DNA of 42,459 nt, from positions 1-42,459 of IMG/VR virus record IMGVR_UViG_3300031566_000116; one strand, 5' to 3'. Of this stretch, positions 1 through 42,459 are shown piece by piece. Numbering within the stretch: the first letter of the stretch is position 1; each line of letters starts with the position of its first letter. The notes beneath the pieces are model-generated. The model searched no databases and was not told the DNA's origin. It worked only from the letters and a program-made list of their open reading frames with translations. A program made the position numbers and the translations under genes. Source of the stretch: a virus.

Positions 1-127
1 CTCCGTTGGAAGCTAAAGCTTGCATTTTATTATATCCAATAGTATCGGCGTAAACAGTCAACATTCCAGACCACTTATTGATCTTCATGTTTGATTTGAT
101 AATTTGCGCAGCCCTGTATCCATTGTC
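1..127. repeat. terminal direct repeat, identical to 42333..42459 (circular-assembly overlap or terminal redundancy)
   Basis: Bases 1-127 (CTCCGTTGGAAGCTAAAGC...CCTGTATCCATTGTC) recur exactly at 42333-42459. Unique genome length is 42332 bp. Confidence 0.95.
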
Positions 128-652
128 TAAAAGATTTGCAAATCCTTCTGTTATCTCAAACGCATCGTTGGTTCCGTTGAACGTTCCCTCAGAAGTAGAA
201 ATATTAACACCAGAGCGATTAGAGAATAGAAAATTTGCAGCGGCAGCCTCTAAACCTTCGCTAAAGTTGTTGTTTAGATTTATCATTTCATTCATGATCA
301 TCTCGTCTAACGCAAAAACAGATCCGTTAGCTTGTTTGATGTCATAAGAAAACTTATCATCTAAAACAGACCATGATGGGATGATAATATTAGAATCGCC
401 ACCAACTCCAGTGTGATTATAAACCTCACCACCAGTGCCTAAGGCGCGAGCTGAACGGGCGAAATAATTAATTTCACTTGTTGTTCTCTTAGCTGCGTTC
501 TTGATTTCGTTGTGGGATGGAATCATTAATTCTGTGTTCTTGCGAAGAGAATTAAAGACTTCTGGGGTTCGAACTCTTAGTTCACCCTGATTAAATTGTG
601 CTAGAATCTTAGCTTGTGCTTTTATAAGATTAGCAGTTGCATAGTTTGCCAT
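1..652 (-). CDS. major capsid protein candidate, N-terminal part (gene wraps the window ends and continues at 42332..41944)
   Basis: ATG at 652..650 (MANYATANLIKAQAKILAQF...) reads without a stop to base 1. It joins track ORF 41944..42420 in frame (652+389 nt = 1041 nt, 346 aa). It directly follows the scaffold-like gene and its size fits HK97-fold capsid proteins. The call rests on synteny and size only. Confidence 0.6.
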   Translation of the reverse strand, partial: MANYATANLIKAQAKILAQFNQGELRVRTPEVFNSLRKNTELMIPSHNEIKNAAKRTTSEINYFARSARALGTGGEVYNHTGVGGDSNIIIPSWSVLDDKFSYDIKQANGSVFALDEMIMNEMINLNNNFSEGLEAAAANFLFSNRSGVNISTSEGTFNGTNDAFEITEGFANLLDNGYRAAQIIKSNMKINKWSGMLTVYADTIGYNKMQALASNG

Positions 653-662
653 TATATACTTG

Positions 663-682
663 TTTTAAATTAGTAATCAAAT
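663..682 (-). promoter_or_regulatory. conserved upstream motif ATTTGATTACTAATTTAAAA ahead of the capsid gene
   Basis: The minus strand reads TAATTTGATTACTAATTTAAAACAAGTATATA-ATG. The same ATTTGATTAGTAA(C/T)TAATTT(TT)AAAA...TATAA...ATG layout precedes the plus-strand genes at 23421 and 23767. Confidence 0.45.
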
Positions 683-788
683 TAGACTTCCAACCCTCCA
701 CAAGTACCTTAGCGGAAACAAAAAGGAATAAAGCGCAATACCTAGCGCGTTTCAAAGGTATAATAAATATTTTTAAATATCAAAATTA

Positions 789-815
789 AGGCGCACTTAA
801 ATAATAAGTGCGCCT
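789..815 (-). terminator. perfect 11-bp hairpin between the scaffold and capsid genes (terminator or attenuator candidate)
   Basis: AGGCGCACTTA-AATAA-TAAGTGCGCCT lies 7 nt after the scaffold stop. On the minus strand it is followed by TTAATTTTGATATTT. Confidence 0.5.
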
Positions 816-821
816 CATGTA

Positions 822-1640
822 TTACATTTTTAGTGTTCCCGCTTTCATTTCTGATTGCATTTTTTCATTAAACTCAGAGCTGCCCTCCCTAACTCCATTA
901 GCTTTCATTCTCTTTACGAACGAATCATAACCCCCTTGGGCACCGCCGCCAGTATCGTCACCAGCACCTCTGCCGCCCTCTTGTTTGGGCAATAGGTTTA
1001 ATTTGGTTAGCTGTGACACAATGAAATCTTGAGTCATTTCAATAGGCTCTAAAGTCTGATCTTTTTGTATTTCTCCATTTATCAATGTGAGCGCCTTTCC
1101 AGTTTCACTAAATGATATGTCCAAACCTGTCTTTGTGCGCAATGCCATGAGTGCAATATCTTTATCGACGAGTAAATTATTTGGCATTAAAGATAGTAGT
1201 GCATTGTCTTTTTTAAATGTTTCTTTTTCTTTTGTAATATTGGATTTAAACCCGTCGTACTCCACTTGCAAAACTGAGTAGTTATTTTGCAACGTTTTCA
1301 GATCGCTCTGGAGTGATGTGATTTGTTCAGCAGGTTTAATATTTGCATCTGTGATAACTTTCTTTTGGTAGGCATCAAGCAAGTTATCCATTGTTTTACC
1401 TTCAAACTCAAGCCCGTGCTTTTCGCGCATTTCTTTTACGCGCATTTCTTCACCCGCGACTTTGCCGTTTTTATATTCGAGATCCATTAGGTTTTTTTTG
1501 TATTTCTCGAATCCATCTTTACTATATGTTACAACTTCATCGGTGGTAACATCAAAACTCCCCGTTTCAATCGCCTTTGAAACGTCATCTTTGCTCACCT
1601 CAATAGGAAAGCCGTTAACTGTGAATAGTACCTTATCCAT
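822..1640 (-). CDS. scaffolding protein candidate
   Basis: 272-aa ORF between the portal and capsid genes. It is charge-rich with long helical or coiled stretches (LQSDLKTLQNNYSVLQVEYDGFKSNITKEKETFKK) and a Gly-rich segment GGRGAGDDTGGGAQGG. Assigned by synteny only. Confidence 0.5.
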   Translation of the reverse strand: MDKVLFTVNGFPIEVSKDDVSKAIETGSFDVTTDEVVTYSKDGFEKYKKNLMDLEYKNGKVAGEEMRVKEMREKHGLEFEGKTMDNLLDAYQKKVITDANIKPAEQITSLQSDLKTLQNNYSVLQVEYDGFKSNITKEKETFKKDNALLSLMPNNLLVDKDIALMALRTKTGLDISFSETGKALTLINGEIQKDQTLEPIEMTQDFIVSQLTKLNLLPKQEGGRGAGDDTGGGAQGGYDSFVKRMKANGVREGSSEFNEKMQSEMKAGTLKM

Positions 1641-1651
1641 GTTACTTATTT

Positions 1652-1969
1652 TTATTCGTTAATATTTAATTTTTCGTCGATCAGTTTGCTTATTGTTTTT
1701 TCACTCATACGACCATCTACCTCAATTCCTAGATCTACAGCTCTTTGCTTCAAAGCTTCTTTATTTTGCAAACCATCTTTAATTTCTTCAGCTTCTTCAA
1801 CTTCTTCGAAAGCATAGAAGATGCCACTGATTCCACATGCTTTGTTTTCAGCTTCGACAAAGCTTTTTTCGAGAGCTAATCCAGTTCTCAGTACTTTGAA
1901 ATGTTCGCTATTTACAAACAAACCCCTTTGAGACTCAATCAATCTCCTTTTTTCGCATATCACTACCAT
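1652..1969 (-). CDS. hypothetical protein (105 aa) with C-terminal HeH/SAP-like motif
   Basis: ATG at 1969. The track ORF extends to a GTG at 2005 that would overlap the portal stop. The C-terminal LKQRAVDLGIEVDGRMSEKTISKLIDEKL resembles a helix-extension-helix DNA-binding motif. Confidence 0.5.
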   Translation of the reverse strand: MVVICEKRRLIESQRGLFVNSEHFKVLRTGLALEKSFVEAENKACGISGIFYAFEEVEEAEEIKDGLQNKEALKQRAVDLGIEVDGRMSEKTISKLIDEKLNINE

Positions 1970-1973
1970 TTTA

Positions 1974-3593
1974 TTAATTTTTATCTGTGTTTTGCAATAT
2001 TGCACTTATTTTAGAATTAAACCAAGCGTCTCGCATTATTTCTAATTTAGATCTGTCTTTGATTAAATCAGCTTGAGTCAATGTTTCCCACCAATCAGTA
2101 AACATTCCTTTCTTTTGCGCCTCTAACACTCCATAAACCCTAGATACAAGCTCTATGTCATAGTGTACATACGGCTCCAAATCTTTCTTCATTAACTCAG
2201 TCCTAAGCGTTTGAGGGTCTGATTTATATTTAGATGTTAGATATTCGGTTAGTTTTCTATCTCTAATCGTTATGGGGTCTTTTTTCTCGTTAGATGTTTG
2301 GTATTCCGAAAGTAGGTACTCAGGAGGCTGGATTATGTAATTTCTGCCATAACTGATAACCGCTATTTTATCAGCTTTGCTTTTAGTTGGAAATAAGAAA
2401 TTTGCTATCCATTCTGTAAACGCCTTTTCGTGCGACTCCCCGACGTTAGACCAAGCATTCAAACGGGTTATCATCGGCTGCGTGTTTAGGATTACGCTCA
2501 TAGCTGTCTGATCCTTAGCTTCACTCTCTCGCGTTCCCCACATAACCTCAAACATATCATCAAAATCAGTCTTGGCGCCTTTCATGTATTGATCCCAAAT
2601 TTCTAGATCTGGAGATATAAAACCAGCAAAATTTGCCGGTAACGTTACTGGATTTTCAGAATTGAGATCTATTGGTATAATTATCTCATCTGTAACATCT
2701 TTATCTAAAATAGTGCCTCGTCCTCCACAATCGGGGCAGTCAGCTACGCCTATTTTCTTAGTTCCTCTACATGATGGGCACAGAATCTTAGGTCTGTAAG
2801 GTGTTGAAAATCCATTTAAAAACTTAAATATTGTCAATATAGACCTATCGCTAAGGAACTCTTTTTCAGACTCGATAATATTATCGATAGGTGCCAATCT
2901 GTATTCTTCGCCTATCTTAATTTTATCGGAACATATTCTAGCTGGCACAGCCCCAAATGGGTTTACATTAGTATTTTCAATATCTAACGAAAAAGAATCG
3001 CCCACTTGTATTACGGTGTAATCTTTTTCATCATCAACAACACGCCAATGCTTCTCGGCTGTTCCTACTTTTGTTTTAGGCTCGAATATAACATATTCAA
3101 CATTCATACCATTAGCGGCATAATCTCTAATACTACATACACTCTTATACGTCGGATAAACATTATCATCCAACCACTCCAACATAATTAATCCAGACGG
3201 ATCCGCGTTATAAAGATCTTTAGCCCAATAAGTTTGTAGCCATTGCTCTAAAGATAAACCGCCTCTAACGTTTGATATTTTCCTTATCAAATCAGCCCGC
3301 TGAGTATCGCTCACATTGTATTGTTTACCTCCTCCTGTGGCTGAATAGACATTGTTTACAGGCTCTAATATTTTAGCGTTAATGTCCTTTATAGATCTCG
3401 CATACTTTTTTCTAGCTAAGGCCTTATTGTCAGATTCAATGTGCTGTATTTGAAGCAATAGATCTTTAAACTCGTCACCGAATAACAAAGCTTTCATGTC
3501 TTTGTGGTAATCACGCGCTTTAAGTATCCATTTTGGCACCTGTTGAACTTTCTTTATTGCTTCGAATATATCTTGCTCTGTATTAAATACCAT
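1974..3593 (-). CDS. portal protein candidate
   Basis: 539 aa, immediately downstream of terL in the packaging/head operon. Size and position are typical of portals, but no portal-specific motif was recognised. Contains CPSCRGTKK-x6-CPDCGGRG. Confidence 0.6.
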   Translation of the reverse strand: MVFNTEQDIFEAIKKVQQVPKWILKARDYHKDMKALLFGDEFKDLLLQIQHIESDNKALARKKYARSIKDINAKILEPVNNVYSATGGGKQYNVSDTQRADLIRKISNVRGGLSLEQWLQTYWAKDLYNADPSGLIMLEWLDDNVYPTYKSVCSIRDYAANGMNVEYVIFEPKTKVGTAEKHWRVVDDEKDYTVIQVGDSFSLDIENTNVNPFGAVPARICSDKIKIGEEYRLAPIDNIIESEKEFLSDRSILTIFKFLNGFSTPYRPKILCPSCRGTKKIGVADCPDCGGRGTILDKDVTDEIIIPIDLNSENPVTLPANFAGFISPDLEIWDQYMKGAKTDFDDMFEVMWGTRESEAKDQTAMSVILNTQPMITRLNAWSNVGESHEKAFTEWIANFLFPTKSKADKIAVISYGRNYIIQPPEYLLSEYQTSNEKKDPITIRDRKLTEYLTSKYKSDPQTLRTELMKKDLEPYVHYDIELVSRVYGVLEAQKKGMFTDWWETLTQADLIKDRSKLEIMRDAWFNSKISAILQNTDKN

Positions 3594-3621
3594 AGTCTTT
3601 TTTTTACAAATATATAAATAA

Positions 3622-4902
3622 TTACGAATAAATAATAGGCGGTGCCGATATTGGTCTATTGTATGCTATATGCGCATATCTATCAGCATCCCACATATGG
3701 TTAAATTTATCGATCGGCTGATTTATTGCAATATTGTTTATAAGCTTCATTTTGTAGTTTTCTTGTTCCTTTTTCGCTTGTAGATATAAGTGATTTTTAA
3801 CAATATGTATCTTCTTCTTTTTCATTGAAGTAAGCCAATACATGACGCTTTTAGTTTTATTTACTTTGCTTATGTTCCACCCCTTTAAGTATAACTCTTT
3901 GACCATCTCAACCGTTCCTCTGTTCTCGCCAGTATATTTATCAGAGCTGTCGGCGGTTGTGGGAATCTTAATATCTATATTGTTAGTAATTGCAAAATTA
4001 TGAATTAAATCTGCGTTTTCGGTTGGTTCGTATAATAATAATTCAATCCAGATATTAAACTCGTCCTCTCCATGTTTAACAAGTGCGGTTGGATCCGTCG
4101 TGAATCCAAAATCCATACCATAACTAAATCCTATGTCTGGAAACTTATCTACCCATGTAATATTTTGAAATATCAATCCCTCTGGGGATGATCTTATTCC
4201 TTCACCATATACTTGCCATCTGTATTTATCTGCGGTGCCATTCCTTATATTAATTAAATTAGGTCTTCTTTTTTTTTCATCTTGAATATTCAAGTCTTCT
4301 AATAACCAAGGACAGTAACCTTCAATAGTGTTTATTACAGATTGTTCTAAATGCTTATTGTTTTTGTATGTGGAATGTGTGAAATGTACATTAGGCTGCC
4401 CTTCTAAGTCGAAGCACCAATGTTGCGTATATTTTGGATTCCAATCGTAAACTAATAATTTTCTACAACGCATTGCAATACCATCAACTTTTTCTTTATT
4501 TTGGTTTTCTAAAGCCTCATTTATAAATACAATGTCAGACGGATAACCTTCGCTACTATCGTCAAGCCCTCTAAAAAATACATCATTTCCATACAGGTTG
4601 TAATATGGTTTTTGTGGATTCTTATAGTTTTCATCATCCCATATCCCCATCTTTTTTAAGCATTTCTGAAATTCTTTAAAGGTGAAATCTTTACAATTTG
4701 TTAACGTTTCCCTAAGTATGTAAATCTCATTATTTGCACCTTCATTATTTTCGCAGTACATTACTAGCAAGTGATAGAAATCCCAAGTTTTAGAACTTCT
4801 ACTGCTACCCTCATTGCATATTGTTACTTTATCAGGTTTATTTCTATTTTTAAAGAAAATACTCACCATTTCATAAAATAGTGGGTTGGGATTGAACACC
4901 AT
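3622..4902 (-). CDS. terL: terminase large subunit
   Basis: 426 aa with Walker A-like GSSRSSKT and Walker B-like DIVFINEA. The C-terminal RNase H-like nuclease signatures are GMDFGFTTDPTA and WDADRY. Confidence 0.85.
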   Translation of the reverse strand: MVFNPNPLFYEMVSIFFKNRNKPDKVTICNEGSSRSSKTWDFYHLLVMYCENNEGANNEIYILRETLTNCKDFTFKEFQKCLKKMGIWDDENYKNPQKPYYNLYGNDVFFRGLDDSSEGYPSDIVFINEALENQNKEKVDGIAMRCRKLLVYDWNPKYTQHWCFDLEGQPNVHFTHSTYKNNKHLEQSVINTIEGYCPWLLEDLNIQDEKKRRPNLINIRNGTADKYRWQVYGEGIRSSPEGLIFQNITWVDKFPDIGFSYGMDFGFTTDPTALVKHGEDEFNIWIELLLYEPTENADLIHNFAITNNIDIKIPTTADSSDKYTGENRGTVEMVKELYLKGWNISKVNKTKSVMYWLTSMKKKKIHIVKNHLYLQAKKEQENYKMKLINNIAINQPIDKFNHMWDADRYAHIAYNRPISAPPIIYS

Positions 4903-5339
4903 TACTCTTCTTTTAGATTGTACTCCTTACTATCGATAATAAGGTTTATTTTCGGATTTGATTTTATCTCTTTATCCTTACTGGTAACATCTAACTTCTC
5001 TCCAAACATTTTGGGATAGTATTTAGCCGCCTTCCATTTGTAAGTTTGTATAATAACATTAGCGGTCGAAGCATCAATATCACCATTCTTTAATTCGTCG
5101 ATAGTTTCGTCTATTTGATTATCTACACCATCGGCTTTATCTTGAATGGAATTTACATACAGGTTGCAAACAAATTGATTATCACGCTTCCATCTACACC
5201 AAGTTGAAAAGTCTGGAAACTCATCTTTACATTGCAACGCCTTTTTAATATTCATACCATTGGCAACTAAATCACATATCTCAATAGCTAATTCATCTGT
5301 GTATATAGATGCGTTTTTATTTCCTACTTTAGCTCCCAT
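4902..5339 (-). CDS. terS: terminase small subunit
   Basis: 145 aa directly upstream of terL, with a 1-nt overlap. It has an N-terminal HTH-like TDELAIEICDLVANGMNIKKAL and a C-terminal QTYKWKAAKYYPKMFGEK typical of a widespread small-terminase family. Confidence 0.7.
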   Translation of the reverse strand: MGAKVGNKNASIYTDELAIEICDLVANGMNIKKALQCKDEFPDFSTWCRWKRDNQFVCNLYVNSIQDKADGVDNQIDETIDELKNGDIDASTANVIIQTYKWKAAKYYPKMFGEKLDVTSKDKEIKSNPKINLIIDSKEYNLKEE

Positions 5340-5345
5340 CTCTTT

Positions 5346-5711
5346 TTATTTTAAAACACTTAAGTCAATGCCTAATTCCTTTGCTAATCTCTCAACTTCA
5401 CCACTACAAAAGTCTAGCCTTCTTTTTGTATTATCGTAAGAGATAAGAGCCTCGCCAAACTCTATATACTTCTTACCTAGCTCTTCCTTCAGCTCGTCCT
5501 CTATTACTTCTTTAATCATCCAGCTATGAATATTCCAACCTTCAAAATATTGGAAATTACAATTAGACAACTCTATTCCGCAAATCTTTTTCATTGACTC
5601 TGTAAACTGACCACTATCATTATGTTTACGAATATATCCAGCTTCAATAATCTCAGCCCCCTCAGTAGCCAATAACTCATCCCACGCCTTAATAAAATAT
5701 CTCTTTTTCAT
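5346..5711 (-). CDS. hypothetical protein (121 aa)
   Basis: Track ORF tightly packed upstream of terS. No motif recognised. Confidence 0.6.
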   Translation of the reverse strand: MKKRYFIKAWDELLATEGAEIIEAGYIRKHNDSGQFTESMKKICGIELSNCNFQYFEGWNIHSWMIKEVIEDELKEELGKKYIEFGEALISYDNTKRRLDFCSGEVERLAKELGIDLSVLK

Positions 5712-5714
5712 AAT

Positions 5715-5940
5715 TTATAAAGTTAGTCTAAAAAATTCTAATTCCATAATGATTTTCTTACAATGCTCTAATTTTTCCGCTAATTCATCGCGCTTCATAT
5801 TAGTTAATATCAGTTCGTTATTGAGTCTACTTATCTCAGCGCTCATTGTTTCAATAGAGCTGAATACATCTACATCCTCGTTTCGTCCTTTTTTTTGTTT
5901 CTATCATTTTTGATAGGTACTCGTCAAGTGGATTTTTCAT
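5715..5940 (-). CDS. hypothetical coiled-coil protein with its reading frame broken at an A8 run
   Basis: ATG 5940 (MKNPLDEYLSKMIETKK...) opens 10 nt after the RHH gene stop and hits TGA at 5851. The +1 frame is open from 5900 to the stop at 5715 (GRNEDVDVFSSIETMSAEISRLNNELILTNMKRDELAEKLEHCKKIIMELEFFRLTL). The frames overlap at the homopolymer 5889-5896. Confidence 0.35.
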
Positions 5941-5950
5941 ATCTCTTTAT

Positions 5951-6133
5951 TTAAAATGGGTATTTAAAACTTTTCTTGTTGCCCTTAATCATCGGCCACT
6001 CTCTTTGTATTTTCTCCTTTATTGCATCGCGGATGAATTGCGAAACATTCACGTCATACGCTGACAACTTTATTAAACTTTGCTTTTGAATTTTCGAAAG
6101 TTTAACGTTTTGATTCTCAGTATATTTGCCCAT
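5951..6133 (-). CDS. ribbon-helix-helix (CopG/Arc-like) DNA-binding protein
   Basis: 60 aa. NVKLSKIQKQSLIKLSAYDVNVSQFIRDAIKEKIQ fits the beta-strand/helix/helix RHH pattern. A 24-nt exact repeat ends 6 nt before its ATG. Confidence 0.55.
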   Translation of the reverse strand: MGKYTENQNVKLSKIQKQSLIKLSAYDVNVSQFIRDAIKEKIQREWPMIKGNKKSFKYPF

Positions 6134-6138
6134 GATTA

Positions 6139-6176
6139 TGTTACTTTTGTGACGTTTAGCGAATTGTTATAGCCAA
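6139..6176 (-). repeat. 38-nt repeat copy A (TTGGCTATAACAATTCGCTAAACGTCACAAAAGTAACA)
   Basis: The 24-nt core TTCGCTAAACGTCACAAAAGTAAC (6163..6140, minus strand) is identical to 21360..21383 on the plus strand. Both copies have the same orientation relative to local transcription. Confidence 0.9.
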
Positions 6177-6353
6177 TTAAAATGGAGACATCTTCGCTTT
6201 TACAACTTCAATATGTTTATATCGTTCTTCGCTAAATTTATCTTTGTTATCTTCAAGTGTTTGCTCGTAATAACCTATCTTGAAAGTCATTACCATATTT
6301 TGCCATAAAAGAATTACAGCTACTGTTCCTAATAAAATCGCTAATGTTGTCAT
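6177..6353 (-). CDS. small membrane protein (58 aa, below the ORF-track cutoff)
   Basis: Hand translation gives MTTLAILLGTVAVILLWQNMVMTFKIGYYEQTLEDNKDKFSEERYKHIEVVKAKMSPF, with one N-terminal TM helix. The ORF is flanked by inverted AATTGTTATAGCCA(A/G)TTAA copies at 6162-6180 and 6365-6383. Confidence 0.5.
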   Translation of the reverse strand: MTTLAILLGTVAVILLWQNMVMTFKIGYYEQTLEDNKDKFSEERYKHIEVVKAKMSPF

Positions 6354-6369
6354 TTTAAAATAATTAACT

Positions 6370-6466
6370 GGCTATAACAATTTATAAAAATAATAGCGCA
6401 TATAGCCTTTGCGGTATTATTCATCTTATGTGGTTGCGCTACTATTCTTATAATAACGTTATAGGG
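6370..6466 (-). repeat. structured intergenic element E1 (box A CTATAAC / box B GTTATAG)
   Basis: Minus strand: CCCTATAAC-GTTAT-TATAAGAATAGTAGCGCA...TGCGCTATTATTTTTATA-AATT-GTTATAGCC. The 18-bp upper stem has 2 G:T pairs. The TAA in box A is the stop of gene 6459..6722. Confidence 0.8.
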
Positions 6467-6722
6467 CATTTAAAATATATACCCTTTCGGCTACCACATT
6501 GCTGTTGTAGTACTTGTATTCAACCTTTCTAAGTTCAAATTCATACTTACCGCCATTAATCAAGCCTTCAGGGTTTATTACCTCTATCTCATGCGTGCCT
6601 GTGCAATAATCATAACCACCACAGCAACACGTTTCAGGGTGGCAGTTACATCGCTCCTTGTAGCTGTAGTTGTATTTTAAGTAGTATTTATTATCCTTTA
6701 TTGTTGCTGTTCCTACTCTCAT
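6459..6722 (-). CDS. cysteine-rich small protein (87 aa)
   Basis: Track ORF. The segment CNCHPETCCCGGYDYCTGTH carries 6 Cys and 2 His within 20 residues. Confidence 0.65.
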   Translation of the reverse strand: MRVGTATIKDNKYYLKYNYSYKERCNCHPETCCCGGYDYCTGTHEIEVINPEGLINGGKYEFELRKVEYKYYNSNVVAERVYILNAL

Positions 6723-6736
6723 AATAAAAACGCCCT

Positions 6737-6862
6737 ATAACACTAAATATAAAAAAGCTGGGTGTTACGGGTCTTTTAAACCAGCATGCTACTAAGTTAG
6801 TTTTTGTGGTCTGCGAAAAGTTGTAGCTACTAATCCCAGCCATTTCATATTATTTCCGTTAT
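6737..6862 (-). repeat. structured intergenic element E2
   Basis: Minus strand: GCATAAC-GGAAAT-AATATGAAATGGCTGGG...CCCAGCTTTTTTATATT-TAGT-GTTAT. The 17-bp stem has 2 G:T pairs and 1 T:T mismatch. The TAA in box A is the stop of gene 6859..7071. TTTTT follows box B. Confidence 0.75.
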
Positions 6863-7071
6863 GCACCATAATCAGACAACAGGCAGTTGTAATCATTTAG
6901 TGCAGCATCAAGCAATGAATAATCTTCTACTTCTGTTGGGTCGCATTCATAACTGCCTGTTTTTAGATAATCAATAGTGATAAAATGGTCGTGTGTATCT
7001 ACGCCAAGTTTATCTAATCGTTCCTTTTCTGCTTCTAGTGCGGTGATAAGTTTTAATTTTCTTTCGTCCAT
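6859..7071 (-). CDS. hypothetical acidic protein (70 aa)
   Basis: Internal ATG at 7071 (MDERKLKLITALEAEKERL...) chosen. The longer track ORF to 7176 would run through element E3. Confidence 0.55.
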   Translation of the reverse strand: MDERKLKLITALEAEKERLDKLGVDTHDHFITIDYLKTGSYECDPTEVEDYSLLDAALNDYNCLLSDYGA

Positions 7072-7089
7072 TTTGTTAAATATTACGGT

Positions 7090-7187
7090 GCATAACACGG
7101 TATATATGTTATACGCCAATGAAGTGCTGTACTTAATTTTAAAGTTTGTGGTTAGGCGTACAACACATATACCCAACCGTTATGTGC
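7090..7187 (-). repeat. structured intergenic element E3
   Basis: Minus strand: CATAAC-GGTTG-GGTATATGTGTTGTACGCC...GGCGTATAACATATATACC-GT-GTTATG. The 19-bp stem has 2 G:T pairs. The element starts 3 nt after the stop of gene 7191..7394. Confidence 0.8.
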
Positions 7188-7190
7188 CAT

Positions 7191-7394
7191 TTACAATTCT
7201 GGATAATCAGACCTGTCCATTTTCATAGCACTTTTAAAACTATCTGCAAGTTCTTTGTTGCATTTTTCACATAAGTTACAGTCTGTAATTTTAACAAACT
7301 CTACCTTTTTATTGCTGCCACAAACGGCACATAACAATGTGTCATACGCCATTGGCTTAGTAGCTTTTGCAAGTGTTTCAAATAAATCATCCAT
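7191..7394 (-). CDS. small zinc-ribbon protein (67 aa)
   Basis: Track ORF with the Cys pairs CAVC...CNLCEKC. Confidence 0.6.
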   Translation of the reverse strand: MDDLFETLAKATKPMAYDTLLCAVCGSNKKVEFVKITDCNLCEKCNKELADSFKSAMKMDRSDYPEL

Positions 7395-7455
7395 CGGTGT
7401 TATCTTTAAGTTTTGTACTATTAATTATCACGCCAACAGTCGCATACACTCAACG

Positions 7456-7698
7456 TTAGGCTTCATTTGCTATCGCACCACAATTCCAATGTTCCCAATT
7501 TGTACATTTTCCTGTTTCTCTATTTACTCTACGCATCCACAGTTCAGTCACAGGCATTATTGCCGTGCCATTGGGAACTACACACTCCTTTTCTGTTTTA
7601 GTTTCTTTAAACTCATTTGAGCAGTTTGAACATACTGTATAATCACCGAAGTAGTAGAATTTATTCTCACCACATTCACATTTAATACATCCTTCCAT
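7456..7698 (-). CDS. small zinc-ribbon protein (80 aa)
   Basis: Track ORF with CIKCEC...CSNC. Its stop TAA lies inside GCCTAAC-GTTGA, a box A half-element. Confidence 0.6.
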   Translation of the reverse strand: MEGCIKCECGENKFYYFGDYTVCSNCSNEFKETKTEKECVVPNGTAIMPVTELWMRRVNRETGKCTNWEHWNCGAIANEA

Positions 7699-7734
7699 CT
7701 TTTTAGTTATTTATCCCACCACACAAAAACGAAA

Positions 7735-7852
7735 GCCTAACAAAGTATAAATGCCATTGTATCGGCTCATTTATGTAGTTAAGTGGTTATTATTAATATT
7801 TGTTTTTCAATTCAATTTCAGTTCTCAACGGCACTTATACAAACCGTTAGGC
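7735..7852 (-). repeat. structured intergenic element E4
   Basis: Minus strand: GCCTAAC-GGTTT-GTATAAGTGCC...GGCATTTATAC-TTT-GTTAGGC. It has a perfect 7-bp lower stem and an 11-bp upper stem with 1 G:T pair. It starts 1 nt after the stop of gene 7854..8081. Confidence 0.85.
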
Positions 7853-7853
7853 A

Positions 7854-8081
7854 CTATTGCTTTTGATCTAAATAGTTATCTACACATTCATCGTTTGCTT
7901 GTGATGTCTTGTCGCTTTCTGAATAGTCCGCAAAAAGCAACAGTTCACTTCGTTGCCTAACATTGTATAAAATCAATAAAGATTCTATCAATTCATCTTT
8001 GCGCTTCCTTGAAAGCATAGTCTTGTCTACTAGTTCTGTTATTTCTTGTTTCATATCTTTACTGTTTTTATACTTGTCCAT
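7854..8081 (-). CDS. hypothetical protein (75 aa)
   Basis: Track ORF in the same-strand array. No motif recognised. Confidence 0.6.
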   Translation of the reverse strand: MDKYKNSKDMKQEITELVDKTMLSRKRKDELIESLLILYNVRQRSELLLFADYSESDKTSQANDECVDNYLDQKQ

Positions 8082-8098
8082 TGTAGTTCATAAAAATG

Positions 8099-8344
8099 CT
8101 ATTCTTTATGCCTACATACTTCTTTAGTGTCTAACACAACCTCTTCATATCTACAACTACCTGAGTGCTTACAGTCGCATTTTAACGCAACCACAACACG
8201 CTGTATAGGTAAATTATTAACTATACTCAGTGCTTCACTTACTTCTTTCCTGCTTTGTTCGGAGTGTTGCTCTCCACCGTTTACCATGCTACTCAATAGT
8301 GCAATGGTGCTACGTAATTTATTTTGTTCGTCTTTTGTAATCAT
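8099..8344 (-). CDS. hypothetical protein (81 aa)
   Basis: Track ORF with a C-terminal Cys cluster CDCKHSGSC...C. Confidence 0.6.
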   Translation of the reverse strand: MITKDEQNKLRSTIALLSSMVNGGEQHSEQSRKEVSEALSIVNNLPIQRVVVALKCDCKHSGSCRYEEVVLDTKEVCRHKE

Positions 8345-8402
8345 CTTTAGTTCTTTTTATCCGTTAATAATCAACCCATACAGCCATCCATTATGGTTCA
8401 TG

Positions 8403-8693
8403 CTAAGAACCGCTACGTTCAAGTTCATCAAACAATTGATTTGCCATATCAACAGATAATTTTGACAGATAAATGCCCCAATGTTTTAATCCTTGGTATT
8501 CATCTTTTGGTATTCCGATATAATCAGCAGCAGATTGAATGCTTGCATTATTGCCCTCTGCAATTATATTTGCTTTCATTATTTCTAAAGCAAAATGTTC
8601 TTTTTTTGTAAGTCCAAAATAAACATCATGCTGAATAGTTCCATCATGATTTGTGTAAGGAGCTGGATTTTTAGGTGTTTCTGAATTTTTCAT
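8403..8693 (-). CDS. hypothetical protein (96 aa)
   Basis: Track ORF. No motif recognised. Confidence 0.6.
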   Translation of the reverse strand: MKNSETPKNPAPYTNHDGTIQHDVYFGLTKKEHFALEIMKANIIAEGNNASIQSAADYIGIPKDEYQGLKHWGIYLSKLSVDMANQLFDELERSGS

Positions 8694-8743
8694 TTTGTTT
8701 CATATTTAATTGATTAATAATTACTTTAATAAAGCACGAAACC

Positions 8744-8871
8744 ATAACACACGGTATAAAACAAAGCGGTTTCAGTGCTATTTTTTGGGCTTTGTTTTCC
8801 GTTCAAACTTCGGTGGTTGTTGACAGTTCATCGCTCGCAATCCGCTTCGATTTTATACCGCCAAACGTTAG
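8744..8871 (-). repeat. structured intergenic element E5
   Basis: Minus strand: GCTAAC-GTTTGG-CGGTATAAAATCGAAGCGG...CCGCTTTGTTTTATACCG-TGT-GTTAT. The 18-bp stem has 1 G:T pair and 1 bulged T. The TAA in box A is the stop of gene 8868..9155. Confidence 0.75.
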
Positions 8872-9155
8872 CGAGAATGAGAGCGATTGTCCGCAAAATA
8901 TGGAGCATCATAAACATTCTTGCCAGTTAAATCAGTTATTTTCTCGAAGTGATTGTATGGTTTGGTAAAACAGCCACCTTTACATTTTACTGTCATTACT
9001 TTATCCCAACATTCCATCACCTGCAGAGCATCTTTTTGCTGTGCCTTTGAATATCCTTGTAATGTTGATACGATAAAATAATCACTCTCGCTAACATCAG
9101 CTATGTTTAAGCTGGGGGTTAGCGTAATTTTCAAGTCCTCAATCTGTTTTTTCAT
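8868..9155 (-). CDS. hypothetical protein (95 aa)
   Basis: Track ORF. No motif recognised. Confidence 0.6.
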   Translation of the reverse strand: MKKQIEDLKITLTPSLNIADVSESDYFIVSTLQGYSKAQQKDALQVMECWDKVMTVKCKGGCFTKPYNHFEKITDLTGKNVYDAPYFADNRSHSR

Positions 9156-9224
9156 TTTGTGTATTTTGATACGTTTGTAATTTTAAATCCCAGCCTAAAC
9201 ATAGCTGTAGCGTTAGCAACAAGC

Positions 9225-9470
9225 CTAAGCATCCTGCATATATTCCGTAAGTTTTTTAAGTAAATTATTTAGGTACTCAACACCTATAGCCTTTGCATCT
9301 TCCAGTTCGTATTCAACGCCAACCCAATCATTGTTTATCATTACATCATAGCTAGGTCGGTCTTTCCAACTTTTCCATTCTATTATCATTCTACCTATTG
9401 GCGTTTCTGCAATCACATGGTCATAAAAACTTACTCCCTCGGTTGCTTTTGTTGGCTCTGTCCATTTCAT
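9225..9470 (-). CDS. hypothetical protein (81 aa)
   Basis: Track ORF. No motif recognised. Confidence 0.6.
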   Translation of the reverse strand: MKWTEPTKATEGVSFYDHVIAETPIGRMIIEWKSWKDRPSYDVMINNDWVGVEYELEDAKAIGVEYLNNLLKKLTEYMQDA

Positions 9471-9495
9471 AATATCTCTAGTTTAAAGGCCAGTT

Positions 9496-9589
9496 GCTAA
9501 CAATATGTATAGCAAAAAGCCGTAATTAATATTTGTTCTTCGATTGGTTTTTTGGTGGTACGGCTTCATGCCATACATTTAACGTTAGC
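9496..9589 (-). repeat. structured intergenic element E6
   Basis: Minus strand: GCTAAC-GTTAA-ATGTATGGC-ATG-AAGCCGTA...TACGGCTT-TTT-GCTATACAT-ATT-GTTAGC. It has a 6-bp lower stem and 9-bp plus 8-bp upper stems with 1 G:T pair. Confidence 0.8.
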
Positions 9590-9599
9590 GATCAGTTTG

Positions 9600-9881
9600 C
9601 TAATCGACTTTACGACCGCAAAAATCACATATATAGAAGTTACCAATGTTATTGCCGTTTTCATCGGTGCAATGTTCGCAAACCGAAACGCTAACATTTT
9701 GGATAGTTAATCTGCTTTTAGGTTCTAGCAGAATGCCAGTGCCCGCCTTGTAAGCAAGTTCAGCCATCTTATTTAGTGCTTCCATTAGCTCTTCGCTAGG
9801 TTTAAAGTTCTCTCCTCTGAATGTTGCGTGTCCGTGTTTTAATGGAATATGCGTGTGTCCTTCTGTTTCGTAAGTTGCCAT
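9600..9881 (-). CDS. small His-rich / zinc-ribbon protein (93 aa)
   Basis: Track ORF with N-terminal GHTHIPLKHGH and C-terminal CEHC...CDFC. Confidence 0.6.
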   Translation of the reverse strand: MATYETEGHTHIPLKHGHATFRGENFKPSEELMEALNKMAELAYKAGTGILLEPKSRLTIQNVSVSVCEHCTDENGNNIGNFYICDFCGRKVD

Positions 9882-9972
9882 CGCTGTTTTGTATTTTGAA
9901 GTTAGTATTTTCTAGTAGTTTGGCTATTTTAGTAGGGGCAGCCTACCCATCCAAGTTATCCATTGTGCGTAA

Positions 9973-10227
9973 TTATACGCCGCCCTTTTCAAAGCTATCA
10001 GGTTTAGCTTGTTTCTCACAAGCTGATTCCATCATTGCTAAATATTTATCAATGACATTTAAGTCTGGATTTTCTTTTTCAATTTCCTCTTTAGCATTTA
10101 TATGTAATAAGTGCATATAGCTTTTATGCCCTTTATATCCAAATACTAAACTAATTGTATGTTGCATTTCAAAGGCTGCAACTGTTATTGTAAAAAACTT
10201 TCTGAGTGCATCTATTTTTTTGTCCAT
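9973..10227 (-). CDS. hypothetical protein (84 aa)
   Basis: ATG at 10227 (MDKKIDALRKFF...) chosen. The track start at 10251 is a TTG codon inside the degenerate element E8. Confidence 0.55.
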   Translation of the reverse strand: MDKKIDALRKFFTITVAAFEMQHTISLVFGYKGHKSYMHLLHINAKEEIEKENPDLNVIDKYLAMMESACEKQAKPDSFEKGGV

Positions 10228-10234
10228 AAGAATA

Positions 10235-10331
10235 ATAACTACGCACAACAACAGCTAAAAAACATAGCCAATAAGGCAGTAAGTAATTTGAAGCGTTCTA
10301 CATGGCTACGCTTCATAGCCCAAAGTTATAG
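10235..10331 (-). repeat. degenerate structured intergenic element E8
   Basis: Minus strand: CTATAAC-TTTGG-GCTATGAAGCGTAGCC...GGCTATGTTTTTTAGC-(14 nt)-GTTAT. The 16-bp stem has 3 G:T pairs and 1 T:T mismatch. An alternative inner hairpin TGAAGCGT/ACGCTTCA is possible. Confidence 0.5.
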
Positions 10332-10394
10332 TTAACCCTATCGGGTCGCTATCGCTTAATAATAACACGGTACATAAACAATAAATAAAATTGC

Positions 10395-10568
10395 CTACGC
10401 ACGGGAAAATCCGTTATTCTTAAACATGCGGTCAACTAATCTAATCCAGCGCTTACGTATTATTTCTTCATATTCGCCAACTCCAAGCATCGCTTCCATT
10501 TCATCACGCATGCAAACTATAGCGTTTAGTTGAGCTTCAGTAATTTCTAATTTTATCTTTTTTGCCAT
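10395..10568 (-). CDS. hypothetical protein (57 aa, below the ORF-track cutoff)
   Basis: Hand translation gives MAKKIKLEITEAQLNAIVCMRDEMEAMLGVGEYEEIIRKRWIRLVDRMFKNNGFSRA. It fills an otherwise 500-nt gap in the same-strand array. Confidence 0.5.
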   Translation of the reverse strand: MAKKIKLEITEAQLNAIVCMRDEMEAMLGVGEYEEIIRKRWIRLVDRMFKNNGFSRA

Positions 10569-10619
10569 CGCTTAAAAATTTTATTTACAGTTCATGTACC
10601 CATTCGTTAATCTTATATT

Positions 10620-10760
10620 TTAATTGTTAATTCCCAATATTCCACACCACTCAGCCCACATGACCGAAGCCATAACCTCAGCGTTGCCATTAAATTTATT
10701 GAAGTTCTCAAGTGCCGTTTCAATACTCACGGCTTTTTGGTTTAAAATGTTTTCTAACAT
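10620..10760 (-). CDS. hypothetical protein (46 aa)
   Basis: Hand translation gives MLENILNQKAVSIETALENFNKFNGNAEVMASVMWAEWCGILGINN. Its ATG overlaps the upstream stop (ATGTTAG), which suggests translational coupling. Confidence 0.4.
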   Translation of the reverse strand: MLENILNQKAVSIETALENFNKFNGNAEVMASVMWAEWCGILGINN

Positions 10761-10942
10761 GGGTTTAGGTTTTTAAATCCGTTAATCAAAAATATTTGTT
10801 CCTCTGGATGAATGCTCCACGTTCTTTTTTTAATTATTGGAACGTTATCCGAATCAACTTGTAAAAAAGTATTAATACCGCTAATTCTTGTTTTCAACAA
10901 GCGGAGATGCACCCCGCTTGTTGCATGTTTAAAGACCTCCAT
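10754..10942 (-). CDS. hypothetical protein (62 aa)
   Basis: Track ORF. No motif recognised. Confidence 0.5.
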   Translation of the reverse strand: MEVFKHATSGVHLRLLKTRISGINTFLQVDSDNVPIIKKRTWSIHPEEQIFLINGFKNLNPC

Positions 10943-11114
10943 TTTTTAATATTTTATTTAAGCTGTTGTTTGCTTTTTTCTCTGTATCTGTTCTATCCCA
11001 AACTGTTCCTAAAAAGTCTATGACGAAATAAGTAGATTTACCATTGAACTCTATTTTAAAACCTTTTTCTTCTCTTAGCGTTTTCATAACTTTTACTTTT
11101 TTAGTACACTTCAA
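10929..11114 (-). CDS. hypothetical protein (61 aa)
   Basis: Track ORF. No motif recognised. Confidence 0.5.
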   Translation of the reverse strand: MKCTKKVKVMKTLREEKGFKIEFNGKSTYFVIDFLGTVWDRTDTEKKANNSLNKILKNGGL

Positions 11115-11158
11115 AGATACACCTTTTAAATTAAAAACAAAACAATTTTAAAATATAT

Positions 11159-11515
11159 TTACATTTTATTTATTCGTTCGTCGTTTTCGGTCACAATTAA
11201 CACCACTTTATTTTCTACTCCCTTCTTAGATGATAGCTTTACGCTTAATACAATGCTATAAGCGTCATCCTCAAACAAACAATCTTCAATCAGCTTATAC
11301 ATAGCCGCGCAATTTGACGCGTCCAATGGTCTTGTTTTAAACTCAAAATTAACTTCGACGTCGTACGCTCCTGATTTACTAAATGGCTTATATTTATTCA
11401 GCATTAATTTGTAGGTGTTTTTAATGTTATTTCTTACAGTCCAATGGGCTCCAGCATACCATTTATTTAATGATACTTTTGGTAGATTTTTAATTATTAT
11501 TTCGTGTCTTATCAT
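11159..11515 (-). CDS. rusA: RusA-like Holliday junction resolvase
   Basis: 118 aa. The N-terminal LPKVSLNKWYAGAHWTVRNNIK and central RPLDASNCAAMYKLIEDCLFEDD follow the RusA pattern (SxN..Y....R and D.DN.......D.L...DD). Confidence 0.6.
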   Translation of the reverse strand: MIRHEIIIKNLPKVSLNKWYAGAHWTVRNNIKNTYKLMLNKYKPFSKSGAYDVEVNFEFKTRPLDASNCAAMYKLIEDCLFEDDAYSIVLSVKLSSKKGVENKVVLIVTENDERINKM

Positions 11516-11786
11516 TATGGTGGTTTTCGTGGCATATTCTACAAAGTATAGTAATGTTATTAACGTCGTAGGCTAGCTCGCAATTCCCGTTCATTTGGCA
11601 ATCATTAACGCTTATGTCGTGCGAGCAATCTAAATAAGTTCCTGATGAGATACCGCAATGTTCGCAAAAATGGTAGCCGTGTTCGTTTATTTGCTCGTTC
11701 AGCTTCTCTTGTTTGGCTAACCTCACACGCCTATCAATTACATTTTTAGGTATGCTATTACCGTGTGAATCTTTGTAGCTGTTCAT
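11490..11786 (-). CDS. HNH endonuclease (98 aa)
   Basis: CEHCG...CSHDISVN...NITILCRICHENHH matches the HNH/zinc-finger nuclease core. Confidence 0.75.
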   Translation of the reverse strand: MNSYKDSHGNSIPKNVIDRRVRLAKQEKLNEQINEHGYHFCEHCGISSGTYLDCSHDISVNDCQMNGNCELAYDVNNITILCRICHENHHNDKTRNNN

Positions 11787-12148
11787 GGCATTAATTTGCT
11801 TTTGTAGTGGTTTATAATCCTATCAGTTTCAGACTTGTAAAAGTCTTTAAATCCTTTGTCGCTTCCTGTTTGTTGTTTATGTAGAACATGAAGCGTATTT
11901 CTTAAACGTTGGCTTTGCGTTTTTGGAGTATCATACAAATCAGAATCAAGACTATCCAAATCCTTTATCTCCTCTTCTGTGAGTTTATTCTCAGGCTTAA
12001 AATATAAATACCCAAACATATCTAGCATACTATCTATATCCGCAATCTCTCCAGATGTCTTTTCGCAAGTCTCAAACCTTACAGATACAGACCTGTCTTT
12101 CTTTCGTGCATAGCCAACTATTTGAGCGGCTGTTATTAGTTTTTTCAT
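11783..12148 (-). CDS. hypothetical protein (121 aa)
   Basis: Track ORF with an ATGA overlap to the HNH gene. No motif recognised. Confidence 0.6.
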   Translation of the reverse strand: MKKLITAAQIVGYARKKDRSVSVRFETCEKTSGEIADIDSMLDMFGYLYFKPENKLTEEEIKDLDSLDSDLYDTPKTQSQRLRNTLHVLHKQQTGSDKGFKDFYKSETDRIINHYKSKLMP

Positions 12149-12153
12149 CTTAT

Positions 12154-12387
12154 CTATATTAAAATTTTAGCTTCAATCTTAACCCCGCCTATCAAATTTT
12201 TAACGATGTGCCATGGGTGAGAACTCTTATTTGCAAGCCCTCTATTAATATACTCATTCGCCCATGTTTGCTTTGCTAGTGTTTCGGTCAGCGCGTCGGT
12301 TGCTTGCGTGTCAACTTCGATAGTTTTAGTTATTACCGCGTGCGCTCCCGCTGTTCTTGTTATTGTTAATCTAACGCTTGTTTTCAT
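12154..12387 (-). CDS. hypothetical protein (77 aa)
   Basis: Track ORF. No motif recognised. Confidence 0.55.
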   Translation of the reverse strand: MKTSVRLTITRTAGAHAVITKTIEVDTQATDALTETLAKQTWANEYINRGLANKSSHPWHIVKNLIGGVKIEAKILI

Positions 12388-12399
12388 CGTTCTTATTTT

Positions 12400-13398
12400 T
12401 TAAAATAATTGAGGCGTTCTTAATATTTCTAAACATCTCTTATTGCTCATATTTACATACTTCTGCTCTACATCAAAACCTATAAAGTTTCTACCTTCTT
12501 TTGCACTCATAGCGCACTCTGTACCACTTCCAGCAAAAGGAACAACTACAAGGTCATTCTTTCGGCTGCAAGTCAAAATTAAGGCTCTTGTAAGGGATTC
12601 AGGCTTTACCGTTTCGTGGTCGTATTTTGCGCCAGTTTTTACAGCTTCATTACTATAATTTAAAACCTCTTGTAAGTTAAATACATTGTTAAATGGTCGC
12701 CTTAGTTCTTCGTATTCCTTTCTAAGTTCTTCGTATTCCTTTCTAAGTTCTTCGTATGGTTTATTTAAGTATTCAAATTTTAAATACTCCCGAATTGTAT
12801 CATATTGTTCTTCTGTAATTACATTGTCACCATTTAGCCAATTAGAAACACAACCAGTTAACCCACCTGTTCGGCTTGGAAATAATTTAGCAATTTCTTT
12901 ATTAGTAATATTTGCGTTCTTAACCTCAACTTTCAAATACTTACTAAATGGGTTTTTTGGTTTTAAAAATTGTTCAAAAATTAATTCTCCTCCTGTTTTT
13001 TGTCCTCTTTGCTCATACATTAAAATCCTTTCGGTGCAAGGTGCAAAACTTCTTAATCCTTCGCTTTCTTCCAATCCCATAAAAGAGCCTTTATTCCAAA
13101 CTAAGCTATTTATAAGGTTAAAGTATTTATCAAGTATAATCTGAACGTATGCAATATTTTTAGATGAACCATACCAAAATAAAGTACCATTATCAGAAAG
13201 CACACGCTTGCACTCAATAGCCCACTTTTCAACATCTACTAAAAATTCATCTCTACTATTCCAAATAAAATCAAAGTCGCCTTTTACTCCAAAGTAAGGG
13301 CTATCTGCAATAATTAAATTACCTATTTTATCAGGCAGGTTATTATTTAGCCAATTGTCGCAATAAACCTTATTAAATTCCCTCATTTCTCTCATCAT
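12400..13398 (-). CDS. DNA methyltransferase (N6-adenine or N4-cytosine, beta class)
   Basis: 332 aa. A motif IV-like IIADSPYF precedes the motif I VVPFAGSGTE, the beta-class order of the N-4/N-6 methylase family. Carries an in-frame EELRKEY tandem repeat. Confidence 0.85.
   Translation of the reverse strand: MMREMREFNKVYCDNWLNNNLPDKIGNLIIADSPYFGVKGDFDFIWNSRDEFLVDVEKWAIECKRVLSDNGTLFWYGSSKNIAYVQIILDKYFNLINSLVWNKGSFMGLEESEGLRSFAPCTERILMYEQRGQKTGGELIFEQFLKPKNPFSKYLKVEVKNANITNKEIAKLFPSRTGGLTGCVSNWLNGDNVITEEQYDTIREYLKFEYLNKPYEELRKEYEELRKEYEELRRPFNNVFNLQEVLNYSNEAVKTGAKYDHETVKPESLTRALILTCSRKNDLVVVPFAGSGTECAMSAKEGRNFIGFDVEQKYVNMSNKRCLEILRTPQLF
12702..12759. repeat. 21-bp tandem repeat (about 2.8 copies) inside the methyltransferase gene
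   Basis: T(T/A)AGTTCTTCGTATTCCTTTC is repeated head to tail. It encodes PYEELRKEYEELRKEYEELRRP. Confidence 0.9.
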
Positions 13399-13522
13399 TC
13401 TTACTTTTATAAAATTCGTATAGTTCTTTTATGTGTATTCGTTTTAAGGGCTTTTTAAGCCTCTCTTTTAGCTTAGTCTGTATTCTCGCCTTAATAGCTT
13501 CGTTTAGTTCGTCGTTCGTCAT
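13373..13522 (-). CDS. possible small basic protein (49 aa)
   Basis: Hand translation gives MTNDELNEAIKARIQTKLKERLKKPLKRIHIKELYEFYKSKNDERNEGI. It fills the primase-to-methylase gap but overlaps the methylase start by 26 nt. Confidence 0.3.
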   Translation of the reverse strand: MTNDELNEAIKARIQTKLKERLKKPLKRIHIKELYEFYKSKNDERNEGI

Positions 13523-13531
13523 ATTTCAAGT

Positions 13532-15352
13532 TTAAAATGGTGCTTCTCGTGGTGTCATATCAAAAGCTGCTTCTACTTCTTTGAATGTCGGTTCTGAGTA
13601 AGTTATTAACCCTTGTTTTTGCTCATCTTTTAGCCAGTAACTATTATCCCAATCACCACTAAACTCACCTATTTGGCTATCTGCGTCACCTATTATTTTT
13701 GTATATCTTCCGTTGTTAGTGTTCCACATGAAAACCGCGTTGGCTTGATTCCTACCTAAGTTCTGAAACTTAACTTTCATCACTCTAACGCTCACAGTAT
13801 TTCTATCAAAGTCTCTATGTACACACAAACCGTGATAACTCATATCATACCACTCACCACCGCCTTTAATACTGTAAAAATCAGGCTCAGGCATTTTGCC
13901 TTTATCTTTTATTTGTTTAACTGGATGAGCTACCACAATAACAAGCACATCATACTTTTTACAAAACACGTCTATTTCGTTAAGATAGTCATTTGTGTAT
14001 TGGTTCACATCCGACCGCTTTGATTCTTTCAGATGAATTTTATTAAACGGGTCTAATACTAAACATTTAATCCCTTTGCGCTTTACAAGTTCGGCTGCTT
14101 TTGCCAAAACCTCCTTTAAACTATAACCATTTTCAAAATTAATATGGTAAAAATTATCATTTACCGTAGATTCAACTTTTAGCCATTTTAAAGAATCTAA
14201 TTCGATTTGCGTTTCTGGCCTATATCCTGCATACTTCCTGCAAATTTTATCAATATGCAAAAACTCTGGCTTATTCTCAGGTGAACAGTAAGCCGTTTTC
14301 CATCCGTATTTTAAATTGTACCCAATGCACATTTGGTCTACAAAATCAGACTTCCCATGTGTGGGTATCCCCGTTACAACAATAAACTGCTTTGTGTATG
14401 TTGAAAATATATCATCGAAACCGTCTAATCCAATTTTGAAACCAGACTTTGAGCCATTCAAATAAAAATCCCTTAATTCGTTTCTAACATCGTTTAGAGT
14501 TACTACATTATTTAAAGGGCATTCTTTAGCTTCTAGTATGCGTTTTTTTACACTCTCTACACCTTCTTGGCATAATACCTCATTAAAATCTTTATAAGGG
14601 CTTAAATCGACCGTAAAGCAGTTTTCAGCACCTAGCCGCCTGATTAGTTCTTTTTGCACATTCTGCCCCGCCTCATCATCATCAAGGGCAAGTATGATTC
14701 TTTTCTTATTTTCAAAATATTCAATGCTATTATCTAACCAATCTAAATTTACACCGTGAACCGTTGAACCATTTGGAGAACTAATTACATTATGATGCCC
14801 CGATTCAATAACGCTTAAAACATCCATTTCACCTTCTACGATTATCATTTCGTCAGAAGTTCTGACCGCGTCTAAGTTGTAAGGAATTTTCTCAGCGTCC
14901 TTAACCATCTTAAAGTTCTTGCGCCCATCTCTGTATTTAACATTGATTAGCTCATCATCCCTAAAATAATTAAACTGAATTGTATTTTCTTCTTTCCCTG
15001 TTTGGGGCATCCACTCTTTACCTTCTCCAATTTTAAGCCTACGTAGTGTGAATTGTGTTATTTTGCGCCCCTCAAACCACTTAACTAGATTGTTTGATAG
15101 TGTGGTATTGTTTTGAAAAGATGGTCGCTTATATGGTTTAGTTTCCTTCTTTTTTTTGTAGGTGTGCATTTGTATTGTCTCGCCGCAATGGTGGCAATGT
15201 CCTAAACCTGTTTCCCAATTCAATGATAAACATTTATCGCGTGCCTTTTTTCTTTCAGCGGAACATAAAGGGCACGTGCTCGTCTTAACATTTATTGGCA
15301 GGTCGTATTGGTTGTATTTATCAACCTCGAAACCGTTTATAAATTCGCTCAT
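13532..15352 (-). CDS. bifunctional primase-helicase (T7 gp4-like)
   Basis: 606 aa. The N-terminal zinc ribbon is CPLC...CHHC, the TOPRIM motifs are IIVEGEMDVLS and ALDDDEAGQ, and the C-terminal P-loop helicase Walker A is TGIPTHGKS. Confidence 0.85.
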   Translation of the reverse strand: MSEFINGFEVDKYNQYDLPINVKTSTCPLCSAERKKARDKCLSLNWETGLGHCHHCGETIQMHTYKKKKETKPYKRPSFQNNTTLSNNLVKWFEGRKITQFTLRRLKIGEGKEWMPQTGKEENTIQFNYFRDDELINVKYRDGRKNFKMVKDAEKIPYNLDAVRTSDEMIIVEGEMDVLSVIESGHHNVISSPNGSTVHGVNLDWLDNSIEYFENKKRIILALDDDEAGQNVQKELIRRLGAENCFTVDLSPYKDFNEVLCQEGVESVKKRILEAKECPLNNVVTLNDVRNELRDFYLNGSKSGFKIGLDGFDDIFSTYTKQFIVVTGIPTHGKSDFVDQMCIGYNLKYGWKTAYCSPENKPEFLHIDKICRKYAGYRPETQIELDSLKWLKVESTVNDNFYHINFENGYSLKEVLAKAAELVKRKGIKCLVLDPFNKIHLKESKRSDVNQYTNDYLNEIDVFCKKYDVLVIVVAHPVKQIKDKGKMPEPDFYSIKGGGEWYDMSYHGLCVHRDFDRNTVSVRVMKVKFQNLGRNQANAVFMWNTNNGRYTKIIGDADSQIGEFSGDWDNSYWLKDEQKQGLITYSEPTFKEVEAAFDMTPREAPF

Positions 15353-15353
15353 A

Positions 15354-16154
15354 TCAAAATTTTGTTATTACCTTAACTTGCATACGTTTGCACCAATCTT
15401 CTATTTCGGCTTCTGTGTGGTAACGCTCTACACAATCATGGGTATATTGAACCCTATAAACCTTTTCGCCAGCATCTACTTTAGGCTTTATATCAGAATA
15501 TTCTTTTTGTAGCCATTTTTTAGCTGTGAGATAAAGCGATTTGTATTTCTTATTGTCTTTATAGTTTTCAATACTATCTAAAATATTATCTATTTGGTTA
15601 TTTGAATATCCAAACTCTATCAATTTTTCATAGTCAGAATGAGAAAGCGATAGGTGGGCAAAGCTTCTGTAATTATCTTCTTTTATTTCATCTTCTTTAC
15701 TTTCCTTTACTTTACTTTTCTTTGTTGATTTCTGTTCGCAAATTGTTGATTTTTGTTCGCATAAAATCGAAAGATGCTTACATAAATCCAATTTATGCAA
15801 GCACGTATTACTTCTGCGCTTATATGCATCTTCAATATTGCTAATGAAGTTTTCTGAAAATACTATTTTATTATTCCATAGAAACTCATCAATAGCCCCT
15901 AACTTTGCACATAAATCATAGATAGATGTAAGCTGTGATTCTGTTACTTTAAGTTTTGAAACTAGGAAAAGAAGGTCTGTATCATCTCTTAAATCTATGT
16001 AGTGATTATCACTACTACCTAATAATTCAAGTGTCTTAAACCATATAGCGTACCCCACATGCTTAAAAGTAGATTCTATAATAAATAGCGTTTTCCCTGA
16101 GTCGCAATAGTGCGGAAAATAATCAACTGTATTTTTATCTTTCCTTCCTGCCAT
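15354..16154 (-). CDS. DUF4373-type replication initiation/organiser protein
   Basis: The N-terminus VDYFPHYCDSGKTLFIIESTFKHVGYAIWFKTLELLG matches the Lin1244/Lin1753-like (DUF4373) signature common in Bacteroidota phages. It sits immediately upstream of the primase-helicase. Confidence 0.65.
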   Translation of the reverse strand: MAGRKDKNTVDYFPHYCDSGKTLFIIESTFKHVGYAIWFKTLELLGSSDNHYIDLRDDTDLLFLVSKLKVTESQLTSIYDLCAKLGAIDEFLWNNKIVFSENFISNIEDAYKRRSNTCLHKLDLCKHLSILCEQKSTICEQKSTKKSKVKESKEDEIKEDNYRSFAHLSLSHSDYEKLIEFGYSNNQIDNILDSIENYKDNKKYKSLYLTAKKWLQKEYSDIKPKVDAGEKVYRVQYTHDCVERYHTEAEIEDWCKRMQVKVITKF

Positions 16155-16200
16155 AATTTTTTTGTTAAAATTTTAATAAGTTTAGAGCCAAAAAAAGCGT

Positions 16201-16353
16201 TTAAGCCCTTGGAATATCTTTAACTAATTGATAATTCCCTATTTTTTTGCCTGTTAATTTACCTCTCTTAATGAGATTGTAAATGTTATGTACGCTCTCA
16301 TTATATTTGCTTGCGTACTCCTTTACCGATAAATACGTTTCTTGTTTTTCCAT
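16201..16353 (-). CDS. small helix-turn-helix DNA-binding protein (excisionase/MerR-like, 50 aa, below the track cutoff)
   Basis: Hand translation gives MEKQETYLSVKEYASKYNESVHNIYNLIKRGKLTGKKIGNYQLVKDIPRA. LSVKEYA...VHNIYNLIKRGKL...G...L is the typical excisionase-family HTH. Confidence 0.55.
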   Translation of the reverse strand: MEKQETYLSVKEYASKYNESVHNIYNLIKRGKLTGKKIGNYQLVKDIPRA

Positions 16354-16357
16354 GTTG

Positions 16358-16388
16358 TAAATCTACGTTAATATATTAACAATACAAA
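16358..16388 (-). promoter_or_regulatory. Bacteroidota-type promoter candidate (TTTG-N19-TAGATTTA)
   Basis: The minus strand reads TTTG (16388..16385), 19 nt, then TAGATTTA (16365..16358). The -7 box ends 4 nt before the ATG at 16353, implying a leaderless or near-leaderless mRNA. Confidence 0.5.
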
Positions 16389-16406
16389 ATAAAAAGTAAA
16401 AAAGAA

Positions 16407-16426
16407 TGCCTTAAATTATCAAGGCA
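16407..16426 (-). terminator. rho-independent terminator candidate after the 210-aa methylase gene
   Basis: The minus strand reads TGCCTT-GATAATTT-AAGGCA followed by TTCTTTTTTACTTTTTATTTT. Confidence 0.6.
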
Positions 16427-16435
16427 CTCTTAAGG

Positions 16436-17068
16436 TTAGAAAAGTTTTAGTTGTCGTTTGTAATAATCAAAGGCAGCCAATCCGCTTTTAAAATAGTCCT
16501 CGTCTATTTCGCAAATGTCTAAATCAAAGCCCTCCATATCGCAAGCAATGGCATGTGTGTGGCTTCCTCCGTGGGTGTCTAGTATTTTCATTCCTTCGCT
16601 TGCGTATTTTTGCAGTGTCCACCTGTACAGATCGATAGGTTTTTGAGTTGGATGTATTCTATCTTTCTGCATTGCAGTTTTATTGTAAATCTTTGCTCCA
16701 TTTTTAAAAGAAGTCCAAGCCATTTCGCACATCGCAAAGCTCATATCTTCAGCGATTTTCTTATCCCATACAATATAGCATTTACAATTGCCTAACCTAT
16801 CTAAAAAGTAATTACCTCCCCATACAATCATATTCTTACTAACCCTCTTTAGCTCTTCAAAGTATTCGTTTGTTGGGGTGCTTTTATCCCAAACCTTTAT
16901 TTCGTATTTTTCTTTGAAATGAGTGCCGCTATTATTAATGTCAATTCCATAAGGCGGGTCAACTATTGCCAAATCGTAGTAGTTATCTGGCTTCGTTTTC
17001 ATAAACTCGATATTATCACAGTTGTAAAAACAAATGCCACCTCGTTGCTCTTTTTTAAATTCGCTCAT
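16436..17068 (-). CDS. DNA N6-adenine methyltransferase (beta class)
   Basis: 210 aa. Motif IV is IVDPPYGI, followed by the conserved HPTQKP and a degenerate motif I ILDTHGGSHT. Confidence 0.8.
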   Translation of the reverse strand: MSEFKKEQRGGICFYNCDNIEFMKTKPDNYYDLAIVDPPYGIDINNSGTHFKEKYEIKVWDKSTPTNEYFEELKRVSKNMIVWGGNYFLDRLGNCKCYIVWDKKIAEDMSFAMCEMAWTSFKNGAKIYNKTAMQKDRIHPTQKPIDLYRWTLQKYASEGMKILDTHGGSHTHAIACDMEGFDLDICEIDEDYFKSGLAAFDYYKRQLKLF

Positions 17069-17074
17069 TTTGTT

Positions 17075-17293
17075 TTATTTGTTAAGTTCCTCTATTTCTG
17101 TTATAAGATTATGTACCGCCTCGCATTTTTGTATAATTTCTGAATGATTATCAGCGTTACGGCATTGTAATCCATGGAGTGAACCGATTGTTGAGTACCT
17201 TATGTTTTCAGATTCGATCATATAATCCCCCCAAGGGTCAGGAGATATTATGAAAGTATCTTTCCTGTAGGTTGCTAGATTTAATTTGCTCAT
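17075..17293 (-). CDS. hypothetical protein (72 aa)
   Basis: Track ORF with an ATGA-type overlap to the upstream gene. Confidence 0.55.
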   Translation of the reverse strand: MSKLNLATYRKDTFIISPDPWGDYMIESENIRYSTIGSLHGLQCRNADNHSEIIQKCEAVHNLITEIEELNK

Positions 17294-17655
17294 TTTATCA
17301 TCAATTTAATTTGACTCTGCAATTTTATTAAATTCTCGTAGCTCAGAAATGATGAAAGCATAATCACATCTTGGATGAGGTCGGCACGGTCTCCGAAGTC
17401 TTCGGCTATCTTGTCAGCTCCTAACTGCTTTCTTATGCCCTTATCAAGCTCTCTGGCGGCTAGTTTTAACTTTGTAATGTTACGCCTTTCATCTCTGCAA
17501 TTAACCCCGAAATGGTCGGCTAAATGGTTTATTTTATTTGCTATGCTTAAATGAATGTCGGCGAATACCATTTCGGAATAAGTGAGCCTTATCATTTCTT
17601 GTGCTTGTGCGTTGCCGTTTTGAGCAAGTTCCAAAAGTTTCTCTGCTGCTGTCAT
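17290..17655 (-). CDS. hypothetical protein (121 aa)
   Basis: Track ORF. No motif recognised. Confidence 0.6.
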   Translation of the reverse strand: MTAAEKLLELAQNGNAQAQEMIRLTYSEMVFADIHLSIANKINHLADHFGVNCRDERRNITKLKLAARELDKGIRKQLGADKIAEDFGDRADLIQDVIMLSSFLSYENLIKLQSQIKLMIK

Positions 17656-17795
17656 TTTTTTTCGTTTAATTTTTGCAATAAGAAGTCAGCTATCAACTCC
17701 TTATATTCAAGTTCAGCCTCATTTGTGCCGATGTTATTTTTGTCGGCTTGCTCCCACAGGCTTTCAAGTTTTTCGATTATTTCAGAACGTTTCAT
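17652..17795 (-). CDS. hypothetical protein (47 aa, below the track cutoff)
   Basis: Hand translation gives MKRSEIIEKLESLWEQADKNNIGTNEAELEYKELIADFLLQKLNEKK. Its stop overlaps the next ATG (ATGA). Confidence 0.4.
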   Translation of the reverse strand: MKRSEIIEKLESLWEQADKNNIGTNEAELEYKELIADFLLQKLNEKK

Positions 17796-17808
17796 AGGTG
17801 TAGAATAA

Positions 17809-17826
17809 ACCCCCAATTAAGGGGGT
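17809..17826 (-). terminator. GC-rich hairpin after the HNH gene (weak terminator candidate)
   Basis: ACCCCC-AATTAA-GGGGGT. On the minus strand it is followed by TTATTCT, a poor U tract. Confidence 0.4.
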
Positions 17827-17833
17827 GTTAATA

Positions 17834-18370
17834 TTAAATTTTTACCTCACTAATTATTGCCTGTTCTCCTATTATTAGTTTAATAGCTAGTTTATGCAAA
17901 GCTTTTGAGTGGAGTGGTTTGTCATTATAATAGTATATCTTTTTTTCGCTATCTAATTTTAATATTCGGTGTATCTGTTTGTGGATAGAGGTGTTTTTAA
18001 GTATAAATACATCCTCAATATATTCATCATTATAATTCCAATGATGACAAATCTGACCTTTAGAAAGTAACCCCTTTTTTTCTAGCTTTTTACTTAAAGT
18101 TTTATACTTACCACCATTAGACCATGGTCTTTTTTCATCCCAAACTTTTTGCTTTTCACAATAGCCTAATCTGTGATATTTTTCCCTGTGTCTGATTCTT
18201 TCCGACTCTACACCTTCGGCGGTTGACCTTATTTGCGATTCCCTTTTTTTAGAGTCCTGTTTTGTGCAGTCTTTACATTTGTTCAAATGCCCATCTGCCA
18301 TCTCAGAGTGCTTATAGAAGTGGGATAAATCTTTATCTATCCCACATCTGAAACATACCTTATTTGCCAT
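17834..18370 (-). CDS. HNH endonuclease with N-terminal zinc ribbon (178 aa)
   Basis: The N-terminus is CFRCGIDKDLSHFYKHSEMADGHLNKCKDC. The HNH core is ICHHWNYNDEYIEDVFILKNTSIHKQIH. Confidence 0.7.
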   Translation of the reverse strand: MANKVCFRCGIDKDLSHFYKHSEMADGHLNKCKDCTKQDSKKRESQIRSTAEGVESERIRHREKYHRLGYCEKQKVWDEKRPWSNGGKYKTLSKKLEKKGLLSKGQICHHWNYNDEYIEDVFILKNTSIHKQIHRILKLDSEKKIYYYNDKPLHSKALHKLAIKLIIGEQAIISEVKI

Positions 18371-18416
18371 AACTATATATTTTGTTTATGTAAATATAGG
18401 CATTAAAAAGGTAATA

Positions 18417-18779
18417 TCAAAATGGTAGTTTATCGCTTTCGTCTGCTGGCTTTAAATCTTCAATGGTGGCGGTAGTGGTTGGTTCATACTTCACTGGGTC
18501 TAACTTCCAACACTCCAAAGAATTGAAATAGTTTACCTTTCCATCCTTCTCCCATTTGCGACCGCGAACATTAAACGAAGCGTTAACATCATCGCCTACC
18601 TTCATGCTATCAACTAGACTGCATTTGTCTTGTGTTAATTGAAACTTAATAAAATCGTTCCAATCGCTGTTTTTTTCGTTTTCAACCTCTATAACAAACT
18701 CGCGCTTTTTAAATGTTTCGCTAATTTTTACGGTGTCCTCAATTACTACTAATTTCCCTTTGATTTCAAATGTGCTCAT
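18417..18779 (-). CDS. DUF3127-family protein, probable single-stranded DNA-binding protein
   Basis: FEIKGKL...KKREFVIE...FIKFQL...G..V.ASFNVRGRKWEKDGKVNYFNSLECWKL matches the DUF3127 OB-fold pattern. The C-terminal tail ends with the acidic ADESDKLPF, like the SSB tip. Sits next to the ERF gene. Confidence 0.65.
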   Translation of the reverse strand: MSTFEIKGKLVVIEDTVKISETFKKREFVIEVENEKNSDWNDFIKFQLTQDKCSLVDSMKVGDDVNASFNVRGRKWEKDGKVNYFNSLECWKLDPVKYEPTTTATIEDLKPADESDKLPF

Positions 18780-18782
18780 AAT

Positions 18783-19244
18783 TTACTTTTTTAAACTAAT
18801 TGATACTATACTTGTTCGCTCTACTGTTGGAGGGTTTATAATCTCCCCTGTTTGAGGGTCTGGTGTTGGCACCTTCAAAGTCTTTAACCATTCCTCCCTA
18901 ACCTTTTTAGCTCCTTTAATTTTCATTTCGTCCATGGACAAACTTAACCATTCTGGGTCTTCACAATCTTTAAAATTATAGTTAGGTCGTTCCGACTTTG
19001 TGAATGTAGTGCCGTTGTATTCAAATGATTTTTCCGTGTGTCTATCGGCTGCATCTTGGATATACTCTTTTATATCCTTATCGCCACGTAAAGCCTTTAT
19101 TATGTCCTCAAACGCCTTGAGCATAATGGCGCTAGCTTCCGCGTCAATATAGCCGCTTAAAATGTCATCTTTTACGGAATCGACATAAATGTCAATGCTT
19201 TGCTTGCGCGTTGGTAACTGGGTTAAAATACTAATTGCGTTCAT
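18783..19244 (-). CDS. hypothetical protein (153 aa)
   Basis: ATG at 19244 (MNAISILTQL...) chosen. The track start at 19295 would overlap the ERF gene by 47 nt. Confidence 0.55.
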   Translation of the reverse strand: MNAISILTQLPTRKQSIDIYVDSVKDDILSGYIDAEASAIMLKAFEDIIKALRGDKDIKEYIQDAADRHTEKSFEYNGTTFTKSERPNYNFKDCEDPEWLSLSMDEMKIKGAKKVREEWLKTLKVPTPDPQTGEIINPPTVERTSIVSISLKK

Positions 19245-19248
19245 GTCT

Positions 19249-19905
19249 CTATTTATTAGTTTCAAATGATACTTCTTTAGGGTCTTTGAACTCATTGCCT
19301 TTATTAATTATGGCAGTTTTAAACTTCTCATCTTTTTGAAGATGTACGTTCCCTTTCCATATAGCTGCAACCTCATCAGCACTTTTGCAATTGATAATCA
19401 AAGGCAATAAGCTTACTAAATTTGTCAGCGGCTGTGTTGGTGTTTTAATGTCATCAGAATGAGTTGTATCTGCATCGTCTATTTTGCCAACAGGGGTTAA
19501 AAAAGTATACAGCAAACAGTTTTTAAGTGCGTATGTTGTTGCTTTGCCAGCTCCTTTATCTTGAGAATCTACGCCATGCCCATAACCAGCTAACTCAATA
19601 CTTTCTCCAGATGTATGTAAAAGCAAGTATTTTGTTTTCACCTTTGTAAAAACACTTTGTTTTGTTTTCACTCCGTAACTACTTGACTCTTCCCATCTAT
19701 CAACTTGCGTTTGTTCCTCGATGTCTATCGGAACAATACACAATCCAGCATTTACTAAAGCATCATTGAACACTTCTTTTACGTCCATATCTTTAGTGCC
19801 ATTATACGATGAAGTGCCAGCGCCAACTTTGCTATTCTTTTCCATCCCCTTAACAGCTTTCATTACTTCTATAATTGCAGCCGCTATTTGTTTCTTTTCA
19901 CTCAT
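19249..19905 (-). CDS. erf: ERF-family single-strand annealing recombinase
   Basis: 218 aa. GHGVDSQDKGAGKATTYALKNCLLYTFLTPVGKIDDAD parallels the conserved ERF block (G.....A.SYA.KY.L...F.I.DD.D) of P22 Erf. Confidence 0.75.
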   Translation of the reverse strand: MSEKKQIAAAIIEVMKAVKGMEKNSKVGAGTSSYNGTKDMDVKEVFNDALVNAGLCIVPIDIEEQTQVDRWEESSSYGVKTKQSVFTKVKTKYLLLHTSGESIELAGYGHGVDSQDKGAGKATTYALKNCLLYTFLTPVGKIDDADTTHSDDIKTPTQPLTNLVSLLPLIINCKSADEVAAIWKGNVHLQKDEKFKTAIINKGNEFKDPKEVSFETNK

Positions 19906-19911
19906 AACTTC

Positions 19912-20337
19912 TTAATTTAAACGTTCGAAAATCATTTTACCATCTTCACCATGTATGCCTATTTCAATATCGTATTTTATGCAGAAATTTCTTGCCGCCT
20001 GATACGCTGCTAATTCTGTGACATTGAAAGCCTCTGTTTTATCACCAGCTTTTTTCAATTCTAATAGATTATACTTGTTTTTCCTTTTAGTTGTGGGTTT
20101 TAACTTTATTTTTAACTTTCTGTTTACACGATAAATTTCCTTTGTTAATTCAAATATTATGGCTCCATCTTCTCCATGAAAGATAACCTCTCCACCGTAA
20201 TTTTTATTAAACATTTTAGCCACGTGGCTTGCCATAGATACTGAAATGTCAAAGCTTTTAGTTTTCTCGCCCACAGTTTTCAATAGTTCTAAGTTGTACT
20301 TCCCTTTTGCTCTTGGTGTTTTTTTGTAAGATTTCAT
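19912..20337 (-). CDS. early protein made of two tandem ~55-aa repeats (141 aa)
   Basis: This is the first gene after the minus-strand promoter. KGKYNLELLKTVGEKTKSFDISV...EVIFHGEDGAIIFEL aligns with KNKYNLLELKKAGDKTEAFNVT...EIGIHGEDGKMIFER. Confidence 0.65.
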   Translation of the reverse strand: MKSYKKTPRAKGKYNLELLKTVGEKTKSFDISVSMASHVAKMFNKNYGGEVIFHGEDGAIIFELTKEIYRVNRKLKIKLKPTTKRKNKYNLLELKKAGDKTEAFNVTELAAYQAARNFCIKYDIEIGIHGEDGKMIFERLN

Positions 20338-20359
20338 GTTATTATTTATTGGTTCGGTA

Positions 20360-20389
20360 CAAATCTAACCATTTAATTTTAATTACAAA
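20360..20389 (-). promoter_or_regulatory. Bacteroidota-type promoter for the long minus-strand unit (TTTG-N18-TAGATTTG)
   Basis: The minus strand reads TTTG (20389..20386) and TAGATTTG (20367..20360), 22 nt upstream of the ATG at 20337. It is part of an inverted copy of the module at 21458-21507. Confidence 0.6.
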
Positions 20390-20438
20390 CTATTTTTAAA
20401 AATAATTTAATTTTATTTTTTATTTCGGAAATAAATTG

Positions 20439-20446
20439 TAGATTTG
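20439..20446 (+). promoter_or_regulatory. -7 box TAGATTTG of the plus-strand early promoter candidate
   Basis: This is the third TAGATTTGT box, in the divergent region and facing gene 20614. Its -33 element is poorly matched. Confidence 0.45.
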
Positions 20447-20469
20447 TGTCGAACTTAAAAACTAAGGAG

Positions 20470-20610
20470 ATGAAAGCAGAAAATGAAGTTAGAAAACCCA
20501 CAACGGTTTGTGTAAGATTAGTAGCACAACCACAAAAATTGATTAATTGTACAACGGCTATATGTGCTATTAATTTTACACTTTGTTATAGCCAGTTATT
20601 AAATAAATAA
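20470..20610 (+). CDS. possible leader ORF (46 aa)
   Basis: Hand translation gives MKAENEVRKPTTVCVRLVAQPQKLINCTTAICAINFTLCYSQLLNK. It lies between the plus-strand -7 box and gene 20614. Coding status is uncertain. Confidence 0.25.
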   Translation: MKAENEVRKPTTVCVRLVAQPQKLINCTTAICAINFTLCYSQLLNK

Positions 20611-20613
20611 TTT

Positions 20614-20916
20614 ATGAACTTAGATAAATTAAAAGCACTGTGCAATAAATATACTGTAGAGGTTAGTTTTAATGGATTTAAACCATTTACACATAAGGTA
20701 ATTAATGCAGAGAAGATGCTCGAAGAAATACACACGACAACTGATGTTGATAAAAGCACGTTTATTGAAAATATAAACAAAGGTAATTTTATGACACCTG
20801 AGTATGAAAGTATCTTCAAATCCATTAAAACGGTTGGAATGTTCCGAACTAAAGGAGACGATGCGCTAAATGGTGCAAAAGCTTACATTGAATGTAGTCG
20901 CCTTAATTGGCTATAA
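20614..20916 (+). CDS. hypothetical protein (100 aa)
   Basis: Track ORF and first plus-strand gene. It is flanked by inverted GTTATAGCCA / TGGCTATAAC copies, and its stop TAA lies in box A of element E7. Confidence 0.7.
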   Translation: MNLDKLKALCNKYTVEVSFNGFKPFTHKVINAEKMLEEIHTTTDVDKSTFIENINKGNFMTPEYESIFKSIKTVGMFRTKGDDALNGAKAYIECSRLNWL

Positions 20917-20968
20917 CGGTGGTAATATATTTTCGTTGTTTTTCACAATGAAATATATTACGTGTTAT
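20911..20968 (+). repeat. structured intergenic element E7 (compact plus-strand copy)
   Basis: Plus strand: CTATAAC-GGTGG-TAATATATTTTC-(loop)-GAAATATATTA-CGT-GTTAT. It has the same orientation relative to transcription as E1-E6. Confidence 0.7.
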
Positions 20969-21013
20969 CGGATGCCTTTTTATCTTTGAGCATTAATAAT
21001 TAAAACTAAAAAC

Positions 21014-21346
21014 ATGTATAAAATTCAATCAGTAAACAGAATTAACAAGGAATTGCTTATTGAGCATCCAGACGCTAAAGAGAAAATAATTAGCAATATG
21101 CTAGTTGACTTTGCTCACGAGATGTTTAAAAACAAATGCTTTGAAATTACAGAGACAAATGTAAAAGGCGAAGTAAATTGGATGTCCCCTGATGAACAGG
21201 AGGTAGGAATTGAAGCGTTTATAATGACATCTAAAGAGTTTAAAGAAGCAATTGAAACACTCCATTTAATTAAATCTGCGCTTTCAGAACCGATGAAGGG
21301 TTATGCTAATCATTTGCACACCCTACTTACGAAGCAGCCTCTTTAG
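21014..21346 (+). CDS. hypothetical protein (110 aa)
   Basis: Track ORF flanked by the inverted pair TGTTATCGG (20963-20971) and CCGATAACA (21351-21359). Confidence 0.7.
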   Translation: MYKIQSVNRINKELLIEHPDAKEKIISNMLVDFAHEMFKNKCFEITETNVKGEVNWMSPDEQEVGIEAFIMTSKEFKEAIETLHLIKSALSEPMKGYANHLHTLLTKQPL

Positions 21347-21347
21347 G

Positions 21348-21385
21348 TTGCCGATAACATTCGCTAAACGTCACAAAAGTAACGC
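21348..21385 (+). repeat. repeat copy B (TTGCCGATAACATTCGCTAAACGTCACAAAAGTAACG)
   Basis: The 24-nt core 21360..21383 is identical to the minus-strand core 6163..6140. Confidence 0.9.
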
Positions 21386-21475
21386 AAAAGCGCATTAAAC
21401 TATTGATTCTTTGCACATTAAGTATAACTATTAAAAAAGAACAATTAATTTATTTTAAAATTATTTTAAAAATAG

Positions 21476-21505
21476 TTTGTTATTAATTTATTTTGATTAG
21501 ATTTG
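21476..21505 (+). promoter_or_regulatory. Bacteroidota-type promoter (TTTG-N18-TAGATTTG) for gene 21550
   Basis: TTTG is at 21476-21479 and TAGATTTG at 21498-21505. The blocks AAATTATTTTAAAAATAGTTTGT and TTAGATTTGTA are shared, in inverted orientation, with 20358-20408. Confidence 0.6.
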
Positions 21506-21549
21506 TAAGGCAATAGGGAGCGAACCCGATGCACAAATAACTAGAACTT

Positions 21550-21825
21550 ATGGAAGCTTCAATAATTATTACAGGGTCAGGCGTTAATTCAAAAAGTACT
21601 TTATTAAGAGCTTGCGACGGTCATAGCATTGTCACTAAAAAACTACAATATGGCTACGAAATTATTTTTTCATCTAAAGGCGATGCGGTAAAAGCCTTAT
21701 CAGGTGCTTATCAATACTTAAAATCTGATTTGGAAGATTGGAAAAACGCAGCGGCTTCATATAAATATGGAAGTTCACTAAGTTACGATAGTGCCAATGC
21801 TAGAATTTACACAGATAACAACTAG
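21550..21825 (+). CDS. hypothetical protein (91 aa)
   Basis: Track ORF, the first gene after the promoter at 21476-21505. Confidence 0.65.
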   Translation: MEASIIITGSGVNSKSTLLRACDGHSIVTKKLQYGYEIIFSSKGDAVKALSGAYQYLKSDLEDWKNAAASYKYGSSLSYDSANARIYTDNN

Positions 21826-21830
21826 GAATT

Positions 21831-22088
21831 ATGAGCAAAAGACAATTATTTTATTTAGGGCAATTTTTTGAAGTTGAATATGATTATCAACCCGAAGAAA
21901 AAGCAGAACGTGGAATTGACGCACAGTACCCAGGGTGCGGTGAAGAGCTAACCATTGAAGAAATAAAATACAACGGTGTAGACTTTACTGAAATTATGGA
22001 ACCACACGCTAATGCGATGGAGAAACAACTTTTGGAAGAAATTAACTCGTATAAAAACTATAGATATGCGGTATTTAATAGAGATTGA
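21831..22088 (+). CDS. hypothetical acidic protein (85 aa)
   Basis: Track ORF, 5 nt after the previous stop. Confidence 0.65.
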   Translation: MSKRQLFYLGQFFEVEYDYQPEEKAERGIDAQYPGCGEELTIEEIKYNGVDFTEIMEPHANAMEKQLLEEINSYKNYRYAVFNRD

Positions 22089-22218
22089 GCTGGATGATAA
22101 CTTCACTTATTGGCTAGACACAGACCCTGAGCAGACGATAAAAGAGTTGTTTGTTCCATCATCAGATGTGAAAATAATTAGTTTTAACGAAATAGAGGAG
22201 GATAAAAAATGTGGTTAA
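22066..22218 (+). CDS. hypothetical protein (50 aa)
   Basis: Internal ATG at 22066 (MRYLIEIELDD...) of track ORF 22012..22218 chosen to reduce overlap with the previous gene. The start is uncertain. Confidence 0.4.
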   Translation: MRYLIEIELDDNFTYWLDTDPEQTIKELFVPSSDVKIISFNEIEEDKKCG

Positions 22219-22454
22219 AATACATAGTTTTTGGAATGATAGTGATTGCCTTGATAGTGTCTTATGCACACGAAAAACGCACGGCTAAAAGAGACTTAAA
22301 AGAGAAGTTAAGTTTTTTGAGATATGGCGATAAGGTTTACTGGTATGGAAATGAATATACCTTTTGTTGCGCGTCTGGTGATCTAGCAATCCTAAAAACA
22401 TGTGATAATAAAAACATAAGTGTATTGTTTAACTCTTTAAAATTTGAGAAATGA
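22209..22454 (+). CDS. small membrane protein (81 aa)
   Basis: Track ORF with an N-terminal TM helix WLKYIVFGMIVIALIVSYA. Confidence 0.6.
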   Translation: MWLKYIVFGMIVIALIVSYAHEKRTAKRDLKEKLSFLRYGDKVYWYGNEYTFCCASGDLAILKTCDNKNISVLFNSLKFEK

Positions 22455-22630
22455 AATATTTTGCAGCTTTAACCTTGATTTTAACAATCATTTGCCTGTT
22501 GTTTTTCGCTGGCTATTCGGCGGTCGGTGAGGATTGTATTAACACCACTCAATCAATTTTCTTAGGATTCGCTTCTATCTTCGCTGGTGCCACTATTGCA
22601 TTTGCGACTATAAGCGTTTTTAAGAAATAA
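22451..22630 (+). CDS. small two-TM membrane protein (59 aa, below the track cutoff)
   Basis: Hand translation gives MKYFAALTLILTIICLLFFAGYSAVGEDCINTTQSIFLGFASIFAGATIAFATISVFKK. It has an ATGA overlap with the previous gene. Confidence 0.55.
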   Translation: MKYFAALTLILTIICLLFFAGYSAVGEDCINTTQSIFLGFASIFAGATIAFATISVFKK

Positions 22631-22641
22631 CGTTTAATAAG

Positions 22642-23145
22642 ATGGATTTTAAAATAAAAGGAACACACATAAATAAGCAAGAAAGGGAGTTGCTAGCAAG
22701 CGCGGGTTTGAAATATTGCCCCGCATGTAAAAAAGCCCACTTGCTATCTGAGTTTAATTTTAGGAAGTCGCGCCCTAATACATTGCAGGCTTATTGCGCA
22801 GAACACTATAAGCACTTAGATTCATTGCGCGTGTTCGATGAACGGGTAACAAAATACACTATTGCCGAAGCTAAGGCATTGGCTCACATAAATAGTCAAG
22901 TCGCTTTTAAGATTGCAGCGGATAACGTATCGAAATGTGAGCGTATAGCACTTCGTAATGAAGGTTTGAAATGGTGTAGGAATTGCGGCACACCTCACGA
23001 ACTTAGATTTTTTGACGCAGTCGATACGCTCGATGGCTTGAATTATGTTTGCAGAAACAAGCCAGACTATTACGACGAGATTAATTTTACGGGTGAAGTA
23101 GTGACTAAAAAGAAAGTAGAAACTTACAGAAGAAGGAGGATTTAA
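22642..23145 (+). CDS. protein with two zinc-ribbon modules related to the N-terminus of the 178-aa HNH protein (167 aa)
   Basis: LKYCPACKKAHLLSEFNFRKSRPNTLQAYCAEH and LKWCRNCGTPHELRFFDAVDTLDGLNYVCRNK resemble [30 protein letters not shown]. No nuclease core is present. Confidence 0.6.
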   Translation: MDFKIKGTHINKQERELLASAGLKYCPACKKAHLLSEFNFRKSRPNTLQAYCAEHYKHLDSLRVFDERVTKYTIAEAKALAHINSQVAFKIAADNVSKCERIALRNEGLKWCRNCGTPHELRFFDAVDTLDGLNYVCRNKPDYYDEINFTGEVVTKKKVETYRRRRI

Positions 23146-23146
23146 G

Positions 23147-23380
23147 ATGATGAGACACATTAAATTTGCGAACCAACTGATCAGATTAGAAGGTACGTCC
23201 GACAAATTAGACCCTACCACCGTTGCAAAGTCTGTGAACGCGGCTATTAACTTTTGCAAGGAGAATGAACTCGATAAATGCGAGCTTGATTATAACGGTT
23301 TTTTGTTCGTTATTGAGCCGAATAGCGACCTTAATGGTAAGCTGAATGAATACGACTATGCGCAGTATTTGAAGGGGTAA
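23147..23380 (+). CDS. hypothetical protein (77 aa)
   Basis: Track ORF, 1 nt after the previous stop. Confidence 0.6.
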   Translation: MMRHIKFANQLIRLEGTSDKLDPTTVAKSVNAAINFCKENELDKCELDYNGFLFVIEPNSDLNGKLNEYDYAQYLKG

Positions 23381-23384
23381 TATT

Positions 23385-23410
23385 ATTTGATTAGTAACTA
23401 ATTTTTAAAA
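23385..23410 (+). promoter_or_regulatory. conserved upstream motif ATTTGATTAGTAACTAATTTTTAAAA
   Basis: Shared with 23733-23757 and, on the minus strand, 682-663. A TATAA lies a few nt before the ATG in all three. Confidence 0.45.
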
Positions 23411-23420
23411 CATATAAGGC

Positions 23421-23651
23421 ATGGAAAAAGAACGCGGAATTATTATTGTAAAATCTAATGGAAATGACATTTCAAATATTACTAAAATGAAAGAGTATAG
23501 GGTTTCTGGGTTTATTTATGAAGAGGGTGCTTGCCAAGTTGATGTAGAAGCAACCGGTAAAGCAGAAGCAAAGCAAATAGCTATTGATGATTACGATTTT
23601 TACAAAGTTGTAAATGTTTTTGAATTGCGAATCATACCCCGCAAGAGATAA
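23421..23651 (+). CDS. hypothetical protein (76 aa)
   Basis: Track ORF preceded by the conserved motif. Confidence 0.6.
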   Translation: MEKERGIIIVKSNGNDISNITKMKEYRVSGFIYEEGACQVDVEATGKAEAKQIAIDDYDFYKVVNVFELRIIPRKR

Positions 23652-23732
23652 TCTTATTTGATTAGGATTCGGAAATCAATAGTTTATATTAACGAAACAC
23701 GCGCAAACACTAGCCTATCTTATTTGATGGCT

Positions 23733-23757
23733 ATTTGATTAGTAATTAATTTAAAAA
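23733..23757 (+). promoter_or_regulatory. conserved upstream motif ATTTGATTAGTAATTAATTTAAAAA
   Basis: The same motif occurs at 23385-23410. Extra TTATTTGAT(T/G)(A/G)G copies lie at 23654-23665 and 23720-23730. Confidence 0.45.
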
Positions 23758-23766
23758 TTATAAGAG

Positions 23767-24036
23767 ATGGTAAAAGAAATCGCGGAGGCTCAAAACAACA
23801 CTAAACAAGCAAATTTTAGTGCGCTTAGTGTTGTATTACGTTTTTTATTTGGGCGTTGGACAAAATGGGAATTAATTTGCATATATAATTTCTCAACTAC
23901 AAATAGGAGTATTGAAGTAAGACAGAACTTAGATAACGGGAAAATACAATTTAGAGTTAAAAGAATTGCATATCCTGTGCATTCAAAATATTTCGATGTG
24001 GAAGATGTAAAAAAGGCGTTGGCAAATGTGCTATAA
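23767..24036 (+). CDS. hypothetical protein (89 aa)
   Basis: Track ORF. It ends AAT GTG CTA TAA C, inside a box A-like GCTATAAC-AATTT. Confidence 0.6.
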   Translation: MVKEIAEAQNNTKQANFSALSVVLRFLFGRWTKWELICIYNFSTTNRSIEVRQNLDNGKIQFRVKRIAYPVHSKYFDVEDVKKALANVL

Positions 24037-24054
24037 CAATTTACTAAATAAAAA

Positions 24055-24079
24055 AGCCCTGCAAGATGAATGCAAGGCT
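24055..24079. terminator. bidirectional rho-independent terminator between the convergent modules
   Basis: AGCCCTGCA-AGATGAA-TGCAAGGCT (8 of 9 bp paired) is flanked by AAATAAAAA upstream and TTTAATTTTT downstream. Confidence 0.7.
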
Positions 24080-24098
24080 TTTAATTTTTAAATGAAGT

Positions 24099-24350
24099 CT
24101 ACTTCTTTACAAATAATTTCTTAATCAAATCAACGACTAACGCGATTGTCGAATTAGATTTTAACTTGGCATTACCTCCAATGTACGCCTCAATTAAAGC
24201 GAACGCGAACAAACCCAAAGGCCATGCGTTTAGTTTCAAAAACGCCCATATCCCATCGCCCGAAACATAGTCAATAGTTACTGAGGTTGTGTCTTGCGCG
24301 ATAACTGAACCGCAAAGAACAATGAATGCTAATACTAATAATTTTCTCAT
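24099..24350 (-). CDS. membrane or secreted protein of the lysis cassette (83 aa)
   Basis: Signal-like MRKLLVLAFIVLCGSVIAQ plus a second hydrophobic helix. A spanin or holin accessory role is only an inference from position. Confidence 0.5.
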   Translation of the reverse strand: MRKLLVLAFIVLCGSVIAQDTTSVTIDYVSGDGIWAFLKLNAWPLGLFAFALIEAYIGGNAKLKSNSTIALVVDLIKKLFVKK

Positions 24351-24553
24351 ACTTTCCTTTTTTTAAATAAACGTTTAAATAAGCCTTTTTTAACCTCTGT
24401 TGTCGGTTGCGTTTGTGATATATCCACCGCGCCACTATTGCCCTTTATTTTGCCCACGTGGTTAGTTATTTCCGTATCTGTGTTGTCAGATTTGAGCGCT
24501 ACAAATACGCCTAAGACTAAACCGATTACCACGCCTAGTAAAAATAGTTCCAT
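24347..24553 (-). CDS. single-TM protein of the lysis cassette (68 aa)
   Basis: An N-terminal TM helix ELFLLGVVIGLVLGVFVAL and a basic C-terminus. It overlaps both neighbours by 1-4 nt. Confidence 0.5.
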   Translation of the reverse strand: MELFLLGVVIGLVLGVFVALKSDNTDTEITNHVGKIKGNSGAVDISQTQPTTEVKKGLFKRLFKKRKV

Positions 24554-25044
24554 TAGTCTTGTGTATTAAAATACAATTCAGCTTCTGCTATTCTTCGAAG
24601 CGTTAACCCTTTTAACTCTTGCTTTTCGCCTACCTCATCTATCAATCCGTCACCATCATCATCTTTGCCGTTGTGCGAACCGTCGGCTTTATCCCATCGT
24701 CCAAATTGAACGGCTATATTTTTATCGTTTTTATTAGCTTTAATCTTTCTCAGTAAAGTGCTTGATAGGAAGTTGCCAGAACCTACATTAAAAATAAAAC
24801 TAGATAATGCGTCGAATTGGTTTTGTGTGAAGCTGATATTCAAACTATTTAACAGCCTTTCGACTCCGAATAAATCAGACCTTAATAGCATTAAGCCGCG
24901 TTCGTGTGTGATTAGATCGCCTTTCTTTACGCCTCTAGTATGCCCATATCCAATAGTCAGCTTTCCAGCGGGGCAAATGTATGCCTTGTTTTCGAATGAC
25001 TCAAATCGTTTGATTAGCTCGATACCTTTTGTTCCTGTTTTCAT
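24553..25044 (-). CDS. endolysin, GH24 (T4/lambda-type) lysozyme
   Basis: IKRFESFENKAYICPAGKLTIGYGHT contains the E-x8-C-x5-T catalytic triad variant. FTQNQFDALSSFIFNVG and GLTLRRIAEAELY are typical family blocks. Confidence 0.9.
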   Translation of the reverse strand: MKTGTKGIELIKRFESFENKAYICPAGKLTIGYGHTRGVKKGDLITHERGLMLLRSDLFGVERLLNSLNISFTQNQFDALSSFIFNVGSGNFLSSTLLRKIKANKNDKNIAVQFGRWDKADGSHNGKDDDGDGLIDEVGEKQELKGLTLRRIAEAELYFNTQD

Positions 25045-25046
25045 GG

Positions 25047-25373
25047 CTATTTGCTTCTGTATAAGTCTAAAATATCCTTCCTGAGTAGCTGTATTTGCAC
25101 TAGATATTCATTCCTAGCATCTTTATTGTTCTGCTTAATTTCCAAGATAGCACTATTAATACTACAAAATACTATTTGGTTAGCTTCTGCGTGCGTTTTA
25201 AATTGGTTCTCAACATCAATTTTATCCGCTTTTAGGTTTAGTTTAGCGTCGTAATCCTTGCCCTGTACATCGTTAGACGTCAGCCACCAAATGAAGAGCA
25301 TAGGTAATAAAGCGATTAAAAAACTACTAAGCCAGTTTTCGAGACGGCTATTTGGTGGACTTTTTACGTTCAT
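25047..25373 (-). CDS. single-TM coiled-coil protein (holin or i-spanin-like candidate, 108 aa)
   Basis: A TM helix WLSSFLIALLPMLFIWWL is followed by a helical charged region. Sits adjacent to the endolysin. Confidence 0.4.
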   Translation of the reverse strand: MNVKSPPNSRLENWLSSFLIALLPMLFIWWLTSNDVQGKDYDAKLNLKADKIDVENQFKTHAEANQIVFCSINSAILEIKQNNKDARNEYLVQIQLLRKDILDLYRSK

Positions 25374-25734
25374 ACTTGTAAGTTGTTAGAGCAGCCATAA
25401 TGTAAGCTGAAAAAAATATTATCCAAACGCCTCTATCAATGCCAAAACCTAGTGTTTCATATACTTGGAATGCACTCAAAATTAATAAAAAAATTGAAGT
25501 ACTCATAATTAACAACTTCACCAAATTATTTTCCAATAAATATGAGAATAAAAACGGAAGTATAGCACTAATAATTGAATTATTAACCCAATAAAATGCA
25601 CACCAGTATCTAGAATCGTAGCCAACGAAGCCAATTAACTCAGGTAAAAAAGTGTACAGGGCTAAACCTGCGAAATACACAAACGGCACTACGCAAATTA
25701 ACCCTGTAATCTTCTTATCCAAAATGAAAACCAT
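25348..25734 (-). CDS. multi-pass membrane protein (holin candidate, 128 aa)
   Basis: About four hydrophobic helices and a basic C-terminus, YERKKSTK. Position upstream of the endolysin supports the guess. Confidence 0.4.
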   Translation of the reverse strand: MVFILDKKITGLICVVPFVYFAGLALYTFLPELIGFVGYDSRYWCAFYWVNNSIISAILPFLFSYLLENNLVKLLIMSTSIFLLILSAFQVYETLGFGIDRGVWIIFFSAYIMAALTTYKYERKKSTK

Positions 25735-25849
25735 TATCGGTTAGGTGGTTTCACTGGTGGATTTTTTGGTAATCTCTCATTTCTAATCATGCTATCGTTT
25801 TTAATTAAAATTTAAAGGTAGTGATTTTGTTTGTTAAAATAAAGGGTGA

Positions 25850-27259
25850 TTACGAAGTTGTAACAGTAACCCCTTGCGCTTGCAAATCTATCACCGCCTG
25901 AGTGCCATTAAACCCTCCACTCGATGAGTCAGGCGCTGCATTCGTACCGCTTATATTTATACTTCGACCCGTAAAATCACCACCAGCCGTTTCTGTAAGT
26001 GCTAAGATTGATAAGTCGTATAAAATATGATTAACCTCTGCCGCTGTCATTGCATTGTTTTGGAATGTATATACACCCGCGTTAATTTTTAGCATATTAG
26101 GCATTACCGATAAATCTATATACCCTAAGTTGCACGAATAAACTTGCAAAGAACCAAACGTTCTGGTCGTAGATGGGAATATTATATTTGTCAGATTAGG
26201 GTTCAAATAATACCTGTGAGGGCTGCCTCCTAACCCCGTAAGCCCTGATAAATCCAAAGTTCCTGTAAGGTTGCACGAGTAAATATCTAGCTGATTTACA
26301 AGAGCGCTCGTGGTAGGGAACAGTATTTGAGTTAAATTTGGGTTACTTCTAAGTGTTACAGAAGTAAAGCCTCCTGTCAACATAGATAAATCCAAAGTAC
26401 CTGTAAGGTTGCATAAATACCCCCACAGTTGTGATATTAGAAATGTGTTTGGCGCGAAAGTTATATTTGTTAAATTTGAGTTCGAGTAAAAACGCATAGA
26501 TCCGCTAAGTCCGTGCGTCAACATAGATAAATCCAGAGTCCCAGTAAGATTGCATAAATACGCTTGAATACTAGTCACGATAGCCGATGATGACGGAAGC
26601 GCTAATCCTGTCAATGAAGCATTATTATTTACCGCTAATACTCCCTGAATACCTGCTATATTGCTAATGTCTAAAATGCCAGATAAGCCGCAAGAATATA
26701 GCGAGAATGATAGCGCTGATGTATTACTATTCAAGACTAATCCGCTTAAATTAGCGTTATTATATAGTTCAATCCCACTAACCATAGTACTCAAGCTACT
26801 GAGGTTAACAATACCCGTAAGATTGCAGCCGTAAGCGCGGATAAGCGTTATTAAATTGTTATTTACTGGCGTCTTTAAACTCGTCAACGAACTATTCCCG
26901 TCTACTTGTATTTGCCCTTCTACCTCTGTTAAAACTCTAAAATCTAACTCGTTTAATATATTTTGATTTCTTAGCGTTATTTGCGTAACGAATGCAAAAT
27001 TATCAGCGCTGGAAACAATCACGCTCGCAGTCGCATTGACTAAGGTATATGCGGGTGTGCTGTTCTGTGTTAATTGAGTAATCACGCCCCCATCGTCAAT
27101 AGTCCAAACTAAAGTAGCTCCTGAGTTCGTGAAGCCCCAACCGTCTGCAATTAGATTCCCATTTATGGTAAACATCACGTCAGTAACTACAGCTGCATTT
27201 TTCCACCTACTCGGATTTAATATCATCATGTCTTTATATCTTAATATCGGTTTACTCAT
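25850..27259 (-). CDS. leucine-rich-repeat (LRR) tail protein, receptor-binding candidate
   Basis: 469 aa. It carries repeated Y(L/S)CNLTGTLDLS(M/G)LT...NPNLT(N/Q)I.FP units of 46-47 aa. This is the last gene of the tail operon, after the fibre. Confidence 0.6.
   Translation of the reverse strand: MSKPILRYKDMMILNPSRWKNAAVVTDVMFTINGNLIADGWGFTNSGATLVWTIDDGGVITQLTQNSTPAYTLVNATASVIVSSADNFAFVTQITLRNQNILNELDFRVLTEVEGQIQVDGNSSLTSLKTPVNNNLITLIRAYGCNLTGIVNLSSLSTMVSGIELYNNANLSGLVLNSNTSALSFSLYSCGLSGILDISNIAGIQGVLAVNNNASLTGLALPSSSAIVTSIQAYLCNLTGTLDLSMLTHGLSGSMRFYSNSNLTNITFAPNTFLISQLWGYLCNLTGTLDLSMLTGGFTSVTLRSNPNLTQILFPTTSALVNQLDIYSCNLTGTLDLSGLTGLGGSPHRYYLNPNLTNIIFPSTTRTFGSLQVYSCNLGYIDLSVMPNMLKINAGVYTFQNNAMTAAEVNHILYDLSILALTETAGGDFTGRSINISGTNAAPDSSSGGFNGTQAVIDLQAQGVTVTTS
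26141..26560. repeat. three tandem 138-141 bp units encoding the best-conserved LRR pairs
   Basis: Unit starts (minus strand) are at 26560, 26419 and 26281, with the next partial unit at 26140. The block GATAAATCCA(A/G)AGT(T/A/C)CC(T/A)GTAAG(G/A)TTGCA recurs at 26247, 26385 and 26526. Confidence 0.85.
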
Positions 27260-27800
27260 TTACTGGCATCATTGGCCATTGGTTAAAAGTTGGAAATATT
27301 CCGCTGTTTGTATAATCGTTAATCATTTCATCCCTCAAAGCTCGGCAAGCTATCACCCAATTATCGAGCGTGTTTAAGAACGCCATCTCTACCGCTCTAT
27401 CTTCTGTATATTCCATATTTTGCATGATTTGCAAATAAAGAAAGCGCGATATGTTAGCCGTCTGAGCACTAAGTGGTAAAGTCTCGTTTATAAAATCTTC
27501 GCAATTGGACGTTACCTTTTGGATTATCGCTGCTTGCGAAAACTCTGTAAGTTCGTACTTTTGGAACGCTTTATAAACGTTGTCAAACTCGCTTAATTCT
27601 TCGCTAACTTCTAAGGGTAAAGCGGTTTTATAAAACTGTTCGGTGTTGAAAGTATCGGGCGCAACCTCTTCGACTAAATAGAATTTAACCGATGGATTTA
27701 ATCCGCTAATTTCTACGTTTAAAAATCTGTGTGGATAGCCGAATTTGACAAACTCACCATCTTTGTACGTTGCTATTTTGTAATTTTTAGATTCAATCAT
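27252..27800 (-). CDS. hypothetical tail-module protein (182 aa)
   Basis: Track ORF overlapping both neighbours (1 nt and 8 nt). No motif recognised. Confidence 0.6.
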   Translation of the reverse strand: MIESKNYKIATYKDGEFVKFGYPHRFLNVEISGLNPSVKFYLVEEVAPDTFNTEQFYKTALPLEVSEELSEFDNVYKAFQKYELTEFSQAAIIQKVTSNCEDFINETLPLSAQTANISRFLYLQIMQNMEYTEDRAVEMAFLNTLDNWVIACRALRDEMINDYTNSGIFPTFNQWPMMPVNE

Positions 27801-30800
27801 TATACTAAATTTGAAAGTGTGTAAAATTTCAACCCCGCGCCTGTTATGGTCGAGCCTACTTGTGTTAAATCAGGCTTTAATTTATCCCCAACTACCCCGC
27901 TGGTATTGCTTATCGTTGAGGTCGTGCCATAAAACTCACCTACTAAAATCGTTATCGTTGCAATTGATACGCCATTCAATAAAACGCTTACTAAAATATT
28001 TGCATCGGTGGGCGCGGTGGTAACTCCAATTGCAAATGCGGTGAATGTTTGCGCTCGTGTTATTGTTATCGTTGCATCATTTTCAGCAGGTACTAAATCG
28101 CTTGTTTCGTCACTCATCGCAATAGATGGGTCGGGGTGATAAACGGAATCATTTATAGGCTCTATAAGAAAGTCGCCAGTAGTGTAGCCAGCCCCTATGC
28201 GAGTTACAAGCGATGAACTCGGCACGCTTAGTAAGATAGAACCGAGTGTCTCTTCTATATCTATTGTTAAACTGCCAACGACTAAAACTTGTTTACCTAG
28301 CTGCCAATTTACCCCCAAACTTGGATAATTAGATGTTAAAACCGCGATTAATTTAGTCATCGACAAATCGACAAGTTTTACCCAGCTACCATCTCCTCCG
28401 TCGTCTGGTTTTACCCCCGTCTCATTGCTTGAATTAAAGCTGTAAACAGCTTGCTCATCTGTTACGATAACATCATCCCCGTCGCTGTAATTTGTGATAC
28501 TACGCAATGAGTTTTTAGTTAGTGAAGCAATAGAGGATGAACCAGCCACCGTTGTGGCAGTTGTTCCTATTCGCTCCCAACTGCCTGTGGGGTTGGTTGT
28601 TTCGTCGTACAAATCCGCTTCGGGATTAATCCCCTGAGCTACGTCAACGCGCGACAAATACAAGTAGTTAGTTTGAAAATCAACATCGCCAGAAGCTAGA
28701 TTTACGTAGCTGACATAGCTGTTAATTCGATATCCTAAAAATCCATCTGGCGCGACATTCGCAATATCAAAAGGCTCGGTTGTTTCAACATCTATAACAG
28801 TAACAGAACCACCGCCAGCGGCTTGGTTAAAGCCTAGCCAACATTGGCCAGTATCTTGTGATTCCGATTCCGATGCAAGAAGCCCGCTGCCATTTAAGCG
28901 CGTCATCCCGATATAATACACTTCGTTTCCGTAAATAACACTATTTACTCTCACCTCACCATGTCCTCTTCGACCAATTCCATTGTGATAAATCCCATCA
29001 AATGTGATGATTGAGCCAACTGCTAAATTCCCAATAAAACTAGCAATCGAGCTGCTGTTTTGGGTTGAATTGAAATATGATCTATGAATATACATTTCAG
29101 TTGCCAAGGTAAAGGTGTTGTTAAAACCGAACTGATTTTCGCTTGGCAATGTGACAATACTATCATTAAAATGATACCTATATCCAACCGAACTTGGCAA
29201 ATCTATTGTAATATCCGCTGCGGCTGCGATTGTTAAGTCCTTATTTGGAAATGTGTAGGTATAATTAGCTACCAACGACTCAGGGTTAAGCGTTGCATAT
29301 TTTGTACGTGCAGCGTTATATATGCGTCCTCGCTTACTCTCCATTTCTAAATTCAAATCGGCTTGATTTTCGCTTAATAGTGTAGTGGTTGGCACAGTAA
29401 CCGAGTTAATGGCTGTTATGTCATCTAGGCCAGCAATAGTAATATCTTTATCTTGAATAGTTAGCTCTCTAGTTGTGCCAGTTGATACTCCCGCTACATT
29501 TAGATTAACTATTTTTGTGACGTCGGTAGCATCTGAAACTGCAAACACTCCAGAACTAACAGGCCATGAAACACCGCCGGCTCCAGTTACTCCACCCACT
29601 ATAATGCCAGGCTTTGCACCTCTTAAATCTGTTGTTTCCTCAACAATCCAAGTATTTACTGAATGCTGAATTAATGCCTTACAGATTAAAAATCCAGTAC
29701 CTACATAGTCCGTTGGAAAGTTGTAATTAGTGTAACTATTTTCGTCAGATGAGGCATCTGCAATATTAGCATAAGAGCCCCCAGGCAGTAACATCATTAA
29801 CCTACAATCTCTGTCATTCTCAGAGACAACGCCAAAAAATACTACATTGAAATATTTACCAAGTGCCGCGCCTGTGCTGTCTATCGTCGTAGCGTTTAGG
29901 TTTGTAATTCTGTTGTAGGGCGTAGTGGGGTTGTTTACTACATAAATGCCGCTCCCTGTTTGGCTGTTAAATATAGGAAACGAATGAGGGTGCAGTTGTA
30001 GCACATTGCCAGCGGTTGTTGAAATATATATGCTATCAGGTGAGCCAGTCACGCGGGTAAACGTATAAGCCACACCGCTTTTATAAGTGGATTGCTGTTG
30101 TCTTACCCAATAATTTAAGTGTGATAAATGCCCATTATCTAAAGCTTTTTCAATATGATCAGACCACGCATGCCCTCTATACAATCCGTAATTCTGAACG
30201 CGAAGTGCGCTCGGAACAGTTGCGCTGAACAATGGGATATATTGCGTTAATGATGGAAAGTCAGCAGTAACACCAGTAGCTTTTTGAATTACTAAATTTT
30301 CATCTATCCAAATAACATTTTTAACGGGTACCGTATCAGTTCCAGCGGTTAATATTATTGAGGTTGGGACTGAAAACTCTTTAACTGCATTTTTAAAGTA
30401 ACAAACAATCGCGCCCGACGCTGAGTTATCAACACCCAGCGTAACGATTGACCCGTCACTTGTCACATCTAAGGCTACACTATACTGAGTGGTTCCCGTG
30501 TAGAAATTAAACGCGTCCTCTTTATTACCTTTTTTTGCAATGCGAACTTTAAAAATACCAGTAGTTACTCCAACTTTCATAACCTGCCCCATCTCAACGC
30601 GATAGCTTGGAGTGTTAGGAGGTGTTAATGTTATTTCGCCAGGCGTTTCAGATAAAAAGTAATTTTGATTAGCGGTTAATAATGAGGTGTCCGTGTCGTT
30701 AATGTCGCCAAATGGAACACACTCGCCAGCCTCATCTATTCCAAAGGGGTGTGTAGTCATTGCTAAAATGCCAGTTGCAGCCATTTTAATATTAGCACCT

Positions 30801-31504
30801 GCTAATGCTATCGTTGGTAGCCCTGTTGTAGCATCAAACCCGCTGATATAAACAGCCTTTAACTCATCAATGACAACGCCAGTTTTATTAATAACTCTAT
30901 CCCACATCTCAGAGCCTATCTGAAGGCTGGAATTGGGTCTATCATTGTATAAAGTTAGGCGTTTTAAATCCGAGTTGTAGTATATCTTTCCTTCTTCGTA
31001 CGTTTGCTCTAGTGCAGTTTGAGGATTTAGAACAATAGAATTAAACTTATTCCCCCCCTGCGCTATCCAAGTTCCAGCGGCTAATTCAGCATCAAAATCG
31101 GATGAATTAAAAGGCAGTGTGGTATCTGATTTTAATAGATACAGATCGTCACCTTTAGCCACTAATGTAGCCGTGTTATTGTATACACCAACCTTCCACC
31201 TACTAAAATTTGAAACGGTTGCTTTTGATACTTCCGTCCAGTAAGAAGAGCCATCAGAAGGGGGGTTGCCTTCGTTACCATTATCATCTGAAGCCCATAG
31301 TTTATCGGAATACTCAACAATATAACCACTCACATAGGTTTCAGCACTATACCATGTTGGGATACTCTCATTACCACCTCCAATATCGCTAAGTTTTAAC
31401 AGCTCTAAAGCGTTGGTGTCGTTGTTTAACACTAGCATTTTTCCGTTTGTTATCTCCCCTAGAGCTTCGGGATAATCTCGATAATCTTTTACTATTATTG
31501 CCAT
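27800..31504 (-). CDS. tail fibre / host-specificity protein (1234 aa)
   Basis: This is the largest ORF, downstream of the baseplate-position genes. It is Ser/Thr/Gly/Asn-rich and looks beta-rich. Assigned by size and synteny. Confidence 0.55.
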   Translation of the reverse strand: MAIIVKDYRDYPEALGEITNGKMLVLNNDTNALELLKLSDIGGGNESIPTWYSAETYVSGYIVEYSDKLWASDDNGNEGNPPSDGSSYWTEVSKATVSNFSRWKVGVYNNTATLVAKGDDLYLLKSDTTLPFNSSDFDAELAAGTWIAQGGNKFNSIVLNPQTALEQTYEEGKIYYNSDLKRLTLYNDRPNSSLQIGSEMWDRVINKTGVVIDELKAVYISGFDATTGLPTIALAGANIKMAATGILAMTTHPFGIDEAGECVPFGDINDTDTSLLTANQNYFLSETPGEITLTPPNTPSYRVEMGQVMKVGVTTGIFKVRIAKKGNKEDAFNFYTGTTQYSVALDVTSDGSIVTLGVDNSASGAIVCYFKNAVKEFSVPTSIILTAGTDTVPVKNVIWIDENLVIQKATGVTADFPSLTQYIPLFSATVPSALRVQNYGLYRGHAWSDHIEKALDNGHLSHLNYWVRQQQSTYKSGVAYTFTRVTGSPDSIYISTTAGNVLQLHPHSFPIFNSQTGSGIYVVNNPTTPYNRITNLNATTIDSTGAALGKYFNVVFFGVVSENDRDCRLMMLLPGGSYANIADASSDENSYTNYNFPTDYVGTGFLICKALIQHSVNTWIVEETTDLRGAKPGIIVGGVTGAGGVSWPVSSGVFAVSDATDVTKIVNLNVAGVSTGTTRELTIQDKDITIAGLDDITAINSVTVPTTTLLSENQADLNLEMESKRGRIYNAARTKYATLNPESLVANYTYTFPNKDLTIAAAADITIDLPSSVGYRYHFNDSIVTLPSENQFGFNNTFTLATEMYIHRSYFNSTQNSSSIASFIGNLAVGSIITFDGIYHNGIGRRGHGEVRVNSVIYGNEVYYIGMTRLNGSGLLASESESQDTGQCWLGFNQAAGGGSVTVIDVETTEPFDIANVAPDGFLGYRINSYVSYVNLASGDVDFQTNYLYLSRVDVAQGINPEADLYDETTNPTGSWERIGTTATTVAGSSSIASLTKNSLRSITNYSDGDDVIVTDEQAVYSFNSSNETGVKPDDGGDGSWVKLVDLSMTKLIAVLTSNYPSLGVNWQLGKQVLVVGSLTIDIEETLGSILLSVPSSSLVTRIGAGYTTGDFLIEPINDSVYHPDPSIAMSDETSDLVPAENDATITITRAQTFTAFAIGVTTAPTDANILVSVLLNGVSIATITILVGEFYGTTSTISNTSGVVGDKLKPDLTQVGSTITGAGLKFYTLSNLV

Positions 31505-31507
31505 ATT

Positions 31508-33580
31508 TTAAATATTATCTCCTATTGCTATTTCCGTGCTACTTCCTATTACTTGCTGTGATTCCGTCACTAAACCGCTGTAAGTTGTGATGCTCTCACT
31601 ATCTTGTTGGTAACTTCTATTCACTTTTTGGAATGGATTGCGTTCTGATATTCTACTTTCAACCTCTAAAGATTCGCCCCTTACAAATTTAACATTATTT
31701 ATTAACAAATTACTCATGCCCGACGCGTACGCTATTTTTCTTACGATGTAGAAAGGATAAAGCATACCTTCAAAATTAAAACTTGTTCTTATTAATGTCT
31801 TTAAAATCGTTTTCTTTCCGTAATCGGTCTGGAAATCATCTGAATCCTCACTAATAACACCGTCAATAAACCTACTTGCGAGCCTTAACCGAAAGACTGA
31901 GCCTGTTGTAAAATCTAATTCCCCTGTATTTTCATCATTCGAATAATCAAATATAACTGTATTTTTTGTTGATACTTTTTTAATCGGTTCACTATGCCAT
32001 GAAACATCGGGGTAATTTAGGTTATCATCCGTCGCGCTTATTAAGATTGAATAAATATTACCTAAAGTTAAAGCTGAACCAACAAGACTAAATTCATATA
32101 CATTGTAATCTAGTTTGTTGTAACTAGTTCGGATAATCCCAGTCGTTGGGTCGTTACCAGTAAACGTAAGGTCTAAAACCACACCCCAATACCCCGTGTT
32201 CTGGTCTTTATAAGTTCCTAAAGTAGAATAAGAGCCATTTAGTAGCGTAGTGCCTGTAATAGTAAACAAAGTACCTACCTTTGCGAATTGAAACAATCCC
32301 TTTGTAGGGTTTGAATATGAGCCGTTTGATAAGGTTGTATCTACATCATAAGTATTGCCGCCTGTAAAATACATTAAAGTCTTGCCGTCGTACTCACTCC
32401 CAGCACTCGAAATAGGTCTAAATGAGCAGTCTCTCAAATCCTCTAGTAAGATATTATCAACTATTTTAGTATGTGTTAAGTTTAGCTCGTTACCTTCACA
32501 ATCGGTTGCTAATATGCTTATGTTATCGTAGTTTGTATTTATTTGATTAGTGATAATATCACACTCAGAAATGAGTTGATTGTATGGTTGCCATTCCACA
32601 TTTGGAAATTTACCTTGTTCTTTTAATTCTGAGAACAAAGCATTATCCCAATTAGCTATATTGTTGCAATCATCAAAATTAGTAACAGGAACAAATCTCA
32701 GCGGGTTTGCTTTTGGAATGTTAAAATAAGCGTCTGGCTTGTCTGCGGATATTCCCACTATTTCAAAACCTATGCTTTGTACCGCTCCGAAATTGTCACG
32801 AACATACATAGTATAAGAGCCAGCCAATATGCCCGTAAAGCTAGCTTGTGAATACCATACTATCTGATCTAAACTATATTCTTTAATTGTAGAAATATCA
32901 CCTAATACAGTTGAGGTATTAGCTGTTACCGTTGCTCCATCTGCCGACTCAATAACTCCACAAGCTGAGATAGTCCATTGGTCAACCGTGGGCATTGGGT
33001 ATGTCGTTGAGAAATCGTCACTATCTGTTATCGCTAGATTAACAAGCGGTAAAGGTGGCTGCCTTAAATAGTCGAAAAACAAATCCTCTTCAAATTCTGC
33101 AAGCTTCACGACTGGCGCGGTAATGTCAAAATCTGAAGCCCCGTAAGCTACTGTAATATTAAATCTTGCGTGAGTGTTTCGATCTGCTGCGTCTGCTTGT
33201 TCAGCCGTTACGCTTGTAACATTAAAAACTGGCAATGGTTCGCTGGATTCGGTATATACAGCGGTAATATTTGCAGGAAATGATAAGGCCGTGAAATGGT
33301 CTGAATAATCAACCGCCTCAATGGTTATAACATAGCCCTCTTCGCTATTACCCTCTCGACTTAGATTAAAATAACCCCCGTAATCCGCTAACAAGGCGTT
33401 ATAATAGCCGTTAGAAGTCGGCTCTAGCGCGTCTGTTATTGTGAATTGAAACGGAGTTGCACGAACAGAGGCGCCAGTCTCGGTCACTCTCAATCCGTTC
33501 AAAGTAGATGAGAAAGCTAATACATCACCTATCTCAGATTCTGCCGCCCATGTAAGTTCTAATTTTGCGTAATTTGCCAT
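31508..33580 (-). CDS. tail tip / baseplate protein (Tal position, 690 aa)
   Basis: This is the second gene after the tape measure. Assigned by synteny only. Confidence 0.45.
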   Translation of the reverse strand: MANYAKLELTWAAESEIGDVLAFSSTLNGLRVTETGASVRATPFQFTITDALEPTSNGYYNALLADYGGYFNLSREGNSEEGYVITIEAVDYSDHFTALSFPANITAVYTESSEPLPVFNVTSVTAEQADAADRNTHARFNITVAYGASDFDITAPVVKLAEFEEDLFFDYLRQPPLPLVNLAITDSDDFSTTYPMPTVDQWTISACGVIESADGATVTANTSTVLGDISTIKEYSLDQIVWYSQASFTGILAGSYTMYVRDNFGAVQSIGFEIVGISADKPDAYFNIPKANPLRFVPVTNFDDCNNIANWDNALFSELKEQGKFPNVEWQPYNQLISECDIITNQINTNYDNISILATDCEGNELNLTHTKIVDNILLEDLRDCSFRPISSAGSEYDGKTLMYFTGGNTYDVDTTLSNGSYSNPTKGLFQFAKVGTLFTITGTTLLNGSYSTLGTYKDQNTGYWGVVLDLTFTGNDPTTGIIRTSYNKLDYNVYEFSLVGSALTLGNIYSILISATDDNLNYPDVSWHSEPIKKVSTKNTVIFDYSNDENTGELDFTTGSVFRLRLASRFIDGVISEDSDDFQTDYGKKTILKTLIRTSFNFEGMLYPFYIVRKIAYASGMSNLLINNVKFVRGESLEVESRISERNPFQKVNRSYQQDSESITTYSGLVTESQQVIGSSTEIAIGDNI

Positions 33581-33583
33581 ATT

Positions 33584-35785
33584 TTACATATTTGCCTGAG
33601 TACCTTTGAAACTTCCTTTCATCTCAGCTATATTGTTTGTTGCTAATTCTATATAAAAAAATACATCGGTACCGTTGCTTACAAATTTAAACAAACCATT
33701 CGGATATTGTTCTATCAAATCCCATTGGGTTTTCGTTATCGGCAAATCACCAATCAACCATGTTTTATTTAGCATCAACGGAGAATCTAGAATATTTATA
33801 GGTATGCTATCACCTTCCACAACTTCTGATTCATCAACCTTTTTGCTTACTAATCCGTTGTTGCTTGCCGATTTTGTAAGTACTAAAGAGCCTACATTGT
33901 TCAATTCTTGCAAGCATCCATTTACAACAGCTCCCCACTCTCGCAGCATTCGCGCGGGCGTGATGCCTAAATTGTAAGCTAATGATGGGGATAAAATACC
34001 CGTCACACTCTCATAGTCAATCCCACGAATAGGTATTAATTCGGCTGTGCCTGTGTATTTCATCGCTTCGATTATGAAAATATCCTTATCGTTTTGCGTG
34101 TCACCGTCGGGATTTGATGCGTACTGCTCGCGCCTCGTTTGTTCAATCGCGTATGATTCTGCTATCCAATTAGTAACTAAATCTAATTCGTTATCAATGG
34201 TTAAGGGCGTTGAATAATTAACTTCTCCATGAATAACATTTAAACCGTTCAAATTATCTAACTCAATATCATCATACCCAACTTTTACAGAGCCGTAGGT
34301 CAAATCACTATTAACACTCATCTCAACATCTGCAATGGCTTCACCAAAATTTAAAACTTCGCTACCGGTACCAAAAACATAACCGTATTTTTCTATTCTA
34401 AAAACCTCAATATCTCCTTTGTATTCAATGCCAGCAACTAGGTTTTTTGTTTTGATATAATTCTCTAAAATATCTTTGAATTTTGAGTTGAAAGGATTTT
34501 CTTCTATTGGAAGGTTTCTCAGCATGTGCCCATCCTGCAAAGCTAAATACGCCCCTTCTCCGTCCTCATCATATCCTAAATCGGTTCTACCAAAATAATT
34601 AGAATAAAAAGCGTTTTTATTTCCAGTTATAACCTCAATCATTTGGGTGAAATATTCGTGAGGTAAAATACAGTTTGAAGTAGTTGCATCAAAATAGCTG
34701 ACTGAATTGCTAGTTATACTAACAGTATTTAATCCCTTTTCTTCTTCTAAGTACCCATCAAAAAAAACATTTCCGATAATACCAATGTCAGAGCCTAACG
34801 GGTCACCCTCTTTAGTCACAACGAATGAAATGTAAAACTGTAAGCTATCACCCTCTGCAATCTCGATAGTTTCTGTTTTTTGATAGTCGACACTTGCATA
34901 CCATCCATCATGTGGGGTTAGCTCCGTTGGCGTAAAGTCTGGTATTACCCCAGTTTGCACGGTTTCTAAATCTCCTTTTAAATTACCATCAGCATCTATT
35001 TGTCTGCGCGTCACGTAATACACGCAGTTTTGAGAGCTTAGTCTTGAAAATCTAAAATTAGCGTTTATGGTTTGTGTGATTGTTTTTGCGCTGTCAGATT
35101 CCAAATAGTAAGAGAAATACAAAGGGACATCACCTTGATATCTTGTCATGTCAAGGAATACACTCTTATAGTTTTCGTCTGGATTATATGTAACCTTCGT
35201 GGGAATTGCTAAAAAGTAGCTATCAGTACCAACAAGCGCATAACGTTCACCCTCGGCAATTAATAAATCATCATCAAAAGCCAGCTCACTATTCAGCTCT
35301 AAGGTTCTATCAGGTAAATAAATAGTTTTTAATAAGGTGGTGTAATCAGTCACAGCCTCACCATCTAAGCCTACCAACGTAGTGAGGTTTATTTTTTCTT
35401 TTTCGCCCGTGGTTATTTTATTGGAAAAGCTACTATCTACAAAATTAATCTCACCTACTAGCTCTTTTCTGCTTAACGTTGCGAAATCGGCAACCATTGG
35501 AAAGCCATCACCTAACGGAGTATAACTAAAAGCATCTCGGTTATCATTGCCCACCTCTATAATAAATGAGGTATAGGCGTTTGTTCCGTACATATCCGCG
35601 CTTCTATAAAGTCTTTGCTTAATGTCGTGAACGAATGAGAATGAGTTTGTAAGTTTACGTACTACACCGCGATAAGATTCTGAACGTACCAAACTAGCTT
35701 CGATTGAATCCCAGTTTTCAACCTTCTCAGTTCCAAAGGTGGTGATACCGTCCCCATCTTCTAAAGTAAACCTTATAGTGCTCAT
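33584..35785 (-). CDS. distal tail / baseplate protein (Dit position, 733 aa)
   Basis: It immediately follows, and overlaps by 4 nt, the tape measure gene. Assigned by synteny only. Confidence 0.45.
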   Translation of the reverse strand: MSTIRFTLEDGDGITTFGTEKVENWDSIEASLVRSESYRGVVRKLTNSFSFVHDIKQRLYRSADMYGTNAYTSFIIEVGNDNRDAFSYTPLGDGFPMVADFATLSRKELVGEINFVDSSFSNKITTGEKEKINLTTLVGLDGEAVTDYTTLLKTIYLPDRTLELNSELAFDDDLLIAEGERYALVGTDSYFLAIPTKVTYNPDENYKSVFLDMTRYQGDVPLYFSYYLESDSAKTITQTINANFRFSRLSSQNCVYYVTRRQIDADGNLKGDLETVQTGVIPDFTPTELTPHDGWYASVDYQKTETIEIAEGDSLQFYISFVVTKEGDPLGSDIGIIGNVFFDGYLEEEKGLNTVSITSNSVSYFDATTSNCILPHEYFTQMIEVITGNKNAFYSNYFGRTDLGYDEDGEGAYLALQDGHMLRNLPIEENPFNSKFKDILENYIKTKNLVAGIEYKGDIEVFRIEKYGYVFGTGSEVLNFGEAIADVEMSVNSDLTYGSVKVGYDDIELDNLNGLNVIHGEVNYSTPLTIDNELDLVTNWIAESYAIEQTRREQYASNPDGDTQNDKDIFIIEAMKYTGTAELIPIRGIDYESVTGILSPSLAYNLGITPARMLREWGAVVNGCLQELNNVGSLVLTKSASNNGLVSKKVDESEVVEGDSIPINILDSPLMLNKTWLIGDLPITKTQWDLIEQYPNGLFKFVSNGTDVFFYIELATNNIAEMKGSFKGTQANM

Positions 35786-38220
35786 CGTGCAAATCGTTTA
35801 ATTAAATCATCCGTTCTTTTAAGACTATCTAAGCCGCTGCGTTTTTTAGGCCTGTTGTTTTTCATCTCATTAATCATTCTATCACTATGTCTTTCAAATG
35901 ACTTCTCAACTGCAGCTGCTATCATCTTACTTTGCGTATCATCATTGATATTAACAACTGATTTTATCATCTCTTTTCTTGTGATATTATCTAAGATTTT
36001 AGCGGACTCAACACCACTCCAAACCTTCGCACCCTTATACTCATCACCAAATAAGGTAGGTTTATCTACAAGCGAAATTTTACCTTTATGCTTCATAAAT
36101 TCAGGGCGTTTTTCACCAGCTAAGAAACCGCCATCAGGGGCTGAGTTTACTCCTTTATCAAATGCGGGTAAAGACTTCGCTAGTATAGCAGCTGCAGCGG
36201 CTGCTCCAGTACCTATAACTAATGGTATTTGAGACAATGCAATAGGGGCAAATGCTGCTGTAAGAGGATTAGCCAATAAGACTGCAGCTGTCGCTTGAAT
36301 AGCTGCCACCTTTTTGGCTGTATCAATAGCTACTTCTGTGGCTTGCACGGCCTGACCGAATAAAAATTGTTTCTTTTCAAGCTCCCTTTGCTTCTTCTCC
36401 TTCTCGTTTATCTTCGCGTCGCGTTCGGCTTCAATAGCTGACCTTACCTCATCATCTAATTTGTCGTTATCTAAACGTGTGTCATATTCTGCTGTGATGG
36501 CTTCCGTCTCATCGGTTAGTTTAGAGATGGCATAATCAAACAATGAATCCCCAATTGATACAGCCGTGTCAAATCCCTGTTGTAATAATTCAGCTTTTAA
36601 CTCCTTTCTTCGCTCCTCATGCTCTTGCAATATACGCGTTTTCTCTTCTTCTTTTTCAAGATAAAGCTCTATTTCGGCATCGTTTAACTTGTCCATATCA
36701 GCAAGCACAGCCTCGTCATCTATTACCCCAGCTTCTTTTATTTGCGCTGGTACTTCCGCTAATTTTTCCTGAGATACTTTTAATTCTTTGTTTTTTACTA
36801 TTGTTTCATCAGTAGTTTTGTTTAATGCTTTTTGTAAAGTATTTCTTTGGTTTGCGCTCCTTCTCGTTTGGGTAAAAAAGTTCGATTCAGCATCTATCAC
36901 CTCAGAATATGCAACTACTACCCTATCAAGTTCAGAGTCTTTAGTCTTGCCGTACTTCTTAAACACCTCTAAGTACGCAAGCTCTTCCTTTGTTAATGAT
37001 GCAAAATGTTCTTTGTGTTGTTTTAAAACAGACTTGTAATAATCAGCGTCGCCAGTTTGTCTAGCTGATTTTCTCTCAGCTTCTAAGTCTAACGTTCTGA
37101 TAGCTCGCTTCCTTAAATCTTCTTGCGCATCGTAGTTCTTAATAAAAGATAATGTTTCTTCTTCGTTTAATCCAGTTAACGCTTGAACCACCGCAAGTTC
37201 AGTGCTTAGTTGTTGGTTGGCTATCGAAACCCTTTGTTCTGCTAATTTTTTCTCAATTGTTATAATTTTTTCGGACGCAACTATTCTCTCATCTTTAGAA
37301 AGATTTACATTGTCAACATCTTGTTTTAATTCCTCAGTTTCCAAGCGCCCTTCTTTTTCTGCAATAGTCATGCCTCTACGCCTATCACCCAAATCATCTA
37401 AGGCGGCCGCGTATGCCTCACCAGCTTTTATAGCTTTTTCAAAGTTGCTTATCATATTCAACAAGTCTCCAGTTGCGATTGACTTCTTAAAACTCTCCCA
37501 GCCTTGTTTCATGCCTTCAATAGTCATAGCGAAGGAGTCACCGCTCACTTGTGTAGAATCGATGACCTCCTTCCCTACTCTCATTGCTCCACTTGCGGCT
37601 GCGATTGCGGCGGTGACTGCTAACAATCCCCCTTTTACTTTATTCCATGCGTCTGTATATTTTCCTACACTCCTTTGATTTTGTCCTAATGAGGCATCTA
37701 TTTTTTTTAACTTAGCGTCTAATTTTGTAATTTCCGATGCTGCTGTTTTAAATTCGTTAGAGCTTAACCCGAATTGAACCGCGACATCTTTTGCCTTGTT
37801 TCTTAATTCTGTTAATTTTTTACTCTCCTGAGCGTAAGCGCTTGTAAGTTTCGCGGTGGCGGCTGTTTGTTTCGCGGCTATTGTTGCCTCCTGTTGTGCT
37901 GTCCTATTTTTGGTCTGCATCGCCTTTTCTTGCGCGATAGTAGTGCGTGCGACATCTTGCTTTAGCTTCTCTTCCTTCTGTAATAAATCGAGCTGTGTTT
38001 TAGTTAGCGCGTTTGCTTCATTTTTGATAGTAGATAGGTCTTTAGCTGCTTTATTATATGCGGCTATTCCTGTATTGTTAGCAAACGTCTCGTTTAATTT
38101 CTTGCCGTCTGCAATAATCAAATTAAGATTGTCGATGGTAGTTTTTAGCGCTACGTTAAGGTCTGTAAATGCCTTTTGAACACTGCTATCTATTACATTA
38201 CTACTTTTTATTGGAGGCAT
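35782..38220 (-). CDS. tail tape measure protein
   Basis: 812 aa. It is strongly helical with Ala/Lys/Glu-rich coiled-coil stretches and a hydrophobic Gly/Ala block (PLVIGTGAAAAAAILAKSLPAF). Sits downstream of the chaperone pair. Confidence 0.8.
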   Translation of the reverse strand: MPPIKSSNVIDSSVQKAFTDLNVALKTTIDNLNLIIADGKKLNETFANNTGIAAYNKAAKDLSTIKNEANALTKTQLDLLQKEEKLKQDVARTTIAQEKAMQTKNRTAQQEATIAAKQTAATAKLTSAYAQESKKLTELRNKAKDVAVQFGLSSNEFKTAASEITKLDAKLKKIDASLGQNQRSVGKYTDAWNKVKGGLLAVTAAIAAASGAMRVGKEVIDSTQVSGDSFAMTIEGMKQGWESFKKSIATGDLLNMISNFEKAIKAGEAYAAALDDLGDRRRGMTIAEKEGRLETEELKQDVDNVNLSKDERIVASEKIITIEKKLAEQRVSIANQQLSTELAVVQALTGLNEEETLSFIKNYDAQEDLRKRAIRTLDLEAERKSARQTGDADYYKSVLKQHKEHFASLTKEELAYLEVFKKYGKTKDSELDRVVVAYSEVIDAESNFFTQTRRSANQRNTLQKALNKTTDETIVKNKELKVSQEKLAEVPAQIKEAGVIDDEAVLADMDKLNDAEIELYLEKEEEKTRILQEHEERRKELKAELLQQGFDTAVSIGDSLFDYAISKLTDETEAITAEYDTRLDNDKLDDEVRSAIEAERDAKINEKEKKQRELEKKQFLFGQAVQATEVAIDTAKKVAAIQATAAVLLANPLTAAFAPIALSQIPLVIGTGAAAAAAILAKSLPAFDKGVNSAPDGGFLAGEKRPEFMKHKGKISLVDKPTLFGDEYKGAKVWSGVESAKILDNITRKEMIKSVVNINDDTQSKMIAAAVEKSFERHSDRMINEMKNNRPKKRSGLDSLKRTDDLIKRFAR

Positions 38221-38809
38221 CAGCTATGTATTTAATGTAGTCGTTTTCATATGTTAGGAATTGCAATAAACTTATCTTCTTAGTATCAATTGCAACCTTC
38301 CTATATTTTTCAATTGCATTTATTAATTGCTCATCAGTCACGCTTTCGCCTACTGTTTTGCTATTCTTTGCCTTTTCAAGCTCTAAAATGTCTGTGACTA
38401 ATGTATCTAACGAGCGTTTTATATTAACACATTGAGCGTAAACATCCACACTAAAATCAATATCGTAGCCTAGTTCGCTCAGAAAATCAATACTAACACC
38501 TATTAAATCGGGTTTATCTGAAAACATCTCAACCTGAGACAAGGCAATTAAACAAAGCGTGCGCTCGGTGTCTAGTTCTAATATCTCACGATCTAAATCA
38601 AAGTAGGCGCTTGCTGTTGGTCGCTTTACAATCTCGTCATTATATTGAGAAAGTATTTTATCATAAGCTGCCTGTACATCATCGGTCAGTTTTATACTAT
38701 CAATATCAAGGTAATTATCAAGATATACTAAGTATCTTAAATCGCTCTTTCTGTTAGCTTGTTGCCAATTCCAATATGGCACATTATCAATATCATTAAA
38801 TACTCTCAT
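38201..38809 (-). CDS. tail assembly chaperone, T-like part (202 aa), also reachable by a -1 frameshift from the upstream ORF
   Basis: Position between the major tail protein and the tape measure. Its ATG lies in the -1 frame immediately after the slippery G_GGT_TTA of ORF 38806..39237. Confidence 0.5.
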   Translation of the reverse strand: MRVFNDIDNVPYWNWQQANRKSDLRYLVYLDNYLDIDSIKLTDDVQAAYDKILSQYNDEIVKRPTASAYFDLDREILELDTERTLCLIALSQVEMFSDKPDLIGVSIDFLSELGYDIDFSVDVYAQCVNIKRSLDTLVTDILELEKAKNSKTVGESVTDEQLINAIEKYRKVAIDTKKISLLQFLTYENDYIKYIADASNKK

Positions 38810-39237
38810 AAACCCATCAAATTAGATATGTAAGCCAAGAAATTTGGTAGTAATTGCGATTTAATTAACTTCTCCATGCTTTCGTCTGAAATCTCCATAA
38901 TATCAGCACCGTATTTCTTTACTAATGCGTCGTTTTTCCAGTCGGAAGACGCAATACTGAAATCACTTTTCATCTTCATTCCTTCGTAAAAATCACCTGT
39001 TACTTTTAAATCTGCAATAGGTGACGAAATAGAGCCTATTGCTTTTTTATATTCGGCATATTCTGGAGATTGATAAGCGTATAAAGTACTCCCATCACCG
39101 CCTTTACCTTGCGTTAACTGTTCGTGTACGGTGTCAATAAACAAAGGCTCGTTAATCAAAATAAACTCATTTACCATATTGTCCCAATTGGTTGTGATAT
39201 GGTTAATGTTATCGCTTAGTTTAATTAACTCGTCCAT
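38806..39237 (-). CDS. tail assembly chaperone, G-like part (143 aa)
   Basis: Size and position are equivalent to lambda gpG. It ends ...ATG GGT TTA TGA, with a canonical slippery heptamer. Confidence 0.5.
   Translation of the reverse strand: MDELIKLSDNINHITTNWDNMVNEFILINEPLFIDTVHEQLTQGKGGDGSTLYAYQSPEYAEYKKAIGSISSPIADLKVTGDFYEGMKMKSDFSIASSDWKNDALVKKYGADIMEISDESMEKLIKSQLLPNFLAYISNLMGL
38809..38815 (-). other. -1 programmed ribosomal frameshift site candidate (G_GGT_TTA)
   Basis: The minus strand reads TTG ATG GGT TTA TGA. Slipping -1 on G GGT TTA gives GGG TTT ATG AGA..., which is exactly the frame and start of the 202-aa ORF. Confidence 0.55.
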
Positions 39238-39285
39238 GGTTTAAAATTACGAATGTTATTAGTTTTAAAAAAGTTGAAAATAAAA

Positions 39286-39305
39286 AAGGGGCTAATTTGC
39301 CCCTT
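39286..39305 (-). terminator. rho-independent terminator after the major tail protein region
   Basis: The minus strand reads AAGGGGC-AAATTA-GCCCCTT followed by TTTTATTTTCAAC. Confidence 0.75.
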
Positions 39306-39468
39306 TCTTTGATGTAAATAACTTTTTCAGTTCTTTGTAGTCTGCCTTCATCCGCTTCTCTTTATTGGCAAAATACCAGTAATGAGGCTCGAAATCTTTT
39401 AAAAATTGGCTTTCGGTTATCCCGTCCACCAATTTTAGGTTTATTTCTAAGTGACCAACCCTAACCAT
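39292..39468 (-). CDS. possible small protein (58 aa, below the track cutoff) coupled to the major tail gene
   Basis: Hand translation gives MVRVGHLEINLKLVDGITESQFLKDFEPHYWYFANKEKRMKADYKELKKLFTSKKGAN. Its ATG overlaps the upstream TAA (TAATG). Its stop TAG sits in the terminator loop. Confidence 0.4.
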   Translation of the reverse strand: MVRVGHLEINLKLVDGITESQFLKDFEPHYWYFANKEKRMKADYKELKKLFTSKKGAN

Positions 39469-40355
39469 TACGCGATAGTTACGGTTACGGCTGCCACGTT
39501 AGATAGTCCTGTGGTTGTCATTAAAGAAGGGTCTACGCAATCAAGAGTTCCGGTTACTAACCCCGTGCCTGACAAAGTGTATAGCCCACTAGCGGCAACA
39601 TCTCCACCGCTCACACTCGCGATAGACTGTTCTGCTCCCGCTGTTGTTTTAAGGCTGAAATCAGCCGCAACTAATCCGTATTGAGGGTTTGCAAGCTGTA
39701 CATCTTCATTAGATGAAGCCCTATAAGCCTTAAATGTGATTGTAGTTGCCGAAGCGCTTACAACCTCTAAAGTAATATCATTTAGAGCCTTCAAGCGTGC
39801 TGGATTAAATAAAGGCTTGAAAACTAAAGAATATGACCTCATTTCTACAATATCATCTAGTGTTATCTTGACAGGTGCCTTTTCTGCTACTGAGCCATCA
39901 TTATCGTCTGGATTCTCAATATTTAAAACCTTCAATCCAAAACCGCTTAATACGCCAGAGGTTGGGTCTTTATACATTTTTAACTTCCCACTAGCCGTGG
40001 CAAAAACTAGGGTATGAGTAGTTGCTCCGCTATAAGATTCAAGTTTCTGATACATTTCGTAGTTAGCTTTAAATTTTGCTAACCAGCTGATAGTCCCGTT
40101 TGAAACTGGAATATCTCCCAATGAAGTGCTATCGTAAACAGCACCGCTGTTCTGAGGTTCTATACTGTGAAAATCAGGGAATGGAATCACATCTCCACTT
40201 TGGATAGCTGTTTCCCATTCACTTTTTGTTTTCGCGAGTGTTTGAGTTGAAAAACTAAACCCCTCTTTCAATAAGAAGGCTTTTTTATACTGCCCGTCGA
40301 GCTGCTCGCAAGCTACTGAGGGGTTAAGATTTGAATTACCGCAAGTATCTGCCAT
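39468..40355 (-). CDS. major tail protein candidate with C-terminal Ig-like domain
   Basis: 295 aa, upstream of the chaperone pair and followed by a strong terminator. The C-terminal ~90 aa (ITLEVVSASATTITFKA...AAVTVTIA) look like a beta-sandwich Ig-like domain. Confidence 0.55.
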   Translation of the reverse strand: MADTCGNSNLNPSVACEQLDGQYKKAFLLKEGFSFSTQTLAKTKSEWETAIQSGDVIPFPDFHSIEPQNSGAVYDSTSLGDIPVSNGTISWLAKFKANYEMYQKLESYSGATTHTLVFATASGKLKMYKDPTSGVLSGFGLKVLNIENPDDNDGSVAEKAPVKITLDDIVEMRSYSLVFKPLFNPARLKALNDITLEVVSASATTITFKAYRASSNEDVQLANPQYGLVAADFSLKTTAGAEQSIASVSGGDVAASGLYTLSGTGLVTGTLDCVDPSLMTTTGLSNVAAVTVTIA

Positions 40356-40368
40356 TTTATTTTATTTT

Positions 40369-40881
40369 TTAACAAGTTAGTAAACTATATTTCATTGTGT
40401 AATCAATCCTAAAAATATGCCATGGGTGCATATTTGGATGTTTAAGGTTTTTAATGTCGAAATCACCATAAGCTTTCGCCCCAGTTACAATCCCTTTCAC
40501 CTCCGCTTTATCGAGTAGTTTTATAACAGCTCCATGGGCTTCCTCAACTGCGCGATGGGATAAATCTGGATATAAATCTTTTAGATTCACAGCGAAAAAA
40601 ATTCCAACATTATGAACGACCTGCCCAGCATCAAAAGATTCAGTTTCATCATTCACATCAAACCACGATAAAACACTTAATTTATCGTTAAATTTAACAG
40701 CCTTATAATCATTAGTCCCAGATACGTGAACCTCGGGCGTTAATGATTCGTTTATCAAATTTCCAAACACGCGCCCATTAAATTGCTTCTTACTTGAGGA
40801 TACATCCGCCCAAAGTTCGTCAATAAATATTTCCTGTACATCTTGGATTGGTGCATCAATACCCTTAGGATCCTGTATCAT
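40369..40881 (-). CDS. head-tail joining / tail completion protein candidate (170 aa)
   Basis: Track ORF between the capsid-proximal gene and the major tail gene. Assigned by synteny only. Confidence 0.4.
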   Translation of the reverse strand: MIQDPKGIDAPIQDVQEIFIDELWADVSSSKKQFNGRVFGNLINESLTPEVHVSGTNDYKAVKFNDKLSVLSWFDVNDETESFDAGQVVHNVGIFFAVNLKDLYPDLSHRAVEEAHGAVIKLLDKAEVKGIVTGAKAYGDFDIKNLKHPNMHPWHIFRIDYTMKYSLLTC

Positions 40882-41939
40882 GATAAAGTGTTTAATTCAA
40901 ATCCGTTGGAATAATAACCATTTACCAACCTATTAATCTGAGTGTTCAACGATTCTACTTCTTTTCTTAAAGTAGGAATAAGCCCTATTATGCGGTCTGG
41001 AACCCCTTCGAGTTGTGCTATTATAAAGTTTAGTTGCTCAGATGATATTTGCTCAGTTCTATTAGATCTTAACGATGTGATGTAAATTTGTACCGCATTT
41101 ATCACTATTTGCAATTGAATAGCGGGCGCAAATATATGCTCACTGTTAATTAATAGATTTGAATAATCGCTAAAAACAAATACATCAGGATTCAAGCCCC
41201 AACAATTAGAACTTGAATTAACATCATCTAGGTCAAATAATTCATTTGCGGTCACGTTTTTAACATCAACTGAATTAAAACACAAATGAGTTATTGAAGA
41301 TTTAACACCAGCTCTTTGATATTCGCGTTTAAAAGGTAGTACCGTCAATCCGCTTGTGAGATAACCTAAATACCATTCACCTTGAAACGAGTCTAACGTA
41401 TCGTCAATGCGCCAATTTAGAATTTCAACTTGCTGAGGCTTAGTTATTGACACTACCTTACTAAATATAGGGTCTTTAACCGCAGAATTAAAAAGCAATA
41501 ATTCAATATCCCCAGTGCCACTAAACTCTAAAAAGATGCGCGTCAACTCAAAAGCTACATTTTTCTCTAACGATTTATTGATTCGATACCCAACAAAGCT
41601 ATCTGTAATTAAATCTTCGGTTTGAACTTTATTATTTGCAAATTGATACAAGATTTGCCTATCGATATAGTCAGAATCTAAAAGAACTTTATCCATAACC
41701 TCACTAACTGATTTAGACTGCAATTCTTTTAAAAATAAATTGAAATCAGCGTCAGAAGCTTCAATATAGTCTTGTGTTTCTTTTAAAGATTCGATTTTAC
41801 AATAAGGATTCTCAGTTGCGTACCGCCCAGATCTAGAGGTTTGATTGTCGATGTCAACAATAGCAAAAGCGGGATTAGATGGGTTTTTAAACCCAACTAA
41901 TCCACTAAAACTATTTGTAACTTTTGCTTTATCAAACAT
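40878..41939 (-). CDS. virion structural protein, function unknown (353 aa)
   Basis: Track ORF 4 nt downstream of the capsid gene stop. No motif recognised. Confidence 0.45.
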   Translation of the reverse strand: MFDKAKVTNSFSGLVGFKNPSNPAFAIVDIDNQTSRSGRYATENPYCKIESLKETQDYIEASDADFNLFLKELQSKSVSEVMDKVLLDSDYIDRQILYQFANNKVQTEDLITDSFVGYRINKSLEKNVAFELTRIFLEFSGTGDIELLLFNSAVKDPIFSKVVSITKPQQVEILNWRIDDTLDSFQGEWYLGYLTSGLTVLPFKREYQRAGVKSSITHLCFNSVDVKNVTANELFDLDDVNSSSNCWGLNPDVFVFSDYSNLLINSEHIFAPAIQLQIVINAVQIYITSLRSNRTEQISSEQLNFIIAQLEGVPDRIIGLIPTLRKEVESLNTQINRLVNGYYSNGFELNTLS

Positions 41940-41943
41940 ATAT

Positions 41944-42459
41944 CTATACTAATGCAAACGCTTGTAATGGCGTTTCGTTCGCTACTGTTAGCGGTGCTGT
42001 ATTGAATGATAAATAAGCGAAAGCTTGCACCTGAGTACCTACACTTTGATTTTCAGAATTAACTCCAGTTCCATCTTGACGGGCGCTATATTCGTGCAAA
42101 GCTAGAGGAAGCCCTGTAACTGGGTGTACAATAGATCCATATTTATTGTCTGGCCCCGTAAATCCTTGTCTGTTCTGAATAGGCATCCAATCCAAAACAG
42201 AAGTGGTCATATCAGGCTCAGCAATGAAAAACCCTTTCGTGTAAAGCAATGTTGCGGCTTTAGCGTCAAGCTCAACAGAGTGAATCCAATTAATACCACC
42301 AAATTGAAATGATGTATTGATACTATTCCCAGCTCCGTTGGAAGCTAAAGCTTGCATTTTATTATATCCAATAGTATCGGCGTAAACAGTCAACATTCCA
42401 GACCACTTATTGATCTTCATGTTTGATTTGATAATTTGCGCAGCCCTGTATCCATTGTC
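41944..42459 (-). CDS. major capsid protein candidate, C-terminal part (the same gene as 1..652)
   Basis: The frame is open from the window end to the stop at 41944. The track ORF 41944..42420 begins at an internal Met. Bases 42333-42459 duplicate 1-127. Confidence 0.6.
   Translation of the reverse strand, partial: DNGYRAAQIIKSNMKINKWSGMLTVYADTIGYNKMQALASNGAGNSINTSFQFGGINWIHSVELDAKAATLLYTKGFFIAEPDMTTSVLDWMPIQNRQGFTGPDNKYGSIVHPVTGLPLALHEYSARQDGTGVNSENQSVGTQVQAFAYLSFNTAPLTVANETPLQAFALV
42333..42459. repeat. terminal direct repeat, identical to 1..127
   Basis: Exact 127-bp identity with the window start. Confidence 0.95.

Follow-up and report, generated by a model that had tools for sequence, protein, structure and literature searches.

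What are the structured elements that separate the small minus-strand genes of this phage genome? The 42,459-nt stretch of viral DNA analysed here (the window) carries, at 6177..10568 (-), an array of cassette ORFs of 57-96 aa each, nearly all of them ORFans, with structured elements between them. The original prediction, made from this sequence alone, described eight such copies and compared them to phage T7 RNase III sites, to integron attC cassettes and to the PeSL cassettes of T4-type phages. Its interpretation is partly supported: on the comparisons described below, the elements are probably attC-like recombination sites that delimit gene cassettes in an integron analogue carried by phages.

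Elements and genes in the window

All eight predicted copies exist, with offsets of 1-5 nt, and 7 of the 8 fold far better than their dinucleotide shuffles (z -2.9 to -6.4); the copy at 8744-8871 taken as a whole has z = -1.4, yet its arms pair. A strict scan of the window for TAACG...TGTTA with arms of at least 12 bp yielded 10 matches, compared with 0.05 on average in 40 shuffles that preserve dinucleotides. A covariance model built from 36 family members (R1) recovers every window copy on the gene-sense strand, with scores 3-4 times higher than on the antisense strand (102 vs. 26, 70 vs. 16, and 58 vs. 16 bits). In total, we identified 11 intact and 2 decayed elements, every one on the gene-sense strand; the list of eight was real but incomplete, missing 7332-7458(-), 9092-9215(-), 10363-10609(-), 20501-20588(+) and a remnant at about 8345-8393.

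Four attC-like elements on the minus strand provide, within box A, the TAA stop codon of an ORF: 6375..6461 (87 nt, 19-bp stem with 2 G.U pairs, 34-nt loop, R1 70 bits; ORF 6459-6722), 6738..6861 (124 nt, 20.7 bits; ORF 6859-7071), 7332..7458 (127 nt, 25.1 bits; ORF 7456-7698) and 8745..8870 (126 nt, 28.6 bits; ORF 8868-9155). The same holds for a compact 54-nt element on the plus strand, 20914..20967 (46.1 bits), with respect to ORF 20614-20916. The upstream stop, said to lie in box A in five copies, was thus found there in 4 of the 8 listed copies and in 5 of 13 overall, the other stops being located 7-15 nt upstream. The loop of 7332..7458 holds the ATG of ORF 7191-7394, so that coding sequence covers its 3' arm and box B, and the loop of 9092..9215 (-) (124 nt, 19-bp stem, 31.5 bits) holds the ATG of ORF 8868-9155. 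The other attC-like elements on the minus strand are 7093..7182 (90 nt, 19-bp stem, 102 bits), 7738..7849 (112 nt, boxes GCCTAAC / GTTAGGC, 37.7 bits) and 9498..9587 (90 nt, 20-bp stem, 34-nt loop, 61.2 bits), along with a large element of 247 nt, 10363..10609, whose 24-bp stem surrounds the entire ORF 10395-10568 and whose box B is shared with a weak compact hairpin at 10363-10416. On the plus strand, the 88-nt element 20501..20588 (box A variant CAAC, 58.1 vs. 15.9 bits antisense) is a paralogue of 6375-6461, is co-oriented with the plus-strand genes and falls within the leader of ORF 20614-20916.

The copy at 10236..10331 (-), originally called degenerate, is a true decayed member without box B (45.5 bits), and its homologue at positions 1021-1136 of contig L054 is intact (68 bits). 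The other decayed copy, at 8345..8393 (-) with approximate ends, retains the 5' half only (CATAAT GGATGG CTGTATGGG) and sits at the 3' boundary of the cassette of gene 8403-8693. Elsewhere, genes for an ERF-family protein (19249-19905) and a RusA-like resolvase are present in the window, and the clear terminator of the genome, at 24052-24082, is compact and canonical.

Strand-specific structure and sequence constraint

Each element is closed by a 5-bp outer helix formed by two invariant boxes, TAACG and TGTTA, with a G.T closing pair that is conserved across elements; the boxes of the original prediction are present, but their extent had been drawn too short. The outer helix is followed by an unopposed bulge of 3-4 nt on the 5' strand, which is what the proposed asymmetric internal loop mostly turned out to be, and by an inner stem of 12-24 bp that encloses an A-rich, unstructured loop. 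Element sizes fall into discrete classes of about 48-58, 85-95 and 120-133 nt.

The inner stem covaries strongly, with double changes in 15 of 18 pairs. Paired cells account for 95.3% of the total, vs. 73% in shuffled and 38-54% in slid controls, and the mean pairing score of an arm is 13.4 with its own partner vs. 5.0 with the arms of other elements. Non-Watson-Crick pairs are dominated by G.T (303) and T.G (42) vs. C.A (28) and A.C (7), a ratio of about 10:1 which indicates selection for folding on one strand. The structure of the elements is real and strand-specific.

It had been proposed that the architecture, not the sequence, is conserved. The arms indeed vary while pairing is kept, but they also carry sequence constraint, beginning with (G)TATA/TATA(C). 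Conservation extends to A-T-T-G at -8..-5, to TATA at -10..-7 and AT at -16/-15 before box B, and to G at +10; among 144 independently ascertained elements, the information content reaches 1.83 bit at T(-7) and, before box B, 1.88 bit at A(-7) and 1.75 bit at T(-15). The outer flanks (ATTGnnnn on the 5' side) are conserved, yet each shows no covariation with its own partner; a crossover at box A, by making the outer duplex chimeric, would produce this pattern. The TAACG/TGTTA boxes are a sequence-specific feature beyond the needs of a plain RNA hairpin.

Association with a tyrosine recombinase and a primary site

The family is widespread, with members in Polaribacter phages P12002L/S, Tenacibaculum phage JQ and at least 120 IMG/VR contigs. 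Among 120 contigs identified by their elements, 13 encode an Xer-like tyrosine recombinase, whose gene invariably shares the strand of the elements and lies 240-1770 nt downstream of the last of them. Around the recombinase genes of 80 contigs found through the recombinase, 310 elements are upstream on the same strand, 3 are downstream and 0 are on the opposite strand, and arrays are present at 49 of the 54 loci whose upstream sequence extends for at least 3 kb; a possible phylogenetic relatedness among the recombinase-bearing contigs would inflate this synteny statistic. The elements always have the orientation of the genes (mixed loci 0/120 and 0/80 in the two sets).

The recombinase of these relatives (266-289 aa) matches PF00589 and PF13495 in Pfam, XerA/'integron integrase', XerD and TIGR02249 in NCBIfam, and, as best PDB matches, 4a8e (XerA) and 2a3v (IntI4), placing it by sequence in the Xer/IntI clade. 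The surroundings of its distant bacterial homologues (927 kb) contain 2 elements, both adjoining the closest homologue with flanking sequence (46% identity). Ahead of every such recombinase gene, 60-110 nt upstream and at the end of the array, there is a conserved, simple, non-palindromic primary site (..ATTGnnnnTAAC|TAyyATATAT), with which the recombinase gene is co-oriented; ATTGnnnnTAAC is common to this site and the elements. The recombinase could, conversely, be primarily a lysogeny integrase, the array being no more than a plastic region next to it.

No primary site was found in the window and, as originally stated, no integrase is encoded there (best tblastn match E = 0.37). P12002L/S and JQ encode no recombinase either. 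These genomes nevertheless keep intact elements, which hints at an additional role in cis or at an enzyme supplied in trans. Because relatives encode the enzyme, the lack of an integrase in this genome no longer argues against recombination.

Cassette junctions

Near-identical recombinase-plus-site units are joined to different cassettes, with the break located exactly at TAAC. These units are 99-100% identical in L212/L213, L206/L207/L209, L225/L226 and L222/L223, and 91% identical in L232/L233 and L249/L251. L207 contains an extra unit, consisting of an 88-nt element and an ORF, inserted between ..GGAGCATAA and C-TATCATATATC. Breakpoints in gene content at the boxes, proposed originally as a check on recombination, are found at box A/TAAC in recombinase-less genomes as well. 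Gene 8403-8693 recurs in other contigs at 94% identity with DNA homology limited to 8726-8391, stopping at ..CCATAA| in L054, a recombinase-less relative of the window; the shared identity of an element pair in L018 starts at TAACGG; and the homology blocks of P12002L and P12002S break at box A, with a 3-gene indel bordered by direct repeats of ~20 nt (box A and the start of the arm).

An element and its downstream gene are sometimes separated, as in the L018 pair and in the comparison of the window with L054, where the homologue of 7093..7182 is 3'-truncated and precedes a different gene. The right-hand junctions vary (+2, +19 and about +35 nt). Selection preserving stop codons and hairpins would also restrict the surviving junctions to box A.

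Alternative explanations

Such selection is part of the strongest alternative, which we nonetheless consider unlikely: the elements would be intercistronic hairpins in a polycistronic mRNA that act on expression, and the breakpoints at the boxes a by-product of conserved sequence and selection. The hairpins would cause leaky termination or attenuation, protect or process 3' ends, or expose the initiation region of the next gene in the open A-rich loop, coupled to the upstream stop. Consistent with such roles, the folding strand is the transcribed sense strand and tolerates wobble pairs, the A-rich loops lack structure, the upstream gene ends with the TAA of box A in 65 of 254 elements (and has its stop at most 30 nt away in 210 of 254), the next ATG is in the loop at +57..+81 in 86 of the 134 elements of 123-133 nt, and intact elements persist in recombinase-less genomes. 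A T-rich tail (5 or more T among the 8 nt that follow the stem) is present in 13 of 40 elements, but a terminator scan picks the compact 24052-24082 and does not single out the elements. Since there is no promoter inside the array, it must be read through, whereas 10-17 terminators in series would silence the downstream genes, and in copies that overlap an ORF the terminator or cleavage site would be within the gene. No Rfam family was matched. Neither terminators nor RNase III sites need the invariant TAACG/TGTTA, the non-covarying conserved flanks or the fixed-register TATA/AT, and the recombinase association and the shared primary site would be left unexplained. The sequence-specific boxes, the flanks and the recombinase link are unlike T7 processing sites, and the RNase III and terminator readings are not supported.

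It is less probable still that the elements are PeSL-like regulatory boundary linkers, shuffled without a site-specific recombinase through short homology, for instance by a phage Erf annealing protein. The window does encode an ERF-family protein and a RusA-like resolvase, in some comparisons genes assort independently of elements, shuffling also occurs in recombinase-less genomes, and the ~20-nt repeats around the P12002L/P12002S indel would fit such exchange, but the conserved blocks of only about 5-13 nt are short for it. The embedded early promoter that defines PeSLs is absent, no Bacteroidetes-type promoter (TTTG-N17-23-TAnnTTTG) being found in or beside the elements at 4.9-9.99 kb. Strand-specific folding, the recombinase and primary site beside arrays in >60 contigs, and the clean insertion of a single unit at TAA|C beside a recombinase gene would be unexplained, and the comparison to PeSLs made originally is not supported.

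Least plausible of all, and likewise not supported, are MITE-like selfish foldbacks with TIRs (TAACR-N4-5-GTATA...) and TA target duplication, mobilized by a transposase in trans and functionless for the phage: the ends are TIR-like, the size classes are discrete and near-identical copies occur at unrelated positions with identity beginning exactly at TAAC, but no transposase is associated with the elements, no empty-site/filled-site pair with target duplication was found, orientation always follows the genes, stop and start codons have fixed positions relative to the element, and the arms diverge but remain paired owing to compensatory and wobble changes with a bias to one strand, which indicates selection on the folded strand rather than recent transposition.

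Proposed mechanism and comparison with integrons

From the structure, covariation and strand bias of the elements, their recombinase association and the breakpoints at TAAC, we infer recombination at attC-like sites, catalysed by this recombinase on a single-stranded substrate. The enzyme would bind the folded strand at both its duplexes, outer and inner, as well as the primary site, and exchange strands at or beside TAA|C. Units made up of an element, the downstream ORF(s) and ..TAA would thereby be excised, inserted at the primary site and reshuffled. The array of the window would be either inherited or served in trans by a relative that co-infects or is resident.

The attC-like reading of the original prediction is supported, beyond resemblance, by the viral relatives, in which an array adjoins a recombinase and an attI-like primary site, the topology of an integron. 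The aadA 59-base element has a canonical attC bottom strand with the crossover AA|C, and the canonical bottom strand is also TAACG...TGTTA, like the sense strand of the elements (aadA7 control oligos). In contrast to integrons, the carrier is a phage, the recombinase is devoid of the ~48-aa IntI-specific insertion, and the elements have no conserved extrahelical bases, so that the single-strand mechanism of integrons is not simply transferable. Of six phage 'attC' sites assayed with class 1 IntI1, all were recombined except P12002L_attC1, the sole experimentally tested member of the element family (Qi et al. 2023, PMC9892861). Relative to those of integrons, the cassette ORFs run the opposite way, pointing towards the recombinase, and the gene-sense strand therefore corresponds to the bottom strand of attC. 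The window, from a Flavobacteriia-type phage, carries an array without the enzyme or a primary site, a CALIN-like state. On the turned map, the relatives show the integron layout, recombinase (<-), primary site (..G|TTA) and cassettes each ending TAACA...CGTTA, and phages thus appear, judging by these genomes, to carry an integron-like gene-cassette system of their own.

Folded sites between the small genes

The eight hairpin spacers of the original prediction fold as it described (z −1.4 to −6.4 relative to dinucleotide shuffles), and a scan for TAACG...TGTTA, the closing boxes A and B, with arms of at least 12 bp returned 10 matches in the window compared with 0.05 per shuffled genome. Further members were identified at 7332-7458 (-), at 9092-9215 (-), at 10363-10609 (-), where a 24-bp stem is closed round an entire 57-aa ORF, and at 20501-20588 (+), within the leader of ORF 20614-20916. 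Two copies are decayed, one at 10236-10331 (-), with an intact homologue in contig L054, and one at ~8345-8393 (-), which retains the 5' half only. The element family is thereby confirmed and extended. The 11 intact window sites are spaced 230-760 nt apart, with no recombinase, and every window element, including the two copies in the plus-strand module, is co-oriented with the neighbouring genes. At the start of the plus-strand operon, the -7 box TAGATTTG (20439-20446) is followed directly by the element at 20501-20588, which is unusual within the family in having no upstream gene and is traversed by a mechanically called ORF (20446-20610, +).

The anatomy of the element was refined stepwise, using 30, then 144 and then 244 elements from many contigs. 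The closing helix TAACG/TGTTA is invariant (30/30 and 144/144 elements), and one of its pairs is a conserved G.T. The interruption is a bulge of 3-4 nt on the 5' strand (consensus gTTg) with 0 nt opposite in 189 of 243 elements, among which no conserved extrahelical G or T was found; later bulges of 1-2 nt occur on the 5' arm in 60 cases vs. 7 on the 3' arm. The inner helix (12-24 bp) begins (G)TATA/TATA(C), the total stem length is 17-29 bp, and loops of 34-190 nt are unstructured and A-rich. Ahead of box B, A(-7), T(-8) and T(-15) keep a fixed register (up to 1.88 bit). Element lengths fall into classes of ~48-58, 85-95 and 120-133 nt, with a few longer.

Compensatory double changes were observed at 15 of 18 inner-stem pairs; 95.3% of cells were paired, compared with 73% after shuffling and 38-54% after sliding, and the arms scored 13.4 with their own partners vs. 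5.0 with swapped partners. Conservation extends to the outer flanks (A-T-T-G at -8..-5, G at +10), which do not covary with their own partner. A terminator formed by an 8-bp extension of the lower stem plus a T tract was rejected on this account: pairing in the extension was nearly the same for own and swapped partners (0.46 vs. 0.42), so that the flanks represent conserved sequence and not a helix. When arms were defined by Watson-Crick pairs only, the mismatches comprised 303 G.T, 42 T.G, 28 C.A and 7 A.C, that is, 345 G.T + T.G vs. 35 A.C + C.A, a one-strand folding bias which indicates that selection acts on the folded gene-sense strand and not on the duplex.

The TAA of box A is the stop codon of the upstream gene in 65 of 254 elements, the upstream stop lies at -12 (in frame with this TAA) in 40, and it is no more than 30 nt away in 210. 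Past short elements, the next ORF begins 13-65 nt beyond box B; in elements of 123-133 nt, the next ATG lies within the loop, at +57..+81, in 86 of 134 cases, which makes the 3' arm and box B coding. The 34-nt loops are non-random, many containing ..TTTCAAATTA.. (alignment A3, 36 elements of 85-91 nt), and AACCAC is common to the window loops of 6375-6461, 7093-7182, 7738-7849, 8745-8870 and 9498-9587. Three G.U pairs occupy fixed stem positions in alignment A3 (columns 17/105, 37/90, in 34 of 36 elements, and 31/95). Such loop motifs and G.U pairs could be accessory binding or strand-choice features.

Setting, distribution and earlier descriptions

The window is a phage genome of ~42 kb, in which the small-ORF array (4.9-12.4 kb) has the replication genes on one side and the terminase on the other. 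The annotated minus-strand genes are those for the portal (1974-3593), TerL (3622-4902), TerS (4902-5339), a primase-helicase (13532-15352), an ERF annealing protein (19249-19905), a RusA-like resolvase (11159-11515), two DNA methylases (12400-13398 and 16436-17068) and a replication initiator. The top matches of the primase-helicase are to Cellulophaga, Riemerella, Tenacibaculum and Flavobacterium phages (identity at most 45%), Shine-Dalgarno motifs are absent before the start codons, and Bacteroidetes-type promoters (TTTG-N17-23-TAnnTTTG) stand at operon starts (20360-20389 (-), 21476-21505 (+), 11112-11145 (-) and 753-784 (-)); from these features, the host very probably belongs to the Flavobacteriia. 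The same motif scan of the window gave no promoter match on the minus strand from 9990 to 4900.

Megablast against INPHARED found no close relatives of the window, and TerL-based scans of IMG/VR and JGI metagenomes found contigs that have only TerL in common with it. Almost all window cassette ORFs are ORFans; two small-ORF queries had no homologues, and gene 8403-8693 was the sole small-ORF query with close ones. The elements are conserved well beyond the window, in contigs L003, L005, L018 (14 copies) and L024, for which TerL is the sole link to the window, in Polaribacter phages P12002L and P12002S, and in Tenacibaculum phage JQ. A retrieval pattern with a sensitivity of 20% detected them in at least 120 IMG/VR contigs; 120 loci had 309 elements, never on both strands within one locus, and the densest arrays reached 13 per 6 kb. 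No Rfam 15 family matched at gathering or permissive thresholds, Rfam including no attC family.

IntegronFinder and HattCI, applied to phage genomes, have identified CALINs, attC clusters with no integrase, in virulent phages, P12002L among them, and phage attC sites have so far been regarded as stray parts of integrons (Qi et al. 2023, PMC9892861). One of the sites that HattCI flagged there, P12002L_attC1 (TGCTAACGGCTACGGCTAAACGG...CCGTTTTAGCCATTGTTAGGC), is a compact member of the element family. It was the one failure with IntI1 among the six phage sites tested, and neither the element family nor a cognate enzyme was described (Qi et al. 2023, PMC9892861); this single negative result with a non-cognate enzyme is a weakness of the integron-like reading. 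The 'attC2' of the same phage, which recombined with IntI1 (Qi et al. 2023, PMC9892861), is a 68-bp segment that occurs twice in P12002L (29172-29239 and 37198-37265 of L029), each copy starting directly after TAAC; it is identical to P12002S and falls outside the hairpin family. Literature searches on 'attC-like' with 'phage' found nothing relevant, and those on integron-like cassette systems in bacteriophages found general integron papers only, none on this system.

A tyrosine recombinase downstream of the arrays

Among the first loci, tblastn identified no phage factor common to all element-bearing genomes, and a link to a recombinase surfaced only with the wider IMG/VR sample. Annotation of the larger neighbouring ORFs showed a tyrosine recombinase of 266-289 aa just downstream of the array in 4 of the 10 loci with the biggest arrays. 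The protein matches PF00589 and PF13495 in Pfam and, in NCBIfam, XerA/'integron integrase' (172-206 bits, cutoff 220), followed by XerD, XerC and TIGR02249, the last in two stretches only and below its cutoff. Its PDB matches are 4a8e (XerA) and then 2a3v (IntI4); it is colinear with XerA and has ~48 aa fewer than VchIntIA (query 181-209 vs. chain 182-258).

The recombinase is encoded in 13 of the 120 element-ascertained loci, always on the strand of the elements and 240-1770 nt past the last of them. With ascertainment reversed (80 loci fetched via the recombinase itself), 310 elements were upstream on the same strand, 3 downstream and 0 on the other strand, and 49 had an array among the 54 loci whose upstream sequence reached 3 kb or more, association counts that are to be read with the possible phylogenetic non-independence of the recombinase-bearing contigs in mind. 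Loci without an array mostly have recombinases of at most 40% identity. The contig of L018 also encodes a recombinase (locus L243), and the recombinase/array loci also contain phage hallmark genes and cargo for DNA modification. As a control, 927 kb round the best bacterial and archaeal homologues (at most 48% identity) contained two elements; both lie just ahead of the closest homologue having flanking sequence (46% identity). From this control, the false-positive rate of the scanner is negligible, and the pairing of the recombinase clade with the elements is specific and essentially viral; a host-genome origin was rejected, given homologues of such low identity with essentially no elements. 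The window itself encodes no integrase, as had been noted from its sequence: the best tblastn match with the recombinase had E = 0.37.

In Polaribacter phages Freya and Danklef, the recombinase is a more distant one. Freya_1-10 (MT732463-MT732472), ten isolates of one phage species ranging from 43,978 to 48,920 bp, differ by the presence or absence of blocks in a 4.1-kb small-ORF region (L343:1-4160, L344:1-70), which ends ~47 nt upstream of the 37.5%-identical recombinase gene, between ..TTTTAATTGTTGCTAAC and ACCCCTATAAC..; the variable block terminates at TAAC. R1, a covariance model from 36 family members, found no element in the variable block, and if the Freya lineage has sites, they differ from the R1 family. 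By these features Freya may represent another lineage with a system of this kind, one that is in culture; its original paper notes only an 'integrase, potential temperate lifestyle'.

A putative primary site and apparent cassette turnover

At 60-110 nt upstream of every recombinase ATG stands ..ATTGnnnnTAAC followed directly by TAyyATATAT (consensus ..tAGyATTGyrnaTAAC, then TAyyATATAT..). This attI-like primary site has the outer flank and TAAC as in an element, without the complementary half. In the window, a search for it gave only a chance-level match inside an ORF. A CALIN is defined by at least two attC within 4 kb, called with the covariance model of IntegronFinder, and no integrase nearby. 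The window, with neither recombinase nor primary site, is in a CALIN-like state, a label that derives from site spacing and recombinase absence.

Related genomes have their gene-content breakpoints at the boxes, as expected for cassette borders in the original prediction. Recombinase-plus-site units with 99-100% identity are joined to different cassettes up to exactly TAAC in L212/L213, L206/L207/L209, L225/L226 and L222/L223, and the switch at TAAC recurs in L232/L233 and L249/L251 (units 91% identical). Compared with L209, L207 has one extra unit, inserted between ..GGAGCATAA and C-TATCATATATC.., which starts with C-GGTTGGGTGTATG (an 88-nt element), continues with ORF sequence and ends in ..TTGTACATAA. 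Such junctions would be the remnant expected from insertion of a circular element-plus-gene cassette at the primary site. Within L207:800-935, the extra cassette ends with a Bacteroidetes-type promoter-like TTTGatatttaaaaatatttagTATCTTTG and a conserved stretch of ~90 nt, also found in L192 upstream of the primary site; a near-identical promoter-like motif lies at 753-784 of the window. The cassette could be a promoter-bearing or small-RNA cassette.

Junctions in the recombinase-less relatives of the window lie at the same place as in the recombinase loci. Contigs L054-L061 encode a protein 94% identical to that of gene 8403-8693, with DNA homology only from ~19 nt past box B to ..CCATAA of the next box A, and in L054 a truncated homologue of a different window element precedes the gene. 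Two L018 elements are 82% identical from TAACGG on, with unrelated upstream genes. The blocks of P12002L and P12002S break at box A, and a 3-gene indel between them is flanked by repeats consisting of box A and the start of the arm. Two findings weaken the recombination reading: right-hand junctions are variable, and in some comparisons elements assort independently of genes. At L062:2660-2730, the 8403-8693 homologue (79% identical) adjoins the gene before it without an intervening element, so that elements are not obligatory between these genes. General recombination functions (RusA-like and ERF in the window, and NinG/Rap, encoded by P12002L and phi10:1) could contribute to non-site-specific shuffling at element edges.

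Cassettes in the arrays of L076, L095 and L100 encode N6/N4 and C5 DNA methyltransferases and PAPS-reductase-like proteins, and the shuffled blocks of P12002L/S (L029/L030) are methyltransferase genes. The cassette cargo in relatives probably has anti-restriction or anti-defence functions.

RNA-level and other readings of the elements

The elements may act at the RNA level, possibly alongside recombination. The stop codon at box A and the start codon in the loop would suit such a role, as would a T-rich tail in a third of the copies (13/40 with 5 or more T among the first 8 nt past the stem) and the intact elements of recombinase-less genomes; the boxes, the non-covarying flanks and the association with recombinase and primary site are left unexplained by it. 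RNase III processing sites are interrupted dsRNA hairpins of ~20 bp, for which the element stems are long enough. Intrinsic terminators are compact G+C-rich hairpins with a U tract immediately after. A scan for these at 4.9-12.5 kb gave 3 sites vs. 3.9 expected, one of them overlapping an element, and the elements are unlike in appearance to the reference terminator of the genome, the canonical compact bidirectional AAAAGCCTTGCA...TGCAGGGCTTTTTT at 24052-24082, where the plus-strand module and the structural genes converge.

The suggested likeness to the promoter-early stem-loops (PeSLs) of T4-type phages had to be given up, as the host-type early promoter that defines them is absent from the elements. 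In the promoter scan, a -7 box was found in or beside window elements only after the copy at 20914. A promoter reading was rejected likewise: loops, 3' arm plus box B and the antisense strand have no consistent Bacteroidetes -33/-7 match, and box A plus spacer, TAACGTTTG, resembles TAnnTTTG yet is out of register. Rho/rut and ribosome-standby readings of the A/C-rich loops failed because C exceeded G in the window and L018 only and not in the larger sample, a MITE reading is contradicted by strand-biased compensatory evolution and the fixed relation to genes, and an inverton reading by loop composition and orientation that are uniform in every locus. MITEs have terminal inverted repeats, a direct target-site duplication and filled/empty-site polymorphism; the element flanks are inverted-complementary or unrelated and not direct repeats, a TA...TA duplication being formally possible, and P12002L/S and the relatives of the window yielded no empty site.

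A proposed cassette system of phages

The evidence favours the attC-like reading of the original prediction, and the elements are likely to be the recombination sites of an integron-like phage system. From sequence comparison, we regard this system as a probable integron analogue in phages. With somewhat less confidence, we consider that Flavobacteriia/Bacteroidota phages own a distinct integron-parallel cassette-capture system, in which recombinase-less arrays are serviced in trans. Its components would be a compact Xer-like tyrosine recombinase without the IntI single-strand-recognition insertion, an attI-like primary site and unidirectional arrays in which cassettes number up to 17 or more. 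Each cassette would be bounded at its 5' end by a folded-strand site with TAACG/TGTTA closure and a 5' bulge, the loop of which would often provide the translation start of the next gene. Arrays such as those of the window and P12002L/S would be serviced during co-infection, and the array as a whole would act as a common stock of accessory and anti-defence genes that virulent and temperate phages can exchange.

Read in reverse, the proposed map would have integron topology: a leftward recombinase gene, a primary site (..G, then TTA after the junction) and cassettes each ending TAACA...CGTTA. In the aadA 59-base element, the strand with TAACA is the top strand, that of coding sense. The reversed map carries this canonical top-strand signature, and the aadA7 control oligos display both strands. 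As cassette ORFs point to the recombinase, their sense strand would be the equivalent of the attC bottom strand, which would account for the wobble bias without RNA. A crossover between AA and C would leave the outer duplex chimeric, so that flanks would be conserved yet non-covarying. The absence of the IntI insertion from the recombinase and that of extrahelical bases from the sites would go together. The attP(+) of CTXphi consists of two inverted dif-like half-sites, tens of nt apart, and Xer lacks the extra helix of IntI. A plain Xer-type recombinase processes the folded attP(+) hairpin (summarised in PMC3091885), a precedent from which we infer that folded-site chemistry by a plain Xer-like recombinase is plausible.

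Integrons are regarded as devices of bacteria and, recently, also of archaea, with IntI and its extra helix as the defining feature. If the proposal is true, a plain Xer-like recombinase gives a large group of marine phages a cassette platform of their own, parallel to the integron, and folded-site cassette recombination arose, or persisted, without the IntI insertion, which bears directly on the evolution of integron integrases from Xer-type enzymes. It would also provide a concrete mechanism for the assembly and exchange of the hyperplastic small-ORF regions of phages, which have long been puzzling, as well as precise cassette boundaries for hundreds of ORFans, DNA methyltransferases and PAPS-reductase-like genes. 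Surveys of the IntegronFinder type would overlook or mislabel such a system.

Comparison with known systems

Like the RNase III sites of phage T7, the elements lie between cistrons and form a hairpin on the transcribed strand in which an asymmetric interruption separates the lower stem from the upper one; they differ in their large (34-190 nt), unstructured, A-rich loops, their invariant boxes and flanks, the ORF starts they hold and their association with a recombinase. PeSLs are composite promoter-terminator sequences with ~50-70 nt of conserved sequence, thought to act by homologous or site-specific recombination (PMC2839356, PMC4122927). Both they and the elements are conserved structured intergenic motifs that flank small variable ORFs in plastic phage regions and, between close relatives, coincide with the junctions of insertions, deletions and replacements; the elements, however, have no host-type promoter, keep structure rather than sequence and are linked to a tyrosine recombinase.

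Xer-dependent modules include IMEXs and the pdif modules of Acinetobacter. As in these and in CTXphi attP(+), modules bounded by Xer-type sites can shuffle without a dedicated integrase, whereas the phage system has a recombinase of its own encoded with the arrays, does not implicate host XerCD, and has many sites per genome in a unidirectional cassette array with a primary site. The outer arm of the element ends in ..ATAA where it adjoins a 6-8 nt spacer, as dif arms do, although the sequence resemblance to dif is partial.

Relative to integrons, the phage recombinase lacks the IntI-specific insertion, and the elements have neither the conserved extrahelical bases by which strand choice is set in attC nor a symmetric unpaired central spacer, with a 5'-strand bulge instead; they do not follow the R box - spacer - L box layout of attC, their inner helices are much longer (12-24 bp), and they have extra conserved positions (ATTG at -8..-5, TATA and AT in the arm). 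Cassette ORFs are reversed, reading towards a co-directional recombinase downstream of the array, and often begin inside the site loop; the carrier is a Flavobacteriia/Bacteroidota phage, and the one family member tested was not recombined by IntI1. The likeness of the boxes to attC cores holds for the invariant TAAC/GTTA but not for the RYYY/RRRY positions, the full RYYYAAC/GTTRRRY fit being found in some copies only (GCCTAAC/GTTAGGC). Common to both are arrays of approximately one small, promoterless, mostly ORFan gene per imperfect-palindromic site, sites of conserved structure and variable sequence, an invariant core (AAC/GTT in attC, TAAC/GTTA here) with a folding strand (TAACG...TGTTA) like the attC bottom strand, a one-strand folding bias, and stop codons often within the inverse core. 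The relatives of the window further share with integron platforms a tyrosine recombinase of the Xer/IntI clade, a simple primary site at one end of the array, and a conserved recombinase-plus-site unit joined to variable cassettes at the core.

Follow-up and report, generated by a model that had tools for sequence, protein, structure and literature searches.

The window, the whole stretch of 42,459 nt of viral DNA analysed here, contains nine intergenic hairpins on its minus strand between positions 6375 and 9587, which we located with a strand-neutral alignment of arm against arm and a scanner for TAAC and GTTA enclosing a stem (background of about 0.25 matches in mononucleotide shuffles of the window). 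The ORFs between them have the same sense, and no Pfam family matches these ORFs. In the order of the minus strand, the features are:

9498–9587, minus strand: Ei, candidate attC-like hairpin, the first clear one of the array (TAAC at 9587–9584, GTTA at 9501–9498); 22-bp stem with two G:T and one T:T; 5′ flank GATCGC, whose upstream partner is absent
9092–9215, minus strand: Eh, 124-nt hairpin; 24-bp stem with one G:T, and one A:C at the loop edge; 62-nt loop containing the ATG (9155) of ORF 8868–9155; 5′ flank GTTGC complementary to the Ei 3′ flank GCAAC
8745–8870, minus strand: Eg, hairpin with one G:T and one extra T
8194–8393, minus strand: Ef, degenerate element of 200 nt with cores TAAT...GTTG; 22-bp stem (8384–8363/8221–8200) with two G:T and one T:T; 141-nt loop containing the start of ORF 8099–8344; 5′ flank AACCA complementary to the Eg 3′ flank TGGTT
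7738–7849, minus strand: Ee, hairpin in the frame GCCTAAC...GTTAGGC with two to three G:T; its loop has a 21-nt motif in common with the Ei loop
7332–7458, minus strand: Ed, weak gapped hairpin of 127 nt with, in a gapped alignment, about two G:T and two T:G; loop and 3′ arm overlap the start of ORF 7191–7394; 3′ flank TGTGCC complementary to the Ec 5′ flank GGCACA
7093–7182, minus strand: Ec, 90-nt hairpin of the commonest type of the family, with two G:T at stem positions 7 and 12
6738–6861, minus strand: Eb, hairpin with two G:T and one T:T; the TAA within its TAAC is the stop codon of ORF 6859–7071
6375–6461, minus strand: Ea, 87-nt hairpin, the last of the array; 19-bp stem, positions 7 and 12 of which are G:T
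6166–6176, minus strand: terminal half site without hairpin, GGCTATAAC, closing the last putative cassette
6177–9470, minus strand: putative cassette ORFs 9225–9470, 8868–9155, 8403–8693, 8099–8344, 7854–8081, 7456–7698, 7191–7394, 6859–7071, 6459–6722 and 6177–6353

Upstream of the array, a probable decayed element (TAAC...GTTG, 10246–10328, minus strand), read directly from the sequence, has about four G(5′):T(3′) positions, and the ORF after it is flanked by inverted repeats. The phage encodes Erf, SSB and junction endonuclease-like proteins, and strand skews are strong in its genome.

Read on the gene-sense strand, a site starts with a 5-nt flank and TAAC, followed by a G, 4–5 nt of unpaired spacer and a stem of 15–20 bp that begins at GTATA; after a variable loop, the 3′ half runs through TATAC, a spacer of 1–3 nt, a T, GTTA and a second 5-nt flank. 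The spacers are lopsided, with 5–6 nt on the 5′ side versus 1–3 nt on the 3′ side. The core frame TAAC...GTTA is found in seven of the nine window elements (87–126 nt), within the length of about 57–141 nt usual for integron attC sites, and only one element fits the strict RYYYAAC/GTTRRRY consensus.

G:T wobbles of one polarity

The initial annotation of this DNA had claimed that all wobbles in the element stems, 12 by its count, are G:T on the sense strand, and that sense-strand A:C or C:A mismatches are missing. Computational alignment agrees on both points: the upper stems in the window hold about 14–16 sense-strand wobbles with G in the 5′ arm and T in the 3′ arm (the element numbers of the two analyses do not map one to one), versus a single A:C, at the loop edge of Eh, and zero C:A. 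The few remaining A:C or C:A positions lie outside TAAC/GTTA, in flanks where no within-hairpin pairing is expected. A G.T at the junction of core and spacer (TAACG opposite TGTTA) is present in all seven window elements with intact TAAC/GTTA cores, a count that excludes the degenerate Ef and Ed, whose alignment is out of register.

The same polarity is found in relatives. Across 141 unique homologues from viral contigs we counted 260 GU and 13 UG pairs, with 6 AC and 7 CA, and strand-neutral detection on the recombinase-sense strand of related loci gave 337 GT versus 14 AC. The consensus stem of the 141 homologues is 15–18 bp long and without bulge, and it has one or two G.T wobbles whose place in the stem is fixed; that at column 24/82 is a G.U in 139 of the 141 sequences, with both bases conserved. 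Covariation in the stem is strong (one pair is AU in 72 homologues, UA in 29, CG in 22 and GC in 15), and the pairs beside the invariant G.U covary freely. Rather than being just tolerated, the wobbles include at least one position of invariant identity.

The two strands also differ in folding energy. As DNA, the sense strand has the lower minimum free energy (MFE) in eight of eight window elements, by a modest 0.7–3.0 kcal/mol; for Ei the DNA z-scores are −3.5 (sense) and −3.0 (antisense), and for Ea −4.0 and −1.6. When the elements of the window, of related locus L049 and of phage P12002L are taken together, the sense MFE is lower in 19 of 22 as DNA (mean −2.1) and in 20 of 22 as RNA (mean −5.2). 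The overall MFE of the long-loop elements Ed, Eb and Eg is no better than that of shuffles. Stem covariation, the invariant G.T and the lower folding energy together bear out the earlier proposal of selection for the folding of one given strand.

Proposed cassette boundaries and the associated recombinase

Flanking sequences pair across the ORFs rather than within the hairpins. The 5 nt after GTTA and the 5 nt before the next TAAC form Watson–Crick pairs at 4.02 of 5 positions, perfectly in 63% of cases (n = 183); the flanks of one and the same hairpin pair at 1.80 and random pairs at 1.72 of 5. In the window, the 3′ flank of one element matches the 5′ flank of its successor by complementarity at eight of the nine junctions compared, the exception being Ef/Ee. 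The breakpoints of similarity between loci are equally sharp: for the Ec type, present in eight loci, similarity extends from exactly TAAC to roughly 20 nt beyond GTTA, with unrelated ORFs on both sides (88–96% identity between Ec and the seven other copies). Copies of Eg in L233 and L293 have 82–90% identity and homology from TAAC to more than 30 nt beyond GTTA, and Eb has a copy with 80% identity in L077. In the class of about 125 nt, the next ORF has its start codon within the unpaired loop; as some ORFs start inside the loop, hairpin and downstream ORF must be one unit.

The arrays of related phages close with a TAAC site that has no hairpin, after which the same strand carries the gene for an Xer-like tyrosine recombinase of about 270 aa; six phage loci have a co-directional array and then the recombinase. 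Across 80 loci with the recombinase, we counted 219 elements upstream of its gene and 4 downstream; of the 57 loci in which the upstream sequence extends for 1.5 kb or more, 54 contain one or more elements. The arrays reach 13 sites, and a major head protein and a terminase are encoded within such loci. By sequence, these recombinases are nearest to XerA/XerD. They score below the cut-offs of integrase_gron (150–192 versus 265) and of XerA/integron integrase (172–205 versus 220). Their alignment to IntI4 (2a3v) splits into two stretches and leaves out residues 182–258, and the IntI-specific additional domain is absent. In the window, the terminal half site occupies the place of the attI-like site and recombinase gene of relatives: its region of 19 nt is 95% complementary to the flank after Ea, but where relatives read ext-TAAC-TAYTRTATAT, the window reads TAAC-AATTCGC, with no recombinase gene after it.

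Bacterial relatives separate the folding strand from the coding strand. Loci from Chryseolinea and the candidate phyla radiation have the canonical integron layout, with cassette genes, a ParE toxin among them, antisense to the TAACG...TGTTA strand; in L197 and L199 attC follows a top-strand cassette ORF, as is canonical. Bacteroidota chromosomal elements keep the position-12 G.T. Because the G.T strand is antisense to cassette genes in these relatives, the wobble is a DNA-level feature and not one of mRNA.

On these comparisons of sequence, we consider it probable (roughly 0.75) that the hairpins are attC-like recombination sites separating mobile gene cassettes, in an integron-like array of a Flavobacteriia-type siphophage. 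Most likely it is one specific DNA strand that folds, as the substrate of a putative Xer-like recombinase. As no tyrosine recombinase is encoded anywhere in the 42,459 nt, the array in the window is CALIN-like. Several observations count against the cassette-array reading. The missing recombinase is one, and so is a terminal site that departs from the attI-like consensus of relatives. Cassette order is unchanged in near-identical contigs from other samples, so mobility is not seen; near-identical hairpins stand beside unrelated ORFs, and the origin of the cassettes is not accounted for; and the DNA folding advantage is small (0.7–3 kcal/mol), with three elements resembling shuffles. Clusters of attC sites have been reported in virulent phages, and one such site, P12002L_attC1, predicted as attC by HattCI (Qi et al. 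2023, PMC9892861), is an element of the family described here. In E. coli it gave no recombination with IntI1 and no verified attI1 junction (PMC9892861), a failure that also counts against our reading; IntI1, however, is not the cognate enzyme.

Likenesses to integron attC sites and CALINs (Cury et al. 2016, PMC4889954; Qi et al. 2023, PMC9892861) are extensive: imperfect hairpins of about 60–140 nt with inverted AAC/GTT cores, a second inner box past an unpaired spacer, a variable loop, structure conserved over sequence (as covariation indicates), one strand as the substrate (here probably so), a flank after GTT that belongs to the next cassette, and stop codons inside the TAAC core. As in integron arrays, ORF-less cassettes are present and, in related phages, the terminal hairpin-less site adjoins a tyrosine recombinase. 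Unlike in integrons, the strand that folds (bottom-like) also carries the phage ORFs, each site precedes its ORF and sometimes supplies the start codon, the stems have invariant G.T wobbles instead of bulged extrahelical bases, with extra unpaired bases on the 5′ side, and the associated recombinase, of about 270 aa, is without the IntI-specific domain. The attCaadA7 primer strand, which we take to be the bottom strand of the aadA7 cassette, reads TCTAAC-G...T-GTTAGAC, with the same G.T junction (Table S3, PMC9892861).

Under the integron-like reading, the recombinase would bind the G.T-bearing strand while this is single-stranded and folded, cleave within the 5′ TAAC and carry out strand exchange between this strand and another hairpin or the terminal site. 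As in integrons, a hairpin with its leader and ORF could then move as one unit, by insertion or by excision as a circle. On the complementary strand each G.T becomes an A.C mismatch, and the wobbles would exist in the folded form only; with the lopsided spacer, they may let the enzyme recognise the right strand in its folded form and reject duplex DNA and the complementary strand, which is the job of the bulged bases in canonical attC sites. This role of the wobbles in recognition is something that we infer. The window array might be a frozen remnant, or else the host or a co-infecting phage might mobilise it in trans.

Xer recombination offers further parallels. CTX phage integrates at dif by XerCD via a folded single strand, and the proposed action of an Xer-type tyrosine recombinase on a folded single-strand phage DNA site would be similar, but CTX has a single site and chromosomal integration, not cassette arrays. 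Integron integrases are of Xer ancestry (Escudero et al. 2016, PMC4792948). Likeness to Xer/dif is limited to the recombinase sequence: Xer/dif-type sites are duplexes of 28–30 bp with two 11-bp arms and a centre of 6–8 bp, one per replicon and used by XerC/D, XerA, XerH or XerS, with recombinase genes not placed beside site arrays, whereas ours are hairpins of 87–200 nt in arrays. The pdif sites of Acinetobacter plasmids are 28-bp duplexes in alternating orientation, used by host XerCD. They too have discrete gene modules between short recombinase sites in many contexts, but the array sites are hairpins of about 90 nt and of one polarity.

Other explanations for the hairpins

An unlikely alternative is that the hairpins act mainly as RNA in a polycistronic transcript, whether to terminate it, to be processed by RNase, to stabilise it or to serve as platforms for translation start, with G.U kept because folding is needed in the sense transcript only. 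It would suit the orientation of phage elements, 105 of 115 of which are sense to flanking genes, the −5.2 kcal/mol average advantage of sense-strand RNA, the T-rich 3′ arms that follow a GC-rich upper stem and the loop-borne start codons of the ~125-nt class. It predicts neither pairing of flanks across ORFs, nor breakpoints at TAAC, nor a fixed position and orientation to the recombinase gene, and in bacterial relatives the conserved frame and its G.T are on the antisense strand. Loops of 30–140 nt are atypical of intrinsic terminators, and no Rfam 15 family matches the window elements or eight related loci. The initial annotation had left the choice between sense-strand RNA and a specific DNA strand; the boundary signature, the tie to a recombinase in relatives and the antisense G.T strand in bacteria favour the DNA strand, and RNA as the primary role is unlikely, although the phage elements may have an additional role at the RNA level.

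A very improbable account treats the elements as non-autonomous transposons, small hairpins like those of the IS200/IS605, REP or MITE groups with insertion next to TAAC, or as shuffling modules resembling those of T4. IS200/IS605 and REP/RAYT systems use strand-specific single-stranded DNA hairpins with functional mismatches and cleave beside a tetranucleotide, and the window elements are likewise strand-specific, contain mismatches, abut a tetranucleotide and have near-identical copies in many unrelated contexts. Those systems, however, have short stems, no cassette flank rule and HUH Y1 transposases, and no Y1/HUH transposase lies near the arrays, where the associated enzyme is a tyrosine recombinase; independent insertion would also leave the match of each 3′ flank to the next 5′ flank unexplained. 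T4-type phages reportedly have promoter-early stem-loop (PeSL) cassettes, which Arbiol and colleagues are said to have proposed in 2010 to shuffle ORFs. These stem-loops likewise separate small accessory genes within a plastic part of the phage genome, and the Erf, SSB and junction endonuclease-like proteins would fit such shuffling. Unlike the array hairpins, PeSLs carry a promoter, are thought to use homologous recombination between similar copies and have neither a core-site crossover signature nor a dedicated recombinase; the hairpins of one array are too divergent for homologous recombination, and the Bacteroidetes promoter consensus was not seen in them by eye.

We give even less credence to a passive mutational footprint, such as C-to-T deamination of one single-stranded arm of ordinary palindromes. 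The strict polarity, the skewed genome and the wobbles of the decayed element would agree with it, but drift would scatter wobbles, and these would be corrected to A-T or G-C as at other pairs; they instead occupy fixed columns beside covarying pairs, with a polarity that tracks the recombinase gene and not the orientation of cassette genes.

Least credible are double-stranded palindromes or cruciforms for a dimeric protein with incidental asymmetry: inverted repeats are present in the cores (TAAC/GTTA) and boxes (GTATA/TATAC), but the asymmetry is conserved (TAACG versus TGTTA, spacers, G.T positions), and free stem covariation and long variable loops are unlike sequence-specific duplex recognition. 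The earlier rejection of protein-binding palindromes stands as far as symmetric duplexes are concerned, and not for protein binding as such, which is still expected of the sites in their folded single-stranded form.

Strand asymmetry of the hairpins

On the basis of a 12:0 excess of G:T over A:C in the stems, the initial annotation had proposed that these elements are selected to fold as sense-strand RNA or as that single strand of DNA. We aligned each 5′ half with the reverse complement of its own 3′ half, which is neutral with respect to strand, and ran a second detector that scans for TAAC, a stem and GTTA. With both methods, nine minus-strand elements are recovered from 6375 to 9587, compared to about 0.25 scanner hits in shuffled windows:

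6375-6461, minus strand, hairpin Ea
6738-6861, minus strand, hairpin Eb
7093-7182, minus strand, hairpin Ec
7332-7458, minus strand, hairpin Ed
7738-7849, minus strand, hairpin Ee
8194-8393, minus strand, hairpin Ef
8745-8870, minus strand, hairpin Eg
9092-9215, minus strand, hairpin Eh
9498-9587, minus strand, hairpin Ei

Their upper stems hold about 14 pairs with G on the 5′ arm and T on the 3′ arm, together with a small number of T:T and a single A:C where a stem ends; all elements with intact cores start with TAACG and finish with TGTTA, which adds a junction G.T to each. As DNA, this sense strand is the more stable of the two in 8/8 window elements, by only 0.7-3 kcal/mol; when two relatives are included, it folds better than its complement in 20 of 22 elements as RNA and 19 of 22 as DNA. 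Three long-loop window elements fold no better than shuffles. The G:T excess first noted thus stands, with slightly different counts, and the proposed strand-specific folding is right in its essentials.

The bias extends well beyond the window. A distant relative, L049, carries an array of ten like elements, with 13 G:T against one T:G in the six scored by the scanner. The family pattern TAACG-N2-6-GTATA-N40-70-TATAC-NN-TGTTA matches at least 120 loci in IMG/VR; among the matches listed, lengths peak at 86-90 nt and 115 good stems contain 1,887 Watson-Crick, 235 G:T, 21 T:G, 3 A:C and 12 C:A pairs. In an alignment of 141 unique elements of 84-92 nt, the consensus stem is 18 bp long and rich in compensatory changes; one pair is G.U in 139 elements and another is GU in 88, AU in 26 and GC in 22. 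In the window, wobbles keep to the family registers: positions 7 and 12 or, in a version shorter by 2 bp, positions 5 and 10. A G.U held at a fixed position amid a covarying stem excludes drift as its cause.

Searching the window for the strict integron core RYYYAAC...GTTRRRY found only one element, and cores were therefore relaxed to TAAC/GTTA. Rfam returned nothing for the elements at gathering or permissive thresholds, none of the family was found in Cellulophaga phage phi10:1, and anchoring on the terminase small subunit recovered flanks of relatives too short for use. By eye, loops and 3′ arms have no consistent match to the Bacteroidetes promoter motifs TTTG and TAnnTTTG. A 21-nt motif, sense-strand AATYGAARAACAAATATTAAT, is common to the loops of Ee (7792-7812) and Ei (9525-9545), and loops throughout the family repeatedly carry similar motifs (ACAAATATTAAT, AACTTTAAAATTA).

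Proposed cassette unit and phage setting

The window is one complete metagenomic contig of 42,459 bp (JGI 3300031565). By PHROGs and Pfam it has a tailed-phage gene set, with small and large terminase subunits, portal, tape measure and endolysin, and it also encodes Erf, SSB, a primase-helicase whose closest relatives are in Cellulophaga, Tenacibaculum, Riemerella and Flavobacterium phages, and two DNA methyltransferases (12400-13398 and 16436-17068, outside the hairpin array). The minus strand carries almost every gene, and between the replication genes and the terminase there is a series of small ORFs of unassigned function, separated by the long intergenic hairpins.

Inverted repeats surround not only the hairpins but also the ORFs. 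Across 302 elements from 111 loci, the bases after GTTA pair with those before the next TAAC at 4.02 of 5 positions (perfectly in 63%), whereas the two flanks of a single element pair at 1.80 of 5, the random level being 1.72; the window obeys this rule at eight of nine junctions. In integron cassettes the crossover lies inside the core site, and pairing across the ORF without pairing of an element's own flanks is the signature of such cassettes.

Three further observations bear on the exchanged unit. Arrays in the window, L049 and Polaribacter phage P12002L finish with a hairpin-less flank-TAAC, and the 5′ flank of their first hairpin has no partner. Hairpins of a roughly 125-nt class contain the start of the next ORF in their loop, and this ORF continues through the 3′ arm. 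At eight loci with a hairpin 88-96% identical to Ec, similarity starts exactly at TAAC and runs about 20 nt past GTTA, with unrelated ORFs on both sides. Together, these array ends, in-loop starts and homology breakpoints would put the crossover within the sense-strand 5′ TAAC and make the unit hairpin, leader and ORF.

Start codons of the roughly 125-nt subclass lie in the unpaired, A-rich loop (window 9092-9215, 7332-7458 and 8194-8393; L049 5091-5217, 7915-8027 and 8241-8358; many other loci), and the 3′ arm and GTTA core are translated, TGTTA giving Val-Leu, so that a translation start and about 20 codons of the N-terminus come from the site as well. Between Ef and Ee (7849-8194), two ORFs are only 17 nt apart (8082-8098) and the flank rule is broken, which suggests a lost hairpin or two fused cassettes.

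Megablast of the array region against GenBank phages gave no match. Cassette proteins of the window have almost no homologues in more than 300 loci, so the same cassette in another array could not be demonstrated; near-identical contigs in other samples keep the same cassette order and thus show no gain or loss. Two contigs of 6.2-6.4 kb from other samples (L383 and L384) carry the window's array and stop near the Eb/Ea region, possibly because strains vary there or because assembly broke at the repeated hairpins. Close upstream of the array are ORF 11490-11786, whose Cys/His pattern looks HNH-like by eye, and a 118-aa neighbour (11159-11515) that has no Pfam hit; a weak Hammerhead_1 match in the intergenic region after the array (5874-5933, minus strand; 16.6 bits, E=5, far under the gathering score) is probably noise.

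The recombinase of relatives and the level of selection

No tyrosine recombinase was found in the window, either by PHROGs and Pfam on nearly all ORFs above 90 aa or by tblastn with the recombinase of relatives, and no HUH, Y1 or other recombinase signature is present in the small ORFs adjoining its array. The pattern search found one in a Chryseolinea locus (L197), adjacent to three such hairpins and a ParE toxin cassette. Among the matches listed, its homologues occur in about 24 loci, eight of them viral. Six phage loci have up to 13 co-directional cassettes in an array that closes with a hairpin-less flank-TAAC-TAYTRTATAT and is directly followed on the same strand by a recombinase gene of 266-287 aa; a major head protein and a terminase are encoded close by.

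A reciprocal search of IMG/VR starting from the recombinase retrieved at least 521 relatives. Eighty recombinase loci have 219 elements upstream and four downstream; among the 57 whose upstream sequence is long enough, 54 contain one or more. Strand-neutral detection counts 337 GT against 14 AC on the recombinase-sense strand. The proteins are nearest to XerA (PDB 4a8e), have the catalytic R-K-H-R-H-Y residues by inspection, and align to integron integrase IntI4 in two pieces that skip residues 182-258, the IntI-specific domain; their scores reach neither the integron integrase nor the Xer cut-offs of the NCBIfam models.

These loci bear on whether the asymmetry acts in RNA or in DNA. In phages, coding strand and G.T strand coincide (105 sense elements, one antisense), so transcripts also contain stable hairpins. 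However, Chryseolinea and genome bins of candidate-phyla-radiation bacteria and archaea have the same frame in canonical integron layout, with cassette genes antisense to the TAACG...TGTTA strand and the recombinase on it; polarity thus follows the recombinase, not the cassette genes. Position-12 G.T is also kept in Bacteroidota chromosomal elements. Of the two levels first proposed, RNA is thereby disfavoured as the primary one, and the conserved asymmetry is best explained at the level of single-stranded DNA. The inverted ORF orientation in phages likely arises because recombinase gene and cassettes must be co-directional with phage transcription.

Relation to known integrons

Classical attC sites carry bulged bases that are read by an IntI-specific domain. 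Both are absent from the window family, which has the conserved G.T instead; given these absences and its invariance in the Bacteroidota and phage type, the wobble is likely a strand marker or recognition element there. The attCaadA7 strand printed in Table S3 of an earlier phage attC study is presumably the bottom strand. As printed (PMC9892861), it has the same junction asymmetry as the window family. That study (Qi et al. 2023) described integrase-less attC clusters in virulent phages, including P12002L, and is the only work in the literature searched that touches the hairpin family. Its P12002L_attC1, which did not recombine with IntI1 (PMC9892861), is an element of the family, and its attC2 covers the hairpin-less terminal site of one P12002L array in the opposite orientation. 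Several more elements lie in that genome beyond these two, among them:

about 38035-38095, minus strand, further P12002L element
about 38870-38935, minus strand, further P12002L element
about 39120-39250, minus strand, further P12002L element

Strand-specific folding of attC and its dependence on unpaired features are well established for integrons (PMC5027507, PMC6393395). IntegronFinder 2 reports almost no integrons in Bacteroidetes, and archaeal integron integrases are reported with the additional domain. Within the searched library, we found nothing on short Xer-like recombinases with such arrays or on phage arrays of inverted polarity.

Judged by sequence, the elements are unusual, phage-borne variants of integron attC sites and belong to a large family associated with an Xer-like recombinase. 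The window array itself has neither a recombinase nor a consensus terminal site and may be inactive. We give a probability of about 45% to a broader, joint reading: that the window belongs to a large, seemingly undescribed class of integron-like platforms, in which a short, Xer-like integrase without the additional IntI domain would act on hairpins without bulged bases, marked by the invariant G.T in the Bacteroidota and phage type. Complete versions would reside in Bacteroidota phages, with cassettes of inverted polarity (ORF on the folded strand, site upstream and sometimes supplying the start codon), and canonical-layout versions in candidate-phyla-radiation bacteria, DPANN archaea and Cytophagia.

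If so, classical integrons would have in this class a sister or precursor state, phages would have a route dedicated to accessory-gene exchange, and in many Bacteroidota phages of marine and fresh waters the hypervariable region of small genes would be built in part by site-specific cassette exchange rather than solely by illegitimate or homologous recombination. The conserved G.T would be an alternative to bulges and the IntI domain in strand choice, with implications for the evolution of integron integrases from Xer recombinases. Since the integrase has no diagnostic domain, these platforms would escape standard integron finders.

Cassettes of relatives appear to encode DNA methyltransferases in L049 (5643-6401, 6613-7218 and 8305-8988, from sequence only) and P12002L (29248-32126 and 38118-38816, annotated in the record), so the system may move counter-defence genes. 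Elements of 80-97 nt with a three-way junction and no Rfam match occur in L199, L205, L223, L244, L255, L267, L283 and about 40 other genome contig loci, from candidate-phyla-radiation, DPANN-archaeal and some gammaproteobacterial bins; they share the TAACG..GTATA..TATAC..TGTTA frame in canonical integron layout, and their loci encode recombinases of about 270 aa homologous to the phage ones.
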